Part shown: positions 1 through 64,000 of the stretch, piece by piece
How the letters are laid out: the number at the start of each line of letters is the position of its first letter
How positions within the stretch are numbered: the stretch's first letter is position 1
NCBI GenBank assembly: GCA_002897635.1
Contig: BDTD01000009.1
Location: forward strand, 54,754 to 118,753
DNA length: 64,000 nt
Reading direction: 5' to 3'
DNA from: a bacterium BMS3Abin11
Lineage (GTDB): Bacteria; Pseudomonadota; Gammaproteobacteria; BMS3Bbin11
Notes under the pieces: model-generated
What the model saw: only the letters and a program-made list of their open reading frames with translations
Told to the model about the DNA's origin: nothing
Database searches by the model: none
Made by a program: the position numbers and the translations under genes

Positions 1-529
1 TGGGCTAGACCAGCCCACTGCAGGCGAGATCACGGTTGCCGGGCAACGTCTGGATACCATGACAGCAGTGCAGCGAGCAGATCTTCGGTTGCATCATATC
101 GGTTTTGTTTTCCAGGCCTACAACCTGATACCTGTATTAAGTGCCCGTGAAAATGTAGAATTTGTCATGCAGTTACAGGGAATAGAGGAAAACCACCGCC
201 GCTCTCAAGCCTTAGAGATACTGGATCAGGTGGGTCTATCCCGCATGGAGAATCGCCGTCCTGCTGAATTATCCGGTGGGCAGCAGCAACGTGTCGCCGT
301 GGCACGAGCAATCGTCAGCAGGCCTGAACTCATCCTGGCTGACGAGCCAACCGCTAACCTGGACTCAGCCAACTCGGACAACCTAATGGAACTGATGCGG
401 GAGCTAAACAGCAACAGCAGAACGACTTTCATCATTTCCACCCATGACGAAGGCGTCATGAAATTCGCCAAACGCCTGGTGAGATTGCATGATGGCAGGA
501 TAGTGGGTGATGAATCAGTTGAAAGTTAA
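1..529 (+). CDS. ABC transporter ATP-binding protein (LolD/MacB-like), 5' end outside window
   Basis: Frame 2 is open from the window edge: [17 protein letters not shown]... Contains the ABC signature [14 protein letters not shown], Walker B ILADEPT and the H-loop STHD. Confidence 0.85.
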
Positions 530-693
530 GGGCGCCTCTATTAATTCATGAATAAGCATCTTGAGTCCAAAACCAGTTATCTCTGCGTTAAGAATCTTCG
601 CAATAGCTAGCTATTACGTGCGATCCTTGCCTTGATATGACAGTTTTTGAATCACAATCTGGCATATCCAGAATTAATAGAGGCGCCCTTAAA
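527..693. repeat. MITE-like intergenic repeat, family A copy 1 (TIR TTAAGGGCGCCTCTATTAATTC)
   Basis: A 22-bp terminal inverted repeat at 527-548 pairs with 671-693. The left end overlaps the TAA stop of the upstream ABC gene. Near-identical copy at 25408-25576 in inverse orientation. Confidence 0.8.
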
Positions 694-719
694 CATCAAA
701 TGATTTTTACTACAGAGGA

Positions 720-1973
720 ATGTTTTTTAAACACCTTCATATAGTTTTCCTGCTCAGCCTGGCTTCAACTGCTATAGCAGAGACGACTTTTGGCGGGCAC
801 GTTAAGTATTTTTATACTTACTCGGACTTTCCTGATGACTCGGTATTAGCCACAGAAGCTGACCCATACCAGGAGTCACTGGGTAATCTGAGATTAAAAA
901 TCATGACCCATTCTGGTCCATGGGATGGCCAGCTGGACTATGAACTCAATGGCCTCTACTCGCCGGATCTGAACAACTGTTTCATACGAGCAGGCCTGGC
1001 CGGGTTTGGTTGTACAACACTCGCAAGCGATCGGAGGCAGTTGTTCGACTTGTCCAATGTTATCTCTGACAACGAGACTTCACTGATATATCAACGCATC
1101 GACAGGCTTGCTGTTTCTTACTCAAGTGAAAGCTTTGTTGCCCGTGTGGGTCGACAGGCCATCAGCTGGGGCAATGGCATGGTCTATAACCCGCTGGATC
1201 TTTTTAATCCATTTGCACCTGCTGCAATAGATAAAGAATACAAACGTGGCGAAGACATGCTTTATTTTCAGGGCCTGTCCAGTTCAGGCAGCGATTTACA
1301 GGCTTTGTACATTCCACGCCGTGACCTTGCTACTGGAGATGTTACCAGTGATAAATCTGCCCTGGCCGGGAAATTTCACTGGTTGATGTCCGGAAATGAG
1401 ATCGATTTACTGCTTGCAAGAAACTACGGTGATACGATTCTTGGTAGTGCTTATACAGGTGAATGGCATAAGAATGTCATCAATGCCAGTATCTCACTGT
1501 CACTGACGAATAAAGGAAATATCTGGTCTTTTGAAACAAATTATAACTATTCTACAGTGCTGCGAGGCTTGAATCTAAGCGGTTTCGTAGAGTTCTTCTA
1601 TAATGGATTCGGCCTGAGGGGCAAACGCTATACTGCCAGTGAAATTACAGAAAATGAAGCACTGTTTTCACGCCTGCTACGGGGTGAGTTGTTTACTATT
1701 GGGCGCTACTACCTGGCAACAGGTGCCCTGCTTGAGCTGACACCTTTGTTTAGTCTGACACCAACACTTTTCATTAATATCGGTGATCGCAGCGGACTGT
1801 TGCAGTTTTCCGGTGCCTATAGTCTGACACAGAATTTTGACCTTCTCGCAGGTATTAACATACCAGTGGGAGAAGATGGAACCGAATTCGGTGGCATTGA
1901 GGCGCTTAGAGACAAAGAACTGACTCTGGCTCCAGGAACCACCTTGTTTGCACGTCTTGCCTGGTATTTTTAG
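720..1973 (+). CDS. putative outer-membrane beta-barrel protein
   Basis: N-terminal signal peptide (LLSLASTAIAETTF). Alternating amphipathic pattern and a C-terminal aromatic ending ...ARLAWYF, typical of OMP barrels. No specific family recognised. Confidence 0.5.
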   Translation: MFFKHLHIVFLLSLASTAIAETTFGGHVKYFYTYSDFPDDSVLATEADPYQESLGNLRLKIMTHSGPWDGQLDYELNGLYSPDLNNCFIRAGLAGFGCTTLASDRRQLFDLSNVISDNETSLIYQRIDRLAVSYSSESFVARVGRQAISWGNGMVYNPLDLFNPFAPAAIDKEYKRGEDMLYFQGLSSSGSDLQALYIPRRDLATGDVTSDKSALAGKFHWLMSGNEIDLLLARNYGDTILGSAYTGEWHKNVINASISLSLTNKGNIWSFETNYNYSTVLRGLNLSGFVEFFYNGFGLRGKRYTASEITENEALFSRLLRGELFTIGRYYLATGALLELTPLFSLTPTLFINIGDRSGLLQFSGAYSLTQNFDLLAGINIPVGEDGTEFGGIEALRDKELTLAPGTTLFARLAWYF

Positions 1974-1990
1974 CAATCATAGAGATTTTT

Positions 1991-2058
1991 TGTAGGTGCG
2001 AATTCATTCGCACAAGGTGTTTAAAGGAGTCTTGCTGTGCGAATGAATTCGCACCTAC
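1991..2058. repeat. palindromic repeat family B copy 1 (arms TGTAGGTGCGAATTCATTCGCACA)
   Basis: 24-bp arm at 1991-2014 and its reverse complement at 2035-2058 around a 20-nt loop. A second copy with identical arms lies at 59067-59137. Sits where a terminator for the upstream gene would be. Confidence 0.75.
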
Positions 2059-2127
2059 ATCCATTATCACGTCAAGGCAGACTCAAAACAAATTTCAATA
2101 CCCTCGCGCTTACTATAAAATCAACGA

Positions 2128-3783
2128 ATGACTGAAAGCACGCCACGACTCACCAACCTGCCCGCATGGAAAAAACTTCAGGCTCATTATGATGAGATTT
2201 CCAGTCTCCACATGCGTGAACTGTTCGCAAGCCAGCCAAATCGCTTCGAAGAATTTTCGATTACACTGGATTCTCTGTTTCTGGATTACTCCAAGAATCG
2301 GATCAACCTGAAAACTATGCAGCTGTTAACAGACCTGGCCAGGGAGTGTTGTGTCCCCGAAGCAATTGATAGCATGTTCAAAGGCGAAAAGATCAATACC
2401 ACAGAAGACCGGGAAGTTCTTCACACCGCTTTAAGAAGTGATATAGATAAGCCTTTCATCATTGCAAGCGGCGATGATGTGATGCCTGAAATCCGGGCAG
2501 AATTAGAGAAAATGAAAAGGTTTTGTGACGCTGTGCATAAGGGTGAAAACACCGGTCACACCGGCAAAACCTTCACCTCGATAGTGAATATTGGCATAGG
2601 GGGTTCAGATCTTGGTCCTCACATGGTGGTTAATGCCCTGAAGTTCTATCAGAAAGATCTTGATATCCATTTTGTATCCAATGTTGATGATGCCGATATA
2701 GCCGAAACACTGAAAAAACTTAACCCGGAAACTACACTGTTTATTATTTCATCAAAAACATTCACAACCTGGGAAACACTGACCAATGCCCACAGCGCCC
2801 GAGACTGGTTTTTGCAATCAGGGGCTAATCAGACCGCCCTGTCAAAACATTTTATTGCCGTCTCCAGTAATATCCCGGCCGCAACGGCTTTCGGTATTAC
2901 TGAGGAAAATATATTTGAATTCTGGGATTGGGTAGGTGGACGCTATTCCCTGTGGTCAGCGATTGGTTTATCGATTGCTCTGGCAGTCGGTTTTGACAGG
3001 TTCTCCGGGCTCCTCGCTGGCGCGAATTCGATGGACAAACATTTCAGGGAGGTTCCGCTGGAGAGAAATATCCCTGTCATTCTGGGATTACTGGGCATCT
3101 GGTACAATAATTTTTTTGGTGCCGATACGCAGGCGATAATTCCGTATGATCAGTATCTCCAGTACCTCCCGGCCTACCTTCAGCAGGCGGATATGGAGAG
3201 CAACGGCAAGCATGTTACGAAAGGTGGGGAAGAAGTCGATTACAGTACCGGCCCGATTATATGGGGTACGACCGGAACCAACGGCCAGCATGCCTATTTT
3301 CAGCTATTGCATCAGGGTACTCGTCTGATTCCGGTTGACTTTATCGCCCCAGTTGAATCATTGAACAATATTGGCATACACCATCGCCTGTTGATTGCCA
3401 ATTTCCTCGCACAGACGGAGGCACTGGTCAGAGGAAAAACCAGAGCTGAGGCCAGGGCCACACTGGAAAAATCCGGACTGAGCGAGAAAAAAATAGAGGA
3501 AATTCTTCCACATAAAGTCTTTCCCGGCAACCAGCCTACCAACACCCTGTTCTATCAAAAATTGACGCCCTGGAATCTTGGTGCCCTGATTGCCATGTAT
3601 GAGCATAAAATTTTCGTGCAGGGCGTGATCTGGGATATCAATTCATTTGATCAATGGGGGGTCGAGCTGGGCAAAAAACTTGCCAGGATAATCTACGATG
3701 AACTGGAAGACAGTGTACCTGTCAAAACGCACGGTCAGTCAACACGTGGGTTAATTAATTATTTTAAGAAAAAGTCACCTTAA
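2128..3783 (+). CDS. pgi: glucose-6-phosphate isomerase
   Basis: 551 aa with PGI motifs: IGIGGSDLGP, ISSKTFTT.ET, GGRYSLWSAIGL, QQADMESNGK, GTNGQHAYFQLLHQG. Confidence 0.95.
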   Translation: MTESTPRLTNLPAWKKLQAHYDEISSLHMRELFASQPNRFEEFSITLDSLFLDYSKNRINLKTMQLLTDLARECCVPEAIDSMFKGEKINTTEDREVLHTALRSDIDKPFIIASGDDVMPEIRAELEKMKRFCDAVHKGENTGHTGKTFTSIVNIGIGGSDLGPHMVVNALKFYQKDLDIHFVSNVDDADIAETLKKLNPETTLFIISSKTFTTWETLTNAHSARDWFLQSGANQTALSKHFIAVSSNIPAATAFGITEENIFEFWDWVGGRYSLWSAIGLSIALAVGFDRFSGLLAGANSMDKHFREVPLERNIPVILGLLGIWYNNFFGADTQAIIPYDQYLQYLPAYLQQADMESNGKHVTKGGEEVDYSTGPIIWGTTGTNGQHAYFQLLHQGTRLIPVDFIAPVESLNNIGIHHRLLIANFLAQTEALVRGKTRAEARATLEKSGLSEKKIEEILPHKVFPGNQPTNTLFYQKLTPWNLGALIAMYEHKIFVQGVIWDINSFDQWGVELGKKLARIIYDELEDSVPVKTHGQSTRGLINYFKKKSP

Positions 3784-3835
3784 GGACTCCCCTATAAATT
3801 CGAACCTGTTGATGTCAACAGACAATGCTTGATAA

Positions 3836-4660
3836 TCAGGATCCTTTACGCAATTTGAAAAAATAATTTGTCGCATCAACAAAACCATGCACACTACCAC
3901 AGTCATAGCGCATGCCGTTAAATTTTAGTGCCAGAACCTTTCCCTGCTTTGCAAGCGTATGTAATGCATCAGTTATCTGTAGTTCCCCACCCTTACCTGG
4001 TTTTGTTTCTCGCAAGGTATCAAAAATTTCAGGTATCAGAATATAACGTCCGATTATGGCCAGGTTGCCAGGTGCCTCTTCATCTGATGGTTTTTCGACC
4101 ATTCCGTTTACTTTGTACACGCCTTCTTCCAGTTCTTCTCCGTCTATAACACCGTATTTGTGTACTTCTGACATAGGAACTTCTTCAATAGCAATAATGC
4201 AAGCCGTTTGTTTTTTATAAAGGCTAAGCATTTGTGACATGACAGGTTCAGGATTACCTACACACAAATCATCTGCCAGAATGACGCCAAAGGGTTCATC
4301 GCCAATAAGGGTTTCACCTGTCAGAATAGCATGCCCCAACCCCTTCATTTCCAATTGCCGAGTGTAGGAGAAGGTACAATGATTGATTAGATGCCTGATA
4401 CCCGTCAGTTTGTTTTCTTTCGATGTACCACTGATCTGATGCTCCAGCTCATAGCTGATATCAAAATGATCTTCAATCGCGCGCTTGCTACGACCCGTTA
4501 CAATAGCTATCTGCTGCATGCCGGCTGCCAGTGACTCTTCTACACCATATTGAATAAGCGGTTTATCGAGTATGGGCATCATTTCTTTTGGCATGGCCTT
4601 GGTTGCCGGTAAAAAACGAGTACCATACCCCGCAGCCGGAAAAAGACATTTACGTATCAT
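3836..4660 (-). CDS. galU: UTP--glucose-1-phosphate uridylyltransferase
   Basis: MIRKCLFPAAGYGTRFLPATKAMPKEMMPILDKPLIQY is the GalU N-terminus. An ATG with a GAGGAG RBS sits 4 codons inside the TTG-initiated ORF. Confidence 0.9.
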   Translation of the reverse strand: MIRKCLFPAAGYGTRFLPATKAMPKEMMPILDKPLIQYGVEESLAAGMQQIAIVTGRSKRAIEDHFDISYELEHQISGTSKENKLTGIRHLINHCTFSYTRQLEMKGLGHAILTGETLIGDEPFGVILADDLCVGNPEPVMSQMLSLYKKQTACIIAIEEVPMSEVHKYGVIDGEELEEGVYKVNGMVEKPSDEEAPGNLAIIGRYILIPEIFDTLRETKPGKGGELQITDALHTLAKQGKVLALKFNGMRYDCGSVHGFVDATNYFFKLRKGS

Positions 4661-4699
4661 GTGGCTCCTCAATGAGAATTAAGTGTTTTGATTTATGAA

Positions 4700-6070
4700 C
4701 TAGAAGATATCCTGTATCTCTCTGACATGCTTAACAGGGATCAGACGTATGCCTTTTTCTTTTTTTCGCGGCATATTCCCTTCAGGAACCATCACACTGT
4801 TAAAACCGAGCTTAATAGCCTCACGAATACGCTGGTCACCACGCTGTACCGGACGCACTTCACCCGTCAGTCCTAACTCACCAAATACAGCCATGTCTTT
4901 GGCCAGTGTATGATCTCTAAAGCTGGAAAAAATTGCCAGTGCAACAGCAAGATCGGAGGCTGGCTCAAATACCCGCACACCACCGACTACATTAACGAAA
5001 ACATCCTGGCCTCCTATCTGTATATCTGCATGACGGTGGAGTACAGCAAGCACCATGGCCAGGCGGGATCCATCCAGACCAACACACAGGCGACGTGGGT
5101 TTGAAAGCTGACTGTCGTCGACCAGGGCCTGTACTTCAACCAGCAAGGATCGCGTACCTTCCTGGGAGGCAAGCACTACACTGCCTGGCGATAATGTCTC
5201 ATTGCGTCCGAGAAACATCGCTGAGGGATTACTGACTTCATGCAGGCCATCATCCTGCATGGCAAATACACCGATTTCATTGACGGGTCCGAAGCGATTT
5301 TTTATTGCCCGTACAAGTCGAAAACGACTGCCGCTGTCGCCTTCAAAATAAAGTACTGTATCAACCATATGTTCCAGTACACGAGGGCCAGCCAGTGCGC
5401 CATCCTTGGTAACGTGACCGACAAGTATTACTGATATACCGGTTTGTTTTGCATATCTGACCAGCAGCGCAGCCGTTTCTCGTACCTGTGAAACACTGCC
5501 GGGTGCCGATTGTAGAACATCCGTAAACAGTGTCTGGATGGAATCAATGACCATTACCGCAGGTTTTACCTTTGATGCCGCATCAATAATTGCTTCTACC
5601 TGGGTTTCCGCCATTAATTTCAATTTGCTGGCATCCAGCCCCAGGCGCTCGGATCGAGAGGCAATTTGCTGTGCTGATTCCTCACCGGAGACATAGAGGG
5701 CAGGCATAATCTGGCTAACATTCGCCAGTGACTGCAACAGCAGGGTCGATTTCCCAATTCCTGGGTCACCCCCAATCAGAACCACCGAACCATTGACGAT
5801 ACCGCCACCCAGTACGCGGTCAAGTTCATTAATTGTTGAGGAAAAACGACGGGTATCTTCTTCTGCGCTGATTTCAGATAAGGTAACAATTTCCTGCTTA
5901 CCGGCAAAGCTTGCAAATCGCAAACCTTTTGAGCCTTCCTTGCCAACTAGCGATGTGGTGACTTCTTCCTGAAAACTGTTCCAGCTGCCACACTGATTAC
6001 ATTGCCCAGCCCATAGTGTTGATTGTGCACCGCAGTCTGAGCAGACATAAAGTGATTTCGCCTTAGCCAT
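4700..6070 (-). CDS. radA: DNA repair protein RadA (Sms)
   Basis: N-terminal C4 zinc finger (CSDCGAQSTLWAGQCNQCGSW), Walker A GGDPGIGKST, KNRFG motif, Lon-like C-terminus. Confidence 0.95.
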   Translation of the reverse strand: MAKAKSLYVCSDCGAQSTLWAGQCNQCGSWNSFQEEVTTSLVGKEGSKGLRFASFAGKQEIVTLSEISAEEDTRRFSSTINELDRVLGGGIVNGSVVLIGGDPGIGKSTLLLQSLANVSQIMPALYVSGEESAQQIASRSERLGLDASKLKLMAETQVEAIIDAASKVKPAVMVIDSIQTLFTDVLQSAPGSVSQVRETAALLVRYAKQTGISVILVGHVTKDGALAGPRVLEHMVDTVLYFEGDSGSRFRLVRAIKNRFGPVNEIGVFAMQDDGLHEVSNPSAMFLGRNETLSPGSVVLASQEGTRSLLVEVQALVDDSQLSNPRRLCVGLDGSRLAMVLAVLHRHADIQIGGQDVFVNVVGGVRVFEPASDLAVALAIFSSFRDHTLAKDMAVFGELGLTGEVRPVQRGDQRIREAIKLGFNSVMVPEGNMPRKKEKGIRLIPVKHVREIQDIF

Positions 6071-7148
6071 GGATGACTTCCTGTCGTTTTACCCTTTCCG
6101 TAACGCCACAAATTAGCTCATACGAAATTGTCCCAGCCCTTTCCGCAACAGTATCCACGGCTACTTCCCTGCCCCAAAGCTCTACCGGGCTGCCTGTTGT
6201 TGCAGAATCAATTCCGCGTAAATCGACAGTAATCATGTCCATCGACACCCTGCCAATCAATTGAGTCAGTTTTCCTGCCACCATCACTGGTGTTCCTGAT
6301 GGCGCGTGTCTCGGATAACCGTCACCATAACCGCAGGCGACTACACCAACTTTCATGTCCTGTTGGCAATGCCAGCTACTACCGTAGCCCACGGTATCGT
6401 CTTTCTGGCAATCTTTTATTGAAATGATTTCAGATCTTAAAGACATTACAGGTCTAAGATTCAGGTTGCTGGCTGATAGATCTACAAAAGGTGAGGAACC
6501 ATAAAGCATGATTCCCGGCCGAACCCAGTCAAGATGGCAGTCAGGATGAGCAAGAATAGCGGCAGAATTGGCTATGCTGCGATCTATGCCACTAGCTTCT
6601 TCTGTGATAATAAGAAATTCTTTCAACTGATGAGCCGTCTTCGGTTTTTTAAGTAGATCAGCATCAGCCAGGTGTGACATCACTGAGACACGCCTGATGC
6701 ACTTCATAGCCGAAAGTCGTTTTAAAACCGATTTAAACTGCTCGGGTACAAAACCCAGCCGTTGCATGCCAGTATCAATTTTTAACCAGACAGCGAGTCC
6801 GATTCCCTGCGGAATGTTATCTAGAATATCCAGTTGCCAATCAGAGTGAATTACCGGCTCGAAATTATTTTCTGCGATTAGAGGTATCTCATCACTAGAA
6901 AAAAAACCTTCCAGCAGACATATCGGATGTGAAAAGCCGTCTTTTCTCAGTGTAATTGCATCCCCGAGATCCAACAAACCAAAGGAATCAGCCTCTTTTA
7001 ATGCATGACAGCACAGCAATAGACCATGCCCGTACGCATCGGCCTTAACGATAGCCATTATCCTGGATTCAGGGCTTAGTCGTTTTACCTGATTGAAGTT
7101 GTGCTGAAGTGCGTCTACATCAATACTTGCGTATATAGGCCGAGTCAT
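6063..7148 (-). CDS. alr: alanine racemase
   Basis: PLP-lysine motif AIVKADAYGHG near the N-terminus. 361 aa. Overlaps the radA start by 8 nt, as in the E. coli dnaB-alr arrangement. Confidence 0.9.
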   Translation of the reverse strand: MTRPIYASIDVDALQHNFNQVKRLSPESRIMAIVKADAYGHGLLLCCHALKEADSFGLLDLGDAITLRKDGFSHPICLLEGFFSSDEIPLIAENNFEPVIHSDWQLDILDNIPQGIGLAVWLKIDTGMQRLGFVPEQFKSVLKRLSAMKCIRRVSVMSHLADADLLKKPKTAHQLKEFLIITEEASGIDRSIANSAAILAHPDCHLDWVRPGIMLYGSSPFVDLSASNLNLRPVMSLRSEIISIKDCQKDDTVGYGSSWHCQQDMKVGVVACGYGDGYPRHAPSGTPVMVAGKLTQLIGRVSMDMITVDLRGIDSATTGSPVELWGREVAVDTVAERAGTISYELICGVTERVKRQEVIHG

Positions 7149-7156
7149 GGGAACGC

Positions 7157-8548
7157 TTAATAATAATCGCCTGCTGCTTCAGCACTAATTGGATTGATGA
7201 AATTTTCGAACTTGGTGTATTCGCCAAAGAATGTCAGTTTTATCGTGCCGGTAGGACCATTTCGCTGCTTGCTGATGATAATCTCGGCTATACCTTTGTT
7301 CTCACTTTCCTCGTTATAGACTTCATCCCGGTAAATGAACATGATCAGATCAGCATCCTGTTCGATCGAACCCGATTCACGCAAATCAGACATTATCGGC
7401 CGTTTATCTGTGCGTTGTTCCAGACTTCGATTAAGTTGAGATAAAGCAATTACCGGTACATTAATTTCCTTAGCCAGTGTTTTCAGGTTTCTGGTAATTG
7501 CTGATAATTCAGTGGCCCGGTTTTCGGTAGTTCCACCGAGTGACATCAGCTGTAAATAATCGATGATGATCAGCCCCAGACCATCCTCATTCTGGCTTGC
7601 CAGGCGCCGGCAGCGTGCTCGAAGCTCAGAGGGACTCAGCCCTGGGGTATCATCGATATAAATCCTGCGCTGATCCAGCAGATTGATTGCCGACGTCAGT
7701 CGGGACCAGTCATCTTCCTGCAAAGCTCCGGTTCTAACGCGTTGTGCATTAATTCGTCCAAGGGAGGTAAGCATACGCCGAACCAGTTGTACTCCTGACA
7801 TTTCCATGCTGAAAATAGCGACCGCCTTATCACTACCAACGGCTACATTCTCTGCAATATTCATCGCCAGTGAGGTTTTTCCCATAGATGGTCGCCCGGC
7901 AACAATAATCAGATCTGAATCCTGCAGGCCTGTGGTCAATTTATCAAGGTCGGCAAAGCCGGTAGATAATCCGGTGAGTTCAGAACCAGATTTGAATAAT
8001 TCCTCTATCCGGTCGACCGTCTGTTTGAGTAACTTATTTACCGCAACAAAACCCGATCCATGTTTTGCGCCCTCGTCAGAAATGGCATAAATCTGCTGCT
8101 CGGCAAAATCCAGAATTTCCTTTGGCGAGCGGCCTTCAGGCGTAAAAATACTTTGATTGATGTCGTTCACCGAATTGAGCAGACGCCTCATTATCGAGTG
8201 TTCCTGCACAATCTTCGCATAGGCCGATATGTTGGCGGCACTTGGTGTATTGCGAGTCAGTTCATCGAGATAGGATAAACCGCCTGCTTTTTCCAGCTCA
8301 CCGCTGTTATCCAGATACTCCTGCGTTGTGATGACATCCGCAGGCATGGAATCTTCAATCAGCCTTTCAATTGATGCAAAGATCAGGCGGTGATCCCTGC
8401 GATAGAAATCATTGGCAACCAGAATATCCGCAACATCAACCCAGCGACTGCTATCGAGCATCAGGCCACCCAGCACAGACTGCTCGGCCTCAATCGAATG
8501 AGGTGGTGTTTTTAGCTCTGCGAGTTTATTTTCGGTACTATAAGACAA
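7157..8548 (-). CDS. dnaB: replicative DNA helicase
   Basis: IEAEQSVLGGLMLD N-terminal motif, Walker A GRPSMGKT, 463 aa. Confidence 0.95.
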   Translation of the reverse strand: MSYSTENKLAELKTPPHSIEAEQSVLGGLMLDSSRWVDVADILVANDFYRRDHRLIFASIERLIEDSMPADVITTQEYLDNSGELEKAGGLSYLDELTRNTPSAANISAYAKIVQEHSIMRRLLNSVNDINQSIFTPEGRSPKEILDFAEQQIYAISDEGAKHGSGFVAVNKLLKQTVDRIEELFKSGSELTGLSTGFADLDKLTTGLQDSDLIIVAGRPSMGKTSLAMNIAENVAVGSDKAVAIFSMEMSGVQLVRRMLTSLGRINAQRVRTGALQEDDWSRLTSAINLLDQRRIYIDDTPGLSPSELRARCRRLASQNEDGLGLIIIDYLQLMSLGGTTENRATELSAITRNLKTLAKEINVPVIALSQLNRSLEQRTDKRPIMSDLRESGSIEQDADLIMFIYRDEVYNEESENKGIAEIIISKQRNGPTGTIKLTFFGEYTKFENFINPISAEAAGDYY

Positions 8549-8670
8549 GAGTATTACTATATATTACAATAGGTTAGCATATATTATTAAAGTAATTTAT
8601 TACCTATCCATGATATTTTTGTATAGGACTTTACTGCACCCTGCATAGACTTGTGCGGTAACTCAGACAC

Positions 8671-8714
8671 AAAAAAGGGCTCGTGGCAGGATACCACGAA
8701 CCCCTATTTTTTTC
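8671..8714. terminator. bidirectional rho-independent terminator
   Basis: A-run, 10-bp stem GGGCTCGTGG/CCACGAACCC with a 7-nt loop, then a T9 run. Confidence 0.6.
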
Positions 8715-8729
8715 TGTCTGTTTTTGTTT

Positions 8730-8995
8730 AAGGAGCCTCTGATCAATTCTGCCATATCTCTGGCTTACAGGCTGATTCACAATCAAGGCGTAGCTTTGAA
8801 AGCATGCCTGGGCCTGGTGAAAAACTGCAACGCTGAGTGTGAATCAGCCTGTAAGCCCCGCAGGGCGAGGCCTGAAGCGCACATCTACGGCATTGTGCTT
8901 CTTGCAAAGGACCGGGCCATTCACTGCAAAGCACGCTTTGTAGCTGCACGCTTCAGGTCTCGCAGAGTTGTGGCTTAATTGGTCAGAGACTCCTT
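8730..8995. repeat. large divergent family-A-related element with nested inverted repeats
   Basis: Outer IR AAGGAGCCTCTGATC (8730-8744) pairs with GGTCAGAGACTCCTT (8981-8995); the termini TTAAGGAGCCTCT...CCTTAA resemble family A. Inside: a 19-bp IR (8757-8775 with 8837-8855) and a ~20-bp IR (8858-8878 with 8948-8966). Confidence 0.55.
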
Positions 8996-9005
8996 AATGT
9001 ATAAA

Positions 9006-9455
9006 CTACGACTCGGAAATTACCGTTACTTTAAGCGACAGATTGACTTCAGGGTGCAAGGAAATGTCAACACTATGCTCACCTACAACTTTAATAGCAC
9101 CTTCAGGAAGATTGACTTCTACCTTATCAAGTTCCTTGCCGATTACTGCGACAGCTTCAATGATGTCCGAAATGGTTACTGATCCAAAGAGTTTACCCTC
9201 TTCACTAGCGCGACGGGCAATTTCAATAGCTACATTTTCCAACTCAGCAGCACGTGCTTCAGCTTTAGCCAAAGCATCCATTGCATTTACTTCAAACTCG
9301 GCGCGGCGACTTTCAAATATTTCTTTGTTTTCCTTTGTTGCCCTGACAGCTTTACCCTGGGGTATTAGATAGTTACGTCCATAACCTGGTTTAACTGAGA
9401 CCTGCGCACCCAGATCGCCAAGGTTACGTATTTTTTCAAGCAGTATGATTTCCAT
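9006..9455 (-). CDS. rplI: 50S ribosomal protein L9
   Basis: MEIILLEKIRNLGDLGAQVSVKPGYGRNYLIPQGKAV..., 149 aa starting at the internal Met of the longer ORF. Confidence 0.9.
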   Translation of the reverse strand: MEIILLEKIRNLGDLGAQVSVKPGYGRNYLIPQGKAVRATKENKEIFESRRAEFEVNAMDALAKAEARAAELENVAIEIARRASEEGKLFGSVTISDIIEAVAVIGKELDKVEVNLPEGAIKVVGEHSVDISLHPEVNLSLKVTVISES

Positions 9456-9471
9456 CTGATTGGTCCTGTAT

Positions 9472-9702
9472 TCAACGATTGTGGTTGTCTGTATAAGGCA
9501 ACAGGGCGAGGAAACGCGCAATTTTTATAGCATTTGCTAGTTGACGTTGATATTTTGGCCTGGTGCCTGTATTACGACTTGGAATAATCTTGCCTGTTTC
9601 AGTAATGTAGGCCTTAAGTATTTCCAGGTCCTTGTAATCGATCTCGGTAATACCTTCAGCGGTGAAACGGCAGTATTTTCTACGGCGGTAAAAACGTGAC
9701 AT
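9472..9702 (-). CDS. rpsR: 30S ribosomal protein S18
   Basis: 76 aa, [12 protein letters not shown]...[31 protein letters not shown]. Confidence 0.95.
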
Positions 9703-9704
9703 GA

Positions 9705-10316
9705 TTATTCAGCCTCCTTTTTTTCTGTATCAGTAGCATCAGGCATATCAGCAGTTGTATCGTCAGCCGATTCGACCGCTACTTCCGCAGCTATTTCCTC
9801 TTCAGCGCCAGAGTCTTCAGTAACCGTATCAGCCGATTCAACCGGTATGTCTGCGGCTATTTCCTGTTCAGTCTCAGATGATTCCGCAGCCGCTTTCTCT
9901 GTTGGTTCTTTAGCTGTTGATGATTCCACTGCTGCAGCATTAGTGCTTGCCGATTCCTTGCTACGCTCTTCTCTACGCGGTGCCACCTCTTCTCTGACTT
10001 TTTCATTCATCAGATGAGAAGATTCTGTCACTGCACCATCTTTCTTTTGCACAAGTGAACGTATAATTGCGTCATTGAAACGGAAGATATTCTCAATTTC
10101 ACGCAGGACTTCCAGGCTGCACTCAATATTCATCAGAACATAATGCGCCTTGTGGATCTTCTTAATGGGGTATGCCAGCTGACGTCGACCCCAGTCTTCG
10201 AGTCGATGGATACTGCCGGAGGCCTCTTCGATGAGCGTTTTATAACGTTCGATCATCGCTGGAACCTGTTCGCTCTGGTCAGGATGGACCAGAAACACTA
10301 TTTCGTAATGTCTCAT
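9705..10316 (-). CDS. rpsF: 30S ribosomal protein S6 with long acidic C-terminal extension
   Basis: [25 protein letters not shown]..., an S6 fold of about 110 aa followed by about 90 aa of E/D/A/T-rich repeats. Directly abuts rpsR, with no priB between them. Confidence 0.9.
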
Positions 10317-10471
10317 GTACTCTCCTTTCGGATATTGCTTCCCTTACCGGTTTTGTCAATGACAGGGTGAAGCAAGGAGTTAACTGGATTTTATTCGGCC
10401 AAAGACCGAAGCCGGCGGATTATATTACTTTTTTGTAGTGGCAACAATGGTAAGTTCAAAAACTTTTTTAC

Positions 10472-10668
10472 CACAGAGGGCACAGAGGAACCCCCATTTT
10501 ATAGATGATTTTACCTGTTATATTTTTTGATTCTTTCATGCACGCACAGGTTTACCATCTGTTAAATGCATTGTTAAAAGCAAAACCCAATGATGATCTC
10601 TCAATGACATAGAGCAACAGGCTTTTATGAAAAAAAGCCAAATAGGTCTCTTTCTCTGTGTCCTCTGT
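10472..10668. repeat. inverted-repeat pair CACAGAGGGCACAGAGGAA / CTCTTTCTCTGTGTCCTCTGTG flanking about 160 bp upstream of rpsF
   Basis: 18 of 20 complementary positions between 10472-10490 and 10647-10668. Lies in the rpsF 5' region. Confidence 0.4.
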
Positions 10669-10681
10669 GATAAGAAAAAGC

Positions 10682-11482
10682 TTAGTAACCCACAACTGCA
10701 GGCTCAATGTGCAGGTCATAATCCTCTAGCCTAACGACTTCTGTTTCGATACCTCCGTCGTATTTTAGTATCAGGCGTCGGTAACCGGGCATGCGCGCAT
10801 CCAGGGAGAACCTGTCGGTATCAGGTTTGAATTGAAAACAGGTTGATGGTGTGCTGATAAATGATACACCCGCGATTTCCTGCCGCCTGTCCTGGTGGAT
10901 ATGTCCATTTAATACTGCCCGTATGGAAGCTTTATTTGCTATTAGCTGTAAAAAGTCATCGGCATTATTCAGTATCATGGTATCCAGCCATGAGGAACCG
11001 CATGGAATTGGCTGATGATGCAGTACAAGCAGGATGTGCCGTTCGCCATCATGGGCATGCTTCTCTATGTAATCCAGCTCAGAAGTTGACAGGTGACCAG
11101 ATTCTTTGCCGGGAATAACAGAATCGAGCAGTAAAATACGCCAGTTACCGGCATTTATTACTGAACGACTGGATAATGGGAAATTTTCCGGGTGATGAAA
11201 ATAGTATGAATTGTCATGGTTTCCTGGAATCCAGTAAACAGGGACTCCGAGTGGTTTTACTATGTCGGCAAATTGCTGGTAGCTTTCCACACTGCCATCC
11301 TGACTGAGGTCTCCAGTAGCCAGTATTCCAGTAACGTCCTCTTCCTTGCTTGCCAGACCAACGACTGCACGAAGACTCGCTTCTGTGTTGACACCAATGA
11401 GTCGCTTTCCAGCATTTTCAAATAAATGGGAATCGCTGATTTGTAAAAATTTTATACCCTCAGGGACTGACATACGCATCAC
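10682..11482 (-). CDS. cpdA: 3',5'-cyclic-nucleotide phosphodiesterase CpdA / Icc-type metallophosphoesterase
   Basis: Calcineurin-like motifs: ISDSHL, GDLSQDG, GNHD, NGH.H. Confidence 0.75.
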   Translation of the reverse strand: MMRMSVPEGIKFLQISDSHLFENAGKRLIGVNTEASLRAVVGLASKEEDVTGILATGDLSQDGSVESYQQFADIVKPLGVPVYWIPGNHDNSYYFHHPENFPLSSRSVINAGNWRILLLDSVIPGKESGHLSTSELDYIEKHAHDGERHILLVLHHQPIPCGSSWLDTMILNNADDFLQLIANKASIRAVLNGHIHQDRRQEIAGVSFISTPSTCFQFKPDTDRFSLDARMPGYRRLILKYDGGIETEVVRLEDYDLHIEPAVVGY

Positions 11483-11498
11483 ACTGACTAACTTTCAC

Positions 11499-11665
11499 CC
11501 AGGGAACCTCTGATCTATTCATGAACTCTTTTTTTACGCTTATAATATCCAGTTTCTTCGTTGCAAACCCTCGCAATAGCTATCTAATACGTGCAATTTT
11601 CACCTCAAATCTGCATATTTTAAATCGCAACCTATCTCGTCCAGAATAAATCAGAGGCTCACTGG
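11499..11665. repeat. family A MITE-like repeat, diverged copy 3
   Basis: Left end AGGGAACCTCTGATCTATTCATGAA versus copy 1 AGGGCGCCTCTATTAATTCATGAA. The internal TCGCAATAGCTATCTAATACGTGCAAT and the right-end CCAGAATAAATCAGAGGCTC are also shared. Fills the cpdA-trmJ intergenic space. Confidence 0.6.
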
Positions 11666-11695
11666 TTATTCCTGTTCAACTAATTTCTTTTCTTG

Positions 11696-12511
11696 CTATT
11701 TTTTGAATTCACAGTTTATCGTCGATAGTCGTTGCAATTCTGTGAGAATACCACGAAAAATATTCACTTCCTCTTCGGTTATCTGACTCTTATAAAAAAA
11801 ACGCATAAGTTTACGCATCAGGGTACGAGTTCGATGTTCCGGCATAAAATGCACCTGAACTAATGTTTCTTCAAAATGATTAAACAGGTTCATCAGGTTT
11901 TTACTGCTCGCCGGTCTGTCTATATCAGCCATATCATTAGAGATGCCAGTCTTTGTAAGAGTTCCTGTCTGACGCTGTTCTTTCAATGCAAGAAAGGATT
12001 TTCGGATTTCATAACTAAATACCTGGACTGCCGCCGCAATATTCAGTGATGAAAAATCCGGATTTGTCGGTAGCCTGGTCATAAAATGACAATGATCCAG
12101 TTCTTCATTATTGAGTCCGCGATCCTCCCGGCCGAATACCATCGCTACCGGCGCCTGCTGACAGTTTTCAACAAGTTTGTGCGCAGCTTCTACTGCATCT
12201 GCTATAGGCCAGGGAATACTGCGCAGTCTGGCACTGGCAGCAATGACCAGTCGACAATCAGAAATCGCTTCACCCAATGTATTGCATATCACTGCTTTAT
12301 TCAGCACATCTGTGGCCCCGGAAGAACGGGCAGCTGAATGCCTGTCAGGGGGTTGTTGCGGCCTGACCAGATACAGAGATTCTAGCTGCATATTCTTCAT
12401 TGCCCGCGCCACGGCACCAATATTCCCCGGATGACTGGTTTCTACCAGCACAATACGTATATTCGCCCACGGAAAGTTTGAATAAATGTTAAAATTTTCT
12501 GTACTACTCAT
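11696..12511 (-). CDS. trmJ: tRNA (cytidine/uridine-2'-O)-methyltransferase TrmJ (SpoU family)
   Basis: SpoU-type motifs (IVLVETSHPGNIGAVARAMKNM, VFGREDRGL). Divergent from suhB, as in E. coli. Confidence 0.8.
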   Translation of the reverse strand: MSSTENFNIYSNFPWANIRIVLVETSHPGNIGAVARAMKNMQLESLYLVRPQQPPDRHSAARSSGATDVLNKAVICNTLGEAISDCRLVIAASARLRSIPWPIADAVEAAHKLVENCQQAPVAMVFGREDRGLNNEELDHCHFMTRLPTNPDFSSLNIAAAVQVFSYEIRKSFLALKEQRQTGTLTKTGISNDMADIDRPASSKNLMNLFNHFEETLVQVHFMPEHRTRTLMRKLMRFFYKSQITEEEVNIFRGILTELQRLSTINCEFKK

Positions 12512-12591
12512 AATGAATAGACTGTAACAAATTGATATCTACTTCGTCCTTCTTTAATAACAGTTTTTTTAAAACCTGAGCTCAATCTACT

Positions 12592-13383
12592 ATGAATCCA
12601 TTTCTCAATACTGCCATCAAGGCTGCCCGTCTTGCAGGCCGTGTCATTTCTTATAATGCTGAGCAACTGGACCGGCTGACTGTCACTGCCAAAGGCCATG
12701 CCGACTTTGTCTCAGAGGTAGACACTAAAGCAGAACAGGAGATCATTCACACCATCAAAGAAGCCTACCCGGAACATGCTATTTTTGCAGAAGAAAGTGG
12801 AAAGTCCGCAGGAAATGAGTTTGAATGGATTATCGACCCGCTGGATGGCACAACCAACTTCCTTCACGGCATCCCACAATTTGCGGTATCAATCGCCATG
12901 CGCGAAAAAGGCGTGCTCAAAGTCGCTGTAGTCTTTGACCCGATTAAGGATGAGTTATTTACGGCGGCAAAAGGTGAAGGCGCAGTATTAAATGATCGCC
13001 GCATCCGGGTTAGTGGAACCAATGATATGGAATATGCACTACTGGCGACAGGTTTTCCCTACAAAGACATGAAGAACCTGGACCTCTGGACAGACTGTTT
13101 TCGATCATTGTTACCGGAGACCAGCGGTGTCAGACGTGCGGGTTCTGCTGCGCTGGATCTTGCATGGGTTGCCGCAGGGCGTTATGACGGTTTTTGGGAA
13201 TTCGACCTGAATGCCTGGGACATTGCTGCCGGGGTTTTATTGATTGAGGAAGCTGGTGGCATGGTATCCGAAGTCGATGGCGGACGTGATCATCTGCTGT
13301 CAGGAGACATCATGGCTGCCAACCCGGCTATCTATAGAAAAATTTTGAGAAAACTGACACCTGTCGTACAAAAATACAGGTAA
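12592..13383 (+). CDS. suhB: inositol-1-monophosphatase
   Basis: IMPase motifs: FAEESG, WIIDPLDGTTNF, a WDIAAG-type C-terminus. Confidence 0.9.
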   Translation: MNPFLNTAIKAARLAGRVISYNAEQLDRLTVTAKGHADFVSEVDTKAEQEIIHTIKEAYPEHAIFAEESGKSAGNEFEWIIDPLDGTTNFLHGIPQFAVSIAMREKGVLKVAVVFDPIKDELFTAAKGEGAVLNDRRIRVSGTNDMEYALLATGFPYKDMKNLDLWTDCFRSLLPETSGVRRAGSAALDLAWVAAGRYDGFWEFDLNAWDIAAGVLLIEEAGGMVSEVDGGRDHLLSGDIMAANPAIYRKILRKLTPVVQKYR

Positions 13384-13395
13384 GGGCACCTCTAC

Positions 13396-15969
13396 ATGGC
13401 AGCAGATCAGTCTCACACCCCCATGATGCAGCAATTTTTGCGCATCAAGGCTGAGCACCCGAAAATTCTGCTGTTTTACCGTATGGGTGACTTCTACGAA
13501 TTGTTCTTTGATGATGCAAAGAAAGCAGCACAACTGCTGGATATAACGCTGACTGCACGGGGGCAGTCTGCCGGAGAGCCCATCCCTATGTGCGGTGTCC
13601 CTTATCACGCAGCCGAGCAATATCTTGCCCGCCTAACCAGGGCAGGCGAATCCATAGCAATTTGTGAACAAATCGGGGATCCGGCCACAAGCAAAGGCCC
13701 TGTTGAACGCAAGGTCGTACGTGTTATTACGCCGGGCACACTGACCGATGAAAATTTGCTTGATGATAAAAAAGAAAATCTGTTGATGGCGATTTCTGAT
13801 GTCTCGGATGGATATGGCATTGCCTGGCTGGAACTGTCTTCGGGGCGCTTTCATGCCAGACATTTACCTGATGTGATGAATCTCTGCGCTGAAATTCAGC
13901 GATTGCAGCCAGCAGAAATACTGGCAGGTGAAAGCGCAGCAAATGAGCTGGCAGATAAGCTACCGGAAAATATCAACTTACAGCGAATACCTGACTGGTA
14001 TCTGGACACAAAGACAGCGACAGAATCACTGAAAAAACAGTTCAATGTACAGTCTCTAGCCGCATTCGATATTGAGGAAAGTCCTGCCGCCCTGCAGGCA
14101 GCAGGCGCTGTCATCCAGTATGCCCGTGATACTCAGGGTGATACCCTGCCGCATATCAACAATCTGAAAACAGAACGACATGGCAGTCATGTCATCATCG
14201 ATGCCGCATCACGACGAAATCTTGAGCTTGATATTAATCTCAGTGGAGGGAGAGAACATACCCTGTTATCGGTACTGGATACCTGTTCGACCTCAATGGG
14301 TTCACGCCTGTTAAGACGCTGGCTATCCAGTCCTGAGCGGAATATTTCACTGCTTCAGGAACGTCATCAAGCCATTGATACGATGATGAACTCAACAGAC
14401 ATAGATCATCTAAATGAAATACTTCGCCATATTGGCGATGTTGAGCGCGTCCTGCCTCGCATCGCCTTAAGAAGTGCTCGGCCCCGAGATTTAAGTACAC
14501 TACGGCAGGCATTGAAACAGCTACCGGGCATACATGATGCCCTTGGCGGTCTTGACTGCCCGCTGACAGGCAAGCTGTTAACGCAAATTGGGCACTATCC
14601 GCAGTTAACTGAGCACCTTGCAGGCGCCATAGTCGATGAACCACCCGCCTTACTACGCGATGGAGGCGTTATTAAACGAGGCTTTAATTCTGACCTGGAT
14701 AAACTGCAAACACTGAAAACAAATGCTGGCCAGTATTTGCTGGGTCTCGAGGCCCGAGAACGTGAACGCAGCGGTATTAACGGGCTTAAAGTGAAGTATA
14801 ACCGTGTGCACGGCTATTACATAGAAATCAGCCGCCTGCATTCTGAACAGGTTCCCGATGACTACACCCGCCGCCAGACGCTTAAAAACGTCGAACGTTT
14901 CATCACACCGGAACTCAAAAAATTTGAAGAACGTGCACTGAGCGCAAAGGAACGCGCGCTGGCACTGGAAAAACAACTCTATTCTGATTTGCTTGAACGC
15001 ATCAACCAGGATCTGCCGCTGTTACAGGCCACTGTGCTGGCTATCGCCACGATTGATGTCATTGCCTCCTCTGCGATCAATGCTAAAAGATTCAACCTGG
15101 TTGCTCCCAGCTATCTCTCTAACCCTGGTATTCACATCCAGGGCGGACGGCATCTGGTGGTCGAACAGAGTAGCCCGAAGCCGTTTGTCCCAAATGACTG
15201 TGAACTCAGTGATAAGACACGTATGCTGATCATCACAGGACCAAACATGGGTGGCAAATCCACCTATATGCGGCAAATCGCATTGATTGCCCTGCTCGCC
15301 TATACCGGCTCCTACCTGCCGGCAGATAAAGTAGAGATTGGTCCCATAGACAGAATATTCACTCGCATCGGGGCATCCGATGACCTGGCCAGTGGCCGCT
15401 CAACCTTCATGGTGGAAATGACAGAAACGGCAACTATATTGCGTAATTCAACAGCCGAAAGTCTGGTCATACTGGATGAAATTGGTCGTGGCACATCCAC
15501 CTTCGACGGACTGTCTCTGGCCTGGGCCTGCGCAGAAGAACTGGCCGGCAAGATTCGGGCATTCACCCTCTTCGCAACCCATTATTTTGAACTGACCAAC
15601 CTCAGCGAGGAGCTTGGTAGTGTACAGAACGTACATCTCACCGCAGTAGAGACTAATGACAGTATTACATTTCTCTACGAAGTACAGGATGGCCCCGCCA
15701 GCCAGAGTTATGGACTACAGGTGGCTTCACTTGCTGGTGTTCCTCAGGCAGTTATTGCGATGGCAAAAAGTAAATTGCTACAGCTTGAGAAAGAACTGGT
15801 GAAACATAGTGATGGTCATCAGCTTTCCATCTTTGACACTATCGATGCAGATGAAGATAAACAATCTGACAGCTTCGTTGAAGAAATTGCAGCCTTAGAC
15901 CCCGATAGAATGTCGGCGCGCGAAGCGCTGGATCTGATTTATCGATGGAAGGAGAAAATCCGGGGTTAA
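13396..15969 (+). CDS. mutS: DNA mismatch repair protein MutS
   Basis: 857 aa, TPMMQQF...[11 protein letters not shown] at the N-terminus, Walker [23 protein letters not shown]. Preceded by a solo family-A terminus AAGGGCACCTCTAC. Confidence 0.95.
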
Positions 15970-15982
15970 AGACATAAAGAGA

Positions 15983-16004
15983 CCCCCCGGCAACCGTGCC
16001 GGGG
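15983..16004. terminator. hairpin shared by convergent mutS and the beta-helix gene
   Basis: CCCCCCGGCAACCGTGCCGGGG stem-loop. On the minus strand it is followed by a T-rich tract. Duplicated at 16963-16984. Confidence 0.5.
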
Positions 16005-16024
16005 AAGCAAACCGGTGATCGTTA

Positions 16025-16867
16025 TCAGTTATTGGTACCCACAGAGGTACCACCGGTAAACGGTATGGTGACATTGCTGGTGAGGTTGTCCATGTACTTG
16101 CCGCGGGCGCGGTCGTAGTAAATCCCATAATACACCCTGGTGATGCGGTTACCAACAACCAGCACATCGTTGGAATTTTCGATGCTTATCCCACGGGCGT
16201 TTCCGTTGCTGGGGGGGGGAACATCATCGATGCGGTTGCCCTCCACCACGGCGCCATTGGAAGAAAGAACCAACCCATATCCTCCAAAGCCGGCGGGTGT
16301 CGCCGCCGTGCCGCTGATGTCATTGTTGAGAGCCCGCCCTCCAGAGCCTCCGAGGCGGATACCATAGGCAGAGCTGTTCACCGTCGAGCCACCGGTATCT
16401 ACCACCCGGTTGCGGCGCACGATGTTGTCGCTGCCCTGGATATGTATCCCCATGAAGGTATTCCTGTCGGCGAGGATGTCTTCGATCAGATGGCCCTGGG
16501 AGGTGTAGGGGGGGGAGCTGTTATCCAGCAAGATTCCCTGGTAAAACCCGCGGATGGTGCCGTTACGGATGGTGATTTTCTTGCGATTCGAGGCATAGAT
16601 ACCGTTGACCGTAGTCCCGACTCCGGCGGGCTTACCGCCGAGCTTCCAGCCATTGAGGTCGATGGTGACGTTGTTGGCCTGGATCTCAATAGCATTGCCC
16701 GAGGTCATATTGGTTTTCAGGCTCCCGGTGAGGCAGTAGACTCCCTGGCTGGTGATGACAGTGGGCAGCGTAGTGATGGGAGTACAATTTACCGTCTCCG
16801 CCCAGGCAGCGGGGACAGCCAGCAACAGGATGGTCAGTTTCAGGTATTTGATTAGTCTTATTTTCAT
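16025..16867 (-). CDS. secreted right-handed parallel beta-helix repeat protein, candidate phase-variable
   Basis: Signal peptide (LLLAVPAAWAET). Repeated NxxIxxN / GxxxxxN beta-helix rungs. Two coding-strand poly-C tracts: C9 (16211-16219) encoding PPP and C8 (16518-16525) encoding PP. Confidence 0.7.
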   Translation of the reverse strand: MKIRLIKYLKLTILLLAVPAAWAETVNCTPITTLPTVITSQGVYCLTGSLKTNMTSGNAIEIQANNVTIDLNGWKLGGKPAGVGTTVNGIYASNRKKITIRNGTIRGFYQGILLDNSSPPYTSQGHLIEDILADRNTFMGIHIQGSDNIVRRNRVVDTGGSTVNSSAYGIRLGGSGGRALNNDISGTAATPAGFGGYGLVLSSNGAVVEGNRIDDVPPPSNGNARGISIENSNDVLVVGNRITRVYYGIYYDRARGKYMDNLTSNVTIPFTGGTSVGTNN

Positions 16868-16956
16868 GTTTTTCTCCTTTATTCAGTCAGATCAGGATAC
16901 ACCCGGATACACCCAGCAGCAAACTGACACATTGATCTATGCCAATGAAAAAGAGA

Positions 16957-17160
16957 CCCCCCGGCAACCGTGCCGGGGGAAGCAAACCGGTGATCGTTAT
17001 CAGTTATTGGTACCCACAGAGGTACCACCGGTAAACGGTATGGTGACATTACTGGTGAGGTTATCCATGTACTTGCCGCTGGAGCGGTCGTAGTAAATCC
17101 CAAAATCCGCCCTAGTAATGCGTTTACCGGCAGCCAGCATATCGTTGGAAAAGAGGATGG
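16957..17160 (-). pseudogene. truncated duplicate of the 3' end of the beta-helix gene
   Basis: Encodes ...SNDMLAAGKRITRADFGIYYDRSSGKYMDNLTSNVTIPFTGGTSVGTNN*, nearly identical to the last about 50 aa of the intact gene. Includes the duplicated terminator hairpin. The upstream sequence is unrelated. Confidence 0.6.
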
Positions 17161-17261
17161 GTATACGTGGGCCTTTAGGTTTTTTTTGCGATAGATTTTG
17201 CGTTCACACTGAGGATTTTAACGACTCGCGATATGATCTCACTGCTTGTTGGACTGCCCTG

Positions 17262-17307
17262 CGAGGCATCCGTAGTAATCAGGTTTTACGAATTTCGTAA
17301 AACCTAA
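17262..17307. repeat. short palindromic repeat family C (CGTAAAACCTAA...CGTAAAA)
   Basis: GGTTTTACGAATTTCGTAAAACCTAAAACATAACCCGTAAAATCGC. A related copy lies at 57781-57830. Both sit at gene 3' ends. Confidence 0.5.
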
Positions 17308-17331
17308 AACATAACCCGTAAAATCGCTCTT

Positions 17332-18060
17332 TTAACCCTGATGATCCAACAGTTTAATCAACTGATCTGCGGGTATGAAGCCCGGTAAAATTTTGCCATT
17401 CTCAAGGATCAAAGTAGGCGTACCGGTAACGCCAATCTTCTGACCCAGCTCGAATTGCTCTAGCACCGGGTTGTCACAGGTTTTCGCCTCAAGCGCACTC
17501 CCTTCTTTTGCCATCCCAAGGGCCTTTTTCTGGTCAACGGCGCACCAAACAGAAACAGATTTTATGAATGTTGGTGATCCAGGACCAGCCCGTGGATACA
17601 TCAGATAACGTACCGTAACACCCGCCTTATTCAGTTTAGGCACTTCCTTATGCAACATTGCGCAATATGGACAATCCACATCGGTAAATACAGTAATCGT
17701 ATGCCGGGTTTTCCCCTCTGCAGGAAATACGATCATTTTTTTCTCATCGTAGCCCTCAATCAACTGCCGGGTTACGTTGTTTTTTGTCTTTTCTGTCAGG
17801 TTTATTTTATCTTCCAGATCGATGATGCTGCCATCGACTATGTAACGGCCATCCTGAGAGATATACAGCACCCTTCCATCGCCAATAAATTCATACAGGC
17901 CCGAAATGGGGGTGGCTTTTACTGAGCTAGCATCATAGCCAGGAACAACGATATCGAGCCGCTTTTTGATAGCAGCGGGTATTTCTGTTGCCAGTGCACT
18001 GTTCATCAGTAAAAAAATCGCCAGAGAGAGAGCAAATGATTTAAATATGGTTTGTTTCAT
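17332..18060 (-). CDS. dsbC: periplasmic thiol:disulfide interchange protein, DsbC/DsbG family
   Basis: Signal peptide, an N-terminal dimerisation region, a thioredoxin fold with CPYC active site, 242 aa. Confidence 0.8.
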   Translation of the reverse strand: MKQTIFKSFALSLAIFLLMNSALATEIPAAIKKRLDIVVPGYDASSVKATPISGLYEFIGDGRVLYISQDGRYIVDGSIIDLEDKINLTEKTKNNVTRQLIEGYDEKKMIVFPAEGKTRHTITVFTDVDCPYCAMLHKEVPKLNKAGVTVRYLMYPRAGPGSPTFIKSVSVWCAVDQKKALGMAKEGSALEAKTCDNPVLEQFELGQKIGVTGTPTLILENGKILPGFIPADQLIKLLDHQG

Positions 18061-18129
18061 AATATTCGGTCGTTTAGGAGATAAGGGAGCTTGTCAGGAA
18101 TAAATAGGACAAAATAATGTGTTATTGGT

Positions 18130-19437
18130 TCACGCCGCAACGGGTGATTTAATAGAGGGGTCTTTAAGTATATCGACTTCACCTTCAGTACGCGCAATGA
18201 TGACGGCTCCGGATGAATCAGAAAAAACATTTACTGTGGTCCGGAGCATGTCGAGTATTCGATCGACGGCCAGGATGAGGCCGATTCCCTCCGCAGGAAG
18301 GCCTGCGGCGGCAAGGATAACAACAATGGCAACAAGGCTTGCTGCTGGTACTCCAGCTACACCTATCGAAGTAAGCAAAGCCGTAGTAACGATAAGAAAC
18401 TGCAGTCCCATGCTCAGGTCTATACCATAGGCCTGAGCGATGAATATGACAGCCACACACTCATACAGAGCGGTACCATCCATGTTTATGGTCGCCCCCA
18501 GCGGCAGGACAAAAGAAGACACCTTGTTAGACACCCCTGCCCGTTTTTCAACAGAATCAAGAGTAACAGGCAATGTCGCAGCCGATGAACTGGTAGAAAA
18601 AGCCATCATCAGAGCTGGTGCCATCGCCTGGTAGTGTCTCAATGGATTTACCCTGCCGATGAATACGAGCAGTAAAGGCAGGGTAATGACTGAATGAAAC
18701 AGCAGGGCAAGAAACACGGTTCCGGCAAAGTTTGCCAGCGGTATCACTGCATCATAACCGGTAGATGCCACAACTTTAGCGACCAGAGCAAATACACCGA
18801 TTGGGGCAAATTTCATCACAAGCTCGGTAATTTCCAGCATGATCAACATCATGGCCTGCCAGAAATTCGTCATCACAGAACCATATTTTGCAGGAATTCG
18901 AACCATGTAATAGGCAAAAAGAAGGCTGAATGTAATAATGCCAAGCATCTGGCCATCGGCAGCAGCCTTGATAATATTGGCCGGCAACATTCGTTCGAAA
19001 ACAGTAACAAAATCACCTGCACCCCTGCCCTGAGCGTTTTCTACAATGTGTGAAACATCTGCTTCCAGCCCCAGAAGGCTACCAGCAGGTACACCGTCCA
19101 CGACGCCGGGCACAATAAGGTTGACGAAAAACAGACCGGTCAGAATTGCCAGCAGGCTGGTAATAAAATAATAAATTACTGTTTTGGATCCCAGGCGTCC
19201 AAATCCCTTTCCAGTTCCTATGCCTGCTACGCCAGTAATGATAGATGCCATAATCAGCGGTACAATCAGCATTTTCAGGGCACTAAGAAACAGCCCTCCA
19301 ACAAAACTGTACATAGAATAAAAAGTAACGCCCCCTATGCTTGCTTCTGTTCCTGTTGCATACCCAAAAATAACCGCAAGAACCATAGCAATAAGAATTT
19401 GCCAATGTAATTTTAATTTAAACATACTGATCGTCAT
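18130..19437 (-). CDS. dicarboxylate/amino acid:cation symporter (DAACS family)
   Basis: 435 aa polytopic protein with hallmark re-entrant loop regions (...VAGIGTGKG..., ...GATINMDGTALYE...). Confidence 0.85.
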   Translation of the reverse strand: MTISMFKLKLHWQILIAMVLAVIFGYATGTEASIGGVTFYSMYSFVGGLFLSALKMLIVPLIMASIITGVAGIGTGKGFGRLGSKTVIYYFITSLLAILTGLFFVNLIVPGVVDGVPAGSLLGLEADVSHIVENAQGRGAGDFVTVFERMLPANIIKAAADGQMLGIITFSLLFAYYMVRIPAKYGSVMTNFWQAMMLIMLEITELVMKFAPIGVFALVAKVVASTGYDAVIPLANFAGTVFLALLFHSVITLPLLLVFIGRVNPLRHYQAMAPALMMAFSTSSSAATLPVTLDSVEKRAGVSNKVSSFVLPLGATINMDGTALYECVAVIFIAQAYGIDLSMGLQFLIVTTALLTSIGVAGVPAASLVAIVVILAAAGLPAEGIGLILAVDRILDMLRTTVNVFSDSSGAVIIARTEGEVDILKDPSIKSPVAA

Positions 19438-19541
19438 AAATTTTTTGTTTGCTGACTCTACACTTTCACTAAGCCAGTGTCACTTGACTCTGCGTTAAAA
19501 GACGCCATTTATTATGCAATAATATTTACCGGGAGAAGAGA

Positions 19542-19973
19542 ATGACAGCAGTTCTTGTAGTCTGCCCCCACTGTGGTGGCATCAACCGTGTTCCGTCTGA
19601 ACGACTGAATGATAAGCCAGTTTGCGGTAAATGCCATAAGGCTGTGCTTGATGGTTTACCTACCAATCTTGGCAGTCATAATTTTGATCGATTTCTCAGC
19701 AACAATGACCTCCCAGTCGTGGTCGACTTTTGGGCTGCCTGGTGCGGTCCCTGCAAAATGATGGCTCCTGCTTTTTCTCAGCTTGCCTCACAAATGTCAT
19801 CACAGATACGTTTCGCCAAAGTCGACACCGAACAGGCTCAGGATATTGCTGCTCGATTCAATATCCGTAGCATCCCGACAATGATTTTGTTTAAAAATGG
19901 CAAAGAAGTTGATCGTGTCTCTGGTGCTCTGGATCAGACTGGAATGAAACAATGGCTGGTTTCATCTTTGTAA
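19542..19973 (+). CDS. trxC: thioredoxin 2
   Basis: N-terminal zinc-finger CPHCGG...CGKCH followed by a thioredoxin fold with WCGPC. Confidence 0.85.
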   Translation: MTAVLVVCPHCGGINRVPSERLNDKPVCGKCHKAVLDGLPTNLGSHNFDRFLSNNDLPVVVDFWAAWCGPCKMMAPAFSQLASQMSSQIRFAKVDTEQAQDIAARFNIRSIPTMILFKNGKEVDRVSGALDQTGMKQWLVSSL

Positions 19974-20019
19974 TAAATGGGAGGTACAGGTTTTTTATTT
20001 AAGTGTCCCTATATTAATG

Positions 20020-20958
20020 TTATTTCCTGATATCCGGATTATTTAAAAAATCATCATAGGTTTTTCGTATGCCATCCTCCAGGCCTGTTTTAAACCTCCA
20101 GCCCAATTTATCAAGCCTGCTAATATCCATTCTCTTTTGCATTGTGCCGTCCTGTTTTGTTGTATCAAAAACAATATCACCCTCAAAACCTACCACCTTC
20201 TTTACCAGGCTGGCTAAATCCTTAATACTTATATCCTCGCCGGTGCCAACATTAATCAACTCGCCTATATCAGCAGTATCATACTGCTCCATCAGATAAA
20301 AACATGCTTCAGCCATATCATCAGCAAACAGGAACTCTCTCCTCGGCTTACCTGTACCCCAAACACTTACTACACTATCTTTATTGGTTTTTGCCTCATG
20401 AAACCGTCTTAATAGCATGGGTAGAACATGTGCATTTTCCGGGTGATAATTATCACCTATACCATATAAGTTCGAAGGCATTACACTAATATAATTTGTT
20501 CCATACTGATCATTAAATGCCCCGCATAATTTTATCCCTGCAATTTTTGCAATCGCATAGGGTTCATTTGTGGGTTCTAATGCCGAAGTAAGAAGGTCTG
20601 TTTCTTTTATCGGTTGTGGGGCGTTTTTAGGGTAAATACAGCTGCTGCCGAGAAATAATAATTTTGATACATCGTTTTTAAATGCTGACTCTATTATATT
20701 ATTCTGGATTTTAAGGTTTTCCAGTAAAAAGTCTGCACGATAGGTATTGTTGGCATAGATCCCACCTACTTTTGCAGCTGCAAGAAATACCCAGTCAGGT
20801 TTTTCTACTTTTAAAAAGTCATCGACAGCCTGCGGATCTAAAAGATCCAGTTGTTTATGTGTGCGAGTAATAATGTCATGGTAACCTCTGCTATTTGCAG
20901 TTCGGTACAAAGCACTTCCGACCATTCCTCTATGTCCGGCTATGTAAATCCTGGGCAT
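20020..20958 (-). CDS. fcl: GDP-L-fucose synthase
   Basis: RIYIAGHRGMVGSAL N-terminus, the SSCIYPK catalytic region, 312 aa. No gmd gene is adjacent. Confidence 0.85.
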   Translation of the reverse strand: MPRIYIAGHRGMVGSALYRTANSRGYHDIITRTHKQLDLLDPQAVDDFLKVEKPDWVFLAAAKVGGIYANNTYRADFLLENLKIQNNIIESAFKNDVSKLLFLGSSCIYPKNAPQPIKETDLLTSALEPTNEPYAIAKIAGIKLCGAFNDQYGTNYISVMPSNLYGIGDNYHPENAHVLPMLLRRFHEAKTNKDSVVSVWGTGKPRREFLFADDMAEACFYLMEQYDTADIGELINVGTGEDISIKDLASLVKKVVGFEGDIVFDTTKQDGTMQKRMDISRLDKLGWRFKTGLEDGIRKTYDDFLNNPDIRK

Positions 20959-21035
20959 TAAAAAAACCTCATAATAAGATTCGATGTTCCTGTCTGACTC
21001 TGTAGATATACACCAGGGTACCTCTGTTAATAGAA

Positions 21036-21413
21036 TCAGTCATCAATCAGTTCTGTATCAGCATGAGAGTAATGAGGGGCACAGCAACACAATACCTTTA
21101 AATCGTTTTCGCCAGTGTTTCTTATTTGATGGGCTGTGCCGGGCAGGATACATACAGTATCTCCAACATTAACCGGGAATCTTTTTCCTCCCAGTGTCAT
21201 TTCACCTTCGCCCTGTGTCACATGGTACAGTTCTTCACAAATGAAATGCTTATGCAGCCGGGTAATACACCCTGCTGAAATGGTAGCCTCAGCAAGACTT
21301 TGATTATGATTTCCATGCAGTTCCGGATGCATTAATTCGCGTATTGTAGAACCATCAGCAGTCGTATATGGAGTAGATTTAGTAATACTTGTTTTTTCTA
21401 TGAAGTCCATCAT
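21036..21413 (-). CDS. cupin domain protein
   Basis: 125 aa with cupin motifs G(X)5HXH...E...G...P.G..H. Confidence 0.6.
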   Translation of the reverse strand: MMDFIEKTSITKSTPYTTADGSTIRELMHPELHGNHNQSLAEATISAGCITRLHKHFICEELYHVTQGEGEMTLGGKRFPVNVGDTVCILPGTAHQIRNTGENDLKVLCCCAPHYSHADTELIDD

Positions 21414-21420
21414 GTTGTCA

Positions 21421-21819
21421 TCATGCTTTCTTCACTAATTTTAGCGACAGTGAATTGACGCAATACCTGAGGCCGGTAGGTTGGGGTCCATCCGGAAAAA
21501 CATGCCCCAGGTGTGAACCACAACGGTTGCACAGTATTTCTGTGCGAGTCATGCCATGTGTACTATCCTGCTCTTCTTTCACCATGTCGTGGTTTAACGA
21601 TTGAAAAAAACTGGGCCAACCAGATCCTGAGTCATATTTTGCAGATGAACTGAATAGAGGTTCACCACAACAACGGCACAGATATGCTCCCTCTTCTTTT
21701 GAATCATAATATTCACCAGAAAATGGTTTTTCTGTACCCTTCTGTCGGCAAACCACAAATTCTTCTGCGGTCAGGCGCTGCTGCCATTCCTCTTCTTTTT
21801 TGGTAATTTTTTCAGTCAT
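21421..21819 (-). CDS. msrB: peptide-methionine (R)-S-oxide reductase
   Basis: Two CxxC pairs and the RYCxNS active-site region (GLRYCVNSLSL). Confidence 0.9.
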   Translation of the reverse strand: MTEKITKKEEEWQQRLTAEEFVVCRQKGTEKPFSGEYYDSKEEGAYLCRCCGEPLFSSSAKYDSGSGWPSFFQSLNHDMVKEEQDSTHGMTRTEILCNRCGSHLGHVFPDGPQPTGLRYCVNSLSLKLVKKA

Positions 21820-22328
21820 AATACGATACTGTAATAGGCAATTAGGTGGAGGATGACAAAAGCAGCCATCCCCGCAAGAACATCATCAATCATGATACCG
21901 AAGCCACCACTAATCCGTTTGTCAGCAAGACTAATTGGCCAGGGTTTGAGGATATCAAAAATACGAAACAGTATGAAACCAACAAGAATCCAGATCCAGC
22001 CCTGCGGTGCAGCAATCATGGTTACCAGGTAACCGACAATCTCATCCCAGACGATTCCGGAATGGTCATGTACACCCAGTTTCTTTGTTGTTTCACCGCA
22101 TAGCCAGATACCAATAAGAAACATTAGCAGGATAATTAACAGATATAACCAAAGCGGAGATTCTTTTAGCAATAAGAAGATCGGGATAGCAGCCAGTGTT
22201 CCGAATGTCCCGGGCGCAATGGGACTGCACCCGCTGCCAAACCCAAATGCGAGCCAGTGAACAGGGTCGCGCATGACTCCTTTACAGGGTGAATCCGGGG
22301 AATGTGAATTTTCAGTCATGAGAAACAT
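21816..22328 (-). CDS. pgpA: phosphatidylglycerophosphatase A
   Basis: LAFGFGSGCSPIAPGTFGTLAAIP and the GIWLCGETTKKLGVHDHSGIVWDE motif. Confidence 0.8.
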   Translation of the reverse strand: MFLMTENSHSPDSPCKGVMRDPVHWLAFGFGSGCSPIAPGTFGTLAAIPIFLLLKESPLWLYLLIILLMFLIGIWLCGETTKKLGVHDHSGIVWDEIVGYLVTMIAAPQGWIWILVGFILFRIFDILKPWPISLADKRISGGFGIMIDDVLAGMAAFVILHLIAYYSIVL

Positions 22329-22372
22329 GTGTGGCCAGTACTTTGGCTGTATGGAGCTTTTTGAGCATTTTT

Positions 22373-23344
22373 TCAGGCATTAAAATGATTATAACCACGT
22401 GCTGCAACTTTCATGAAATCCCCATTGCTGTCTCTCAACAGTATTCCTTCACCTGTCGTGATCTCACCAATGTGCGTCAATAATGGAAATGAGTGACGCC
22501 AGGATTGTTCGAGCTTCAAAACCCTGCTAGCAGGAATTGTAAACAGCAATTCGTAATCATCACCACCATGGAGGGCCGCCTCTATGGTGCTCTTGCCCGG
22601 TAAATCTGCTGCTGCAGGCAGGCAGTTTTTTAGCCTTTCTGAATCAATGACAGCACTGCAGCCACTTGCCTGCAGTATGTGACTCAGATCTGCAGCCAGG
22701 CCATCAGAGGTATCAATCATCGACGAGGCATAGTTTCTTAAAAATTGGCCTTCCAGCAGACGTGGCTGGGGATAATCCAGTTTATTGCGGCACTTCGACT
22801 GTTCTATGTCAGACAGGATAATCTCATCGTTAATTGCTGCAAGACCTAATGCAGCCATGCCAGGCTGACCAGTAACAAAAACAGCATCACCCGGTCTGGC
22901 AGTTGAACGTCTAATCGCCATTTTTTCTGGAATGGTTCCAATAACAGACAATGTTATTGATAATGGGCCTCGTGTCGTATCACCACCTACCAGGCTCACA
23001 CCGAATTGTTTCGCCAGCGTAAGCAATCCATCTGAAAAGGCTTTCAACCAGGTAGAATCAGGCTCTGGCAGGCTAAGGGCAAGGGTAAACCATCGCGCCT
23101 GTCCTGCCATTGCTGCAATATCACTCAAATTAACGGCAAGGGCCTTGTGGCCAATGGCATCAGGGGCCGTCTCTTCAGGAAAATGGACACCGTTAATCAG
23201 CGTATCTGTCGTGAAAAGTAATTCCTCTCCATCAGCAGGTCTTATGATAGCGGCATCATCCCCTATACCGAGAATAACACCGACTTGAGTGGTTCTGCTT
23301 TTAGCGTCGGAAAAATACTGCTGAATGATGGAGAATTCGTCCAA
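22373..23344 (-). CDS. thiL: thiamine-monophosphate kinase
   Basis: EFSIIQQYF...GIGDDAA N-terminus, AIR-synthase-related fold, 323 aa. Confidence 0.9.
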   Translation of the reverse strand: MDEFSIIQQYFSDAKSRTTQVGVILGIGDDAAIIRPADGEELLFTTDTLINGVHFPEETAPDAIGHKALAVNLSDIAAMAGQARWFTLALSLPEPDSTWLKAFSDGLLTLAKQFGVSLVGGDTTRGPLSITLSVIGTIPEKMAIRRSTARPGDAVFVTGQPGMAALGLAAINDEIILSDIEQSKCRNKLDYPQPRLLEGQFLRNYASSMIDTSDGLAADLSHILQASGCSAVIDSERLKNCLPAAADLPGKSTIEAALHGGDDYELLFTIPASRVLKLEQSWRHSFPLLTHIGEITTGEGILLRDSNGDFMKVAARGYNHFNA

Positions 23345-23352
23345 CGCAGTGA

Positions 23353-23784
23353 CTATTGATTTGCTGCAGCCTCAATGGAACGGACTTCTGCACCCATTTT
23401 ATCCAGAATACCATTGACGAAACGATAGCCATTATCAGAACCATAGGTTCTGGACAGTTCAATTGCTTCATTGAGCACTACACGATAGGGAATTTCGGCA
23501 TGGTGAATGAGTTCGTAGGCAGCCAGGCGTAAAACAGCCTTTTCAATAGGGTCAATCAAAGCGATGTCACGGTCTATGTACGGCAAGAGGCTGCTATCGA
23601 TATCTTCTACAAGCCTGGGAATTTCACGTATCAGTTCCTGAAAATAAGCGTTGTCAGTCTTTTTTAAACGATCATCAGCGAGAAAGTATTTTTCAATTTC
23701 CAGGCGTGGCTGCTGCGTCATCTCCCATTGATACAGAGCTTGAATCGCAGCACGTCTTGCAAGATGACGACTACTGCCGGACAT
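23353..23784 (-). CDS. nusB: transcription antitermination factor NusB
   Basis: RRAAIQALYQWEM...143 aa. Confidence 0.95.
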   Translation of the reverse strand: MSGSSRHLARRAAIQALYQWEMTQQPRLEIEKYFLADDRLKKTDNAYFQELIREIPRLVEDIDSSLLPYIDRDIALIDPIEKAVLRLAAYELIHHAEIPYRVVLNEAIELSRTYGSDNGYRFVNGILDKMGAEVRSIEAAANQ

Positions 23785-24260
23785 CAGGATTCTAATTTAT
23801 TAAACAGGCTGATCATTTCGATGGCCGTAACGGCTGCTTCAGCACCTTTGTTGCCGGCCTTTGTCCCTGCCCGCTCAACTGCCTGTTCGATTGTGTCCGT
23901 GGTCAACACACCAAAAATAATCGGCATATCAGCAGCCAGACTGACCTGTGCCAGACCCTTGCTGCATTCACCGGCAACATAATCAAAATGCGGCGTTGAG
24001 CCACGAATCACCGCACCCAGTGCGATAATCGAGTCATAGTTGCCAGTCTGTGCGATCCGCTGAGCACTGATAGGCATCTCGTAGGCACCCGGTACCCGGA
24101 TAATTTCGATATTTTCACTGCTAATGCCGTGGCGTACCAATGCATCAACTGCACCCTCCACCAGGCGCTCAACAATGAATGAATTGAAGCGCGCGGCAAG
24201 GATACAAAACTTTGCATCTCCTGCATTAAAATCTCCGTCTATCGATTTGATATGACTCAT
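23784..24260 (-). CDS. ribH: 6,7-dimethyl-8-ribityllumazine synthase
   Basis: 158 aa with the lumazine synthase motifs [35 protein letters not shown]. Confidence 0.95.
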
Positions 24261-24276
24261 ATTTTTATCCCAATTG

Positions 24277-25407
24277 TTATTGAGTAATGAATTCTACCAC
24301 TTCCAGGTCGAATCCTGCCAATGAGTGCATAATTAATGGCGAGCCGCTAATCACCCGCATTTTTTTCACACCAAGATCCGACAGTATTTGTGAACCGATA
24401 CCAAAGGTTCTGAGGGTTTCCGGATCTGCAGAAACATTTTTGTCTTCATGATCATGCTGATTTTTTTCAACATTTTCCAGCAGCGTGTCTTTCAAACTGT
24501 CAAGCAAACCATTTTTACTGTCAGCATTGTTCAGGATAACCAGTACTGCATTTTCTTCATCTGCCATGTATTCCATCACATTGTTTATGGTCCAGCCTGG
24601 TTCCTCCTGCAGGTCACCCAGCAAATCATAGATTCCATTGTGAACCTGTACACGGATCACCGGCACGGTATCAGCGTCAATATCCCCTCGTACCAGTGCC
24701 AGGTGTTCACGATTGCTTAATGTGTCACGATAAACATTCGCTTTAAGCCGTCCGTAGCGGCTGTCAAAGTGCGTCTCGCCTTCCCGGCGCAACAACGAAT
24801 CATACTGTCTGCGATAACGAATCAGGTCTTCGATGGTACCAATACGTAGCTTGTGCTGCTTGGCGAATTCAAGCAAATCAGGCATGCGCGCCATGGTACC
24901 GTCTTCTTTCAGGATTTCACAGATCACACTGGCTGGTCGCAAACCAGCGAGTGCAGCAAGGTCGACCCCGGCCTCGGTGTGCCCGGCGCGGGAAAGCACC
25001 CCACCTTTTTGTGCCATCAGGGGGAATACATGCCCTGGGGTAATGATGTGATCCGCATGAACCTCTTCATTTACGGCGACTTGCACAGTTTTTGCACGAT
25101 CCGCAGCTGAAATGCCCGTTGTTACTCCTTCAGCTGCCTCGATGGAGACCGTGAAGTTTGTCGCATAGGGTGTACGATTATTGTTAACCATTAAAGGCAG
25201 ATCGAGCTTCCTGCAATGATCTTCTGTCAGCGTCAAACAAATCAGACCGCGTCCATATCGTGCCATAAAGTTAATGTCGTCAGGGGTGACGCATTCTGCT
25301 GCCATCAGCAAATCCCCCTCATTCTCACGATCTTCATCATCCATCAGGATGACCATTTTACCCTGACGCAAATCGTCCAGAATGTCTTCTATTTTATCAA
25401 GGCTCAT
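24277..25407 (-). CDS. ribB: 3,4-dihydroxy-2-butanone-4-phosphate synthase fused to a degenerate GTP-cyclohydrolase-II-like domain (RibBA/RibBX type)
   Basis: N-terminal DHBP synthase motifs ([11 protein letters not shown], the HTEA region). The C-terminal half lacks the Cys zinc ligands of active GCH II. Confidence 0.85.
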
Positions 25408-25576
25408 TTTAAGGGCACCTCTATTAATTCTGGATAGATCAGATTGTATTCCAGATTGTTCATATCAAGGAAAGAATCGCACGTAATAGCTAGCTATTGC
25501 GAAGATTCTTAACGCAGAGAGGGGGAATTTGGGATGCAAGATGAATATTCATGGATTACTAGAGGTGCCCTTAAGT
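25408..25576. repeat. family A MITE-like repeat copy 2 (inverse orientation)
   Basis: TTAAGGGCACCTCTATTAATTC at 25408-25430 and its complement at 25557-25576. The internal sequence is the reverse complement of copy 1. Ends 1 nt from the ribBA start codon. Confidence 0.8.
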
Positions 25577-25586
25577 TTCCGGATGG

Positions 25587-26264
25587 TTAGCGAACGGCAG
25601 TTCCGTCATCCATCATGTCGTGTATCTTTTCCAGCAGGGAATCGTCGCTATTTGCACGCCCCGTCACAATTTTTCCGCATTGAAGCATTCTTTCAAGGTA
25701 GCGCGCAATGATATCAACCTCTATATTAACGTGGCTACCCAGTTTGTAGTGCCCAATAATCGTTTCCTGTTGAGTATGTGGGACGATATTGACCTCAAAT
25801 TCATGATTATGAACAGCATTGACGGTTAGACTTACACCATCAATCGTCACAGAGCCCTTCTGTGCAACATAGCAGGCCAGCTCATTGGGCAACTGCACTC
25901 TCAGGCTAATTGATTCACCCACTGGCCGTATATCAAGCACTTTCCCCAGACCATCAACATGACCACTGACAATATGGCCGCCAAATCGTGTGTCTGGACG
26001 CATTGCCAGCTCCAGATTTACTGGACTGTCGTGTTTCAACTGTCCCAGTGTGGTACGAGAAAGGCTTTCTGCTGAAACATCCGCCTCAAAACCATCTGCT
26101 GCGAATGAAACAGCCGTCAGGCAAACACCATTTACCGCAATGGAGTCACCTATTCCCGAATCACTGAGATCAAGCCTGCCGGTATAGATGCTGATTCTGG
26201 CGTCACTCCCTTTACGCTGAAGGCTGATGGTTTTGCCCGTGGCTTCTATAATTCCTGTGAACAT
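25587..26264 (-). CDS. ribE: riboflavin synthase
   Basis: MFTGIIEATG... twofold internal repeat, 225 aa. Confidence 0.9.
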   Translation of the reverse strand: MFTGIIEATGKTISLQRKGSDARISIYTGRLDLSDSGIGDSIAVNGVCLTAVSFAADGFEADVSAESLSRTTLGQLKHDSPVNLELAMRPDTRFGGHIVSGHVDGLGKVLDIRPVGESISLRVQLPNELACYVAQKGSVTIDGVSLTVNAVHNHEFEVNIVPHTQQETIIGHYKLGSHVNIEVDIIARYLERMLQCGKIVTGRANSDDSLLEKIHDMMDDGTAVR

Positions 26265-26266
26265 GT

Positions 26267-27394
26267 TTATTCCGCTTCGCTCTGATAATCCGGTTGCACC
26301 ATGAACCGCCAGTCCTTCCCTATCGGTCTGACATCTTTCACGTTCATATAGACTCTTTGTGCCATGCTATCAAGTCCTGGTATATCAAAAAGCCCCCTGG
26401 CTGCCGAACCCATAATTACAGGCGCCAGGTATAGTACAATTTCATCAACCAGTTCACTGGCCAGTAGACTGCCGCATACGACCGATCCCGCCTCGACCAG
26501 TATTTCATTGCATAAATAGTCTTCCGCCAGGCATTGCAACAGGTGTTTAGAATTTACACGGCCAGACTCACCTGCAGGAAAAGAGCGGATGTCTATTCCA
26601 AATTGCTTTAGTTGTTGAAAGCGGTCATCTTTTTCACTCAGTGCCGTGGCAAGCAACAATGGATGTCCATCAATAAATATTTTTGCCCTGTCAGGGATAC
26701 TAAGCTTGCTATCCATCACTATGCGCAATGGTTGTCTTGCTGCTTCATTCAGCCTGACTGTTAATGACGGGTCATCCGCAAGCACCGTACCGGATCCGGT
26801 CAGAATTGCACTGCTGGCTGCACGTAGGTGTTGTACATCAGCGCGTGCCGCCGACCCTGTAATCCACTGACTTTCACCATTATGCATTGCAGTGCGTCCA
26901 TCCAGCGATGCACCAAGCTTCACCGTCACCCAGGGTCGGCCACGCTTCATTCGACTAACAAAGCCGCGGTTCAGTTCCATTGCCTGCCGTTTTAACAGAC
27001 CACTGCGAACTTTAATACCTGCCTGTTCCAGTTTTTTTATACCCTGCCCGGTCACCAGTGGGTTAGGATCCTTCATCGCGACAATGACTTCATCTACGCC
27101 ACTTTCTATCAAAGCATCTGCACAGGGCGGTGTGCGACCATGGTGTGAACAGGGTTCTAATGTGACATATGCAACTGCACCCTGTGCCTGTTCTCCAGCC
27201 TCTTGCAATGCCAATACTTCAGCATGCTCGCATCCTGCTTTTTTATGCCAGCCCTGAGCAATTATTTTTTCGTCTTTAACAATGACGCAGCCGACACGTG
27301 GGTTTGGCTGGGTAGTCGCTATTCCTTTGCGTGCCAGAGACAGGGCATCAGTCATCATCTGGTGATCGTACGCGCTAAAAATAGTACTGCTCAC
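26267..27394 (-). CDS. ribD: bifunctional diaminohydroxyphosphoribosylaminopyrimidine deaminase / 5-amino-6-(5-phosphoribosylamino)uracil reductase
   Basis: CDA-type HAE...PCSHHGRTPPC zinc motif, then a reductase domain. 375 aa. Confidence 0.9.
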   Translation of the reverse strand: MSSTIFSAYDHQMMTDALSLARKGIATTQPNPRVGCVIVKDEKIIAQGWHKKAGCEHAEVLALQEAGEQAQGAVAYVTLEPCSHHGRTPPCADALIESGVDEVIVAMKDPNPLVTGQGIKKLEQAGIKVRSGLLKRQAMELNRGFVSRMKRGRPWVTVKLGASLDGRTAMHNGESQWITGSAARADVQHLRAASSAILTGSGTVLADDPSLTVRLNEAARQPLRIVMDSKLSIPDRAKIFIDGHPLLLATALSEKDDRFQQLKQFGIDIRSFPAGESGRVNSKHLLQCLAEDYLCNEILVEAGSVVCGSLLASELVDEIVLYLAPVIMGSAARGLFDIPGLDSMAQRVYMNVKDVRPIGKDWRFMVQPDYQSEAE

Positions 27395-27411
27395 AGTATA
27401 ATACCCGGAGC

Positions 27412-27912
27412 TTATAGTTCTTTGGTTTTAACGATACTGATAGCTGAGTTCTTTTTCTTGCGCTTATGTTTCAGCAGATCCAGTTCGCGATGGAAGGCAT
27501 CCAGATCCTGGAATCTCCGGTATACTGATGCAAAACGTACATATGCAACATCATCAATCATGGCGAGCTCTTCAATTACCCACTCGCCTACCTGCTTGGA
27601 TTCCACTTCGCGTCCGCTGCAGGCTAGCAACTTATGGATAATACGCGCGACTGCAGCATCAATATGCTCTACTTCCACCGGTCTTTTTTCCAGTGCACGC
27701 ATGATACCTGTTCGCAATTTCAACTCAGAGAAATCTGCCAGAGAACCATCATTTTTCTTTATTGAGGGATAGGGCAACTCTGTCTTTTCGTAGGTGGTAA
27801 AGCGCTCATGACAGTTGAGGCATTCACGCCTTCTACGCACTTCTCCGCCATCGTTCGCTAAACGCGAGTCAATAACTTTAGTGTCTTCTGTACTGCAATA
27901 TGGACAGTGCAT
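27412..27912 (-). CDS. nrdR: transcriptional repressor NrdR
   Basis: MHCPYCS...CLNC zinc ribbon plus an ATP-cone, 166 aa. Confidence 0.95.
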
Positions 27913-27942
27913 GACGCGTGGATTTCCTGTGGTTACCCATGC

Positions 27943-29196
27943 CTATTCGTAAACAGGCCGTTCGGCGCAAAGTTCAGTTACCTTAACCCTGGTCTGTGAG
28001 GTAACTGTTTCATCGCTGATGTTGTCGAGGATATCACACATCCAGCCGGCTAGATTACGAGAATCTTCCTCTGTAAAACCACGAGTAGTGGTTGCTGCTG
28101 TTCCAATTCGAATTCCGCTGGTCACAAAAGGTGACTGGGGATCATTGGGTACTGCATTTTTATTGACTGTTATATTGGCCCGGCCAAGCGCAGCCTCTGC
28201 CTCTTTGCCGGTAATTTCCTGTTTTATCAGGTCAATCAACATCAGATGATTGTCGGTACCACCTGAAACTATGCGGTATCCTCTTTCGATGATAGTTTCT
28301 GCCATGGCCCTGGCATTTATCACGACCTGATGTTGATAATCCTTGAATCCAAGATCCAGCGCTTCCTTAAAAGCAACAGCCTTGGCGGCAATAACATGCA
28401 TCAGCGGACCGCCCTGTGTGCCCGGAAAAACAAGAGAATTGATCTTTTTCTCGATAGCTTCATTGCTTCTGGCAAGGATGATTCCCCCCCTGGGACCACG
28501 CAGAGTTTTGTGAGTCGTTGAAGTCGTCACATCAGCAATGGCTACAGGATTGGGGTATTCACCAGTGGCAACCAGACCCGCTACATGGGCCATATCAACC
28601 ATCAAATAGGCACCAACACTGTCAGCAATATCACGAAAATGCTGCCAGTCTACAATTCGGGAATAAGCACTAAAACCGGCAATGATCATCTTCGGATGAT
28701 GTTCATTCGCCAGTCGTTCAACCTCATCATAATCAATTTCGTCAGTATCTGCGCTCAGACCATACTGCACTGCATTAAACAATTTGCCCGAAAAATTCAC
28801 TTTAGAACCATGGGTAAGATGGCCGCCGTGTGCCAGACTCATACCCAGTATTGTTTCACCTGGCTTCAGTAGTGCCAGATATACTGCGGCATTGGCCTGT
28901 GAACCGGAATGTGGTTGTACATTGGCATAATCAGCACCGAATAATTCCTTAACACGGTCAATGGCCAGTTGCTCGGCGATATCGACATACTCGCAGCCAC
29001 CATAGTAGCGTCGCCCCGGGTAGCCTTCTGCATATTTGTTAGTTAATACCGAACCCTGAGCCTCCATCACCCGCGGACTGGCATAATTTTCAGAGGCGAT
29101 CAGTTCAATATGATTTTCCTGACGCATCTTCTCATCTTCAATTGCCGCGGCCAGTTCATCATCATAACCGGCAATTTTCATGTCTTTACTGAACAT
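27943..29196 (-). CDS. glyA: serine hydroxymethyltransferase
   Basis: SHMT motifs ([14 protein letters not shown]). Likely starts at the internal MFSKD Met of the longer ORF. Confidence 0.95.
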
Positions 29197-29251
29197 ATCT
29201 ACTCCACATTTATAACTCAATGGTGCCTCTGGTTAATTTAGACAAAGGCGA

Positions 29252-30256
29252 TCAGGGAGTCGCTTTCTTTTCACCACCTTCCTGTTTCACCTGCAGCAGA
29301 TTCTCACGTGATACGCCAAGCATCAGTACTGCAGGACTGGCGATATATATAGATGAATAGGTACCAACGACAATACCCAGGATTAATGCCACAGAGAAGT
29401 TATGAATAATGTCTCCTCCAAAGAAATACAGCGAGATCAGCACCAGAAGTGTTGTCAACGATGTCAGTATTGTACGCGGCAGGGTCTGGTTTATGGATCT
29501 GTTCATAATTTCCTGCGGACTTTCCTTGCGCAGCTTTCTGAAGTTCTCTCTGATACGATCAAACACAACGATGGTGTCATTTAATGAATAGCCAATTACT
29601 GCAAGAATTGCTGCAAGCACGGTCAGTGTAAATTCCATCTGGAATAGTGAAAATACGCCAATGGTAATGGTGACATCGTGCACCAGGGCGATAACTGAAC
29701 CCACTGCAAAGCGCCATTCAAAACGAAAAGCGACATAGGCAAGAATCCCAAACAAAGCGTACAGCATTGCCAGTCCGCCCTGATTTGCCAGCTCATCGCC
29801 TACCTGCGGACCAACAAACTCTACCCGCCTCATCTGTACCTTACAAACCTGTCGCTGCCCTTTAATCGAGCAGGTCTGTTCCTTGCTTACAGGGTCGGTG
29901 TCGGTAACAGACTCGTCGAGTTTATTATGCAGGGAGCGCATGATCTTCTCACTGACCTGGGCCCCCTTTACCTTGCCTTTTAGCGGCACTCGTATCATGA
30001 CATCTTTAGCAGTACCGAAATACTGTACGATGGCATCGTTAAATCCTGCTTCGGACAAGGTATTCCGCACCTCTTCTATTTCGACCGTATTCTGGTATGA
30101 AACCTCTACCAGCGTGCCACCGGTAAAATCAATTCCGAACGACAGTCCACGTATCGCAAGAGAGGCAATACTGATGATCACAAACAACAATGAAAAGCCC
30201 ATAGCCAGCTTACGCATGCCGAGAAAATCTATATTATATTTTTCTTTGGTAGCCAT
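29252..30256 (-). CDS. secF: protein translocase subunit SecF
   Basis: GIDFTGGT motif, six TM helices, follows secD. Confidence 0.9.
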   Translation of the reverse strand: MATKEKYNIDFLGMRKLAMGFSLLFVIISIASLAIRGLSFGIDFTGGTLVEVSYQNTVEIEEVRNTLSEAGFNDAIVQYFGTAKDVMIRVPLKGKVKGAQVSEKIMRSLHNKLDESVTDTDPVSKEQTCSIKGQRQVCKVQMRRVEFVGPQVGDELANQGGLAMLYALFGILAYVAFRFEWRFAVGSVIALVHDVTITIGVFSLFQMEFTLTVLAAILAVIGYSLNDTIVVFDRIRENFRKLRKESPQEIMNRSINQTLPRTILTSLTTLLVLISLYFFGGDIIHNFSVALILGIVVGTYSSIYIASPAVLMLGVSRENLLQVKQEGGEKKATP

Positions 30257-30267
30257 ATTTATTACTC

Positions 30268-32157
30268 CTAAATCGCCAGCTTTTTGACCTGACGGCCGCC
30301 ATAAATCTTATTGATTATTCCGCGACTGACCATGATTGCGGTAAACATAGAAGTGACAATCCCTATAGACAGGGTGATAGCAAATCCCTTAATCGGTCCG
30401 GTACCAAAGTTAAACAGGACAACCGCCGCGATAAGGGTCGTAACATTTGCATCGACGATAGTTGATAAGGCCTTGTCATAGCCAGCATGTATAGCAGCTT
30501 GAGGGGTGACGCCATTGCGAAGCTCTTCCCGTATGCGTTCAAAAATCAAAACATTTGCATCAACAGCCATGCCTATCGTCAGCAGAATTCCTGCTACACC
30601 GGGTAATGTTAATGTCGCCTGAAACAATGACAATACAGCAACCATCAATATCAGGTTAAGTACCAGCGCGATATCAGCGACTAAACCAAAAATACGATAA
30701 TAAAAAAGCATGAAAATGAGAATTGCGACTAAACCGTACGCGACGGAAAGGAAGCCAGTACGAATATTTTCTTTACCCAGGCTAGGGCCGATAGTTCGCT
30801 CTTCAACAATCTCTATCGGTGCAGCCAGAGCGCCTGCACGTAATAATAATGCAAGATCACGTGCCTCCTTACTACTGTCAAGGCCTTCGATCTGAAAGCG
30901 CTTACCCAGCTGGTCACGAATGACAGGTGCTGTTATGACTTCCTCTATGCGACTTCTTACTCTTACAGGGCGTCCGCTTTTATCAACAACCACATTACCC
31001 TGCTCATCTTTCTTGATTGAACTCTTCTGTTCAACGTAGACCACCGCCATTCGCTTTCCGATGTTTTCACCTGTTATGCGCTGATTTATCGAAGCACCAC
31101 GTGCATCCAGAGTAATGTTGACCACAGCACCGCCATTTCTTGAGTCGATGCCGGCCGATGCGTCAATGATGTTGTTACCAGAATAGATAATCCCTTTTTT
31201 AATCAGTATAGGCGCATTGTGGCGATCACGATAAAGGCGTGAGCCAACCGGCACACGGCCTTCGAGTGCAGCCTGTATGTTGCCGCTGTTTTTCTCATCC
31301 ACCATCATTATTTCAAGTGTTGCCGTACGACCGATAATTTCTTTTGCTCTGGCAGTATCCTGAATGCCCGGTAACTGGACGACAATACGATTATCACCCT
31401 GCTGCTGCACTATGGGTTCTGCGACACCGAGTTCATTAATTCGATTTCTTAGCGCCGTCATGTTCTGTTTGACTGAGGTATCCCTGATTTCTCTTTTGGC
31501 CTTTTCAGTCAGATGCAGAATCAGTGCTGGCTTACCATCTCGTTCAACTTCCTTGGCTGACAGACTGGTAAAATCATCTTTTATCGTGTTAAGGCCCTGA
31601 GTGAGTCGCTCCTGATCAGGGAAAAGCACCTGTATGCCGCCAGTTTTTAAGCTCGCCACACTCAGATAACGTATCTTATTCTCCCGCATACCTGAACGCA
31701 GATCAGAAACCAGGCGCTTTTCTGTATTACTGATCGCGCCGTCTATGTCGACTTCCATCAGAAAATGGACACCACCACGAAGGTCAAGTCCAAGATACAT
31801 GGGTTTGGCATCAAAGATCGCCATCCAGGCAGGAGTTGCCGGAACAAGGTTCAGAGCAACGGTATATTTATCACCCAATTCCTTTTCAACGACCTCTTTT
31901 GCTTTCAGCTGATCATCGGTGTTCTTGAATCGTAGCTGTATACCACTTTCCTGTCTTACCAGGCCGTAAAAAGAAATTTTCTTGTCAGTTAACGCGCTTT
32001 TAATCTGCTGTTCTGTGCCTTCATCAATCACAGCAGTACGTGTAGCTGAGATCTGTAGTGCAGGATCTTCACCATACAGATTTGGTAATGCATACAAAAA
32101 GCCCGGGATGATGACAGCCAGGATAAGCAGATATTTCCACAGTGGATACTTATTCAT
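30268..32157 (-). CDS. secD: protein translocase subunit SecD
   Basis: 629 aa, LGLDLRGGVHF motif, large periplasmic domain, C-terminal TM bundle. Confidence 0.95.
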   Translation of the reverse strand: MNKYPLWKYLLILAVIIPGFLYALPNLYGEDPALQISATRTAVIDEGTEQQIKSALTDKKISFYGLVRQESGIQLRFKNTDDQLKAKEVVEKELGDKYTVALNLVPATPAWMAIFDAKPMYLGLDLRGGVHFLMEVDIDGAISNTEKRLVSDLRSGMRENKIRYLSVASLKTGGIQVLFPDQERLTQGLNTIKDDFTSLSAKEVERDGKPALILHLTEKAKREIRDTSVKQNMTALRNRINELGVAEPIVQQQGDNRIVVQLPGIQDTARAKEIIGRTATLEIMMVDEKNSGNIQAALEGRVPVGSRLYRDRHNAPILIKKGIIYSGNNIIDASAGIDSRNGGAVVNITLDARGASINQRITGENIGKRMAVVYVEQKSSIKKDEQGNVVVDKSGRPVRVRSRIEEVITAPVIRDQLGKRFQIEGLDSSKEARDLALLLRAGALAAPIEIVEERTIGPSLGKENIRTGFLSVAYGLVAILIFMLFYYRIFGLVADIALVLNLILMVAVLSLFQATLTLPGVAGILLTIGMAVDANVLIFERIREELRNGVTPQAAIHAGYDKALSTIVDANVTTLIAAVVLFNFGTGPIKGFAITLSIGIVTSMFTAIMVSRGIINKIYGGRQVKKLAI

Positions 32158-32169
32158 AGGTTTTCCAGG

Positions 32170-32499
32170 TCAGGCTGACTTGATTGTTCCTTTTGGCATC
32201 AGCGCCTGAATGGCTGTCCGCTGTACCTTGATTTCCACACCTGTAGCAACTTCTACTGTGACAAATGATTCACCAACCCCGGTAACTTTACCAAGGGTAC
32301 CGCCATTGGTAACCACTTCATCGCCTTTAGCAATGGCTTCGGTCATTTTTTTGTGCTCTTTTGCCCGTTTCTGTTGTGGGCGAATAAGCAGAAAATAAAA
32401 CACTACAAAAATACCACCGAGGAATATGATTTGCATGAAACCGCCCTGCTGAGGCGCACCGGCAGCCTGTGCGTAGGCATCAGATATAAATAAACTCAT
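32170..32499 (-). CDS. yajC: preprotein translocase subunit YajC
   Basis: 109 aa, a single TM then the KGDEVVTNGG...G.V motif. Confidence 0.9.
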   Translation of the reverse strand: MSLFISDAYAQAAGAPQQGGFMQIIFLGGIFVVFYFLLIRPQQKRAKEHKKMTEAIAKGDEVVTNGGTLGKVTGVGESFVTVEVATGVEIKVQRTAIQALMPKGTIKSA

Positions 32500-32599
32500 G
32501 GTTAACTCCAGTCACATTTTCGAGGAAACGTCTGTTTGTTTCCCTGAAATAATCAAAACAAGGGGATAAGGCAACAGCCCCAGTATAAAAACAGCGGGA

Positions 32600-34754
<2,155 letters not shown>

Positions 34755-34852
34755 GACAGGATATTGTGGAGCGCGAATTCTACCGCAGCACGCACAGCTG
34801 CGATAGACTATACTTGCCCATCACACAGATTCCGATATACTTCGCTTCCACT

Positions 34853-34938
34853 GCCGGAGTGGTGGAATTGGTAGACACGCGAGATTCAAAATTTCGTGGG
34901 CTTTGCTCGTGTCGGTTCGAGTCCGACCTTCGGTACCA
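34853..34938 (+). tRNA. tRNA-Leu (anticodon CAA)
   Basis: GCCGGAGTGGTGGAATTGGTAGACAC... D-arm, anticodon loop TTCAAAA, long variable arm, T-arm GGTTCGAGTCC, acceptor ending CGGTACCA. 86 nt. The AT-rich accessory block begins just downstream. Confidence 0.85.
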
Positions 34939-35054
34939 ATAATTTATTGCCCGAGTATCTCCAGCTATAACTAAGGTCTGTACACACAGCTGCAGAAGTA
35001 CCTAAAACAATAGTGCAGGATCGCTATGCATGAGAAGTATTTTATTATGCGCCC

Positions 35055-36770
35055 TTAACGCTGAGAAATGGCATTTTTTTTACTTCGCCAACCGCCAACC
35101 AGTTCTGACAGTAGCATAAATCCAGCAATAATGAAGATTAGTAATACTGGATAACCAGGAGACATTGCCCGACCTATCTCAGAGTATGATGTAATCTGGA
35201 TCAGCGTCACGATTATCATGTTGGAGAGTATGGCAGCTAAAGCAGACAGCCCCAGGACGGTAGCAGGTCGTACTTTACACTTGATCAGCTCGTATATACC
35301 TCTGGCAGGAATCAAAAAAATGAACAATATGAAGAACCAGGGTACGAGGTGTCTATAAAAGTTATTCCATATATTACGAATAGTTCTTTTCTTCTTTTCA
35401 CTATTTTTCTTATAAAATTCAGGCCTTAAGGCCTGGATACTTCCTCGATCTACTTCGATTTTTTCATTTGTAACAGTTTCGAATAATTGAAATGTCCGGA
35501 ACCATCCTGCACTGAACTGACCTTCTTTTTTATAGTCAAATTTGTCGAAGGTAACTAGCCGTTTCAGATTATCATAGAATGTCGGAATGAGAAGTTTGGT
35601 AAATTCCTTATGCCAGGGGGGTACAAATGGCGACAGCAAACTTGCACATTCTAGCCTGCCTGAATTACAGGCTTTTTTTAGCTCACCACCCATTCTCTCG
35701 TAAAACTCGAATGTCTGTTTGATCGTTTTTGGGTTTTTTGACTGACTGAAATTGTAATATCCCGCTCGTTGTACGGCATCTCGAAATGCCCAGATAAAAA
35801 ATGCAGCAGGAATATCCACTCGATGGCCCTGCCACTGTTTACCTAAGTTTCCCTCGAGGTACGGTCTCAACTCCTGAAAGGCAGGACTCACTGCATAGGC
35901 TTTTATCCTGGCTTCCTTTACCACCGGATAGAAACGCCTCCAGCTATTTGTCTTGATTCGCAGTAGCCCACTATATGCTGATTCGAATTCGCTAGAATGA
36001 ATCTCCAGTGGCGTAAAGACGCCATAGCTCTGCCAGTTTAAAGTTGCCAGAATCAGCGTAGAGAACCAAACCAGAATCACTGGCGTAACATAGAGAACTG
36101 CTATCCTCCTCAGCTTGTAGCCCCTGTTGACCCAGACGCCATACAGGGTAAAAAATAGCAATACAAGTAAGGATGGAATGATCCATATCGCCTCTTCCCG
36201 AGTATGCCAGAATGCTGATAATGAGAAACCGAGTAATAATGACCAGAGGAATGGTTTACCTTTGCCAGAGAGTGTTCTTGCATATAGCCCGTATGCAGAA
36301 GCAATGACCAATATTGTTAGTGCCGGGTAGATACCTAACCGAAATACACGATCTACAATGATGGTAAAAGGATTAAATAGCAGGAATAAGTAGATTACAA
36401 ATAACCACCCCTTGTGTTTTACATCTGGTGATATTGCAATGATAAATACCACGCAGGCAAGCGCATAGAGTAGCTGCTGTGCGGTCAGTAATGGTATACC
36501 GGCAATATTGCTCATTGCTATCCATATTGGATAGAAAACCCCCTTCATCAGGGTATATTGGCTATACTGGTCGTATCGTCCTAACCAGTCTCCGTTTAGG
36601 ATGTAACTGGCAAGTGTAATAAAGTGGTTATCATCATGTGGTGCAAATACTGCTCTTAGAAGATATACGTCTGAGAGCCAGATTTTGTAGTAGGTGGTGA
36701 TAATGATAGCAATCGCCAGATACACCATACTACGAGAAATTGAAAAGTATTTTTCAGAGGATTGTTCCAT
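35055..36770 (-). CDS. polytopic membrane protein, possible GT-C-type glycosyltransferase
   Basis: 571 aa. About 8 N-terminal TM helices with an early loop motif APHDDNHF, a 220-aa soluble domain, then 3 C-terminal TMs. AT-rich. Last gene of the minus-strand trio. Confidence 0.45.
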   Translation of the reverse strand: MEQSSEKYFSISRSMVYLAIAIIITTYYKIWLSDVYLLRAVFAPHDDNHFITLASYILNGDWLGRYDQYSQYTLMKGVFYPIWIAMSNIAGIPLLTAQQLLYALACVVFIIAISPDVKHKGWLFVIYLFLLFNPFTIIVDRVFRLGIYPALTILVIASAYGLYARTLSGKGKPFLWSLLLGFSLSAFWHTREEAIWIIPSLLVLLFFTLYGVWVNRGYKLRRIAVLYVTPVILVWFSTLILATLNWQSYGVFTPLEIHSSEFESAYSGLLRIKTNSWRRFYPVVKEARIKAYAVSPAFQELRPYLEGNLGKQWQGHRVDIPAAFFIWAFRDAVQRAGYYNFSQSKNPKTIKQTFEFYERMGGELKKACNSGRLECASLLSPFVPPWHKEFTKLLIPTFYDNLKRLVTFDKFDYKKEGQFSAGWFRTFQLFETVTNEKIEVDRGSIQALRPEFYKKNSEKKKRTIRNIWNNFYRHLVPWFFILFIFLIPARGIYELIKCKVRPATVLGLSALAAILSNMIIVTLIQITSYSEIGRAMSPGYPVLLIFIIAGFMLLSELVGGWRSKKNAISQR

Positions 36771-36775
36771 TTTCT

Positions 36776-37642
36776 CTATTTCTCCGATGACACAGTTTGT
36801 CTTCCCTGATCAGTCCTGGCATAACTGAGATAATATTCTTTATAGGAAATAGGTTTGCTAATGCTAAACAGACACTCAAGTTTTATTAATACCTTTGATC
36901 TGTTGACATACATTAGATAATTAAGATATTTTTTGTTGTCCAGATCAGGATGCATAAAGCGTTCCTGACTGGTATCAATATCATACGGATGCAAATAGGT
37001 TGTTATCGGATCACCCAGTTTTAGATGATAACGAGCAGAATAGTTTATTATCGGATAGGGTATGACCCTGAAATATACCCCACCTGCCAGTGGTAGTCGA
37101 AGAAAAGGTATAGCGTGTAGAGTAATTGGTATTTCGTATATACCCTGAACATATTTTGGTTTACGGCCAAATTCTTTCCAGCCAAACAGTGGATTGGCTG
37201 CAGGTAACACTGAACTTGAATATTTGAAGCCAGATTCTGACAGGCATCTATAGGCCCATTGTGTTTGCTCGGTAAGTGAGAAGGTAGGTGCCCGGTATCC
37301 GATCACATCCTCTGCACCTGCAGTATACAATGAGTCAAGATTTCTCCTGACATCTTTAAGAAACTCTTCCGGTGTCTGTTTGTTTATTTGAATATGTTTA
37401 TCGCTATGACAGGCAATCTCATGACCATCTGCTATTATCTCTTTGATCAATGATGGGTATTTTCTCGCCACATTGCCGACGACAAAAAAAGTTGCCTTTG
37501 CATTATGCTGCTGCAGGAATTCCAGATATCGTTGAGTATTTTCAGGAACGCCCTCTCGATATGTGCTGCCATTTAATATCTGATCTCTAACGTCTTCCAG
37601 ATCAATGCTGAAAAGCAAATTCCCTTTATTTTTTCTGTTCAT
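36776..37642 (-). CDS. NodB-family polysaccharide deacetylase with DUF3473-like C-terminal region
   Basis: NodB motifs present: IDLED (Asp pair), HSDKH (His pair), YRAPTF (RxP). Confidence 0.75.
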   Translation of the reverse strand: MNRKNKGNLLFSIDLEDVRDQILNGSTYREGVPENTQRYLEFLQQHNAKATFFVVGNVARKYPSLIKEIIADGHEIACHSDKHIQINKQTPEEFLKDVRRNLDSLYTAGAEDVIGYRAPTFSLTEQTQWAYRCLSESGFKYSSSVLPAANPLFGWKEFGRKPKYVQGIYEIPITLHAIPFLRLPLAGGVYFRVIPYPIINYSARYHLKLGDPITTYLHPYDIDTSQERFMHPDLDNKKYLNYLMYVNRSKVLIKLECLFSISKPISYKEYYLSYARTDQGRQTVSSEK

Positions 37643-37693
37643 ATGGCCTTCAGCTATAACACGCTGTCGCTGTGAAAGAACGTAGGTTTGTTA

Positions 37694-38566
37694 TCAGTCT
37701 ACGCTACTCCTACGTATCAGGGACAGTTGTTCGGCAAGTAAGCCCAGCAAAAAAAACAATATTCCTGTAATGGTTAGAAGCAATGTACCGGCCTGGACAC
37801 CCTCACCTCTAAGCAGAAAGGGTAAACCCCAGATGATGCCGGCCAGAACAAAAATAATTGCAAGTGGTAGAAATATCCTGTTTGGATTAAATAATATAAC
37901 AATATTCAAAATCTCCAAAATTGTATCCAGTGCTGTCCTTGTATTTATAGTGCTAGTACCTGATATCCGGGACCTGATCTGTATGTCCTTCTCCAGTACA
38001 AGATGTTTTTGATTGATAAACACGAGAGTGATGATGTCGCTATATGCCATAGTATCCGGACATAAACGGATATATTTCTTGGCCAGATCAGATCTGTACA
38101 CTTTCATACCAGAGTTAAGATCAGTAATTTGAAAGGACATCAGTAATTTTGCAATACTACGAATCATGAATTTACCGAAACGTCGGTACCTGGAACCTTG
38201 ATGACTATCTCTCTTACCAATAACCATATCTGCATCAGTCACCATGAGATAATTAAACAACATTCCGATATCATCAAGAGAATGCTGTCCATCTGCATCA
38301 ACAGTGATCAGGAATTCTGTGTCAACCCTTTCAATGGCTGTCTTGATTGCGCTGCCATAGCCCCTGTTTATTTTGTGATGTATAACTGTCAGCATGTCAC
38401 CCTGATCAGCAGCATCAAGAATTTCCCCTGTAGTATCTGACGAGCCATCATTGACAACAATAAGCTTGTAACCATTTTTTCCGCAATACTCGCACATATC
38501 TTCAAGAAATGTAGGTAGCGACCCTTCTTCGTTGAATGCGGGAACAATTATCGTTAGATCTTTCAA
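37694..38566 (-). CDS. GT2 polyprenyl-phosphate sugar synthase (ArnC/GtrB/DPM1-like)
   Basis: IIVPAFNEEGSL...VVNDGSSD...DADGQH GT-A motifs plus two C-terminal TM helices, typical of Und-P-sugar synthases. Confidence 0.8.
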   Translation of the reverse strand: MKDLTIIVPAFNEEGSLPTFLEDMCEYCGKNGYKLIVVNDGSSDTTGEILDAADQGDMLTVIHHKINRGYGSAIKTAIERVDTEFLITVDADGQHSLDDIGMLFNYLMVTDADMVIGKRDSHQGSRYRRFGKFMIRSIAKLLMSFQITDLNSGMKVYRSDLAKKYIRLCPDTMAYSDIITLVFINQKHLVLEKDIQIRSRISGTSTINTRTALDTILEILNIVILFNPNRIFLPLAIIFVLAGIIWGLPFLLRGEGVQAGTLLLTITGILFFLLGLLAEQLSLIRRSSVD

Positions 38567-39088
38567 AAAATCTCTTCCTAGTGCGTTTTTTATGTTTTCG
38601 TAATTTTACCCTGATTGATTATCCCTGCAACTATAATTGGTCTAGTCAACTACGACTCAATCTTCTCGAGATGAGTACAGCATGCCTAAAATGCTTTGCG
38701 ACAATTCTGTTTTGTATCGAAACACTGCTGTCCCATAAATCTGCGGAGGGATATCTCAACGACTGAACACACCTGTAGGTTGGGCTGAAGAATGAAGCCC
38801 AACAATGTTTCTTCTGACACGCTGTTGTTGGGCTTCGTCCCTCAGCGCCAACTTACACGAGAATGACTTTTCATGTCTCTTGCCCTCAATTCTGGCCATA
38901 CTTGAGTAGCTGGAACCCTTAAAAAGAGATTAGGGTGTTTTTTATGGGACAGTAATGGTATCGAAACTAACCAGTGACTAGAAGTTTTCGAACGTCATAA
39001 AAAACTGATTTACGCTTTACCCTGTGAAAACAGGTGGTTTATACTTCCAGCACCTCCTGGGTGCCGTCCCATTCACTGGATTATTTCC

Positions 39089-40903
39089 ATGTCTTTAAAT
39101 AACAAGTACGTCACCTTCCTGCTTTCTGTTTCGATATTTATCTTATTCTTTAGCTTTTTTTTTATTACATCTAATATTCTACCTCAGGGTGCAGGCCCAG
39201 ACTGGAAATCGAATACCGATGTAACAAAATTTATCTATGAAAATGGCAGGCTGGCAGTTCTCCCTGATGACGAAAAGGATTTGCACTTCACGGTTTATGG
39301 TGGCACGCGGGCACTAAGACCGCCCCTTTCCTATATCGTGTCCGCAGTTGCTGCAAAAGCTCTTGCATTCACCAATCTTGATTCATATGTGCTGTTTCGC
39401 AAAGGATCCGCACTTTTATGTGCCTTAGCCCTGGCTCTAACATTTTATGCTCTGAGTATTTACTTTAACAGTTATGCAATTGGGATTTTGGGCTCCACAA
39501 TTATAGGTCTAATGCCGCAATTCACTTTCATTGCTTCATATAATAATGATGACAGCGGTGCAATTTTCTCTGCCACACTTATGATTGCCGTGCTGGTTCG
39601 TATATACCGTTATGGGGCATCAAATACCAATGCAATTTTACTCGGCCTTGCTGGCGGACTAGTCGTGCTTTCAAAGATGACTGCATGGCTATTAATGCCA
39701 TCTGTCGTTCTATTTCTAATCATTTTCTTCCGGTCTCCTGTGCGCTCACTACTGCGTTACGCCTCCATTGCAGGAGTGGTCTTTATTCTAGCTGGCGGCT
39801 GGTGGTTTGCGTTTAACACCTATCACTATGGGATCGATGATCCACTGCTGAAAAAAATTACCACCACAGTAATAGAGCAGCACAGGCGTCTGCCACCGGG
39901 TTCAGGTGTAGGATTTGCCGCACAGGGAATAGGCTTTTATGAATTATTTGCTGAAAACTATAAAAATTTCCTCGGCGAAACGGCTAAGGCAACCATCGGT
40001 AATCTGGACTGGCTAAAGCTAAAAGTTGGCCCGCTACAGTACACTGTCTATCTGGGTATTTTCTTTTTTGCCCTGTTCTATTATTTTTTCAGCCTATCGG
40101 CATATCTGATAAAACGATTCAGGAATGTAACCGTAAATGATGAACATACCAGGCAGTTAATATTCGAATCACTGCTGCTGTTGATGATAGTTTTTCAGAT
40201 AACCATGTATACCTGGACCAATATCAATAATGATATACAGATACAGGGAAAATACATCATCCCTATTTTTCTTGCCATCCTGCTTTTATTCTTTTCCGGA
40301 ATATATCGATTACCGGGAGTGACCGCCGTTTCAATCAGGAAATTGTCTGAATCGGGTTTCCCTGTAAACGCTTCAAATACTGGCAGGTTTGGTGTATTTT
40401 TGGCAAGCCTGATGTTTATTGTCTATGTACACTGGGATGCATGGCAGAATTATATCATCCCATTTTATCAACCACCTGCGTATGATATAAAGCTGGGAGA
40501 ATTTCATTCTATTCCACTAAATTTAGATCTGAACCAGCGCGCAGATAATCTGGATATACGAGAAACCGGTGGAGGTATTGAGTATATTTCCACAGGTAAA
40601 GACCCAAAAGTCATCTTTAAAAAGGATATCTGCCAGAAGATTTCAACAACATCGATGTTATATCTTGAGTTTAATGCAAAGAATGCAGACACCCTCCAGT
40701 TCTTCATCGATGAAGGTGGAGGTTTTTCGGCGAATATTTCATCCACTGCTACTTATAAACAGGGAGACAACACCCTTTTGCTCCCAATTTCAGCTAACAA
40801 GTGTCAATATCTGCGTTTCGATCCATTTATCGAAAATGGGACATTCATCCTGAAGAAATTTAAGATTGCACCAATGACGATTGTCCCAAGACGAAAGAAT
40901 TAA
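39089..40903 (+). CDS. GT-C glycosyltransferase of the ArnT/PMT (GT39/GT83) type
   Basis: 604 aa. First-loop DDEKDLHF and RPPLSY motifs, about 12 TM helices, a C-terminal about 150-aa soluble domain. Divergent from the GT2-deacetylase operon. Contains a T9 tract near the 5' end. Confidence 0.7.
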   Translation: MSLNNKYVTFLLSVSIFILFFSFFFITSNILPQGAGPDWKSNTDVTKFIYENGRLAVLPDDEKDLHFTVYGGTRALRPPLSYIVSAVAAKALAFTNLDSYVLFRKGSALLCALALALTFYALSIYFNSYAIGILGSTIIGLMPQFTFIASYNNDDSGAIFSATLMIAVLVRIYRYGASNTNAILLGLAGGLVVLSKMTAWLLMPSVVLFLIIFFRSPVRSLLRYASIAGVVFILAGGWWFAFNTYHYGIDDPLLKKITTTVIEQHRRLPPGSGVGFAAQGIGFYELFAENYKNFLGETAKATIGNLDWLKLKVGPLQYTVYLGIFFFALFYYFFSLSAYLIKRFRNVTVNDEHTRQLIFESLLLLMIVFQITMYTWTNINNDIQIQGKYIIPIFLAILLLFFSGIYRLPGVTAVSIRKLSESGFPVNASNTGRFGVFLASLMFIVYVHWDAWQNYIIPFYQPPAYDIKLGEFHSIPLNLDLNQRADNLDIRETGGGIEYISTGKDPKVIFKKDICQKISTTSMLYLEFNAKNADTLQFFIDEGGGFSANISSTATYKQGDNTLLLPISANKCQYLRFDPFIENGTFILKKFKIAPMTIVPRRKN

Positions 40904-40924
40904 TAGAGGGGCCCTTCAGTCTTA

Positions 40925-41398
40925 CTACTTTCTTTTATCCAGGAAGAATGTCTTTAACAAGCTTGAACATTCCTGCTGTAATACACCGGTCGTCACGGTG
41001 ACACGATGATTCAAATGTGGAGAATTCAATAAATTAAACACACTACCTGCCGATCCCGTGCGTGGATCAGGTGTTGCGATAACGATACGCCTGATTCTTG
41101 CTTGCACAATGGCACCTGCACACATTGGGCAAGGTTCAAGCGTGACATAGAGGGTGGTATCAGGTAAACGATAATTATTGAGCTGTTTTGCAGCATCACG
41201 TAAAGCGAGTATTTCTGCATGGGCAGTAGGGTCATCTGCTGATATTGGCTGGTTCCATCCTTGTCCGATGCATTGATTGTCAGAATTAACCAGCACCGCA
41301 CCAACCGGTACTTCTTCGTGCGCTGCTGCAATTTTTGCCAGCTCCCAGGCTTTGTTCATCCAGTCTAGGTCGATATCGTCACTCTCTTCTGGAAACAT
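40925..41398 (-). CDS. tadA: tRNA-specific adenosine deaminase
   Basis: HAEILALR...PCPMCAGA CDA zinc motifs. Starts at the internal MFPEESDD Met of the longer ORF. Confidence 0.9.
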   Translation of the reverse strand: MFPEESDDIDLDWMNKAWELAKIAAAHEEVPVGAVLVNSDNQCIGQGWNQPISADDPTAHAEILALRDAAKQLNNYRLPDTTLYVTLEPCPMCAGAIVQARIRRIVIATPDPRTGSAGSVFNLLNSPHLNHRVTVTTGVLQQECSSLLKTFFLDKRK

Positions 41399-41399
41399 C

Positions 41400-41745
41400 T
41401 TACTCCCACTCGAGATTATAAATAGCCCGACAAAGTCCATTACTAGCGCGGGTTTCCCAGTGGCCGATGGTGCGCGCCAGATGGGTAAGCTCGGCGCTGG
41501 TGGGCGCCTTGACCCAGCGGAACCGGGTGCTTCCATCGGAATGGTCAGTGTACACACCATCGAGGAACAACATATGGAAATGGATATTCAGATTGAGTGC
41601 CGAGCCAAACCGCTGGATGAGGGTGACCGCCCCGGTCCGGGCTGTCTTTTTTGTCAAGCCCGCTTTCTTGATCAGATGGGTGGCAATCACACGGTAGACA
41701 ATGCCGAGCACCCCGCCCGTGACGGCCGGGTGGATTACCAGGGTG
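41400..41745 (-). pseudogene. IS91-family (HUH Y2 rolling-circle) transposase internal fragment
   Basis: ...VYRVIATHLIKKAGLTKKTARTGAVTLIQRFGSALNLNIHFHMLFLDGVY... matches my memory of the IS91-family catalytic region. It is truncated at both ends. High G+C begins here. Confidence 0.55.
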
Positions 41746-42682
41746 CCCGACTGTTGCTGAGGCACAGATCTACCAGGTCGTCGAGGCGCGCGGTCCCGGC
41801 ACACATCACGGTATCCGCGCCACCCCAGTAAATCTTTACGCCGCCGTCGTCATCCGCGACTGCACCGCAGGTAAAAACGACGTTGTGTACATAGCCCGTG
41901 ATCTCCCAGGGATCCTCTGGGGCTAGCACCCATTCATCCGAAACGCCGATAATCTTCGCCGGATTGGCAAGATCGTGCAGCGCCACGCCGAGACGATAGA
42001 CTGCCCCGTCCATGGTCTCGAATACCCCGTGGTAGATGCTGAGCCAGCCGCGTTCGGTGCGGATCGGTGTCGCACCGGGACCGATCTTCGACTCGTCCCA
42101 GTGATACGGCACCGGCTTCATCACCACCTCGGAATCGCCCCAGTGCACCAGGTCCGGCGACCATGACAGCCACACGGACCAGGGGCTGATCTCCGAATGC
42201 GGTCGGTCCAGGCGGGCGTAGCGGCCGTTGAACCGCTGCGGAAAGATAACGACATTGCGCATGTCCGCCTGGGTGATCAACGCCACGCGCTCAATGGATC
42301 GGAAATCACAGGTCCTGGCCAGCCCGATACGCACACCGTGGCGCGAATAGGCGCTGTAGGTAATCAGGTATTCCCCGTCTATACACGAGATTCTGGGGTC
42401 CTCCACCCCAAAAGCCTCGTATTCACCAAAGGCGCCATCTGTCGACGGCACCAGGAACGGCTCCGGGCCGACCGTAAATTTGAAGCCGTCCTCACTCTCG
42501 GCGATGCCGATGATCGACCGGCCGCTACGCAGGTGGGATCGAAACAGCATGATGGTGCGGCCGTCGTATTGTGTCATGCCGGCGTTGTGCACGGTCTCCA
42601 CCGGGTAGGGGATGTCGTCCCGCGTAAGGATCGGGTTGTCCGGACAGCGTTCGATGATTGGCGGTGGTTTAGCTGCGGTCAT
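41735..42682 (-). CDS. GH130 family glycoside hydrolase / beta-mannoside phosphorylase-like
   Basis: Five-bladed beta-propeller GH130/DUF377 signature (NPIL...DIPY, FNAG, EDPRI, YSAY, PWE). The start ATG is preceded by GGAGG. Overlaps the upstream gene's stop by 14 nt. Confidence 0.75.
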   Translation of the reverse strand: MTAAKPPPIIERCPDNPILTRDDIPYPVETVHNAGMTQYDGRTIMLFRSHLRSGRSIIGIAESEDGFKFTVGPEPFLVPSTDGAFGEYEAFGVEDPRISCIDGEYLITYSAYSRHGVRIGLARTCDFRSIERVALITQADMRNVVIFPQRFNGRYARLDRPHSEISPWSVWLSWSPDLVHWGDSEVVMKPVPYHWDESKIGPGATPIRTERGWLSIYHGVFETMDGAVYRLGVALHDLANPAKIIGVSDEWVLAPEDPWEITGYVHNVVFTCGAVADDDGGVKIYWGGADTVMCAGTARLDDLVDLCLSNSRAPW

Positions 42683-44015
42683 AGTCATCCTCCAGCCGGA
42701 TAATATCGTCTTCCCCGAAATAATCTCCCATCTGCACCTCGACCAGAACCAGCGGGATATCACCGGGGTTCGTGATCCTGTGCACTGCACCCTTTGGGAC
42801 ATCCACGGACTGCCCCGGCCTGAGCGGGATTTCCTGATCCCCCACGGTGACCAGCGCTTCGCCACTGACCACGGTCCAGTGCTCGGCCCGGCGCCGGTGC
42901 TTCTGCAGGCTCAGCCGCTGGCCCGGTTGGACGATGATCTCCTTGATTTTGTGATCATCCCGCTCGAGCAGGTTTTCATAGTGTCCCCACGGCCGATAGT
43001 TCTCCCGCTGGTCGAGGATGCTCTGGTAGACCTCCAGGTAGGCGCGTGCCATGTGCCGGCTGGTAAAGCGCTGTTCCACCTCGTCCCGGCAGGCGCGCCG
43101 GTCGAGCGAATCAATCCTGTCCACCGCCTGTACCGCGGCGTTCACATCGGCCACGATGAATCCCGTCTGGCCGTCGCGAATGAGTTCCGGCATTGAGCCC
43201 CGCCCATAGGCGATCACCGGCGTGCCACAGGCCATGGACTCGACCACGCTCAACCCGAACGGTTCGTCGAAGTGAATCAGGTGCAACAACCCCAGCGCAC
43301 CGCCCAGAAGTTCCTGTCTCTTCTCCGGCCCGACGGAGCCAACATATTCCACCATGGATCCATCGATGTGCGGCTCGACCTGTTCCTGGAAGTATGCCTC
43401 GTCCTGCACGATCCCGGCAATCACCAGCCGTAGTCCGGCCCTGCGCGCCACCTCAATGGCATCGTGGACACCCTTATGGTGGTGGATACGCCCGAAGAAC
43501 AACAGGTAGTCTCCCGCGTCTTCGCGGTAGGGGAATTGTGCGAGATCGATGCCATGATGGATGGTTGCGGCGTAATCGAGTTCACAGCTCCTGTCGGCCT
43601 CACTAATGGCCACATAATAGGTGCTGTCATTGTACTTTTTATAAACGGGCAAAATCGACGGCGAAGAGAATCCATGGATCGTCGTGACCAGCGGTGTAGG
43701 GGTAAAACCGCTGTAACTGAGCGGCAGAAAATCGAACTGGTTGTGGATGAGGTCGAACTCATCCGCCCGCCTGAACACCTCGGCGATATGCAGGCATTCC
43801 CAGACCTTGGGATCAATCGAGGGGTCTTCTGAGTAAGGGCGTTCACAAACCCAGGAAAGTTTACCACGGGTAATGGAATCCCCGGTCGCAAACAGTGTCA
43901 CATCGACACCCATCGCCACCAGCTGTTCTGTCAGGAGGCTGACCACATTTTCCCACGGCCCGTAATGGCGTGGGGGTGTGCGCCAGGACAAGGGACTCAA
44001 CATCGCAATCTTCAT
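42669..44015 (-). CDS. GT4 glycosyltransferase fused to a C-terminal mannose-6-phosphate-isomerase-type cupin
   Basis: GT-B/GT4 core (E..GG motif region, EPFGLSVVESMACGTPVIA) followed by the cupin HRRRAEHWTVVSGEALVTVGDQEIPLRPGQSVDVPKGAVHRITN. Confidence 0.7.
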   Translation of the reverse strand: MKIAMLSPLSWRTPPRHYGPWENVVSLLTEQLVAMGVDVTLFATGDSITRGKLSWVCERPYSEDPSIDPKVWECLHIAEVFRRADEFDLIHNQFDFLPLSYSGFTPTPLVTTIHGFSSPSILPVYKKYNDSTYYVAISEADRSCELDYAATIHHGIDLAQFPYREDAGDYLLFFGRIHHHKGVHDAIEVARRAGLRLVIAGIVQDEAYFQEQVEPHIDGSMVEYVGSVGPEKRQELLGGALGLLHLIHFDEPFGLSVVESMACGTPVIAYGRGSMPELIRDGQTGFIVADVNAAVQAVDRIDSLDRRACRDEVEQRFTSRHMARAYLEVYQSILDQRENYRPWGHYENLLERDDHKIKEIIVQPGQRLSLQKHRRRAEHWTVVSGEALVTVGDQEIPLRPGQSVDVPKGAVHRITNPGDIPLVLVEVQMGDYFGEDDIIRLEDDYDRS

Positions 44016-44327
44016 AAAAGAGGCCTGCGTGAACACCTGCGCGCGATCCACGCGCCAGCGGGGTGTTGTTATGATCAGGAACAAATCTGATAGCACAGTA
44101 ACACGATTTGCCTGACGGGCTACAATAACAAAACACCTGACAAAACGAAACCACCGCCCATTCAGATAAGGCTTGGACAGGGTGGAAATTTTACCCTTGC
44201 TGCCGCTAAAGATAGTATAGTGTGTTGAAACAAAAATAGTCTAATCTATTGCCAATTCAACTATAATCCGATATAGCCTGCCACGCAGACCGAACCAGGC
44301 GCAGAGGGCTTGTACCACGTGGAAGCA

Positions 44328-45812
44328 ATGAAAATGGAAAGCAGACCTGACCCCACCACTCCACTCGCGCGGCGCAAGTCGATCGTGATGAAGGCGAAGA
44401 TCAGTCGCGTCATTACCCGGCCGTATCTGCCGTCCGGTGAAGAACGCATCCAAAAAGTTATCCAGCGGGTGTTGAGCCTGGACGAGAATGAGGCGGATAC
44501 GGTGCTGGAAACCCTCTTGCAGGATTTTTCCCACCGCCACCGCTACTTCAGGGAGACCCTGGAGCAAAATTTTGCACGGGTAGCTGACTTTTTGCCGGAT
44601 ATCGATCAGGTATCGAAGCAACGGCGGCTTCTGATCGGCGCGTACTTTACCGCGGAATACTCAGTGGAGGCGGCGGCGTTGTTCAATCCCTCAATCGTTC
44701 AGGTTCCGAACCAGGAGGCGGATCCTGAAGGCACCTGCCGGTTTGTTATGAGCTTCCGTGCCACTGGTGAAGGCCACATCTCCTCCATCGAGTTTCGCAG
44801 CGGGGTTATCGATACCAACAACGATATCTACTTCGATGGCCTGAGCGACTACGTAGCAACCCCGGAAATCCACCCCAACCCAAGCTATGACCGGCACCTG
44901 TTTCGGCTGAAACTCCAGGAGATGGGGGCGAATAATGCGGTAACGCACCAGCTTCTAAACAGGCTGCCGGACAATTTCACCTTCAACGATCTGCAGGGAA
45001 AGATCGCCGAACTCCAGAACAACGGCCAGTTTCCGCCACAGGAGCAGACGGATGCCATTGACATGGCAATGTGGCTGGCGCAATCCAATTACCAGATTTT
45101 GTTTCGCAAGGAACACGCAATTTCCGAGCGGGTGATCTTTCCCGTGTCGGAATCCGAGCGCAAGGGGATCGAGGATGCCCGCTTTGTACGTTTCGTCGAC
45201 GACGACGGCACGGCGGTCTACTACGCCACCTATACCGCGTACAACGGAGAGACGATCCTGCCGCAACTCATCGAGACCCGCGATTTCCTCTCCTTCAAGC
45301 ACATTACGCTGAATGGAGCCCAGGTACAGGGCAAGGGCATGGCCCTGTTCCCGAGAAAGATTGGGGGCAACTACGTGATGCTGTCGCGCCAGGATGGTGA
45401 GAACAATACCATCATGTTCTCGGACAACCTGCACTTCTGGCAGCAGGCCCAGATTCTTCAGGAGCCTGAGTTCCCCTATGAATTCATACAGATGGGCAAC
45501 AGCGGCTCACCCATCGAGATGCCCGAAGGCTGGCTGGTCGTGACCCACGGGGTGGGTCCGATGCGGACCTACAGCCTCGGCATCGAGTTGCTCGACCTGG
45601 ACGACCCGACCCGGATCATCAACCGGATTGAGGAGCCGATCCTGGTGCCGAATGCGTATGAGCGGGAGGGGTATGTCCCGAACGTGGTTTACAGTTGTGG
45701 CGCACTCATCCACCAGGACGAATTGATCATCCCCTACGCCTCGGGCGACCAGCGCTGCGGCATAGCAACCCTGCAGCTACCACAGCTGATGGCCAGGCTG
45801 ACAGCACGGTAG
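44328..45812 (+). CDS. GH130-like beta-propeller protein with an uncharacterised about 250-aa N-terminal extension
   Basis: C-terminal about 240 aa shows GH130/DUF377-like blocks (GIEDARFVRFVDDDG...YYATYTAYNG, GWLVVTHGVG, PNVVYSCGA). I recognise no family for the N-terminal half. The ATG at 44328 follows a GGAAG RBS; the listed ORF starts at an upstream TTG. Confidence 0.6.
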   Translation: MKMESRPDPTTPLARRKSIVMKAKISRVITRPYLPSGEERIQKVIQRVLSLDENEADTVLETLLQDFSHRHRYFRETLEQNFARVADFLPDIDQVSKQRRLLIGAYFTAEYSVEAAALFNPSIVQVPNQEADPEGTCRFVMSFRATGEGHISSIEFRSGVIDTNNDIYFDGLSDYVATPEIHPNPSYDRHLFRLKLQEMGANNAVTHQLLNRLPDNFTFNDLQGKIAELQNNGQFPPQEQTDAIDMAMWLAQSNYQILFRKEHAISERVIFPVSESERKGIEDARFVRFVDDDGTAVYYATYTAYNGETILPQLIETRDFLSFKHITLNGAQVQGKGMALFPRKIGGNYVMLSRQDGENNTIMFSDNLHFWQQAQILQEPEFPYEFIQMGNSGSPIEMPEGWLVVTHGVGPMRTYSLGIELLDLDDPTRIINRIEEPILVPNAYEREGYVPNVVYSCGALIHQDELIIPYASGDQRCGIATLQLPQLMARLTAR

Positions 45813-45828
45813 GGAATGGTAGTCGTCG

Positions 45829-48198
45829 CTATTCCGACGATACTTTCTGAACATCAAGCCGGGTGGGCTCTTCCTCCGGTGTAACCCGATCCCAGCTGCG
45901 GTGGTTATAGACGGCGAGCAGCGCCATGAGCCAGCAAAGCGTGGACTCTGCGCCCTGATTTTCATTCGCGCCCTGCGCTTCCAGCCCGTCCCGGCAGCCG
46001 CCGGTCGCATAATCGCAGAGCGGAACCCCCAGATCGTTCTCGCCTTGGTACCAGTTGAGACAACGGTAGGCATAGGTAATCCATTCCTCATCCCGCGTGC
46101 AGTTGAATGCCTCGATACAGGCGTCCACCATCGCGGCCGCCTCGATGGGTTGTTGATCGAATCGCGCTTTTTCGCCGCCTCTGGGAAACCAGCCGTGATT
46201 GCCGATAGCGACAAAGTGCCGGCCCTTCTCATCGGTCTGAACCTGCTTCAACCAGTCGAGAGAGCGCAACCCCATCTCCAGCATCTCGCTGTCGGGAAGC
46301 CACTGCCCAGACAGCAGTAAAGCCTGTGGCAACCGGGCATTGTCGTAGGTCAGGATGTTGTCACACCAGGGCCAGTCTTCGCTGGCGCACCCCAAGGGCA
46401 CTTCCTGCGGGGCGAAATCCCTGAACCGCTGCATCAGTCGTTCCGAGAGTATCTTGCGCATCATTTTCGCGCGGCTGTCCCCGCTGTAGCGGCCCAGATA
46501 GGCATGAATACCGATAATGGCGAAGGCAATCGCCCGTGGGTGGGTGAAATGTTCGGTGGCGTCCAGTGCACGATGGAACAGGTCGACCGAAAAACCCACC
46601 TGCCCCTTATCCCGCCCCAATGCCACTGCGACGCCCAGCCCCCACACCGCACGACCGTGGGAGTCCTCCGAACCTGTTCCCTCTAGCCAGTAGCGATCAT
46701 AGGACATAAAGTTGCGGAAGCGGCCGGTCTGGTCATTGAAGGCGTGACCCAGAAAACTCAGATAAGTGGCGGCAAGGCCGCTTTGTGCTGAATCCAGAGG
46801 CTGGAGGTCCTGTAGCGTGACCGCGACGATCAACGCGCGGGCATTATCGTCCACGCAATAGCCGTGTGTCCGGTCTGCAACCGTGTACTTGGCGTGTTGC
46901 AACATACCCGTGTCATCGGTCATCCGGCGTAAATAGTCCAGCTTGATCTCCGGTAGCCGTTGCTGGCGTAGTCCGAGGGTCTCCAGCCCGCGCCTGGGTA
47001 CGTTCTTCCTCAATCGCTGTCGTTTGGCTTCTGCAAAGGTGTCGAGATAGCGGCGGCCTACATCACTCCAGACCATTTTGCGACCGTATTGATAGGCCCT
47101 CTCCTGGATGGCGCGGCACTCATCGGGATGATCCAGGAGGTCGATGACTTCCCGCGCCAGAGCGGCCTGATCCCGGAATGGAACCAGCCTGCCCCGATCA
47201 TCAGCGAGCAACTCCTGAGCGTGCCAGAAGGGTGTGGATATCACCGCTTTGCCCATCCCAAGCGCATAGGCAAGCGTGCCGGAAATAATCTGCGCCTCAT
47301 TCAGGTACGGAGTGACATAAATATCTGCCACACCGATAAACTCCAGCAGATCTTCGTCGGCAACGAAACGATCATGAAAAACAATGTGCTCCGAAACGCC
47401 GAGTTCTTTTGCACGCCTGTGAAGGCTGTTTCTGTAATCCTCCCCATCTTCCATCTTAAGGTGCGGATGGGTGGCGCCTACCACCATATAGATGACCTGC
47501 GGGTGGGCCTTCACGATCTCCGGCAAGGCATCTATGACCACCTCAATGCCCTTGCCCGGCGAAAGCAGGCCGAAGGTCAGGATGACTTTCTTTCCGGATA
47601 CGCCGAACTTGTCCTTGTAGGCATCGGATTTGACAAACGGCACGTCAGGGATGCCATGATGTATAAGGACAATCTTCTCCTCCGGCACCTGGTAGATATC
47701 GCGCAGGAATTCGACTGAGCGTTCACTCATCACCACCAGCCGGTCTGAGAACTCGGCAAGTTGCATCATGATGTGCCGGTCCTGAAGGTTCGGATCCTTC
47801 AGGATTGTGTGCAGAGTCGTCACAACCGGCATATTGAGATTACGCAGCAGCTCGATAATAAAGCTGCCCCGCTTGCCACCAAAAATACCGTATTCATGCT
47901 GGAGACAGATCACATCCACCTGGTTAAGGTTGCATAAGTCGGCCGCCAGGCTGTATTCGTTCAGTTGAGACTGGTTGATCTCGAAGCGCACCTGAGACGG
48001 GTAGGAATAGCCTGTTGGCCGGTCGTTCATTGCGACCGCCCAACAGGCTTTGTCCGGTGCATTCAGCGCGATGGATTCAAGCAGGTGGGTGGTGAACGTG
48101 GCGATACCACACTGCCGGGGGAGGTGGTTGCCGATGAGGACGATCGACTTGAGAGCCTCCCATTCTGGTCTTGAGCCTGTCGTGCCGAAGTTATCCAT
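45829..48198 (-). CDS. 789-aa fusion: N-terminal GT4 glycosyltransferase plus C-terminal about 400-aa alpha/alpha-barrel glycoside-hydrolase-like domain
   Basis: N-terminal half has GT4 features (GG-loop, FGLLSPGKGIEV, E..G..V.ST). The C-terminal half (HGYCVDDNARAL..., ENQGAEST) tentatively resembles (alpha/alpha)6 hydrolases. Confidence 0.6.
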   Translation of the reverse strand: MDNFGTTGSRPEWEALKSIVLIGNHLPRQCGIATFTTHLLESIALNAPDKACWAVAMNDRPTGYSYPSQVRFEINQSQLNEYSLAADLCNLNQVDVICLQHEYGIFGGKRGSFIIELLRNLNMPVVTTLHTILKDPNLQDRHIMMQLAEFSDRLVVMSERSVEFLRDIYQVPEEKIVLIHHGIPDVPFVKSDAYKDKFGVSGKKVILTFGLLSPGKGIEVVIDALPEIVKAHPQVIYMVVGATHPHLKMEDGEDYRNSLHRRAKELGVSEHIVFHDRFVADEDLLEFIGVADIYVTPYLNEAQIISGTLAYALGMGKAVISTPFWHAQELLADDRGRLVPFRDQAALAREVIDLLDHPDECRAIQERAYQYGRKMVWSDVGRRYLDTFAEAKRQRLRKNVPRRGLETLGLRQQRLPEIKLDYLRRMTDDTGMLQHAKYTVADRTHGYCVDDNARALIVAVTLQDLQPLDSAQSGLAATYLSFLGHAFNDQTGRFRNFMSYDRYWLEGTGSEDSHGRAVWGLGVAVALGRDKGQVGFSVDLFHRALDATEHFTHPRAIAFAIIGIHAYLGRYSGDSRAKMMRKILSERLMQRFRDFAPQEVPLGCASEDWPWCDNILTYDNARLPQALLLSGQWLPDSEMLEMGLRSLDWLKQVQTDEKGRHFVAIGNHGWFPRGGEKARFDQQPIEAAAMVDACIEAFNCTRDEEWITYAYRCLNWYQGENDLGVPLCDYATGGCRDGLEAQGANENQGAESTLCWLMALLAVYNHRSWDRVTPEEEPTRLDVQKVSSE

Positions 48199-48529
48199 AG
48201 ACGCCTTTTTTTTGCCGGTATTGTTGTGCCGGTGGGTGAATGATTCGATGTTGATACTCCAGTAGTCGAATGCCGCCAGATTGAGAAGCGTACTGCCACT
48301 CGTCAGCTGCCCCTATCTTACATGAATTCAAGGTGATTGGTCGGCTGGACGCCAGGCACCGCAAAACCAGACCACACGTTTTTAAGGTACGTGATATTTT
48401 TAACGCCGATGGGCGGTTACACACCTGCCTTTTTCACGTACGGTATTTTTTTAGAGACACCCTCATCTCGTTGGCGATGTGCTCGAAAGCCTCATACAAT
48501 AAGTTAAAAGCCCCCTACTACAACTTACA

Positions 48530-49726
48530 TCATAATTCCATTATTCCTGACACATTAGGGTGCCTATCAACACGATAGCCTGATTCAACCACGAACTGTG
48601 TCCCAAACATCTTTAAGTTTTCAACTAAATTTTTGCAATATTGAAACCCCGTCTGAGCATCCATTCTTTCCTGGTGTAGGCTTTTTTGCAGCTCGGTTTC
48701 AGATAAATTATCTGCCAGACAGGTCACACTCGTCGGTTTTTTGTTATAAACGTGCGTGTTTAGATCGCTCTCGGCTCGATGCCCCTGAGCATAATAATCC
48801 ACAACCATCTGTATGGCTAAAAATTGGACTTGCGGTTTTTCACTACCCAGCATCAAGAGATCAAAAAATATTTTTGGTAAGTTGAGATCACCCTGACCCA
48901 TTTGAACTCCCAGCTGTGCCCAATATTTGTCGCTCCTGGCTATGAGGACATCCTTGCAATGCGCACCGCGAATATATTCCTGTAAAACCATTATATCGTC
49001 TAACGGCTCTCGGCCAGCTGTAACGGGATTGCCAAAGTCAAACAAAATACCAAGACTGGGATTATTGACGGCCTTAACAATTTCCAGCATTTCAGGACCT
49101 GTTAAGAATTCGTGTTGCTCCAGAAGAAGTTCAATACCCCATTTTTCCACCAATTCAGCGGCGTAACAAAGATCTTTAATCGCTTGCTCGACAATTTCAG
49201 AAAAAGTGCCACCCAATCTGATGTAGCAACGAATAACCGGAACGCCCATGGCACGGGCAACGCGAACCGCTTCTTCAATTTCGCTTTTATCCGTGGAACT
49301 AATATCTATCTGTAAGTCGAGCCTGCGCTCTTTTTTCTGGTATGCAAGATCACGCAGATATTCGTCCGATTCACCTGTCAAGCAAATACAAGGATCGCCT
49401 TTGGCTACATGGAGTTGCGCGCCCGCAAATCCCCACTTTCGCGCATAGGCTAAAAATTCATCGATGGTCAGCTGGTCATGCTTGAAATTAAGCTCCAGAC
49501 TATAACGGTTTAAATACCAAATAATATCATCAACCCGAGTGACAATTATTTTTGCCAAATTTTGATCCAGTATTGGAATTGGAATTCCAGCTACAGGGCC
49601 TCCCGATGGGTTAAGGAATTCCTGGAATTGTTGATTTGCGATCACGCTAGAAGGGGTAAATGTTGATTCATTTATTTTGCCAAACTTGTTAAAATTATTC
49701 ATTTTTAGTCCTGTAATGATTGCCAT
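48530..49726 (-). CDS. sugar-phosphate isomerase/epimerase family protein (xylose-isomerase-like TIM barrel)
   Basis: 398 aa, AP-endonuclease-2 / XylA-like TIM-barrel blocks (E...H..D.G.G...E). Longer than typical family members at both ends. Confidence 0.6.
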   Translation of the reverse strand: MAIITGLKMNNFNKFGKINESTFTPSSVIANQQFQEFLNPSGGPVAGIPIPILDQNLAKIIVTRVDDIIWYLNRYSLELNFKHDQLTIDEFLAYARKWGFAGAQLHVAKGDPCICLTGESDEYLRDLAYQKKERRLDLQIDISSTDKSEIEEAVRVARAMGVPVIRCYIRLGGTFSEIVEQAIKDLCYAAELVEKWGIELLLEQHEFLTGPEMLEIVKAVNNPSLGILFDFGNPVTAGREPLDDIMVLQEYIRGAHCKDVLIARSDKYWAQLGVQMGQGDLNLPKIFFDLLMLGSEKPQVQFLAIQMVVDYYAQGHRAESDLNTHVYNKKPTSVTCLADNLSETELQKSLHQERMDAQTGFQYCKNLVENLKMFGTQFVVESGYRVDRHPNVSGIMEL

Positions 49727-49982
49727 CTACAACGTAGGCGTTCTACCTGGCGTGGTTAGCCTTGCTCTACGAGATTTTAACTATTTAAGGGAATTCTAAA
49801 TATGAAATGTGTCAGTTTGACTACATTGAAATGATTAGAGCGAGAATACGTCTGTTCGTTGGAGCAACATAACGGGTTAATCCAAGTTCCCCTAGATCGT
49901 GGGACTCATCAAAAAGAGGTTATGGCGTCACTTTTCTCTGGTTGAAAAATTGTTAAATTATTCGTAACTATTCGATCTAATC

Positions 49983-50121
49983 AACCTGAATTCGGGATAA
50001 GAAAAACCGGTTTCATTACCGGGGCATTAAGCATTCTCTCATACGTAAACACTTAATTTTGTTCTTACCGTCTTTTATTCGGGAGTCTGAACGGCTTAAT
50101 TTCTTATCCCGAATTCAGGTT
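49983..50121. repeat. perfect 22-bp inverted repeat pair (AACCTGAATTCGGGATAAGAAA) flanking a 95-bp spacer
   Basis: 49983-50004 is the exact reverse complement of 50100-50121. Lies in a 630-bp ORF-free stretch. Confidence 0.6.
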
Positions 50122-50340
50122 AATCAAAGATATCGACACTGACTTTAGATCGGGTTACGAAGAAACTCAAGAGTCCCGAATTCTTACCCGGACGTGATGC
50201 GGAAAACGTCCATTCTATCAAGGTCTTGTCTTTGAGCAATGAATTTCGCAAAGCTATGGCTGTGAGAGTTCGCCAAGAGAAATTCTACGAATATCTCGTT
50301 CGGTAATACTTCCAGAAGTGATTACCTGGGGTTTGATGAC

Positions 50341-50457
50341 ATGGTGATTGGCGATCCAGGGCAAATAAGCCCGGTGCCCGAACCCGCCACCCTCGCACTA
50401 TTCGGCATCGGTCTTGCTGGTCTGGGATTTGCCCGAAAGAAAAGAAAATCTGCATAA
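50341..50457 (+). pseudogene. orphan PEP-CTERM sorting-signal remnant (38 codons)
   Basis: Encodes MVIGDPGQISPVPEPATLALFGIGLAGLGFARKKRKSA*: a PEP motif, a hydrophobic helix and a basic tail. The frame is closed by TGA 27 codons upstream of the ATG, with no signal peptide or mature domain. A terminator follows. Confidence 0.55.
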
Positions 50458-50466
50458 CTTCAACTT

Positions 50467-50490
50467 AACCCGCTTCGGCGGGTTTTTTAT
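50467..50490 (+). terminator. rho-independent terminator
   Basis: AACCCGCTTCGGCGGGTTTTTT: GC stem, a 4-nt loop, then a T-run. Confidence 0.7.
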
Positions 50491-50599
50491 TGTCTGATTA
50501 TCTGGTGTGGTAAGTGCCCGGTTGTGGCCGATAAAAGGCCTTCTCTGAGAGTATAGAAGATATAGAGAGTATAGGAAGAATAAACACCCTTTTTGACCA

Positions 50600-50950
50600 A
50601 GTCCAGCGGCCGTTCACAGCCTATGCCCTGCGCGGTAGCCGTTCGACGCCGAGGAACCCGGCCTGAATTCCGCTTCCAGCGCCAACAATCGAGGATCTTC
50701 TGGATCACCACCGGATCTTCGATGCAGGCGAGAGCCTGCCTCGCGAGCGTAGCGAGTGCTTTGGGCATGACTTTGACTGGCCACCGCATTCACGACACGT
50801 CTCGATGTCGATGCCGAAAACCCGCTTCAGGCGCTGCGCCCAGGTTAATGCCAGGGTGGCATGTATCACTCCCACTCGATTGTAAACGAGCCGGGAAAAG
50901 CCAGTATTGGTGCGGGTTTCAGTGTGGTCATAAGTATCAATACCATGAAA
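50600..50950 (-). pseudogene. IS91-family transposase C-terminal remnant (frameshifted)
   Basis: Minus-strand translation gives ...LTWAQRLKRVFGIDIETCRECGGQ... in one frame and ...ACIEDPVVIQKIL... in another, resembling my recollection of the IS91-family C-terminal region. High G+C like the 41.4-kb fragment. Confidence 0.45.
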
Positions 50951-51090
50951 AATACCATGATAAATGTTTATTGCTAATTACCACTATCCAAAGCCAGCGC
51001 CGTGGCAGATACCATTCCCGACTACCTTTACAATAGACCTATATATGGACTATATTTAGTACCAATTAAACCGGCGAGGAAATACAAACC

Positions 51091-51372
51091 ATGAAATTGA
51101 GTGAATCGGTAAAACCCATCAGCTACTTGAAAAGCCACACCGCCGAGGTTCTGCGGGACGTCAGCGAGGGGCAACGTACCATGGTGATCACACAACACGG
51201 CGAAGCCAGGGCAGTGCTCCAGGACATTGCCAGTTATGAACAAACCCAGGAATCTCTGGCGCTGCTCAAGATGCTGGCCCAAAGTTCCAAAAGTATTCAG
51301 GAAGGCCGCAGCAAACCCATCAAAAAAGCCTTTGCAGATGTTCGCAAACATATTCGGGAAATCACTGAGTGA
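51091..51372 (+). CDS. type II antitoxin, Phd/YefM family
   Basis: 93 aa with a YefM/Phd-like N-terminus (MKLSESVKPISYLKSHTAEVLRDV...TQHGEARAVL). Overlaps the downstream toxin gene by 4 nt. Confidence 0.8.
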   Translation: MKLSESVKPISYLKSHTAEVLRDVSEGQRTMVITQHGEARAVLQDIASYEQTQESLALLKMLAQSSKSIQEGRSKPIKKAFADVRKHIREITE

Positions 51373-51695
51373 AACGCTATCGTGTCCGGCTTACCGAGGA
51401 TGCAGAGCAGGATCTGATCGACATCTACCACTACATTGCGTTCCATGACTCCGTGGAGAACGCAGATTATGTACTGGATCAGCTGGAATCACTCTGCTCG
51501 CGGCTTACCGATCTGTCCGAGCGGGGCCACGTTCCGCCCGAGCTGGTTCGAATCGGAGTAACAAACTATAAAGAGGTCAACTTCAAGCCGTATCGTGTTA
51601 TCTACGAAGTGATCCGGCAGGATGTTTTCATTCATTGCATCCTGGATGGCCGCAGGGATATGCCATCATTACTCGAGCGACGCCTGATTCGTTAG
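51369..51695 (+). CDS. type II toxin, RelE/ParE family
   Basis: 108 aa, ParE-like fold signature (RVRLTEDAEQDL..., RELRIGNYRVIY-type motif YRVIYEV). Confidence 0.75.
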   Translation: MKRYRVRLTEDAEQDLIDIYHYIAFHDSVENADYVLDQLESLCSRLTDLSERGHVPPELVRIGVTNYKEVNFKPYRVIYEVIRQDVFIHCILDGRRDMPSLLERRLIR

Positions 51696-51759
51696 AATTG
51701 TCCCTGGAAAAACCCACCCATGGTTTACCGACAAACCAATCATTGCCTGCCAGTACAGT

Positions 51760-53337
51760 TCACTCCCATTCAATAGTGGCAGGAGGTTTATCTGAAATGT
51801 CATAACTAACACGGGCGATACCATCGATTTCGTTAATAATTCGACGGGACACCAGATCAAGAAAATCGTAAGGCAGATGTGCCCAACGTGCTGTCATGAA
51901 ATCGATGGTTTCTACAGCTCTGAGAGCAACAACATACTGATATCGACGGTTATCACCGACTACGCCTACAGATTTGACTGGTAAAAAGACCGTGAATGCC
52001 TGTGATACCTTGTCATAGAGGTCATGGTTATAAAGTTCTTCGATAAATATATAGTCTGCCCGGCGCAGAAGTTCTGCAAATTCCTTTTTTACTTCTCCGA
52101 GTATACGCACACCCAGTCCGGGACCGGGGAATGGATGCCGAAAGACCATCTCGGTGGGCAAACCCAGCTCGACACCCAGTTTACGTACTTCGTCCTTGAA
52201 CAGCTCTCTTAGTGGTTCGAGCAATTCAAGGTTCATATCATCCGGCAGGCCGCCGACATTATGATGTGACTTGATTACTTTGGCCTTTCCCGTTTTTGAA
52301 CCTGCAGACTCAATAACATCGGGGTAGATTGTCCCCTGGGCAAGCCACTTAACATTCCTTAACTTACTGGCTTCTTCATCAAACACCTCAATAAAGGTGT
52401 GACCGATGATTTTTCGCTTTTTTTCCGGGTCGGCTTCACCTGCCAGGCCACTCAGAAACCGCTCCTCGGCATCAACACGAATCACCCGCACACCCATATG
52501 CTCGGCAAAAGTGGCTATCACCTGATCACCTTCATTTAGGCGTAGTAGTCCGTTATCGACAAAAACGCAGGTCAGCCTGTCGCCTATAGCCTTGTGTAAT
52601 AGGGCGGCAACTACTGAGGAATCAACACCACCAGAAAGACCAAGCAGAACTTCATCATCACCAACCTGGCGACGTATGTTTTCGATGCTGTCCTGTACAA
52701 TATTCGCCGGGTTCCATAATGCCTCGCAGCCACAGATATCGTGCACAAAACGGGCAAGTATACGACTACCCTGTTGAGTATGAGTCACTTCAGGATGGAA
52801 TTGCACACCATAGTAATGACGTGATTCATCTGCCATCCCTGCCAGCGGAGCACTATCCGTAGTAGCAATGACTGAAAACCCTGGGGGTAGTCTGGAAACC
52901 CGATCACCATGACTCATCCAGACATCCAGCAAACCATAGCCTTCTTCCGAAGTATGATCTTCAATATCTTTGAGTAGCTGAGAGTGACCACGCGCCCGTA
53001 TCTGGGCATAGCCATATTCATGATGAGATGAGCTTTCCACTTCTCCACCCAGTTGAGCCGCCATGGTCTGCATGCCATAGCAAATACCCAGTACTGGCAT
53101 GCAGGAATCAAATACCAGTTGACTGATCTTAGGTGTATCGCCTTCAATAACACTCTCCGGCCCACCAGACAAAATATATCCCTTAGCGGCAAACTCTTTT
53201 ATATGAATCTCATCAACATCGTAGGGAAAAATTTCGCAATAAACACCTGCCTCCCTGACTCGCCTGGCAATTAACTGCGTATATTGAGAACCAAAATCGA
53301 GAATAAGAATCCTGTCGGAATGGATATTGTTACTCAT
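51760..53337 (-). CDS. guaA: GMP synthase (glutamine-hydrolysing)
   Basis: [20 protein letters not shown], a GATase Cys-His-Glu triad region, PP-loop SGGVDSSV, 525 aa. Confidence 0.95.
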
Positions 53338-53380
53338 GATTCAGGTATATCTGGAAGGCGGCATTATGATGATGGAAGTA

Positions 53381-54940
<1,560 letters not shown>

Positions 54941-55021
54941 TTACTTGACTGGAGACACATTATTGTTGATTATTAGTGTACATAAATATAAATTTTGAAC
55001 CAATTGAGAGGATTCCTGATT

Positions 55022-55342
55022 ATGAAGAAAATTTTACTTGCAGCCTTTGTCACGTCTGTTTTCGCTGTTAGTGCATGCGCCTCGCCTGGAACTAGTGCCA
55101 AAGCTCCTGATGATGGCTGGGCCAAACAGGTCGCTACAGCTAAAGCTGGAATCAAAGCACTTAAGAAAGAGGACGCACTGTGGCGCGATACGCATAAATT
55201 CCTTAAAAAGGCACAAAAGGCATACAAGGCTGGTGACAAGAAAAAAGCCAATAAGCTAATGAAAAAGGTCAACAGCCAGATAAAATTAGCGGGCCTTCAG
55301 CATGAGAGTCAGAAAAATGCCACGGTTCACATACCTCAGTAG
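55022..55342 (+). CDS. small Lys-rich lipoprotein
   Basis: MKKILLAAFVTSVFAVSAC lipobox (VSAC) after a GAGGA RBS. 106 aa. Terminator immediately downstream. Confidence 0.5.
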   Translation: MKKILLAAFVTSVFAVSACASPGTSAKAPDDGWAKQVATAKAGIKALKKEDALWRDTHKFLKKAQKAYKAGDKKKANKLMKKVNSQIKLAGLQHESQKNATVHIPQ

Positions 55343-55378
55343 TAGTGACCTGTAAGTTACTTTAAAATTTTTCAACTA

Positions 55379-55403
55379 AGCCGGGCAACGCCCGGCTTTT
55401 TTG
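55379..55403 (+). terminator. rho-independent terminator
   Basis: AGCCGGGCAACGCCCGGCTTTTTT. Confidence 0.7.
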
Positions 55404-55434
55404 TTCTTCCATTTCACTTTCGCTCCCTGCTGCT

Positions 55435-56910
55435 ATGCATACTGGCAAGACTATCTATACGGTTTCACTGCTGACAAAAGAAGTTAAAAGGCTGCTGGAA
55501 GCCAGCTATACTAATATTCAGGTAGAAGGAGAAATATCCGGACTCACCCGACCTGCATCCGGTCACCAGTACTTCAATTTAAAAGATGAGAATGCACAGT
55601 TGCGGTGTGTATTTTTCAAAAATAGTGCACGTCTTTCACCTGTTAATCTGGCAAATGGCATGCATGTGATACTCTCGGCCAGAGTGAGCCTTTATGAACA
55701 ACGCGGTGATTTTCAGCTCATCGTACAGGCCGCAGTTGATGCGGGAGAAGGCCTGCTCAGAAAAAAATTCGAACAATTAAAGGCACGACTTGGCGCAGAA
55801 GGATTGTTCGAACTTACAACAAAAAATACTTTGCCGTCCTTACCAAATCGAGTAGGTATCATTACCTCAGCGACTGGCGCAGCAATCCATGACATTATCT
55901 CGGTCTTTAAACGACGCTACCCGGCAATACAATTATTGATTTACCCATCCATGGTACAGGGTGAGCTCGCCGCCGAATCTCTGGTGACAGCAATCAACAC
56001 TGCCAATACTCGCAGAGAGTGTGATGTACTTATTCTTGCTCGTGGAGGTGGGTCCCTGGAAGATCTGTGGCCATTTAATGAAGAAATTGTTGCCAGGGCT
56101 ATCTACCACTGCAAAATACCGCTGGTTTCTGCAGTCGGCCATGAATCAGATTTCACTATTAGTGATCTTGTTGCAGATATTCGCACTGCCACCCCAACAG
56201 CCGCAGCGGAAATGTTATCGCCTGACCTGGAACAATTATCAAAGGTCTATACTAGTCTGCATACAAGACTAACAAATGCATTAAACCGTCACCACGAGGC
56301 CGCAAACCAGCAATTTGACCACTTACACTTACGACTAAATGTATTCAAGCAGCAAACCGATCGTGCCGGATACCGCTACAGCATTTTATCAAAGAGATTT
56401 TCCAGGCTTTCTGCTCCACTAATAAAAGAACGACAGCATCAACTTATCGCATTGGCTACTCGCATTCATCGACCAGACAGTTCGCTGGGGCAATATTCTC
56501 AGCACCGTCTTAATCTTGAACTGCGGCTGGATAGAGCAATAAAAAGCCATATTTCATCTTCATTGTTCTCTTATATTAGTCAGAACAAACGACTATCACA
56601 TCACCTCCCGGAAAATATTGTGCAACATAAATCTATCTACCATGGTGCTGTCAGTAAGCGCTTATGGGCTAAAATACCAGAGTTGTTGCAGCATAGGCGC
56701 AGTCAATTGGAGAGCAAAGTATTTGCATTACAGGCACTAAGCCCATTGCAAACCCTTGCGCGAGGCTTTGCTACATTACAAATACTCGGAGAACAAAAAA
56801 TTGTGAGTTCAGTAAATCAGGTGAAAGTGGGTGATGAACTGCAGGCAAATCTACAGGATGGCTATATACACTGTAAAATTAATAAGGTTCAAAGAGCTAT
56901 CTATGACTAA
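55435..56910 (+). CDS. xseA: exodeoxyribonuclease VII large subunit
   Basis: N-terminal OB-fold (VSLLTKEVKRLLE...IQVEGEISGL...SGHQYFNLKD), 491 aa. Divergent from guaBA as in E. coli. Confidence 0.9.
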   Translation: MHTGKTIYTVSLLTKEVKRLLEASYTNIQVEGEISGLTRPASGHQYFNLKDENAQLRCVFFKNSARLSPVNLANGMHVILSARVSLYEQRGDFQLIVQAAVDAGEGLLRKKFEQLKARLGAEGLFELTTKNTLPSLPNRVGIITSATGAAIHDIISVFKRRYPAIQLLIYPSMVQGELAAESLVTAINTANTRRECDVLILARGGGSLEDLWPFNEEIVARAIYHCKIPLVSAVGHESDFTISDLVADIRTATPTAAAEMLSPDLEQLSKVYTSLHTRLTNALNRHHEAANQQFDHLHLRLNVFKQQTDRAGYRYSILSKRFSRLSAPLIKERQHQLIALATRIHRPDSSLGQYSQHRLNLELRLDRAIKSHISSSLFSYISQNKRLSHHLPENIVQHKSIYHGAVSKRLWAKIPELLQHRRSQLESKVFALQALSPLQTLARGFATLQILGEQKIVSSVNQVKVGDELQANLQDGYIHCKINKVQRAIYD

Positions 56911-57769
56911 ACAAAGCAAGTTCAGACTTTTCGTCTATTCAGTTACAACGCTGCTATTCTACTCAGTATCCGGGTTTTTACCTGTAAGTGCATTCACTGA
57001 ATCTTCTGTACCCGGCGGAGTAACTATCGTTAACCTGGGATCGGCGTCAGAACCAAGGCCTCAGGCCCGCTTCGGCTCAAAAAAAATCATGGTCATTCAA
57101 CGGGATGGAAAATGGAAGGGCCTGGTCGGCCTTTCCCTCAAAACACTGCCGGGAGATTACATCGTCAGTTATAAGGCAGGGGAAAAAAGCAGTTCTGATA
57201 ATGAGATATCCATTAAAGTACAGCCTAAGACGTACCCGGAACAACGAATTAAAATGAAACAGAAAAAATACGTTTCGCCGAACGAGGAACAACTCGCACG
57301 AATAAAAAAAGAAAACAAACATATGGGCAAGTTGTTTAAAATCTGGCGGGATACAGATGTCTCGGTCGATCTAAGCTGGCCAGTCAATGGGCCTGTAAGC
57401 AGTCCTTTTGGTCTAAGGCGATTCTTTAATGATCAACCTCGCAACCCCCATAGTGGCATTGATATCGCAGCGCCGGAAGGCACAGACATTAAATTGCCTT
57501 CAGACGGCACCATCATTGATACAGGAAATTATTACTTCAATGGAAAAACAGTTTTTGTTGATCATGGCCAGGGTATGATCAGCATGTTCAATCATATGAG
57601 CAAAATTACGGTAAAGGCAGGCGACAAGCTAAAACGTGGCGACAAAATTGGCGAAGTTGGCCAAACAGGAAGAGTCACGGGGCCACATTTGCACTGGAGT
57701 CTCAATTTAAACCAGGCCAGAGTAAATCCGATGTTATTCCTGCCGGAGAAGAAAAAAGGGAAGTTTTAG
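56903..57769 (+). CDS. M23 family metallopeptidase (murein endopeptidase-like)
   Basis: HxGxD (HSGIDIAAPEGT) and HLH (GPHLHWS) M23 motifs, an N-terminal TM/signal. The start overlaps the xseA stop. Contains an A8 tract. Confidence 0.8.
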   Translation: MTKQSKFRLFVYSVTTLLFYSVSGFLPVSAFTESSVPGGVTIVNLGSASEPRPQARFGSKKIMVIQRDGKWKGLVGLSLKTLPGDYIVSYKAGEKSSSDNEISIKVQPKTYPEQRIKMKQKKYVSPNEEQLARIKKENKHMGKLFKIWRDTDVSVDLSWPVNGPVSSPFGLRRFFNDQPRNPHSGIDIAAPEGTDIKLPSDGTIIDTGNYYFNGKTVFVDHGQGMISMFNHMSKITVKAGDKLKRGDKIGEVGQTGRVTGPHLHWSLNLNQARVNPMLFLPEKKKGKF

Positions 57770-57774
57770 GTATT

Positions 57775-57830
57775 ATGATTTACGGTTTACGGTTTACGTA
57801 AAACCTAATATGTAAATCGTAAAACGTGTT
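57775..57830. repeat. family C palindromic repeat copy 2 with TTTACGG tandem units
   Basis: TTTACGGTTTACGGTTTACGTAAAACCTAATATGTAAATCGTAAAACG lies between convergent genes. Related to 17262-17307. Confidence 0.5.
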
Positions 57831-57831
57831 T

Positions 57832-59004
57832 TTAAATCGTGGTGCTCATTTCTGCCTCAGCAGAAACCTTGGCAACCAGGAGATCCTGTGAAATATCTCT
57901 CCAGTTGCTATCACTTTGGTCAATCAACTCAGACAGCTTCTTGCTGAGCTTTTGATATTTTAGTTCACTTTCTTCACGCACCATATTGGCTGCTACTTCG
58001 AGGAAGTTAATTACAGCTTCCAGCTTTTTCAGCTTTTCACGCTTGTCCCTGATATCATAGTCTTCATTTTTATCCTCGAAATACTGCTGTGAATTCGTTG
58101 ACATCATCGTGACGGCTTTCTTAAAGCTATTGAAATCAAGCCGAAACATCCCGTAGGCACGCTGATATAGCTTGAAGTAGTCCATCAAGAAGTCTTTTAT
58201 TTTAGCCAGACGACGGTGCTTCTTAAGTGCCGCCACAAAAAGTGTGAATACATCATCGTAATCTTCCCTGATCAATACATCTCTCTCTTTCACTTCTCGC
58301 ATAGTCGGATTCATGGCTTGCTGACACATTGTATTGATTTCTTCCAACAGCTCATCGATTTCTCTTTCCTTTAGTTTAGCTTCGCGCTGAACCATGGAAA
58401 GATTATTTCTTGCTTCTGCATGGTCAAATGTCTGAATAACCTCATCCTTGATGGTTGATTCTATTTCTGACTGTGGGTCATTCCCAAGTGTGCCTGCCAG
58501 TCTCTTCTTCAGCCTGACACTTGCTTCCTTGGCAATCCGATATTCATTTGCTCGTCTGGACTCTACTTCCTTAATTTCCAGAAACTCCGCCATACCGCTA
58601 TTGAATGTTTTTACCTTGAGCAAAAATTGATGGGTAAAGTTCATAAAAGGGGTAAAAAAATCGGCGCTTTCCTGAGGCGTCACTTTGAGGCGATCAAAAT
58701 AACTGCGCAAGTAGGAAACTTTTCGAGCAATAATTTCTGTACTACTTTGAATTCGTGTGCTTATTTTTGATAAATCACTAAAAGCAGTGTGCATTTCTTC
58801 ATTGAAACGCAGAATCTCAATAAGCTTGCGCAACATTGTTTCTTCGCCGCTGGTACGAAGGAATAATGCCTGCAGGCTCTGTTTTGCATCACGCATCTGG
58901 GACTGTGACAGAAGATTATTCTGTTCTGTGTACAGAAGTGCTGTCATAACGATCAGCATTTCCTTCTGTTTTTCCCCGATTGATGTATTTCCTATCTGAT
59001 CCAT
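57832..59004 (-). CDS. hypothetical all-alpha-helical, highly charged protein (no recognisable family)
   Basis: 390-405 aa, start uncertain (ATG at 59004 or TTG at 59049). Predicted all-helical, K/E-rich, coiled-coil-like segments. No catalytic motif or TM segment seen. AT-rich. Confidence 0.5.
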   Translation of the reverse strand: MDQIGNTSIGEKQKEMLIVMTALLYTEQNNLLSQSQMRDAKQSLQALFLRTSGEETMLRKLIEILRFNEEMHTAFSDLSKISTRIQSSTEIIARKVSYLRSYFDRLKVTPQESADFFTPFMNFTHQFLLKVKTFNSGMAEFLEIKEVESRRANEYRIAKEASVRLKKRLAGTLGNDPQSEIESTIKDEVIQTFDHAEARNNLSMVQREAKLKEREIDELLEEINTMCQQAMNPTMREVKERDVLIREDYDDVFTLFVAALKKHRRLAKIKDFLMDYFKLYQRAYGMFRLDFNSFKKAVTMMSTNSQQYFEDKNEDYDIRDKREKLKKLEAVINFLEVAANMVREESELKYQKLSKKLSELIDQSDSNWRDISQDLLVAKVSAEAEMSTTI

Positions 59005-59066
59005 TGCTATTTCGATGAAATTATCTTCAAATAAACTACCCCGCAGCAAGCTGACGGGGTATTAAA

Positions 59067-59137
59067 TGTAGGTGCGAATTCATTCGCACAGCGATGCCAA
59101 TGTTTATGCACATTGTGCGAATGAATTCGCACCTACA
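59067..59137. repeat. palindromic repeat family B copy 2
   Basis: TGTAGGTGCGAATTCATTCGCACA at 59067-59090 and its complement at 59114-59137. Arms are identical to copy 1 but the loop differs. Confidence 0.75.
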
Positions 59138-59327
59138 GTTTTCGTGGCAAGCCACGGGGAATTATGCCCATAGGGATTAATGTCTCTTTATCTGACATCG
59201 TGCTAGCACATTAGTGTTATCTTATGTATAAATAGCGCCATACTAGTAAAGAATTTAGTTGACTGGGGTTTGAATGTCAATCTGTTAAAATATTTCCATA
59301 AATAAATTAATCACTTCCATTGTCTAT

Positions 59328-60680
59328 TTAATGTTTTTTCCCAGGCTTTTTACTCCTTCCTGACGACCGCCTTTCATATGGGTTGACCCCCGCCCTCATT
59401 TCAAGACGAATTGGGGTACCCTGCAATTTGGCTGCTTTTCTGAAGGTGTTTATCAGATACCGCCGATATGAGCCCGGTAATTTATTTAGTTGATTGCCAT
59501 GTATCACAATAACAGGTGGGTTATGCCCTCCCTGGTGGGCAAATTTTGGTTTCATACGCCGGCCAGAGATCATTGGAGGAGGTGTTTTCTCAATAGCCTT
59601 TTCCATAATGCGAGTAAGAAAAGAGGTGGGAAGATCCTTCATTGCTGCGTCATAGGCACGTTCCACTGCTGGGAAAATATTTCCTACGGCAGTACCGTGC
59701 AATGCAGAGATATAGATAAGTTCAGCAAACTGAAGAAAAATCAGTTTGCGATTGATGTCATCTTTTATTCTGAGCCGCTTATCAGGGCTTAATCCATCCC
59801 ACTTATTGACAATTACAACCATTGCCTTCCCCTGCTCAATGGCGTAGCTTGCAAGGGTAGCATCCTGATCTGAGATTTCCCGTTGTGCATCAAGCATCAT
59901 CAGTACGACATTCGCCTGATCTATCGCCTGCAATGTCTTTATTACAGAAAACTTCTCTATTTTTTCATCAACCTTACCTCGCCTTCTCACACCGGCGGTG
60001 TCTATCAATGTATAGTCTTTACCCTCTCTCTCAAAAGGAATCCTTATGCTGTCTCGTGTAGTACCGGGCCGGTCAAAAACAACAACGCGCTGTTCACCTA
60101 ACAAAGCATTTATGAGTGTGGATTTTCCTGCATTCGGTCGACCGATTACTGCTATAACAGGCCCTGAACCCTCGTCTTTATCTGACGATTCTGGAAAACC
60201 ACCCAGCACTTTTGACATCAGGACTGAAACGCCATGCCCATGTGCAGAAGATATCGGCAGGGGTTCACCCAGGCCCAGAGCATAAAAGTCTGACATCAGC
60301 TGGTCAGTATCCAGGCCTTCTGTTTTGTTCACAGCAAGGCTTACACGTTTGTCGAGCTTTCTCAGACGAACCAGGATGCGATCGTCAAGTGACGATAAAC
60401 CCGCACGACCGTCAACGATGAATATTATGGCGTCTGCCTCATCAGCGGCATCCCACGACTGTTTTGACATTATGGATTGTAAGGGGTCAGTGCCATCATC
60501 AAGGCCACCTGTATCAATTATGATAAAGGACCTGTCATGATACCGTGCATTGCCATAAATACGATCACGCGTGATCCCCGGCTGATCGTCGACCAGGGCA
60601 TCCCGACTACGGGTCATGCGATTAAATAATGTAGATTTCCCTACATTTGGTTGCCCTACAAGGGCAATTACAGGTTTCAT
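59328..60680 (-). CDS. der: ribosome-associated GTPase Der (EngA)
   Basis: Two tandem GTPase domains (GQPNVGKST, GRPNAGKST), a KH-like C-terminus, a basic tail. Confidence 0.95.
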   Translation of the reverse strand: MKPVIALVGQPNVGKSTLFNRMTRSRDALVDDQPGITRDRIYGNARYHDRSFIIIDTGGLDDGTDPLQSIMSKQSWDAADEADAIIFIVDGRAGLSSLDDRILVRLRKLDKRVSLAVNKTEGLDTDQLMSDFYALGLGEPLPISSAHGHGVSVLMSKVLGGFPESSDKDEGSGPVIAVIGRPNAGKSTLINALLGEQRVVVFDRPGTTRDSIRIPFEREGKDYTLIDTAGVRRRGKVDEKIEKFSVIKTLQAIDQANVVLMMLDAQREISDQDATLASYAIEQGKAMVVIVNKWDGLSPDKRLRIKDDINRKLIFLQFAELIYISALHGTAVGNIFPAVERAYDAAMKDLPTSFLTRIMEKAIEKTPPPMISGRRMKPKFAHQGGHNPPVIVIHGNQLNKLPGSYRRYLINTFRKAAKLQGTPIRLEMRAGVNPYERRSSGRSKKPGKKH

Positions 60681-60716
60681 AGCTAATTATTGCGGGTATT
60701 TTCGTAGCGATTCCGG

Positions 60717-61880
60717 CTATTCTGTCAACTTCCAGGCATAAACATCACCATCTACAGTCTGAATCCAGGCAGAAAGTCCCCGGGTAACCGGTTGTGCAAG
60801 TAATTCACTGCCGACCTTTGCCCGACCCACGATTTCTCCTGTGCTGGCCTCAAGTACGTGTAGATAACCACTTTTATCTCCAATCAGTATATAGCTACCC
60901 ATTACAGCTGGCGGCGTCAGGCCTCTGTTAGTTAATTTATCCTGCTCCCAGACAGTCTTACCCGTTTTCTGGTCAACTGCGAAAATAACATCTCCTTCAC
61001 CTATTATGTAAAGGTTCTTATCATCTGCATCCATATCTTTGTTAGTAGATATTTTATTTTCCCAGATCATCCTCGCAGAAGGCGCATTGATAGCAATAAC
61101 TCTTGATTGATAGGCTGCCGTATAAACCGTATCGTTAATTATAATAGGTCTTGCATCAACATCTGCCAGCCTTTCAATCTCTGTTTTACCAACAGCATCC
61201 CCTACCCGTACTTCCCAGAGTCTTTGTCCATTATCAAGCCGTATCAACATCATCTTGCCGTTATCAAAACCTGCAAAAACAACATCACTAACGACCAGAG
61301 GGCGACCTCTACCACGCAGCAGTAGACGTGGCGTAGACTCCTGCAAAGTCCAGACCGGTGAACCATCTGTAGCAGATAAGCCGACCAGTCGATCGCCTGA
61401 CGTTGGCACAACAACTATATTCTGTCCACCTTCCGGGCTGGCAAGCACGCCACCCTTTACTTCACCTACCCACGCTGGATTCCCATTACTGGCATACAAT
61501 GCGACAACTTCACCATTCTCAGTTCCAGCAAGCACAAGTCCGTTACCGTATCCAACACCGGCAGACAGTGCCAATTTTAGCTTTCTGCTCCAAAACTGCT
61601 TTCCTGTATCTGCATCAAATGCAGTAATTTCGCCTTCTGAGGATGCGGTATATAGGGTTCTATCGACAAGTATTGGCTGAATCTGCTTATTATTTTTTTT
61701 AATTTTTCCACTGGAAGCCCTCCATACCCGTTGTAATTTCACCTTTTCGACAAATGATTCCAGCTTTGCAGGTTCTGCCTCATTATCCCCTTTCCCCATG
61801 CCGGGGATCACTCCTTTGATAGTTGAGCATCCAGCAAGAAAAATCAAAACAGAGATGAGTATGAGAATTTTTGCTTTCAT
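60717..61880 (-). CDS. bamB: outer membrane protein assembly factor BamB
   Basis: Lipobox LAGCST, PQQ-like beta-propeller repeats, 387 aa. Sits in the der-bamB-yfgM-hisS order. Confidence 0.9.
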   Translation of the reverse strand: MKAKILILISVLIFLAGCSTIKGVIPGMGKGDNEAEPAKLESFVEKVKLQRVWRASSGKIKKNNKQIQPILVDRTLYTASSEGEITAFDADTGKQFWSRKLKLALSAGVGYGNGLVLAGTENGEVVALYASNGNPAWVGEVKGGVLASPEGGQNIVVVPTSGDRLVGLSATDGSPVWTLQESTPRLLLRGRGRPLVVSDVVFAGFDNGKMMLIRLDNGQRLWEVRVGDAVGKTEIERLADVDARPIIINDTVYTAAYQSRVIAINAPSARMIWENKISTNKDMDADDKNLYIIGEGDVIFAVDQKTGKTVWEQDKLTNRGLTPPAVMGSYILIGDKSGYLHVLEASTGEIVGRAKVGSELLAQPVTRGLSAWIQTVDGDVYAWKLTE

Positions 61881-62524
61881 GAACTAGTGTCCGTCGCAAT
61901 AGCATCCAGTTTCATCTTCAAGACCGGTTCATACATTGAGCCTGCAGACAGGCCGTCTATAGCAGCACGGTAAGCATCCCGAGCTTTATCTGCTTGCTTC
62001 AGGCGAAGATAAATATCTCCCCGCATCTCATAATAATGTGATTCAAAACCATCCATATGCTCTACGCTGAGCAATGCAAGAGATTCATCCAGTTTCCCAT
62101 CAATCATTAAAATGCTGGCAAGTCTTAACCTCGCTGTATGCACGGTTTCAAACTGACTGGAGTTATCTATCGCCCAGTTTAATTTTTCTTTGGCTCCCTC
62201 AATATCTTTGTTGTCATATGCAATACGTGCCAATATCAATGCAGCTTTACCAGAATAGGCTGTGTCAGCATAGTCATCGATTATTTGTTGGCCCGCATTA
62301 ATTGCCCGGGCAGTGATTCTGTTACCCTCAACATCATTTTTCTGCATTTCATAATAAAGCTGTGATGCGGCTTCAGCTCTGCCTGTTTTATACCCACCCC
62401 ACCAGTTAAAGCCGATAATAATGGATAGTCCCAGTACTACTCCCGTAATAATAGCCGCACGATTTTCCAGCCACCATTTTCTTGCTTTTTCCTGCTCATC
62501 GTCTTCTACAAGGTTAAGATCCAC
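61877..62524 (-). CDS. yfgM: YfgM-family tetratricopeptide-like membrane protein
   Basis: N-terminal TM (AAIITGVVLGLSIIIGF) then TPR-like helices. Conserved position between bamB and hisS. Confidence 0.75.
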   Translation of the reverse strand: MDLNLVEDDEQEKARKWWLENRAAIITGVVLGLSIIIGFNWWGGYKTGRAEAASQLYYEMQKNDVEGNRITARAINAGQQIIDDYADTAYSGKAALILARIAYDNKDIEGAKEKLNWAIDNSSQFETVHTARLRLASILMIDGKLDESLALLSVEHMDGFESHYYEMRGDIYLRLKQADKARDAYRAAIDGLSAGSMYEPVLKMKLDAIATDTSS

Positions 62525-62528
62525 TATT

Positions 62529-63812
62529 TCACTCCGTCTTTTTAGTGTGGTGTATTAAATAACTGCTGATTTCAGTAAGCAGATTTTCTATAGGTACTGA
62601 AAATTGTATACCATTATCCAGCTGTTTTACCGTCACTGAATTTGTCTGTAATTCATTTTCACCAATTATTAATGCAAGTCGGGCTCCACTGCGATCGGCC
62701 TTTTTCAACTGACTTTTAAAACCTGTGCTGCCAATGTTGCTAATCACCGAAATACCCGCATCGCGCAGTTCCATTGCCAGTGATATACCAATTTCCAGGG
62801 CAGATTCTGAAGTTTGAACGATGTAAACATCCTGCCTTTCCCGGTTCTGACAAAGTTGCTCGATTGTCAACAATTCAACCAGCCGCTCCATGCCAATAGC
62901 AAAGCCTGCGGCGGGAGTCGATTTGCCACCCAGCTTCTCAACCAGCCCATCGTAACGTCCACCACCGCAGATGGCACTCTGGGCACCCAATTTATCGGAG
63001 GTCCACTCGAAAACGGTGCGGCTGTAATAATCGAGGCCACGTACCAGATTTGGGTTCCGAATAAAGCTAATCCCAAGCTTTCCCAGTAACAACTGGACCC
63101 GTTCAAAATGTTCTCTGGATGCATCATCCAGGTATTCAAGTATATCCGGGGCAGATCTGTTTAATTCAATGACAGCCTTGTCTTTGCTATCCAGGATACG
63201 CAACGGGTTTATTTCCAGACGACGCAGGGAATCAGCGTCCAGGCTGTCCCGGCTAGCCTGGTAGTAGTTGACCAGTGCATCACGGTATTCCATTCTAGAT
63301 TCTGGGCTACCAAGCGTATTTATTTCGAGCTTTACCCCAGTCAGTCTGAGTTTTCTCCATAACTGGCTGGTCATTGAAATAACTTCCACATCCAGATCGG
63401 CTTCGGCCATGCCGAAAGCTTCCACACCTATCTGATGAAACTGTCGATAGCGGCCTTTTTGCGGACGCTCATGACGAAACATAGGTCCGAAGTACCAGAC
63501 ACGCTGAATTGCGTTGTGCAACAGGCCATGCTGTAACATGGCACGCACTACCCCTGCTGTTGCTTCAGGTCTGAGAGACAGTTGATCACCATTTCTATCA
63601 TGAAATGTGTACATCTCCTTTTCAACAATATCAGTTGCTTTACCAATAGATCGCGCAAACAATTCCGTTTTCTCAACTACTGGAAGCCTGATCTCGCTGT
63701 AACCAAATTGATTGAAAACCACACTGGCCGTTTGTTCAAGGTGTTGCCAGCATGTTAAGTCATCGGGAAGCTGGTCATTCATACCCCGAATAGCCTGAAT
63801 GGAATTTGACAT
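62529..63812 (-). CDS. hisS: histidine--tRNA ligase
   Basis: Class II aaRS motifs (GMNDQLPDD..., R.E...GRYRQFHQ, GGGRYDGL), 427 aa. Confidence 0.95.
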   Translation of the reverse strand: MSNSIQAIRGMNDQLPDDLTCWQHLEQTASVVFNQFGYSEIRLPVVEKTELFARSIGKATDIVEKEMYTFHDRNGDQLSLRPEATAGVVRAMLQHGLLHNAIQRVWYFGPMFRHERPQKGRYRQFHQIGVEAFGMAEADLDVEVISMTSQLWRKLRLTGVKLEINTLGSPESRMEYRDALVNYYQASRDSLDADSLRRLEINPLRILDSKDKAVIELNRSAPDILEYLDDASREHFERVQLLLGKLGISFIRNPNLVRGLDYYSRTVFEWTSDKLGAQSAICGGGRYDGLVEKLGGKSTPAAGFAIGMERLVELLTIEQLCQNRERQDVYIVQTSESALEIGISLAMELRDAGISVISNIGSTGFKSQLKKADRSGARLALIIGENELQTNSVTVKQLDNGIQFSVPIENLLTEISSYLIHHTKKTE

Positions 63813-63816
63813 CTAT

Positions 63817-64000
63817 TTACTGGTTCACAGCTTCGCCAACAGTAAAACGCGCAAACACACCTCTGGTATGGGCTGGAATATCAATCGGTTTGCCGTTGAA
63901 TTTAACATTTACTCCCTGTGCAAAACCAAAAAATAATGATATAGGTAATTCCCCGGCAAGTGCGATCTTTTCACCTGCTTTCACTGTCCGGTAAAGTAGT
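63817..64000 (-). CDS. rodZ: cytoskeleton protein RodZ, C-terminal part (5' end outside window)
   Basis: C-terminal ...FNGKPIDIPAHTRGVFARFTVGEAVNQ* resembles the RodZ DUF4115 tail (E. coli [22 protein letters not shown]). Position upstream of hisS fits. No ispG between. Confidence 0.5.
   Translation of the reverse strand, partial: LLYRTVKAGEKIALAGELPISLFFGFAQGVNVKFNGKPIDIPAHTRGVFARFTVGEAVNQ

Follow-up and report, generated by a model that had tools for sequence, protein, structure and literature searches.

Several of the gaps between genes in the 64,000-nt stretch of DNA analysed here (the window) are occupied by short palindrome-like repeats, raising the questions of what these repeats are, how they came to lie at gene junctions and whether they affect the genes beside them. 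The host is an uncultured gammaproteobacterium. Its RibBA protein recurs in identical form in three metagenome-assembled genomes, as well as in two assemblies of marine metagenomes, and its nearest named relatives belong to the Arenicellales. The initial annotation had described the repeats as dispersed, MITE-like elements placed at gene boundaries, and this description is supported by empty sites in relatives, a 4-bp target duplication, a cognate transposon of the IS5 family and further copies elsewhere. The most probable explanation (roughly 90%, in our estimation) is that the elements are non-coding, non-autonomous MITEs with a 4-bp A/T-rich target duplication, moved in trans by an IS5-family DDE transposase. 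Each element consists of a terminal inverted repeat (TIR) of 18–20 bp, GGGCRCCTCTATTAATTC, a palindrome-like interior and a 4-bp A/T-rich target duplication, which is most often TTAA.

The window contains three copies of one family (family A), one copy of a second (family B) and at least four fragments. A search with the 22-mer TTAAGGGCRCCTCTATTAATTC, taken from the initial annotation, gave five matches in the window at no more than three mismatches, and none in 100 shuffles. Copy 1 (526–692, plus strand) begins with a left TTAA target-site duplication at 526–529, of which 527–529 is the TAA stop codon of an ABC-transporter ATPase gene (59–529), continues with a 159-bp core at 530–688 bearing the inverted repeats GGGCGCCTCTATTAATTC at 530–547 and 671–688, and ends with a right TTAA duplication at 689–692; relatives lacking the element have a single TTAA here. 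The gene on its other side is an outer-membrane-type gene of no assigned function. Copy 2 (25409–25574, minus strand; TTAA at 25409–25412, core at 25413–25570, TTAA at 25571–25574) lies between ribE (25587–26264) and ribBA (24277–25407), both on the minus strand. Copies 1 and 2 can be aligned over their full length (167 nt) and lie in opposite orientations, as was originally noted, with an identity of 83%, which falls short of the “near-identical” first claimed. The interior of copy 1 is an imperfect palindrome centred on CGCAATAGCTAGCTATTACG, as in the other family A copies of the window, each copy being 73% identical to its own reverse complement. A longer palindrome around copy 1 (513–547 with 671–705) was treated as a chance feature, and copy 2 shows nothing similar.

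The diverged copy reported near 11499–11665 proved to be a degraded family A element, copy 3 (11502–11662, plus strand), with 67% identity (nhmmer E=4e-9), ends GGGAACCTCTGATCTATTC and GTGAGCCTCTGATTTATTC, and flanks (ccca and tggt) that have lost their match; its neighbours are two minus-strand genes, encoding a SpoU methylase and a metallophosphoesterase. The sequence at 8730–8995, initially considered to be an enlarged variant of the same family, is a real element (8728–8997, plus strand; TTAA at 8728–8731, core at 8732–8993, TTAA at 8994–8997) belonging elsewhere: its ends, diverged to GGAGCCTCTGATCAATTC, are related to those of the 167-bp family, its interior is unrelated to that family, and it matches a family of about 272 bp (family B). 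It is flanked by rplI (9006–9521) and dnaB (7157–8548), both on the minus strand. All four full elements (three of family A and one of family B) thus occupy gaps between genes, as had been stated, and in each case these genes are co-directional. The cores, of 158–161 bp in family A and 262 bp in family B, have no coding capacity, with no transposase-like sequence in or near them, and the 64-kb window contains no transposase gene.

The fragments are shorter and vary in quality. A solo end remnant, TGAAGGGCCCCTCTATTAATTC (40897–40918, minus strand), matches at 20 of 22 positions and contains the stop codon (40901–40903) of the ORF at 39089–40903; the terminus-like sequence first seen at this stop codon is retained, and the name ArnT-like given to the gene could not be confirmed, a Pfam search of the ORF having yielded no match at E≤1e-5. 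The sequence reported just before mutS is an exact 14-mer, TAAGGGCACCTCTA (13381–13394, plus strand), a probable end remnant, with about 0.001 such chance matches expected. It fills the gap that separates mutS from the upstream inositol-phosphatase-family (suhB-like) gene, starting at the TAA stop codon of the latter and stopping 2 nt short of the mutS ATG (13396), and is absent from one relative (L129). Two end fragments can be added to the original list. One is an end-like remnant, TGATTTAATAGAGGGGTCTTTAA (18145–18167, plus strand), a weak match (about 80%) lying inside the 3' end of a minus-strand transporter ORF (18130–19437). The other, at 3780–3801, begins at a TTAA holding the pgi stop codon (3781–3783) and forms the left end of a possible mini-element (3780–3846, plus strand) with two degenerate ends back to back, the right end of which was judged by eye only; mini-elements with cores of 49–99 bp are present in other genomes.

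The limits of the inverted repeat were set with the aid of other genomes. The initial annotation had the termini starting with TTAA, a tetranucleotide that is itself palindromic, so that the window alone cannot separate a duplication from a longer inverted repeat, and the 4-bp length rests on elements elsewhere. When a collection with a single genome for each species was scanned with a pattern including TTAA, TTAAGGGCNCCTCTANTAAT, at least 120 loci were identified, for about 17 chance matches expected in the collection; many of these matches were inverted pairs enclosing 49–320 bp, and many lay at contig ends, as repeats that break assemblies would be expected to do. An unbiased scan of metagenomes with the TIR alone, without TTAA (GGGCACCTCTATTAATTC), also yielded at least 120 loci, and the family is thus dispersed well beyond the copies in the window, with hundreds more in other genomes and in metagenomes. 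Among the matches listed in this second scan, 71 elements were paired, or 69 when 8 nt of flank was required on each side. Identical 4-nt flanks were found in 45 of these 69 (permutation mean 7.7, maximum 15), 26 of the 45 being non-palindromic (TTTA, TAAA, ATAA, TAGA, AGTA, ACGC and others), and identical 5-mer flanks were found in none of the 69. Both flanks were TTAA in only 15 of the 71 elements, again among the matches listed. As the identity of the flanks extends over 4 nt and never 5, the inverted repeat starts at GGG, and TTAA is a 4-bp target-site duplication rather than part of the terminus. The true TIR is, thus, GGGCRCCTCTATTAATTC, which is 18–20 bp long and terminates copies 1 and 2 on either side. 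The consensus of the target duplication in the paired metagenome elements, among the matches listed, is T-T-A-A, with TTTA, TAAA, TATA and ATAA also common.

Insertion can be read from relatives lacking the elements at the same junctions. In five relatives (L126–L130), copy 2 is absent and the ribE–ribBA spacer is only 11–21 nt long; the gene order is kept in relatives without copy 2 that have RibBA proteins 93, 92, 90 and 87% identical to that of the window. The junction of the closest relative (L126, RibBA 93% identical) reads taaccatccggaaacTAAAaATG, and that of the window, minus copy 2 and one TTAA, reads taaccatccggaaacTTAAaATG, which has the same length. Copy 1 is absent from L266 and L267, in which a single TTAA is present at the site and the downstream protein is 94 and 80% identical, respectively. 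The L267 junction, gaaagTTAAacatcaaa, is identical over its whole stretch to the window sequence minus copy 1 and one TTAA, and the ABC ATPase gene ends with a TAA lying within the TTAA of this empty site. The five contigs of the species that were sampled all carry copy 2 in identical form, and the lineage with 93% RibBA identity lacks it; copy 2 is, thus, fixed in the species and arose after the split from that lineage. No sign of recent activity was detected, copies 1 and 2 differing by 17% and copy 2 being invariant in the five contigs sampled; the 17% difference between their sequences indicates that both are old insertions.

The initial annotation had envisaged a full-length transposon with the same TIRs, and cognate transposons of this kind, belonging to the IS5 family, were found in L121 and in other loci. 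The element at 1468–3128 of L121 has both TIRs and TTAA flanks around a gene for a 356-aa protein; this protein scores 298.5 bits against the NF033581 model (cut-off 140), carries the PF05598 and PF01609 domains, and has more than 7,800 homologues at E≤1e-60. Homologues 74–82% identical to it are encoded by 1.3-kb ISs with the TIRs GGGCATCTCTAATAATTC and GGGCATCTCTAAAAATTA (79 and 74% for the two retrieved), L132–L144 also carry ends in common with transposase-encoding elements, and transposase fragments adjoin TIRs in L020, L031, L067 and L086. A more distant relative (56% identical), on the Rhodobacterales plasmid NZ_CP049040, has the ends GGGCGCCTCGAAAAATTG and direct AATC/AATC flanks. From these shared ends, we infer that the elements are mobilised in trans by a transposase of the IS5 family. 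When four full ISs (L121, L133, L142 and L131) were compared with the interiors of both families, matches were confined to the terminal 20–30 nt or so; an origin of the interior in the subterminal regions of a parent IS is not seen for these four, and the direct parent was not found among them. Cluster look-ups gave no IS name other than “IS5 family transposase”. The autonomous ISs at the P0142 and P0239 loci were set aside as evidence of duplication, their flanks being inconsistent between contigs, probably due to chimeric assembly or the nesting of repeats. A gene for a BrnA antitoxin lies between one pair of ends.

IS5 of Escherichia coli provides the natural reference for these transposons. 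Its transposase, InsH, matches the same NF033581 model and has the same PF05598 plus PF01609 architecture as the transposases found between the ends described here. The target duplication of IS5 is the 4-bp sequence YTAR (PMC5009759). A 4-bp duplication is, thus, common to both systems, TTAA fits YTAR, and the cognate ISs identified here measure about 1.3 kb. The likeness has limits: the L121 protein is only 29% identical to E. coli InsH1, the ends are GGGCRCCTCTATTAATTC here and GGAAGGTGCGAATAAG in IS5, the target is looser than YTAR, and the elements of the window are non-coding derivatives.

Both families are also found in other genomes. Full-length homologues of family A (167 bp), with 72–86% identity, occur in genomes labelled Arenicellales, Methylococcales, Chromatiaceae, Thiotrichaceae and others, and 53 distinct near-full-length copies were collected. 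Matches to the interior of family B (about 272 bp) occur, at 64–71% identity, in Thiotrichaceae, Thiodiazotropha, Pseudohongiella and Gilvimarinus. Further size classes combine the same ends with other interiors, in cores of about 99, 141, 180, 204 and 218 bp. Ten of the 120 loci among the matches listed come from a single Thiotrichaceae genome, NORP24. Paired elements were found in genomes labelled as belonging to ten phyla (Pseudomonadota, Chlorobiota, Campylobacterota, Planctomycetota, Cyanobacteriota, Latescibacterota, Lentisphaerota, Nitrospirota, Bacteroidota and Ignavibacteriota), a breadth that may be somewhat inflated, as many host labels come from binned metagenome genomes; isolates with such elements include Chlorobium ferrooxidans DSM 13031 and Gilvimarinus xylanilyticus. 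Given the near-identity of the ends in about ten phyla, the IS5 lineage concerned would seem to have been very successful, spreading by horizontal transfer and repeatedly yielding non-coding derivatives. When the full text of the literature was searched for either orientation of the end sequence, the results were limited to primers and unrelated matches, with no relevant paper, and the elements apparently constitute an undescribed family of a well-known kind.

The position of the elements at gene junctions can be considered in terms of target choice and selection. In 986 kb of retrieved DNA, 185 of the 214 TIR ends among the matches listed lie outside ORFs, for an ORF coverage of 83.5%, and none of the 53 family A copies lies inside an ORF. 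The initial annotation had pointed out that the TAA of the termini is frequently the stop codon of the host gene. This is indeed the case for 18 ends in the genome sample, among the matches listed, in which the TAA of the neighbouring gene falls exactly inside TTAA, against an expectation of about 7 based on the 7.1% of unoccupied non-coding TTAA sites that overlap a stop codon; the metagenome sample, collected without TTAA in the search pattern, contains five such ends among the matches listed. The proposed mechanism would run as follows. An A/T-rich, TTAA-biased target would be common in spacers and would often include a TAA stop codon; duplication of the 4 bp would then rebuild this codon, leaving the upstream protein unchanged, and insertions within genes would be removed by purifying selection. 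Target bias, stop regeneration and selection could together explain the placement at junctions, so that no special targeting mechanism would be needed. With a target duplication containing TAA, insertion at a stop codon would cost the encoded protein nothing.

The features of the interior raise the possibility that the 167-nt unit functions mainly as a structured RNA (an intercistronic stabiliser, a processing site or an attenuator hairpin), in which case selection on the RNA would underlie its spread and conservation, the transposon-like ends being incidental. Copy 2 with its flanks has a predicted fold of −47.4 kcal/mol (z = −3.2), in keeping with a long stable hairpin, and standard pairs make up 90.8% of the pair cells in an alignment of 18 family A copies (alignment A2). 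Compensatory changes were detected in 20 of 45 pairs, as against 11.5 ± 1.6 in shuffles (0 of 500 reaching 20) and 7–11 in slid controls, and they keep the arms complementary across subfamilies from different orders; in a 49-copy alignment inspected by eye, AAG/CTT, GCAAATT/AATTTGC and GCTAAG/CTTAGC are swapped between subfamilies. The conserved asymmetric motifs GCGTT, GCCTTG and CAATAG/CTATTA, and the location of all the full copies of the window inside apparent operons, are also as a structured RNA would have them. The lack of strand-specific signals speaks against such a function: G-U pairs are no commoner than A-C mismatches in the family A alignments, and the orientation of family A copies relative to flanking genes (14 sense and 6 antisense) is not significant, with 13 copies lying between divergent genes. 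Given the lack of G-U preference and the 14/6 orientation, the constraint looks symmetric, as it would for DNA, or for RNA in either orientation. Searches for recognised signals pointed in the same direction. The only Rfam match in the window at the gathering score is a tRNA, and the sole match at E≤1 in the four family A loci searched, to a microRNA hairpin, is spurious (27 bits, for a gathering score of 117); a sigma-70 promoter scan found nothing inside copies 1 and 2, and an intrinsic terminator scan of the same copies found a single match, inside copy 1, at chance level. The spread of the repeats is, moreover, accounted for by precise insertions with 4-bp duplications and by ends common to IS5-family ISs, and we consider an RNA function as the main explanation to be unlikely. 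If the elements are MITEs, their hairpin is probably maintained for mobility or for tolerance inside transcripts, with quasi-palindrome correction during replication as a non-selective alternative.

Two other accounts are much less plausible. Small palindromic intergenic repeats may also be REP or REPIN sequences, which consist of a GTAG-plus-hairpin unit and are spread, without duplication of the target, by a RAYT (HUH) transposase of the IS200/IS605-like type. The window does contain a genuine REPIN-like family, with a hairpin after GTAG, at 1991–2059 and 59067–59137 (repeat AGGTGCGAAT); the resemblance of this repeat to the end of E. coli IS5 was judged coincidental, given its REP form. Family A shares with these repeats only its short, palindromic and intergenic nature. 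It lacks the GTAG-plus-short-hairpin unit and has long inverted repeats of 18–20 bp with an exact 4-bp duplication, which is not a product of single-strand HUH transposition, and the same ends flank DDE transposase genes of the IS5 family, making a RAYT-driven origin very improbable. Still harder to credit is chance similarity, or a vertically inherited regulatory palindrome such as an operator. The short fragments at 13381–13394 and 18145–18167 are individually weak and could, by themselves, be viewed in this way, but the absence of matches in 100 shuffles, the full-length homology of 67–86% between copies from loci and genomes that are themselves unrelated, and the empty sites, with close relatives lacking the element at the same junctions, all contradict such an origin.

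As MITEs, the elements can be compared with well-studied examples. The Correia elements of Neisseria (CREE/NEMIS) are about 100–160 bp long, with inverted repeats and a short A/T target duplication (TA, 2 bp). They lie next to or between genes, are co-transcribed with them and form long hairpins, and they are textbook examples of MITEs affecting the expression of their neighbours, with reported functions including promoters, IHF binding and RNase III processing; they are not known to have a cognate transposase. Small size, inverted repeats, a short A/T duplication, a position beside or between genes and long hairpins are common to Correia elements and those described here, which differ from Correia elements in their ends, in their 4-bp duplication as opposed to TA, and in the negative results obtained when copies 1 and 2 were scanned for promoters and terminators. 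A MITE of Porphyromonas gingivalis is reportedly a short non-autonomous element linked to an IS of the IS5 family; its sequence is unrelated to those of the present families, which span many phyla with nearly invariant ends. The current understanding of MITEs is left unchanged by these elements. They account for a number of unusual intergenic spacers in the genome of an uncultured marine member of the Arenicellales. The end GGGCRCCTCTATTAATTC and the 4-bp duplication provide a simple marker for masking, and presence or absence of a copy can be used as a strain or lineage marker. Mildly notable, as judged from sequence, are the near-invariance of the ends from one phylum to another, a duplication that preserves the stop codon, the upkeep of the hairpin and the possibility that an end serves as a ribosome-binding site.

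This last possibility is best seen at ribBA, a testable case of a transposon end replacing the ribosome-binding site of a gene. Copy 2 had been reported to end immediately before the ribBA ATG, and on the gene strand the junction does read ...AATAGAGGTGCCCTTAA-A-ATG, with the terminal TTAA followed by 1 nt and then the start codon. The sequence preceding ribBA after the insertion is ...AATAGAGGTGCCCTTAAAATG, and because copy 2 has displaced the ancestral upstream bases (ccggaaac) by 170 nt, the GAGGTG of the TIR, 8 nt before the ATG, is the only Shine-Dalgarno-like motif within 20 nt. It is plausible, from this arrangement, that the terminal AGAGGTG serves as a putative ribosome-binding site for ribBA. 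More generally, an outward-facing AGAGGTG in each end could replace a displaced Shine-Dalgarno sequence, as it may have done here. The predicted fold of copy 2 buries the motif in a 19-bp stem formed by the two ends. Use of the motif would require this stem to be unwound, possibly by ribosomes that terminate at ribE, 12 nt upstream of it.

An extension of this idea, which we regard as doubtful, is that the elements act as portable translational-coupling modules, harmless or even useful in operons, in which the terminating ribosome would open the stem and expose a Shine-Dalgarno sequence for the downstream gene. The features that would fit such a role are the regenerated TAA stop codon, the outward AGAGGTG 3–10 nt from the next start codon, and the pairing of the ends in the transcript. 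If this were the case, the compensatory upkeep of the hairpin across orders would reflect selection for coupling or for folding during transposition, and coupling could be part of the reason for the near-constancy of a single end sequence in about ten phyla. Among the matches listed, ATG codons starting long ORFs lie 0–7 nt beyond an element end in seven cases in genomes and three in metagenomes. Start codons at this distance show no enrichment in the metagenome sample and are enriched by a factor of about two in the genome sample, too slight a signal to argue for or against a Shine-Dalgarno role. They are not depleted there, and the normally sensitive zone is thus not avoided.

Solitary remnants of the terminal inverted repeats of the IS5-type MITEs are also found in the close relatives L129 (12085-12102) and L126 (14313-14330 and 6323-6340), where they occupy different junctions within the shared syntenic region. 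One of these remnants lies 5 nt upstream of the called thiL start, and the relatives thus indicate that decayed ends persist immediately upstream of genes. In the window, the remnant at 40897-40918 encodes the final two codons and the stop codon of ORF 39089-40903, for which the initial annotation proposed an ArnT-like product and which had no Pfam match at E<=1e-5. Mini-elements of ~57-67 bp, consisting of hardly more than two back-to-back ends, are present in the window (3780-3846) and in loci of other genomes (L075 6496-6552, L056 862-927 and L008 2990-3056); the window copy, a possible mini-element, starts with a TTAA containing the pgi stop codon.

The inverted repeat of copy 1 of the 167-bp family continues ~13 nt past the TTAA into the flanks (513-547 with 671-705; 9/13 complementary), an extension with no counterpart in copy 2. 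On the 3' side of copy 1, the window (693-719) has ~17 additional nt, tgatttttactacagagg, relative to locus L267 (2438-2500), and this segment bears an AGAGGA motif immediately upstream of the ATG of an outer-membrane-type gene. In locus L268 (2324-2500) the spacer is 177 nt long and contains several cacagagga repeats as well as an end-like AAAATAGAGGTGCTCTATAG. The spacer downstream of copy 1 thus seems to have received insertions repeatedly.

In the contigs carrying the transposase homologue P0142 (L132-L141), the left flank of the 1.3-kb IS is constant and the right flanks differ; the IS may be nested within a larger repeat, or mis-assembled. A 230-aa ORF in the constant left flank had no Pfam hit. 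In a Rhodobacteraceae metagenome genome (L081 5760-7563), the inverted-repeat pair of the MITEs flanks a BrnA antitoxin gene, with no transposase between the repeats, making it a non-autonomous element with cargo.

A second small repeat family, found at 1991-2059 and 59067-59137, has two inverted 24-nt arms (TGTAGGTGCGAATTCATTCGCACA) per locus, each with GTAG followed by a hairpin, spaced 21-23 nt apart and 100% identical between the two loci; in its arrangement, this family corresponds to a REP doublet (REPIN). A tandem repeat with 64-66-nt units (75% identical) lies at 9763-9892, inside the minus-strand ORF 9705-10316. The interval between mutS and the dsbC-like gene contains ~1.3 kb of additional DNA (15976-17150), the corresponding gap in L129 being only ~70 nt. 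This DNA includes a minus-strand NosD/beta-helix ORF (16025-16867). At its borders lie two direct repeats of 175 bp (16001-16175 and 16976-17150) with 92% identity, and an identical copy of the 29-mer AAAGAGACCCCCCGGCAACCGTGCCGGGG precedes each of them.

Follow-up and report, generated by a model that had tools for sequence, protein, structure and literature searches.

Two poly-C tracts in a CCC-biased beta-helix protein gene of bacterium BMS3Abin11: probably incidental runs in an unproven candidate for phase variation

The gene for a small exported beta-helix protein of bacterium BMS3Abin11 carries two uninterrupted homopolymers on its coding strand, a C8 tract (tract 1) and a C9 tract (tract 2), which are the only G/C runs of at least 8 nt in the 64-kb stretch of DNA analysed here (referred to as the window) and are both located within 843 nt. 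We consider it likelier, with a probability of roughly 0.55, that these tracts are a by-product of fast loop evolution and codon bias than that they constitute a selected switch. This reading is supported by the bias towards CCC, a codon-aware null model, shuffles of the window, the C runs found in relatives, the recurrence of Pro-Pro in homologues, the placement of the tracts in loops, their uniform lengths and an intact mutS. It is weakened by the occurrence of both runs in one gene, the lack of any run longer than C7 in other copies, the recent origin of the tracts, a high dN/dS, a variable upstream repeat, and tract lengths above the conventional cut-off. The proposal of the earlier note on this DNA that the gene is phase-variable thus stands in part: the lengths of the tracts, the truncation caused by ±1 slips and the lack of both tracts in the three closest relatives speak for it, but no length variation was seen in the available assemblies, and in bioinformatic terms the gene is a legitimate candidate for phase variation, though an unproven one.

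Table 1. Coordinates of the features discussed in the text (window positions, unless another locus is named)
Feature	Position	Strand	Remarks
Beta-helix CDS, 280 aa	16025..16867	(-)	ATG start, TGA then TAA stops; GBE07561.1 / HDZ78820.1, bacterium BMS3Abin11
Predicted Sec signal peptide, codons 1-23, MKIRLIKYLKLTILLLAVPAAWA	16799..16867	(-)	predicted cleavage before ETVNC; read from sequence by eye
Shine-Dalgarno AAGGAG, 6 nt 5' of ATG	16874..16879	(-)	sequence; conserved in L003, L024, L030
Tract 1, C8 on coding strand, TCC CCC CCC = S118 P119 P120	16508..16515	(-)	context AGC TCC CCC CCC TAC
Tract 2, C9 on coding strand, CCC CCC CCC = P217-P219	16211..16219	(-)	context GTT CCC CCC CCC AGC
Intrinsic terminator of beta-helix gene	15983..16006	(-)	10-bp stem, 4-nt loop, T-rich tail
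mutS, 857 aa, intact, convergent with beta-helix gene	13396..15969	(+)	ORF; Pfam MutS I-V + MutS_C on identical gene of L001
10-nt tandem repeat, GGGTGTATCC x2 in gene sense	16895..16914	(-)	between upstream palindrome and Shine-Dalgarno; TRF x2.0
Upstream palindrome CATTGGCATAGATCAATG (CATTGrCATAGATCAATG)	16930..16947	(-)	conserved in four-species alignment; TTGACA in three relatives
Pseudogene remnant, last 54 codons of paralogue	16950..17164	(-)	78% aa identity; duplicated terminator 16957-16980
dsbC (disulfide isomerase), upstream neighbour	17332..18060	(-)	Pfam DsbC_N + Thioredoxin_2; synteny in L003, L030, L040
Family locus with polysaccharide-type neighbours	L005 5754-12732		
Family locus with polysaccharide-type neighbours	L012 8049-9596		
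Family locus with polysaccharide-type neighbours	L043 3157-9100		

The earlier note had described the product as a secreted, pectate-lyase-like beta-helix protein with two N-terminal cysteines, encoded next to dsbC, and each of these points was borne out. The open reading frame is real and its product has an exact match in the protein collection. The predicted signal peptide retains an AWAET motif and a hydrophobic core across 31 homologues, and the structure model renders the N-terminus as a helix of low confidence; the two cysteines, C28 and C45, are invariant in the same 31 sequences. Matches above the curated cut-offs were obtained to PF05048 (NosD; 46.6 versus 23.6), PF13229 (Beta_helix; 45.7 versus 25.9) and TIGR03804 (29.4 versus 19.45), and an AlphaFold2 model (31 homologues; pLDDT 89.8, pTM 0.86) comprises about eight stacked rungs. 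The protein is a right-handed beta-helix with a predicted signal for export by the Sec system, and its mature form has approximately 257 residues. Its description as a surface protein found no support, the signal being of the Sec type only: neither a lipobox nor a recognisable anchor, C-terminal sorting signal or outer-membrane signal was found in the sequence, and the closest solved folds, the alginate C5-epimerases/lyases (8ja4, AlgE4 2pyg, AlgG 4nk8, 6kfn) and NosD (7o0y), comprise the periplasmic AlgG and NosD besides secreted enzymes. Compared to these proteins the present one is much shorter, and AlgG and NosD are without the tandem paralogue arrays and the hypervariable face that both characterise its family.

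This family is large and uncharacterised, with 836 homologues at E ≤0.001, and its members occur as single genes or in tandem arrays, with seven copies on L038, five on L031 and four on L026. Elsewhere they adjoin genes for sulfotransferases, a GT2 glycosyltransferase, UDP-glucose dehydrogenase, GDP-mannose dehydratase and a Wzz-like protein (Table 1), and this company hints at a role tied to (sulfated) extracellular polysaccharide. The conserved block S123-Q124-G125-H126...E129-D130 is a candidate catalytic site. As to cellular location and function we infer, as a best guess, a polysaccharide-binding or polysaccharide-modifying role. Identity with NosD itself was rejected, because TIGR04247, whose cut-off is 300 bits, gave a score of 28.7 and the PDB NosD profile matched at E = 0.036. 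No nos genes (nosZ, nosF, nosY) were among the neighbours in the window, which are suhB, mutS, dsbC, an SDF symporter and trxC, and the flanking proteins scanned at other family loci were heterogeneous and gave no nos-family match. A functional linkage to dsbC was likewise rejected, since the adjacency is confined to the clade of the window and not shared across the family. An origin from a defence system or a phage is unsupported by PADLOC and PHROGs, neither of which gave a match. Unlike the beta-helices of phage tailspikes and depolymerases (CBA120 TSP2, HK620), the protein has no trimerisation or particle-binding domain, and its gene resides in a chromosomal housekeeping context, dsbC-gene-mutS, that is conserved in four relatives. 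A full-text literature search for BMS3Abin11 found nothing.

The C9 tract had been reported by the earlier note as a G9 run of the forward strand encoding three prolines, which was confirmed. The G8 run that it had also reported does exist and encodes two prolines, but was placed at 16518-16525, 10 nt away from its actual position. Within the rung formed by residues 109-136, tract 1 occupies the loop that follows the first strand, directly ahead of the conserved SQGHLIEDI motif; tract 2 is located in a variable loop (residues 215-224) preceding the rung of residues 224-246, within the least confident internal block of the structure model. Both loops border the hypervariable face described below, and the tracts lie next to hypervariable sites. 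In silico, slippage by one nucleotide truncates the 280-residue protein in all cases: losses and gains of one C yield products of 126 and 182 residues for tract 1, and of 226 and 239 residues for tract 2, respectively, and all four products lose the conserved C-terminus. A cut-off of at least 7 G/C is used by PhasomeIt for calling putative phase-variable genes, and C8 as well as C9 exceed it, but such cut-offs also admit tracts that are perhaps too weakly mutable for effective switching (PMC6321876). The third-longest G/C homopolymer of the window, a C7 at 28484-28490 (G7 on the coding strand) inside the ORF 27943-29220 on the reverse strand, is exactly at this conventional limit.

Whether two such runs are unexpected depends strongly on the composition of the gene. 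In dinucleotide-preserving shuffles of the 64-kb window, the observed number of G/C runs of at least 8 nt was reached in 24 of 100 replicates and is not above chance, and under a first-order Markov model of the beta-helix gene the probability of two such runs is 0.007-0.012, which is modestly unusual. The gene had been described as one of moderate GC content; with 56% GC compared to 47% in the window, a GC3 of 0.71 and a C3 of 0.49 it is not, as most other window genes have a GC3 of about 0.35-0.50 and a C3 of 0.14-0.29. C-ending codons are used to an extreme, and CCC encodes 10 of 11 prolines compared to 130 of 702 (18.5%) in 51 other ORFs. The same bias, with C3 values of 0.50-0.54 and CCC dominant, is found in the orthologues of L003, L024 and L030. 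Because nearly every proline of the gene is encoded by CCC, runs of proline are written as uninterrupted C8 and C9. We quantified this with a codon-aware null model, in which the protein was kept fixed and codons were drawn either from the usage of the gene itself (excluding the tract codons) or from that of its orthologues. The probability of tract 2 reaching at least 9 nt was then 0.42-0.62, that of tract 1 reaching at least 8 nt was 0.08-0.11, and that of both was 0.04-0.08; with window-wide codon usage, the same simulation gave 5e-5 for both tracts. To a large extent the tracts therefore simply follow from writing S-P-P and P-P-P in a gene that favours CCC, and the earlier claim that they are statistically unexpected mostly dissolves once the codon bias is taken into account.

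The relatives of BMS3Abin11 allow the age of the tracts to be judged. The three closest are L003 (BMS9Abin25), L024 and L030, whose orthologues share 79%, 76% and 86% amino acid identity with the beta-helix protein, the last value applying to residues 1-145, at the end of which the contig ends. BMS9Abin25 belongs to the Arenicellales, family-level clade f__BMS3Bbin11, and originates from a deep-sea massive sulfide deposit (PMC11427306). All three have the synteny dsbC - 3' fragment - gene - mutS, and no G/C run of at least 7 nt was found in the gene of any of them. Their tract-1 site has the sequence AGC TAC CCC TAC or AGC CTC CCC TAC, so that tract 1 is missing even in L030, which shares 94% nucleotide identity over 6.7 kb. 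At the tract-2 site, where whole-codon indels occur in the loop among relatives, L003 reads AGC TCC CCC ATA and L024 AGC TCT AGC AGA. Since the tracts are absent from these close relatives, they are recent and were built on short pre-existing C runs. The wider family makes no general use of homopolymers: in 62 copies the longest C run measures 2-6 nt and the longest G run 3-7 nt, and none of the other family copies (62 + 6) has a C run longer than 7 nt or a PPP written as C9. The apparent frameshifts of L019, L039 and L007 occur away from homopolymers.

Taken together with the codon usage, this points to the following scenario, which we favour at the probability given above. Two loops at the edges of the hypervariable face would recently have gained S-P-P and P-P-P in the BMS3Abin11 lineage, and the codon bias would have turned these gains into poly-C tracts without any selection for a switch. 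In-frame (+3) slippage of pre-existing C4-C5 runs probably contributed; this slippage origin and the lack of selection for switching are what we infer from the pattern. The gene is in consequence prone to frameshifts, as a ±1 slip truncates the helix and removes its conserved C-terminal cap, and rare OFF cells are therefore to be expected.

Selection could also have acted on the prolines themselves, either for rigid polyproline loops beside the variable face or for EF-P-dependent translational pause sites, with the homopolymers being a neutral side effect. Changes of ±3 nt would then vary the length of a loop in frame and not switch the gene off. Both tract sites are indeed loops, P119 is nearly invariant among homologues, and 7 of 30 homologues have Pro-Pro or Pro-Pro-Pro at the tract-1 site, encoded by a mixture of codons, namely CCT CCT CCC (P0041), CCC CCT (in two), CCC CCA and AGC CCC CCC, a C7 (P0023), which argues that amino acids and not a DNA run are kept there; the C runs at this site form a continuum of 4, 6, 6, 6 and 7 nt. 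The whole-codon indels in the tract-2 loop agree with such selection as well. The PPP at tract 2, however, is unique to the BMS3Abin11 lineage, with V-S-S-G/P in relatives, and no ±3 variant exists in the protein collection, so that we regard selection for proline runs as an unlikely explanation. The same comparison bears on the contingency-locus interpretation, against which the commonness of Pro-Pro at the tract-1 site can be held. Proline codons with synonymous interruptions in relatives, which the earlier note had named as evidence against switching, are thus present in part of the homologues at tract 1 but not at tract 2.

If slippage at C8 and/or C9 reversibly switched the exported protein ON and OFF, and the resulting heterogeneity were selected, the tracts would constitute a contingency locus. 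We consider this possible but doubtful, and the same holds for the benefits that could be envisaged, for example escape from phages or predators, switching of attachment or processing of matrix. It leads one to expect heterogeneity of tract length. The earlier note had proposed to compare tract lengths among strains, and the available assemblies gave uniform values: C8 and C9 occur in the window, in the MAG contig L001, which matches it at 100% identity over 5.5 kb, and in the ENA contig L002, which differs by one mismatch in 1.66 kb. These assemblies are 99.9-100% identical, derive largely from one BioProject (PRJDB5792) and represent essentially one strain of an organism that is present in very few datasets, so that this is a weak test. 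In the same, essentially single-strain sampling, none of nine predicted variant products (four for ±1, one for -2 and four for ±3) was found by exact look-up in a collection of 15 billion proteins. The cluster at 90% identity contains the intact protein and two contig-end fragments only, and its representative P0122 (L042) is a chimera with an Illumina adapter that does not extend to the tracts. L040 and L041 (SRR7787331) are 100% identical to the window, end at window position 16636 without reaching either tract, and are uninformative on heterogeneity. Several independent contigs, among them L040, L041, L030 and L042, break inside the beta-helix gene, the two SRR7787331 assemblies at the same base, and such breaks may reflect strain microdiversity or low coverage.

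Since homopolymers are error-prone and all data are short-read metagenome assemblies, the runs might in principle have been generated by sequencing or assembly. We regard this as highly improbable, because the window, the TPA MAG contig L001 and the MEGAHIT-style ENA contig L002 agree in having C8 and C9, both tracts are in frame within an ORF of 280 codons that aligns end to end with its homologues, and the flanking codons differ from those of relatives beyond what an error in run length can produce.

In favour of a contingency locus are the tract lengths above the cut-off of at least 7 G/C (PMC6321876), the truncated products of ±1 slips, the confinement of the only two G/C runs of at least 8 nt in the window to one gene with a gene-level P of about 0.01, the lineage-specific and uninterrupted nature of tracts that 68 other copies lack, and the tandem amplification of the family. 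A further argument is the rate at which the protein evolves. Compared to L003 (4183-5031), the gene has a dN of 0.111, a dS of 0.118 and an omega of 0.94, and compared to L024 (536-1390) an omega of 0.83, whereas omega ranges from 0.07 to 0.21 in its five neighbours (suhB, mutS, dsbC, the symporter and trxC). Its dS is below that of four of the five (range 0.09-0.63), probably as a result of constraint on synonymous sites by the codon bias, and omega is therefore inflated; even so, its dN exceeds theirs 2-6 fold. Fast protein change combined with constrained synonymous sites could indicate high expression or recent exchange. All 25 sites with an entropy of at least 2.5 bits belong to the first strand of one rung after another or directly precede it (residues 86-252, window positions about 16112-16612), a pattern that marks one hypervariable face, the other strands being conserved. 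Amino acid differences from the orthologues are enriched 3-4 fold at these family-hypervariable sites (Fisher p = 2e-4 and 2e-3), which fits diversifying selection on a recognition face. With its raised dN/dS and this enrichment, the gene bears hallmarks of an arms race, and the enrichment is the strongest indirect argument for a contingency locus.

Against it, besides the lack of observed length polymorphism in the assemblies and the protein collection, are the positions of the tracts, which lie 42% and 77% of the way along the CDS and thus away from its 5' end, the codon bias, which accounts for most of the signal and may itself have lowered dS (0.12) and so inflated dN/dS, the unsupported surface exposure of the protein, and mutS, which is intact. 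This neighbour is convergent with the beta-helix gene (Table 1), and its intact ORF implies that the DNA mismatch-repair protein MutS is present.

The upstream region contains a second kind of repeat, which, as comparison of the relatives demonstrates, is unstable over evolutionary time and which can be counted in favour of a contingency locus. According to TRF, the 10-nt unit is present in 2.0 copies in the window and in 5.1 copies in L003 (4115-4164), while L024 (475-504) and L030 have 2.7 copies of an 11-nt unit. This repeat could be a regulator-binding array or a repeat that tunes transcription or acts in the 5'-UTR, and the palindrome farther upstream is possibly a -35 element or an operator; a scan for the sigma-70 consensus between the upstream terminator and the ATG revealed no promoter. 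The most far-reaching version of a contingency locus would combine these elements: a deep-sea chemolithoautotroph of free-living habit would abundantly export a beta-helix protein of a tandemly amplified family, whose one hypervariable, positively selected face would serve as a recognition surface for phages, predators, mineral or matrix polysaccharide, and this protein would be controlled by two recently evolved poly-C switches and perhaps tuned by the 10-nt repeat in its promoter or 5'-UTR. This composite is more speculative still than switching as such, and we consider it rather improbable.

The remnant of a paralogue between the gene and dsbC shares 92.5% nucleotide identity over 201 nt with the 3' end of the gene (15976-16175), so that a direct repeat flanks the live gene, and recombination between the two copies would delete it. 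Use of the remnant as a silent cassette for gene conversion was rejected. Orthologous fragments are present in L003, L024 and L030, they group by position across species with about 90% mutual identity, and the one in L003 is frameshifted, which identifies an old, decaying remnant. Within the window only, the last ~100 nt of gene and remnant are identical, which, judged from this identity, suggests local gene conversion.

The poly-G/C contingency loci of Campylobacter, Neisseria and Haemophilus resemble the present gene in several respects: they are uninterrupted G/C homopolymers of at least 7 nt in ORFs for exported proteins (PMC6321876), slips of ±1 truncate the product, the tract is not conserved in relatives, and the gene evolves fast. 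They differ in that no tract-length polymorphism is documented here, that mutS is present, that there are two tracts, one in the middle and one late in the gene, and that the codon bias offers a non-adaptive explanation. Moreover, the known loci belong to host-adapted pathogens, whereas BMS3Abin11 is an uncultured, free-living gammaproteobacterium of the chemolithoautotroph type, as judged from its relative (PMC11427306). If switching were real, a known mechanism would have been found in an unusual organism and gene family. It would represent a rare documented case in which homopolymers drive phase variation in a marine chemolithoautotroph that is uncultured, free-living and proficient in mismatch repair, extend bet-hedging by simple sequence repeats beyond host-adapted pathogens, and give a first starting point for functional study of small exported beta-helix proteins with a hypervariable face, a family that is widespread and unnamed. 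As it stands, the gene mainly illustrates that a strong gene-specific bias towards CCC can yield long homopolymers that pass the standard filters for phase variation, which is relevant to scans of metagenomes for contingency loci.

The beta-helix gene is not the only GC-rich segment of the window. An island at 42197-48198 (42.2-48.2 kb) has a GC content of 57-60% and a GC3 of 0.57-0.75 compared to about 0.4 elsewhere, and encodes a GT4/GT1 glycosyltransferase fused to a mannose-6-phosphate-isomerase C-terminal cupin, a GH130 phosphorylase-like protein and a GT1 protein of 789 residues. This island looks horizontally acquired.

Follow-up and report, generated by a model that had tools for sequence, protein, structure and literature searches.

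The three minus-strand genes beside tRNA-Leu(CAA) in the analysed window (the whole stretch of DNA, 64 kb) encode a GT2 glycosyltransferase, a NodB-type deacetylase and a 571-aa membrane protein, and we reason (with a probability of roughly 0.55) that they form a self-contained module in which an amino sugar is prepared on a lipid carrier for envelope decoration. In the proposed series the GT2, working at the cytoplasmic face with a common UDP-HexNAc as donor, would load undecaprenyl phosphate with an N-acetyl-hexosamine, the CE4/DUF3473 enzyme would de-N-acetylate the lipid-linked sugar in the cytoplasm (giving polyprenyl-P-HexN), the lipid-linked amino sugar would be flipped, and the 571-aa protein would pass the free-amine sugar, as a GT-C enzyme, to a periplasmic acceptor. 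For this last step the predicted fold and the genomic coupling of the 571-aa protein are findings, while its activity and its acceptor are inferred. Flippase candidates of the GtrA, ArnE/F or MATE type were absent from the cluster. The conserved transferase of the module would be the very protein that the preliminary description of this DNA had left without an assigned fold.

Locus organisation and genomic context

The locus comprises the following features:
34853-34938, plus strand: tRNA-Leu(CAA) (ARAGORN; Rfam, 51.3 bits)
35055-36770, minus strand: 571-aa membrane protein, putative GT-C, no Pfam match
36776-37642, minus strand: NodB deacetylase, 288 aa (PF01522 and PF11959)
37694-38566, minus strand: GT2, 290 aa (PF00535), first gene of the operon
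38567-39088, no strand: divergent intergenic region, 522 nt
39089-40903, plus strand: 604-aa GT-C, divergent from the GT2 operon
40925-41404, minus strand: tadA, tRNA adenosine deaminase (NF008113, 197.9 bits against a cut-off of 150)

The four genes, the tRNA and the motifs named in the preliminary description were each found where it had placed them. The tRNA gene is the left border of the module and has no functional part in it, while tadA is the right border and lies outside. The tadA reading frame was called at 211 aa and its orthologue in a related locus (L096) has 160 aa; the call is likely over-extended, with a real length of about 160 aa. DNA homology to L096 and to a further locus (L097) stops at 41398. 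The gaps between the minus-strand genes (51 nt between GT2 and NodB genes, 5 nt between NodB and 571-aa genes) are consistent with an operon.

The intergenic region presumably holds the promoters of both transcription units, and a promoter scan across it gave nothing above chance. It contains a MITE-like insertion (38724-38956) with terminal inverted repeats and a 10-bp duplication (GTATCGAAAC), as seen from the inverted repeats detected (I5 and I2) and a DNA fold z-score of -5.9; the insertion is absent from L096, which represents the empty site.

The composition had been described as dropping sharply after the tRNA. The drop is real, but hardly sharp: the cluster has a GC content of 0.410 as compared to 0.461 in 5.8-kb flank windows (sd 0.016, minimum 0.43), that is, 5 points or about 3 sd lower. 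The idea of an AT-rich island in the mobile sense found no support, since neither an integrase (ORF list and Pfam search) nor a second copy of the tRNA-Leu 3' end (64-kb window) was detected, and a relative (~66-70% identical, DNA ~69-75%) has all four genes as well, likewise at the tRNA-Leu/queA site. The tRNA-Leu(CAA) gene also adjoins the homologous cluster of L002. Separately, the adjoining stretch at 41405-49800 deviates more in composition (GC 0.55) than the cluster itself.

A polyprenyl-phosphate glycosyltransferase and a predicted cytoplasmic deacetylase

Judged from its sequence, the GT2 belongs to the polyprenyl-phosphate glycosyltransferases of ArnC/GtrB/PpgS type and is complete in length. 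It starts with a TTG codon that aligns with the N-termini of its orthologues, and consists of a GT-A domain (PF00535, 1.6e-29) followed by two C-terminal TM helices. The closest solved structure is ArnC (9hwj, E 1.5e-16, residues 2-282), followed by GtrB and DPMS, and the identity to E. coli ArnC (26%) extends over the full length, TM region included. The motifs DDGS and DADGQH are kept in complete orthologues, and D92 is invariant in 16/16 aligned sequences (own sequence counted). The assignment as a synthase of Und-P-sugar type, made earlier, was thus upheld by the nearest structures as well as by the nearest NCBIfam models (AglJ, PpgS and ArnC, at 73-77 bits, each below its cut-off, e.g., 73 against 529 bits for ArnC and 75 against 370 for PpgS). 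A processive synthase was ruled out by the full-length ArnC alignment and the matches to polyprenyl-P-sugar synthases. As the three NCBIfam scores are about equal, the sugar is not readable from sequence; the enzyme type being established in this way, we propose polyprenyl-P-HexNAc as its putative product.

The deacetylase appears, by its sequence, to be an intact CE4 (NodB) de-N-acetylase with a DUF3473 domain (Pfam: PF01522, 3.5e-22; PF11959, 1.2e-20). The catalytic motifs noted before are present and conserved in orthologues: S[IV]DLED[VI]RD starts at residue 12, and H79, H83, R117-A-P-T-F and H218-P-Y-D221 show no variation across 16 aligned sequences (own sequence counted). With a catalytic motif beginning at residue 12 there is no room for a signal peptide, and since neither a signal peptide nor a TM segment was found in its 288 aa, the enzyme is predicted to be cytoplasmic, where it may act on polyprenyl-P-HexNAc.

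The nearest curated family is TIGR03006 (XrtA-system polysaccharide deacetylase; 1.5e-55), reached with 188 bits against a cut-off of 276. The tail of PEP-CTERM/exosortase type that had been described is therefore borne out as a DUF3473 domain, but not as a member of the XrtA/PEP-CTERM equivalog. This best curated match favours another explanation, in which the deacetylase acts in the cytoplasm on an Und-PP-linked exopolysaccharide or O-antigen repeat (HfsH/XrtA-like) and the GT2 and GT-Cs independently attach a side-chain sugar in unmodified form on the periplasmic side (Gtr-like). A precedent exists in HfsH, a CE4 deacetylase of the cytosol whose presumed substrates are lipid-linked holdfast precursors (PMC5362036), and most members of the 571-aa family (79 loci) have no deacetylase alongside and function without an adjacent one. 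We nonetheless consider it unlikely, if still deserving of some weight, given the sub-cut-off score and the absence of an exosortase, Wzx/Wzy or an initiating transferase from both the cluster and the remaining 64-kb window. Moreover, the GT2, deacetylase and 571-aa genes stay side by side, as the one unit conserved across very different neighbourhoods, so that a deacetylase serving a separate polymer pathway is hard to explain.

The 571-aa protein is the conserved partner

No Pfam model matches the 571-aa protein, the Gtr and YfhO models for its family included. Its layout comprises ~8 N-terminal TM helices, a helical periplasmic domain (~250-450) and three C-terminal TM helices; an invariant Asp46 follows just after TM1 and probably sits in the first periplasmic loop. 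As neither sequence nor profile comparison links its family to ArnT or to the 604-aa family, the GT-C assignment rests on predicted structure and gene context, which place the protein among the GT-C-fold glycosyltransferases, in a large family of membrane enzymes without a Pfam model.

Of 79 species-level loci, 15 had homologues of the GT2, NodB/DUF3473 and 571-aa genes next to each other, spread over Desulfobulbaceae, Gammaproteobacteria and a MAG labelled Leptospira biflexa. Only these three genes were conserved across the 15 loci, being kept together within very different gene neighbourhoods, and we suggest that the 571-aa protein is the terminal transferase of the module. At least four of its close homologues with adequate flanks (L019, L026, L029, L034) have no neighbouring GT2 and NodB genes. 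About 19 more distant members directly follow a GtrB-like GT2 of ~400 aa, the gene order in Cohnella is GtrB-like GT2, GtrA and 571-aa homologue, and in one member GtrA and the GT-C domain are naturally fused. Tandem paralogues sharing one GT2 and one NodB (L016, L018, L021) indicate that several GT-Cs per donor are common in this family; in L006 two tandem paralogues are accompanied by NodB, with no orthologous GT2 called nearby.

In L096 an LPG_synthase_TM (GpgF-like) gene adjoins a 571-family paralogue, which brings to mind a glycolipid head-group pathway: GlcNAc would be placed on phosphatidylglycerol or diacylglycerol, deacetylated to a GlcN-lipid and translocated by the membrane protein. 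Such a three-gene route to a cationic amino-sugar lipid is known from gpgSDF of P. aeruginosa (GlcN-phosphatidylglycerol; PMC12713373), and gpgSDF and hexSDF (C. difficile) likewise combine a glycosyltransferase, a cytoplasmic de-N-acetylase and a polytopic membrane protein. We regard this reading as highly improbable: the families all differ from those of the cluster (GpgS is a GT4, GpgD belongs to COG3233 and GpgF to UPF0104), the GT2 aligns over its full length with ArnC-type polyprenyl-P transferases, and the 571-aa protein has a predicted GT-C fold with a conserved Asp of catalytic type.

A second GT-C, linked to the module in this lineage only

The 604-aa protein is, according to its model, a GT-C of a DUF2142/PMT_2-like family with a CBM-like C-terminal domain, and the fold proposed for it earlier was supported. 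Its PMT_2 match in Pfam (8e-5, 23.3 bits) lies just below the gathering score of 26.1, and its homologues carry PF09913 and PF13231. The AF2 model (pLDDT 90.0) had ArnT as its top Foldseek match (1.3e-5), with AglB, Pmt4, ALG12 and EmbB also found, and its C-terminal beta-sandwich (~465-600) matched CBM6/CBM29/CBM4. Among 53 homologues D38, D61, R74, R77, P78, D154, D155 and K196 are invariant, four of which (D61, R74, R77, P78) belong to the loop motifs singled out in the preliminary description.

The ArnT match would fit the view that this protein is the terminal amino-sugar transferase and the 571-aa protein an accessory flippase or scaffold, as would the position of its gene, divergent from the operon, in a layout kept in relatives down to ~65% identity (L002, L100) and probably, with contig-length matches as a proxy, on further contigs that have homologues of both proteins. 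Comparative genomics argues against this pairing with the GT2 and deacetylase, which had been put forward before, and makes it improbable. A 604-aa homologue occurred within 10 kb in 0/79 loci of the 571-aa family, and for the 604-aa family, 21 loci offered 5 kb or more of upstream sequence, all of them free of GT2, NodB and 571-aa homologues. Distant 604-aa homologues adjoin GT4 enzymes, AsnB and UbiA-type genes (i.e. other polysaccharide contexts), some of these contexts holding UbiA-type genes for pentose donors (a HAD-UbiA fusion in L010; UbiA, an FAD oxidoreductase and an SDR in L012 and L013). The 571-aa protein, in turn, has a GT-C rather than a transporter fold in prediction, with its invariant acidic residue after TM1. 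With the 571-aa protein as the terminal transferase, the 604-aa protein would be a second periplasmic transferase, tied to the module in this lineage only; it probably acts on a glycan, drawing perhaps on the module's own donor for a different site or on another polyprenyl-P-sugar.

Comparison with known systems

The ArnC/ArnD/ArnT (plus ArnE/F) system, which adds L-Ara4N to the lipid A of E. coli and Salmonella, follows the three-step logic (synthase, deacetylase, GT-C) recognised here before. That logic remains the best reading, whereas orthology with Arn was rejected: all proteins missed the NCBIfam cut-offs, the deacetylase (which carries DUF3473) matched ArnD locally over 42 residues only, and the GT-Cs show no profile similarity to ArnT. 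ArnE/F is missing, and the 64-kb window has no gene for ArnA or ArnB, as had been stated; a common UDP-HexNAc would serve as donor.

ArnA and ArnB are equally dispensable for Francisella FlmF2/NaxD/FlmK and Bordetella LgmA/B/C, in which an ArnC-like GT2 makes Und-P-HexNAc, the sugar is de-N-acetylated and a GT-C transfers the HexN, so that GalN or GlcN reaches lipid A phosphates. NaxD and LgmC are YdjC-family proteins and are not known to be CE4 enzymes. The FlmK/Lgm-type GT-Cs are ArnT homologues, unlike those of this cluster, and the acceptor is lipid A, to which nothing in the 64-kb window points. The arnC-like nature of FlmF2 (PMC8149597) and the transfer of GlcN onto lipid A phosphates by LgmB (PMC11401268) have been described.

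GtrA/GtrB/GtrC (GtrC being a serotype-specific GT-C) and the Gram-positive CsbB/GtcA/YfhO systems also couple a polyprenyl-P-sugar synthase to a GT-C, for post-polymerisation glycan decoration. This arrangement recurs in distant 571-family members (Cohnella, the GtrA-GT-C fusion), whereas here the deacetylase replaces GtrA and the GT2 is of the short form (~290 aa). The gpgSDF/hexSDF product is a final membrane lipid and not a donor for a GT-C.

The 604-aa protein resembles ORF12 of the GT136 pentofuranose system of Citrobacter youngae (ORF12/ORF14/ORF15; Kelly et al. 2024, PMC11127046), a GT-C with a C-terminal beta-rich carbohydrate-binding module; the likeness, seen in the model, is one of domain layout. 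The HAD-UbiA fusion near a distant 604-aa homologue (L010) recalls ORF15, while the 64-kb window, unlike GT136 systems, holds no UbiA-type gene.

Finally, the mycobacterial and corynebacterial PpgS makes polyprenyl-P-GalNAc, and the GT-C Rv3779 transfers GalN to a polysaccharide (PMC9671496). This PpgS/Rv3632/Rv3779 system (GalN on arabinogalactan) is echoed in the GT2, which has PpgS among its best NCBIfam matches, and its acceptor is a glycan, in agreement with the CBM-like domain of the 604-aa protein. Its deacetylase and flippase are 'as yet unidentified' (PMC9671496); the present cluster differs in lacking an Rv3632/GtrA-like gene and in carrying a dedicated CE4/DUF3473 gene within the operon.

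Gene content and composition of the cluster

The genes and the tRNA named in the preliminary description were all recovered at the locus, as follows.

34853-34938, plus strand: tRNA-Leu(CAA), the sole tRNA in the window
35055-36770, minus strand: polytopic membrane protein, 571 aa, with a GT-C fold in its AlphaFold2 model
36776-37642, minus strand: NodB protein, 288 aa (PF01522 and PF11959, i.e. DUF3473)
37694-38566, minus strand: GT2 glycosyltransferase, 290 aa, with a TTG start supported by the N-termini of aligned orthologues
39089-40903, plus strand: membrane protein, 604 aa, divergent from the minus-strand genes across 522 nt

The three minus-strand genes are separated by gaps of 51 nt and 5 nt, and the cluster is flanked by housekeeping genes (queA-tgt-yajC-secDF on the left, tadA on the right). 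An Rfam scan found the tRNA alone, a promoter scan scored no higher than on shuffled sequence, and no operon end stood out clearly from the terminator-like sites. The tadA ORF (40925-41560, 211 aa) is over-extended 5' into the junction region: the TadA profile matches its residues 66-210 only, and the orthologue in the related contig L096 has 160 aa.

The locus had been described as an AT-rich island at tRNA-Leu. The compositional part of this claim stands, as the GC content of the cluster is 0.410 versus 0.461 ± 0.016 in the flanks (minimum 0.43, 5.8-kb windows), a dip that is real but of only 5 points. A tRNA-associated island is expected to carry an integrase, to be patchily present in close relatives and to be bordered on its far side by a direct repeat of the tRNA 3' end; here only the lower GC (0.41 vs 0.46) fits an island. 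No integrase was found at the cluster, no second copy of the tRNA 3' end was detected (up to 3 mismatches allowed), and the metagenomic relative L002 has the same four genes between tRNA-Leu(CAA)/queA and its contig end (DNA identity of ~69% over the cluster and 75% over the flank). Since integrase and att-like repeat are missing and the position is kept in L002, a mobile island was rejected, and the cluster is better seen as a low-GC resident of the lineage than as a demonstrable mobile element.

The divergent promoter region holds a MITE-like insertion (window 38724-38956) with terminal inverted repeats ACTGCTGTCCCATAAA / TTTATGGGACAGTAAT, a flanking 10-bp direct duplication (GTATCGAAAC) and inner hairpins (GTTGGGCT...AGCCCAAC; fold z-score -5.9); L096 has the corresponding empty site with a single GTATCGAAAC. 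The window copy of a second MITE (~157 bp, terminal inverted repeats CCTCTGATTWATTC...GAATWGATCAGAGG) is intergenic (11501-11657), and an 87%-identical copy lies at L096 1-157, upstream of the 604-aa gene, where the contig ends. What had looked like a rearrangement upstream of that gene in L096 is really this contig end in the MITE, and is uninformative on operon linkage.

The glycosyltransferase and the deacetylase

Polyprenyl-phosphate GT2 enzymes are recognized by a GT-A domain with a DxD motif, C-terminal TM helices and full-length alignment to solved members, and on these grounds the GT2 belongs to the ArnC/GtrB/DPMS/PpgS type. It matches PF00535 at 1.6e-29, its DADGQH motif is conserved in complete orthologues (D92 being invariant), and its closest solved relative is ArnC (9hwj, E 1.5e-16, residues 2-282), followed by GtrB sll0501 and DPMS. 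Direct alignment to E. coli ArnC is full-length (26% identity) and includes the two C-terminal TM helices, which argues against a cellulose- or chitin-synthase type, the alternative raised alongside the initial assignment. All of its best curated matches are to polyprenyl-phosphate sugar synthases, namely AglJ, PpgS, ArnC and a haloarchaeal Dol-P-hexose transferase, with scores that all fall far under the equivalog cut-offs of these models (73.4 bits against a cut-off of 529 for the ArnC model NF007986). Judged by its sequence, the GT2 has the ArnC architecture but is not an ArnC orthologue.

The deacetylase was assigned to the CE4/NodB de-N-acetylases by a PF01522 match over the gathering score (3.5e-22; 79.1 bits vs a cut-off of 23.1) and by intact motifs of the family (the Asp motif, HxxxH, RxP[Y/F] and the LxH-type His). 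H79 and H83 (H79-x3-H83), R117-A-P-T-F and H218-P-Y-D221 are invariant in 16 aligned sequences (its own included), and the N-terminal S[IV]DLED[VI]RD is conserved in the complete ones; the intact NodB motifs and the DUF3473 domain (PF11959, 1.2e-20) noticed at first reading are thereby borne out. With the Asp motif beginning at residue 12, the N-terminus is too short for a signal peptide or anchor, and the enzyme is expected in the cytoplasm.

Its score against TIGR03006, the XrtA/PEP-CTERM deacetylase model, is 188.2 bits, below the equivalog cut-off of 276.2, and no exosortase was found among the window ORFs scanned, which places it outside that class. JGI pipelines label many of its close homologues 'PEP-CTERM system associated', and several of these may, on proxy evidence, share contigs with homologues of the 571-aa protein. 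For this deacetylase subfamily the label is probably a systematic over-annotation. Orthology to ArnD is likewise not indicated, E. coli ArnD giving only a 42-residue local BLASTP match (E 1e-5) and the NCBIfam matches including no ArnD model.

Two membrane proteins with predicted GT-C folds

The GT-C folds of both membrane proteins rest on predicted structures (AlphaFold2 models built from 52-53-sequence alignments). The model of the 571-aa protein (pLDDT 91.8, pTM 0.91) places it among GT-C enzymes, as defined by a multi-TM core that superposes on solved members and by an acidic residue conserved in the first loop outside the cytoplasm. Its invariant cysteines C368 and C375 predict a disulfide in the periplasm. 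That of the 604-aa protein (pLDDT 90.0, pTM 0.82) was matched by Foldseek to ArnT (1.3e-5), AglB, Pmt4, ALG12 and EmbB, in agreement with the GT-C fold suggested for it from sequence. The beta-sandwich at its C-terminus (residues ~465-600) was matched to CBM6, CBM29, CBM4 and related modules, and the protein is best modelled as a GT-C enzyme with a carbohydrate-binding-module-like domain, which speaks for a glycan as acceptor, as with EmbB/EmbC, AftD and ORF12.

Sequence searches of either protein against PDB chains gave no match. The 571-aa protein matched nothing in Pfam and NCBIfam, and 52 of its homologues (the 571-family), scanned singly, gave sporadic sub-threshold STT3, GtrII and Wzy_C matches only. 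The 604-aa protein scored 23.3 against PMT_2, under the cut-off of 26.1, and many of its homologues (the 604-family) carry precomputed PF13231 or PF09913 matches. Profile alignment by hhalign was negative between the two families, and either profile aligned to E. coli ArnT with a probability of <1%, so neither behaves as an ArnT orthologue. Homology of the 571-family to known GT-C families is thus visible at the fold level alone, and the likeness of both membrane proteins to ArnT is of this kind.

Both proteins belong to deep families of uncharacterised environmental homologues, the 571-family counting 4,560 cluster representatives (clustered at 50% identity) at E ≤ 0.001, of which 2,716 reach E ≤ 1e-30. 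Many of its members have ~200-aa N-terminal extensions (P0369, P0371, P0391 and P0399 among others) and some are ~1,150 aa long (P0383, P0394, P0440); no Pfam domain was found in these extra regions, except for one GtrA fusion (P0363). A candidate fusion to PIG-L (GlcNAc de-N-acetylase) in the distant member P0114 (L172 7001-9247) was set aside as weak evidence, being a mere 40-residue N-terminal remnant, in a cassette with GtrB-like GT2 genes that has been duplicated. An intact PIG-L gene lies 5 kb from it (L172 14514-15257), and this arrangement may represent a second, independent pairing of a 571-family GT-C with a de-N-acetylase.

Genomic context of the two GT-C families

The preliminary description gave the key transferase role to the 604-aa protein. 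Its outline of a GT2, a deacetylase and a GT-C enzyme stands, and gene neighbourhoods transfer that role to the 571-aa protein. Homologues of the latter at 43-47% identity lie with the same two partner genes and no 604-aa homologue, both in L003, a gammaproteobacterial MAG where a toxin-antitoxin pair flanks them on one side and urease genes on the other, and in a metagenome contig with a different context (L004). Desulfobulbaceae bacterium A2 (L006) has two tandem 571-aa paralogues with a NodB/DUF3473 gene, and an orthologous GT2 was not called nearby.

A scan for the 571-family in one genome per GTDB species gave 359 relatives, of which we analysed the best 79 loci. Orthologous NodB/DUF3473 (272-346 bits) and GT2 (252-381 bits) genes were directly adjacent in 15 of these 79, and none of the 79 had a 604-aa homologue within 10 kb. 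The 15 loci are among the closest homologues, save L043 and L046 (truncated at contig ends), and ORF clustering showed that only the three genes are common to them. At least four close homologues with good flanks (L019, L026, L029, L034) have no GT2/NodB neighbours. Tandem paralogues share one GT2 and one NodB gene in L016, L018 and L021, which suggests that several GT-C enzymes per donor are common in the family.

Around 19 more distant members (within the best 79 of 359), spread over Opitutae, CPR phyla, Competibacter and further groups, have no deacetylase and directly follow a ~400-aa GtrB-like GT2. In Cohnella zeiphila the order is GtrB-like GT2, GtrA and 571-homologue, inside an ABC-transporter/rhamnose polysaccharide locus, and P0363 is a natural fusion of GtrA to a GT-C domain. 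Taken together, the GtrB neighbours, the Cohnella order and the fusion tie the 571-family as a whole to polyprenyl-P-sugar donors, the deacetylase-linked form being one subset of it.

The reverse test covered 76 metagenome loci of the 604-family, among which adjacent GT2 and NodB genes occurred in L100 only (65% identity); no GT2, NodB or 571-aa homologue was present in any of the 21 loci whose upstream flank measures 5 kb or more. The 604-aa homologues of these 21 loci, at ≤60% identity, are accompanied by genes for GT4 enzymes, asparagine synthase, methyltransferases and LPG_synthase_TM proteins. Only in close relatives of the window organism (L002, L100) is the 604-aa gene linked to the three-gene module, and further contigs with homologues of both membrane proteins probably keep this link. 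Assigning roles by the closest likeness to ArnT would therefore pick the wrong transferase.

Neighbouring regions

A GC-rich block (41405-49800; 0.55 vs 0.46), directly right of tadA, is a stronger compositional anomaly than the cluster and resembles an island gained by horizontal transfer that serves mannoside metabolism or synthesis. It comprises the following features.

41400-41804: IS91-type (Y2_Tnp) transposase fragment, left bound of the block
41735-42865, minus strand: GH130 mannoside-phosphorylase-like gene
42669-44096, minus strand: GT4 fused to a mannose-6-P isomerase/cupin domain
44310-45812, plus strand: GH130 mannoside-phosphorylase-like gene
45829-48198, minus strand: GT4, 789 aa
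48530-49726, minus strand: xylose-isomerase-like TIM barrel

The relatives L096 (2645-9717) and L097 (1887-10248), at ~91% DNA identity, have ~8 kb between tadA and the GH130 gene that are absent from the window (41398-41660). This extra DNA encodes an LPG_synthase_TM protein (a GpgF-like putative flippase), a 552-aa paralogue of the 571-aa GT-C, an Acetyltransf_6 GNAT (HfsK/Fem-like) and a methyltransferase. Homology breaks off at 41398, next to the transposase fragment, which suggests that the window carries the scar of a deletion or a replacement.

The epimerase gene at 20020-20958 (GC 0.392, the lowest of the left flank), alone among housekeeping genes, was considered as a UDP-HexNAc epimerase and rejected, as it is GDP-L-fucose-synthase-like (473 bits, cut-off 500) and unrelated to the module. 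Two ORFs of ~400 aa each (57832-59049 and 720-1973) gave no Pfam or NCBIfam match; in L009, the position of the former is held by a gene for a 409-aa protein with no recorded Pfam match, after hisS-yfgM-bamB-der and directly before a 604-family GT-C gene.

Proposed function

We describe here a tight and portable three-gene module that joins a candidate new GT-C family to a CE4/DUF3473 deacetylase and an ArnC-like GT2, and that in the window organism sits beside a second GT-C with a CBM-like domain. The module is found in many uncultured diderms, including relatives of cable bacteria and vent Gammaproteobacteria. We reason that this self-contained unit, encountered in very different neighbourhoods, may decorate an envelope polymer or lipid with a free-amine (cationic) hexosamine, a reading to which we give about one chance in three (0.35).

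In the mechanism that we favour, the GT2 would make polyprenyl-P-HexNAc from a common UDP-HexNAc, the cytoplasmic CE4/DUF3473 enzyme would turn it into polyprenyl-P-HexN, a putative flippase would move the product across the membrane, and the 571-aa GT-C would transfer the HexN to a periplasmic acceptor. GlcN or GalN are the candidate sugars, and lipid A, LPS core, O-antigen, exopolysaccharide or protein the candidate acceptors. A second transferase with a glycan as acceptor is the probable role of the 604-aa enzyme, which might use a donor other than the HexN donor of the module. In the main rival explanation the deacetylase acts on an Und-PP-linked repeat unit, for which HfsH provides a precedent, as a cytosolic CE4 enzyme proposed to act on lipid-linked oligosaccharide precursors (PMC5362036).

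If the unit does install such a hexosamine, the 571-family, with its ~4,500 cluster representatives and no Pfam model, would become the founder of a new GT-C (CAZy) family, and CE4/DUF3473 proteins auto-labelled 'PEP-CTERM associated' would be polyprenyl-P-HexNAc de-N-acetylases, a class that pathways of the PpgS/Rv3779 type still lack. Surface charge changes when lipid A, LPS or wall polymers carry free-amine sugars, and in known systems these sugars control cationic-peptide/polymyxin resistance, phage adsorption and immune recognition. The module would extend this decoration scheme to many environmental lineages with different enzymes, and it offers a testable function both for a large unannotated GT-C family and for a deacetylase subfamily that pipelines now label exosortase-associated.

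Comparison with known systems

The three-step scheme of the module is that of ArnC/ArnD/ArnT. Membership of the Arn family fails in all tests run (model cut-offs, ArnD and ArnT alignments), and ArnA, ArnB and ArnE/F are absent from the ORFs of the cluster and the rest of the window, in keeping with the lack of ArnA/ArnB seen at first reading. Gtr-type systems are defined by a GtrA-family flippase encoded with a GtrB-like synthase and a GT-C enzyme; there is no GtrA-like ORF in the cluster or its intergenic region. GtrA accompanies the 571-homologue in Cohnella and is joined to the GT-C domain in P0363.

GT136 systems consist of a UbiA-type polyprenyl phosphoribose synthase, a MATE flippase and a GT136-family GT-C, and neither UbiA nor MATE genes were found among the window ORFs scanned. 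The founder, ORF12, has a glycan acceptor and combines a GT-C with a carbohydrate-binding module (PMC11127046), a layout that the 604-aa protein shares. Near distant 604-aa homologues lie a HAD-UbiA fusion (L010, 15770-17218) and sets of UbiA, GMC oxidoreductase and SDR genes (L012 and L013, 1480-6060). Such UbiA-type sets are a signature of polyprenyl-P-pentofuranose donor pathways, and those found here resemble the polyprenyl-phosphoribose/arabinofuranose donor pathways of three-component systems (PMC11127046), hence the 604-family may include pentofuranosyltransferases.

The likeness to gpgSDF lies in its three-gene logic, although that system uses GT4, COG3233 and UPF0104 proteins and makes the final lipid (PMC12713373). 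The three-step scheme recurs in Francisella (FlmF2/NaxD/FlmK), in Bordetella (Lgm) and in mycobacteria (PpgS/Rv3779). For the mycobacterial system both the deacetylase and the flippase still count as 'unidentified' (PMC9671496), and the deacetylase described here is a candidate enzyme type for the missing deacetylation step of mycobacterial GalN decoration (PMC9671496). The logic of the module is thus familiar, and its enzymes are unannotated, widespread and directly testable.

Follow-up and report, generated by a model that had tools for sequence, protein, structure and literature searches.

In Leishmania, the intracellular β-mannan mannogen is recycled via GDP-mannose and mannose 1-phosphate (Man1P) by GT108 dual transferase-phosphorylases, which have a GH130 fold (PMC8950772, PMC10913872). 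Characterized GH130 β-mannoside phosphorylases include TM1225 and UhgbMP (β-1,4 type) and Teth514_1788 and Lin0857 (β-1,2 type). Two further systems rely on GT4 glycosyltransferases: TeGSS is a cyanobacterial UDP-Glc:sucrose/glucosylsucrose α-1,2-glucosyltransferase (PMC9909042), whose product is a cytoplasmic, stress-induced oligosaccharide, and the mycobacterial methylmannose polysaccharide system has ManT (GT4) and MmpH, an (α/α)6 hydrolase (PMC9883506). Here we analyzed a block of four genes, A to D, in a window of 64,000 nucleotides from the gammaproteobacterial genome BMS3Abin11. B, and probably C, has the propeller of the characterized GH130 enzymes, and both keep the catalytic Asp and basic phosphate-site triad, but they stand beside biosynthetic GT4 genes and not in mannan or N-glycan utilization loci. 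The activity types that are separate in ManT and MmpH appear to be fused in D, which, however, has no sequence-level homology to MmpH, and the block has no methyltransferases.

Domains of the four proteins

Gene A (42669..44015, minus strand) encodes 448 aa, with a GT4 domain (residues 1-336, DNA 43008-44015) followed by a MannoseP_isomer cupin of the type II phosphomannose isomerase (PMI) kind (residues ~336-443, DNA ~42687-43010); the Pfam matches are PF00534 (1e-24), PF13439 (1e-8), and PF01050 (2.6e-40). As in D, a Glyco_transf_4 N-terminal domain and a Glycos_transf_1 C-terminal domain make up the GT-B fold. The whole GT4 domain (residues 1-336) aligns to residues 4-344 of TeGSS (PDB 7fg9, tll1591) with 45% identity (E 1.4e-80). 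Equivalents of the catalytic Y18, R179 (GR motif), and K184 (KG motif) and of the EPFGL Glu are conserved in A, and that of W10, which in TeGSS stacks against the fructose moiety of sucrose (PMC9909042), is offset by one position. Judged by this alignment, A and glucosylsucrose synthase have closely homologous GT4 domains, but the donor and acceptor of A cannot be read from 45% identity to a UDP-glucose-using enzyme. A differs from TeGSS in bearing, in this clade, the C-terminal PMI-type cupin and in sitting with two GH130 genes, not beside sucrose-phosphate synthase (SPS). The cupin matches PF01050 at 137.6 bits (cut-off 23.6, profile positions 9-116 of 116), its motif reads LSLQKHRRRAEHW, and its closest solved relatives are cupins of 105-116 aa (7zvy and 7zvm), one of which is named mannose-6-phosphate isomerase. 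TIGR01479, the bifunctional GMP/PMI model, is matched only over the last 111 positions of the model, so A has no guanylyltransferase domain.

The A stop codon (TAA, 42671-42669) overlaps the start of gene B (ATG at 42682) by 14 nt, as the sequence-only reading had noticed; a GGAGGA Shine-Dalgarno sequence lies inside A at 42694-42689, and overlaps of 4-17 nt recur in distant copies. Gene B (41735..42682, minus strand) encodes a 315-aa GH130 protein (PF04041, E 8e-54, 183 bits against a cut-off of 26, profile positions 34-318 of 320). Its best PDB match, over the full length, is TM1225 (E 8.6e-57), a β-1,4-mannooligosaccharide phosphorylase (PMC8950772). In the alignment to 4udg, D104, R150, N151, R168, and H231 of UhgbMP correspond to D95, R142, N143, R160, and H218 of B, all invariant across 11 homologs, and B thus carries the phosphorylase signature of a catalytic Asp and three basic phosphate-binding residues. 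On these sequence grounds, B is a five-bladed-propeller GH130 of the phosphorylase type.

Gene C (44334..45812, plus strand; 492 aa; PF04041, E 3e-32) is a longer GH130 protein. The Pfam match is confined to residues ~264-492, within the putative propeller (residues 263-492, 45120-45809). The conserved N-terminal region (residues 1-262, 44334-45119) had been described as belonging to no recognizable family, and indeed neither Pfam nor the PDB yielded a sequence match to it, also when a profile of 13 sequences was used; the characterized GH130 enzymes that C matches do not have this region. The AF2 model of C was poor (pLDDT 59). The catalytic Asp and basic phosphate site of C (D281, K334 with Lys replacing Arg, R352, and H405) show no variation across 34 sequences. 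At the position of UhgbMP R150-N151, B shares R-N with the β-1,4 enzymes TM1225 and UhgbMP, and C shares K with the β-1,2 enzymes Lin0857 and Teth514_1788. Both proteins score below the NCBIfam equivalog cut-offs for β-1,2-mannobiose phosphorylases, B with 234 and C with 132 vs 550 for NF050092, and B with 193 and C with 149 vs 450 for NF052550, so no specificity can be assigned from these models.

Gene D (45829..48198, minus strand; 789 aa) converges on C, with a gap of 16 nt. Its GT4 domain (residues ~18-395, DNA ~47014-48147; Pfam matches at residues ~90-390) has the GDP-mannose-dependent PimA and PimB' as best sequence matches. The last ~390 aa have no Pfam match. Fold similarity bore out the (α/α)6-like domain proposed from the sequence: in the AF2 model, of moderate quality (pLDDT 71), the C-terminal half (residues ~420-765, DNA ~45904-46941) is predicted to be an (α/α)6-barrel-like fold resembling GH76 α-mannanases and AGE-family epimerases. 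Membership of either family was not found by Pfam or by known catalytic residues, and the donor and acceptor specificity of D cannot be read from the modeled fold. The sole sequence homolog of the barrel is YPO2471 of Yersinia pestis (PDB 7TEM), a stand-alone protein, unlike the fused D, which its structural-genomics depositors named "putative exported protein"; our literature search found no paper on its function, and no function can therefore be transferred to D. The GH130, GT4, and cupin assignments of the sequence-only reading were all upheld by Pfam profile matches. By eye, none of the four N-termini, including that of B, has a signal-peptide-like hydrophobic stretch.

The cassette was exchanged more recently than its hosts diverged

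In 1-kb windows, G+C is 0.53-0.62 across 41.5-48.0 kb, against 0.39-0.44 at 36-41.5 kb and 0.41-0.47 beyond 48.5 kb. GC3 is 0.75, 0.73, 0.75, and 0.69 in the four genes, against a mean of 0.437 (sd 0.06) in the 40 other long ORFs of the window. The G+C-rich block and the shift to GC3-rich codons, first noticed by eye, are thus real. Its extent had been put at 41.4-48.2 kb; the left border held, and the right border moves out to ~48335-48350 because ~135-150 nt upstream of D are conserved in other copies of the cassette. This non-coding leader or promoter region (48199..48335, minus strand) is 75-89% identical in nucleotides to the corresponding stretch of at least 12 further loci, one of them in a Nitrospinota MAG, and it contains the palindrome TGAATTCA followed by TAAGAT; it had no Rfam match and no consensus RNA structure. 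It belongs to the cassette. The divergent A-C intergenic region (44016..44333) is also partly conserved by blastn, with pieces 77-90% identical in L084, L022, L023, L020, L007, and other loci, and it has two sites that resemble consensus promoters, a weak line of evidence.

On the left, the block adjoins tadA (40925-~41398, minus strand), as first described, and an IS91-family fragment that had been seen at this boundary was confirmed by a match to PF04986 (E 6.2e-8, profile positions 1-59 of 183). This Y2_Tnp transposase remnant (41403..41759, minus strand) was delimited by six-frame translation and Pfam; it consists of 119 codons without a start codon, reads GAVTLIQRFGSALNLNIHFHMLFLDGVY, and meets the 3' end of B with a slight overlap. 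The related genome L084 has the first 31 codons of the remnant directly after B (84% amino acid and 87% nucleotide identity), and the remnant is the left edge of the foreign block. ISCR-type elements can mobilize neighboring DNA from a single end. The block resembles such IS91/ISCR arrangements in having the remnant directly at one end but differs in that we found a fragment of the transposase rather than an intact Y2 gene with element ends, and identified no ori or ter ends. IS91 is not a general vehicle, since other copies adjoin IS256, IS3, or IS6, or are plasmid-borne. The block combines features of a genomic island, namely a compositional break, the trace of a mobility gene, and a divergence younger than that of its flanks. 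There is no tRNA gene in 36-54 kb, no integrase ORF within the block, and no pair of direct repeats flanking it.

L084 has the same synteny (xseA-guaB-guaA-[D C A B]-tadA-mltF), and the island proteins are 87-94% identical, whereas the flanking proteins are 77% (GuaA), 75% (GuaB), 58% (TadA), and 41% (XseA) identical. Exchange of the cassette is far younger than the divergence of the host genomes. It could be argued that the four genes are native and owe their shifted G+C and codons to selection for expression, without transfer, as biased codons are possible in highly expressed genes and two related genomes carry the cassette at one chromosomal site. This explanation is highly improbable: at identical residues, the proportion of identical codons between the island and L084 is 0.73-0.80, against 0.40-0.44±0.02 expected from its own codon usage, whereas the flanking housekeeping genes are at saturation (guaA 0.39 vs 0.39 expected, guaB 0.43 vs 0.37). 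The claim of foreign origin is therefore upheld beyond G+C alone. Native genes would also not be expected to be 80-82% identical in amino acids to copies in genomes labeled Nitrospirales and Nitrospinota (80% for L028, a closed Nitrospirales chromosome in the high-identity clade), to keep a constant G+C in that clade (0.55-0.59) while the host flanks vary from 0.46 to 0.63, to border an IS91 remnant, or to have plasmid-borne copies.

D and C form the conserved core of the cassette

The four genes had been taken to form no recognizable operon, implying a one-off arrangement. This does not hold, as the same genes recur in distant genomes and on conjugative plasmids under generic names. D, C, A, and B occur together, in two layouts, in nearly all of the long-enough loci among ~80-83 fetched from a genome collection, a co-occurrence conditional on D, through which the loci were fetched. 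The genes recur in >8000 protein clusters and are found together in genomes bearing about a dozen different phylum labels, as well as on plasmids from cultured strains; the majority of loci come from MAGs, with taxon labels given by the depositors. RefSeq names are generic only, including on the plasmids of cultured strains, and our literature search found no paper on the four-gene module. On a conjugative plasmid of Ilyobacter polytropus DSM 2926, A-B-C-D lie beside IS256 and recombinases, and in Novosphingobium, D-C lie between IS6 and IS3. The conserved core is D plus C and not A plus B; A is missing from the alphaproteobacterial versions and so is not the core. No other neighboring gene is conserved across 85 loci, and the module lacks a conserved phosphomannomutase, phosphatase, or regulator. 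We regard the block as a self-contained cassette that moves by horizontal transfer, bounded by the IS91 remnant and its own conserved promoter or leader.

Proposed pathway and alternatives

GT4 enzymes are retaining and form α-linkages, whereas those of GH130 invert the configuration of their β-mannoside substrates and release α-Man1P (PMC8950772, PMC4599007). The initial proposal that GT4 builds a β-mannoside that GH130 remobilizes is stereochemically inconsistent with this, and the two classes must therefore act on different bonds. The broader notion of a pathway for a compatible solute or a storage sugar remains the best reading. We give about an even chance to a pathway in the cytoplasm by which a mannose-containing oligosaccharide or glycoside is made and recycled, most likely for protection against stress or as a small carbon reserve. 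A cytoplasmic location would fit the four N-termini, which look unlike signal peptides, and the finding of no transporter or export gene conserved beside the cassette across 85 loci. In such a pathway, the two retaining GT4 domains (the N-terminal half of D, and A) would build an α-linked core from nucleotide sugars and lengthen it, with A probably adding α-1,2-linked hexoses by analogy with glucosylsucrose synthase. B and C would reversibly add and remove β-mannosyl residues with α-Man1P and phosphate, B resembling in sequence β-1,4-type and C β-1,2-type enzymes, and phosphorolysis would recover the sugar phosphate without ATP. The modeled (α/α)6 domain of D may trim, prime, or epimerize the glycan. 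The cupin of A, as a putative isomerase, would link Man6P to Fru6P, which would need a phosphomannomutase encoded elsewhere.

The mannose link comes from context. In Rhizobium, an AGE-family epimerase follows D-C, and PMIs of three annotated kinds recur beside or fused to the module: in this window, the PF01050 cupin is fused to A; in Devosia and Sinorhizobium, a class I PMI gene stands ahead of D-C, and in Croceicoccus one lies near C; and in Sphingomonas koreensis, ManC precedes D-C amid Hsp20, DnaK/GrpE, HAD-IIB, USP, Dps, and BON genes, a stress-island context seen in only one or two sphingomonad plasmids. This recurrence of unrelated PMI and ManC forms beside the D-C core speaks against a glucose-based, sucroglucan-like pathway, in which A would extend sucrose or another non-reducing sugar with α-1,2-glucose as TeGSS does, D would make the primer, the GH130s would have non-canonical roles or substrates, and mannose would be peripheral. 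We consider such a pathway unlikely: A is not part of the core, D best matches PimA and PimB' and is not matched by the NCBIfam SPS model, and every characterized GH130 phosphorylase acts on β-mannosides (PMC8950772).

The likeness of the GT4 half of D to phosphatidylinositol mannosyltransferases would also fit synthesis of an envelope glycan or glycolipid (LPS, capsule, EPS, or a PIM-like mannolipid), with the GT4s building the chain and the GH130s acting as β-mannosyltransferases or editors. Loci for envelope glycans typically contain GT4 enzymes, weak GDP-Man transferase activity is known for some members of GH130 (PMC12814180), and arn-like envelope genes lie 0.8 kb from the block. However, these neighbors are low in G+C, genome-specific, and absent from L084, the informative contexts are PMI and stress genes rather than envelope loci, and no flippase, polymerase, polyprenyl-phosphate transferase, transporter, export, or membrane protein gene is conserved beside the cassette across the 85 loci, so that an envelope role is not likely.

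A third possibility is that imported β-mannosides, derived from plant or yeast mannan or from N-glycans, are salvaged for catabolism, the classical role of GH130, with PMI feeding glycolysis. It is suggested by the mostly catabolic role of characterized GH130 phosphorylases, which are partnered with AGE-family epimerases and PMI (PMC4264767, PMC8950772), and by the AGE-family epimerase next to D-C in Rhizobium. Salvage seems quite improbable, as the cassette is not accompanied by a transporter, binding protein, secreted hydrolase, or sugar regulator, the operon includes two GT4 domains of synthase type as integral parts, and many carriers are, by taxon label, chemolithoautotrophs or sulfate reducers. 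Mannan feeding is not expected in such organisms.

The synthesis and recycling of a mannose-containing product would resemble the mannogen cycle in function only, as a reserve built and recycled by GH130-fold enzymes; it differs in that the Leishmania cycle is eukaryotic and uses GT108, without a GT4 or (α/α)6 partner. More tentatively, the cassette may encode an undescribed pathway whose product is a compatible solute or reserve oligosaccharide that contains mannose and is itself new. This would be the bacterial equivalent of the mannogen cycle, with an α-linked product of GT4 as its primer. Such a pathway would have spread horizontally among marine chemolithoautotrophs, sulfate reducers, and soil alphaproteobacteria. 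Two of its parts, the N-terminal region of C and the GT4-fused, YPO2471-like (α/α)6 domain of D, would then each be the founding member of a new CAZyme module.

Foreign origin of the G+C-rich block

In 1-kb windows, G+C rises from 0.39-0.44 at 36-41.5 kb to 0.54-0.62 at 41.5-48 kb and falls to 0.41-0.47 past 48.5 kb, the remainder of the 64-kb window lying at 0.41-0.51. The GC3 of the four genes in this block is 0.69-0.75, against a mean of 0.437 (sd 0.06) in the 40 other long ORFs of the window, so the shift in composition and codon usage noticed in the sequence-only reading is real. Gene B (41735-42682, minus strand) encodes a GH130 protein; gene A (42669-44015, minus) a GT4 domain with a PF01050 cupin; gene C (44334-45812, plus) a protein whose GH130 domain is confined to its last ~230 residues; and gene D (45829-48198, minus) a GT4 domain together with ~390 residues that belong to no Pfam family. 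These genes and domains match that first description, as do the 14-nt overlap between A and B (A stop TAA at 42671-42669, B ATG at 42682), with GGAGGA 7 nt upstream of the B ATG, and the remnant of an IS91-family transposase (119 codons; PF04986, E 6e-8) at the left border, adjoining tadA. No tRNA, integrase, or direct repeats were found at the block borders.

The same gene order, xseA-guaB-guaA-[D C A B]-tadA-mltF, is found on a contig from a hydrothermal-vent gammaproteobacterium (L084). Between the two, the island proteins are 87-94% identical, as against 77% for GuaA, 75% for GuaB, 58% for TadA, and 41% for XseA. At identical residues, the island genes use the same codon in 73-80% of cases, where their own codon usage predicts 40-44% (±2%), whereas guaA and guaB, at 39% and 43%, equal expectation, indicating that their synonymous sites are saturated. 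Codon bias cannot account for the island similarity, and it is thus very improbable that these are native genes with a codon bias. The tract common to both sequences extends from ~150 nt upstream of D into the IS91 remnant, of which it takes in the first 31 codons; this places the exchanged DNA at ~41.4-48.35 kb. The block is foreign DNA, and its exchange was recent. Since the 31 IS91 codons also lie directly 3′ of gene B in L084 (16601-16733), the cassette-IS91 junction is older than the last exchange between the two lineages. Other hosts in the same high-identity clade, among them a Nitrospinota MAG and a closed Nitrospirales chromosome (80-82% protein identity), carry the cassette at G+C 0.55-0.59 within flanks of 0.46-0.63. 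The locus offers a clean case of transfer: guaA and tadA mark a conserved position on the chromosome, and between them the cassette has been acquired or replaced.

Several neighboring regions also deserve mention. Next to tadA, 35058-40903 (G+C 0.39-0.42, GC3 0.34-0.43) holds three envelope-type genes, for a GT2 glycosyltransferase, a polysaccharide deacetylase with DUF3473, and a 604-aa PMT_2-like membrane glycosyltransferase, which we take to resemble ArnC, ArnD, and ArnT of lipid A modification. L084 has an SLT-domain (mltF-like) gene beyond tadA in their place, and the region may be a second, A+T-rich acquired block. On the other side, the cassette-guaA interval (48530-51695) contains a 398-aa xylose-isomerase-like TIM-barrel gene (AP_endonuc_2), a ParE toxin gene, and beside it a small antitoxin-like gene, called PhdYeFM in the L001 gene calls. 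In L084 the same interval holds just a 93-aa ORF, which makes it look like a spot of recurrent insertion. The sole other ORF of the window with island-like codon composition (16028-16867, minus; 280 aa, NosD/right-handed β-helix domains, GC3 0.71) may be another foreign gene. A second deaminase-like match, 14 kb from tadA (26936-27367, minus; 29% identical to L084 TadA), is probably a different gene of the cytidine/deoxycytidylate-deaminase fold, such as ribD.

Domains of the four proteins and the leader of D

All of the catalytic domains are members of known families or bear a resemblance to one. The GT4 domain of A aligns end to end with the glucosylsucrose synthase TeGSS (PDB 7FG9, E 1.4e-80) and keeps its catalytic Tyr18, Arg179, and Lys184. 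In cyanobacteria, TeGSS acts as a UDP-Glc:sucrose/glucosylsucrose α-1,2-glucosyltransferase, and its products are oligosaccharides induced by stress (PMC9909042). A glucose-based, sucroglucan-like pathway would fit this likeness; given the mannose-related genes described below, we consider it unlikely. The rest of A matches the whole PF01050 profile and is a putative cupin of the phosphomannose isomerase (PMI) type. B is a full-length GH130 protein closest to TM1225 (E 8.6e-57), a β-1,4-mannooligosaccharide phosphorylase (PMC8950772), and it shares with the phosphorylase UhgbMP both the catalytic Asp and an Arg/Arg/His phosphate site (PMC4599007, PMC8950772).

As first described, the N-terminal part of C is not a recognized domain: its 262 residues have no match in Pfam or PDB. 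Clustered at 50% identity, they make up a family of 1507 clusters, in which the architecture is nearly always the same. As a possible duplicated or disguised GH130 blade, the region was compared with GH130 by hhalign, which gave E 0.47 over its whole length and E 0.039, in a weak alignment, for a sub-region. The weak alignment hints that residues ~105-170 could be the first propeller blade, with helical insertions on either side. The AF2 model of D is of moderate confidence, and that of C is too poor to decide the blade question. No functional papers were found on YPO2471, whose structure is 7TEM.

Upstream of D, ~135 nt of non-coding sequence (48199-48335, minus) is 75-89% identical in at least 12 other cassette copies. 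This leader holds a perfect palindrome, TGAATTCA, and after it a -10-like hexamer, TAAGAT. A riboswitch or structured leader was considered and rejected, as there was no Rfam match at E ≤ 1 and RNAalifold gave no consensus pairs; a protein operator and promoter therefore seem likelier.

Distribution of the module

Protein searches with D and with C each returned at least 8000 clusters at 90% identity, under about a dozen phylum labels. The four-gene neighborhood recurs in other genomes: in the 80 loci fetched through D, so that co-occurrence is conditional on D, C is present on every long-enough contig, and A and B on nearly all. Most of these loci are MAGs, with taxonomy as assigned by their depositors. 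One layout, D→ ←C A→ B→, is found in sulfur-oxidizing Gammaproteobacteria, Nitrospinota, and Nitrospirota. The other is a co-directional operon, D-A-B-C or D-C-A-B, of Desulfobacterota, Zixibacteria, Ignavibacteria, Planctomycetota, Fibrobacterota, WOR-3, and Spirochaetes, and in most of these loci A has no cupin. Two loci, from a Desulfarculaceae MAG (L057, 12116-13015) and an unclassified bacterium (L080, 3052-3948), are variant in composition: the long C-type gene was not detected, and between D and A there is instead a second short GH130 gene, with only 40% identity to B. No further conserved neighbor (phosphomannomutase, phosphatase, transporter) was seen in 85 loci.

Cultured carriers include Ilyobacter polytropus DSM 2926, Desulfobacter curvatus DSM 3379, Sinorhizobium, Devosia, and Sphingomonas. 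Among PLSDB plasmids, the conjugative pILYOP02 of I. polytropus carries all of A-D, flanked by IS256 and recombinases, a Chondrinema plasmid carries C, A, and D, and many Sphingomonadales and Rhizobiales plasmids carry the D-C pair alone. D plus C thus forms the core. On a Sphingomonas koreensis plasmid (NZ_CP018821.1, 91941-112193), ManC-D-C lies in a block of stress genes (two Hsp20, DnaK/GrpE/J-domain, HAD-IIB hydrolase, universal stress protein, Dps, BON-domain protein) adjoined by a tyrosine recombinase gene, a candidate transferable stress-tolerance island. RefSeq names are generic ("glycosyltransferase family 4 protein", "glycoside hydrolase family 130 protein"), and we found no study of this gene cluster in the open-access full-text literature; it is thus not an annotated operon of established function.

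A possible mannose pathway and its meaning

A link to mannose is suggested by recurrent neighbors. Besides the cupin fused to A in the window, ManC precedes D-C amid the Hsp20, DnaK/GrpE, HAD-IIB, USP, Dps, and BON genes of S. koreensis, a class I PMI gene is found ahead of D-C in Devosia and Sinorhizobium and close to C in Croceicoccus, and an AGE epimerase follows D-C in Rhizobium. By eye, none of the four N-termini has a signal-peptide-like stretch, and the 85 loci show no conserved gene for transport or export next to the module. These observations combined lead us to infer a cytoplasmic pathway. Synthesis of an envelope glycan or glycolipid, for which GT4 domains would also be suited, is accordingly doubtful, and salvage of mannosides by a catabolic route, to which GH130 enzymes would lend themselves, appears improbable.

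The sequence-only reading had proposed a cycle in which GT4 builds the β-mannoside that GH130 remobilizes. This does not hold for a single bond: GT4 enzymes are retaining and give α-linkages, whereas GH130 enzymes are inverting and release α-Man1P from β-mannosides (PMC8950772), so the two classes act on different bonds. In the cytoplasmic pathway that we propose, the GT4 domains would use nucleotide sugars to assemble an α-linked core and chain, on which the two GH130 enzymes, with Man1P and phosphate, would reversibly place or remove β-mannosyl residues. The D barrel would trim, prime, or epimerize, and the cupin would connect Man6P to Fru6P; the product would be a stress protectant or a small reserve. 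We give this scheme, all of whose catalytic steps are inferred, about even chances.

Among known systems, those that come closest are TeGSS, the GH130 phosphorylases, the structural-genomics orphan 7TEM, the Leishmania mannogen cycle, as a functional analogy only, and the mycobacterial ManT/MmpH pair, as an architectural one. The mannosylglucosylglycerate pathway was dropped as unsupported, since papers describe GpgS, MggA, MggB, and an MggS not clearly placed in a family, and a GH130 link was not confirmed. The GH130 cluster known from Thermoanaerobacter (PMC4264767) is not the same locus either, having 12 genes and an ABC transporter. The novelty lies in the mobility of the module and the conserved combination of its parts, and also in the GT4-barrel fusion and the long GH130 architecture. 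If the proposal is right, 7TEM would gain a function and GH130 a new accessory module, and there may be new phosphorylase specificities useful in oligosaccharide synthesis. It would also mean that a widespread intracellular sugar, with the enzymes that make and recycle it, has been overlooked in carriers some of which are important to the cycles of sulfur, nitrogen, and carbon in the sea.
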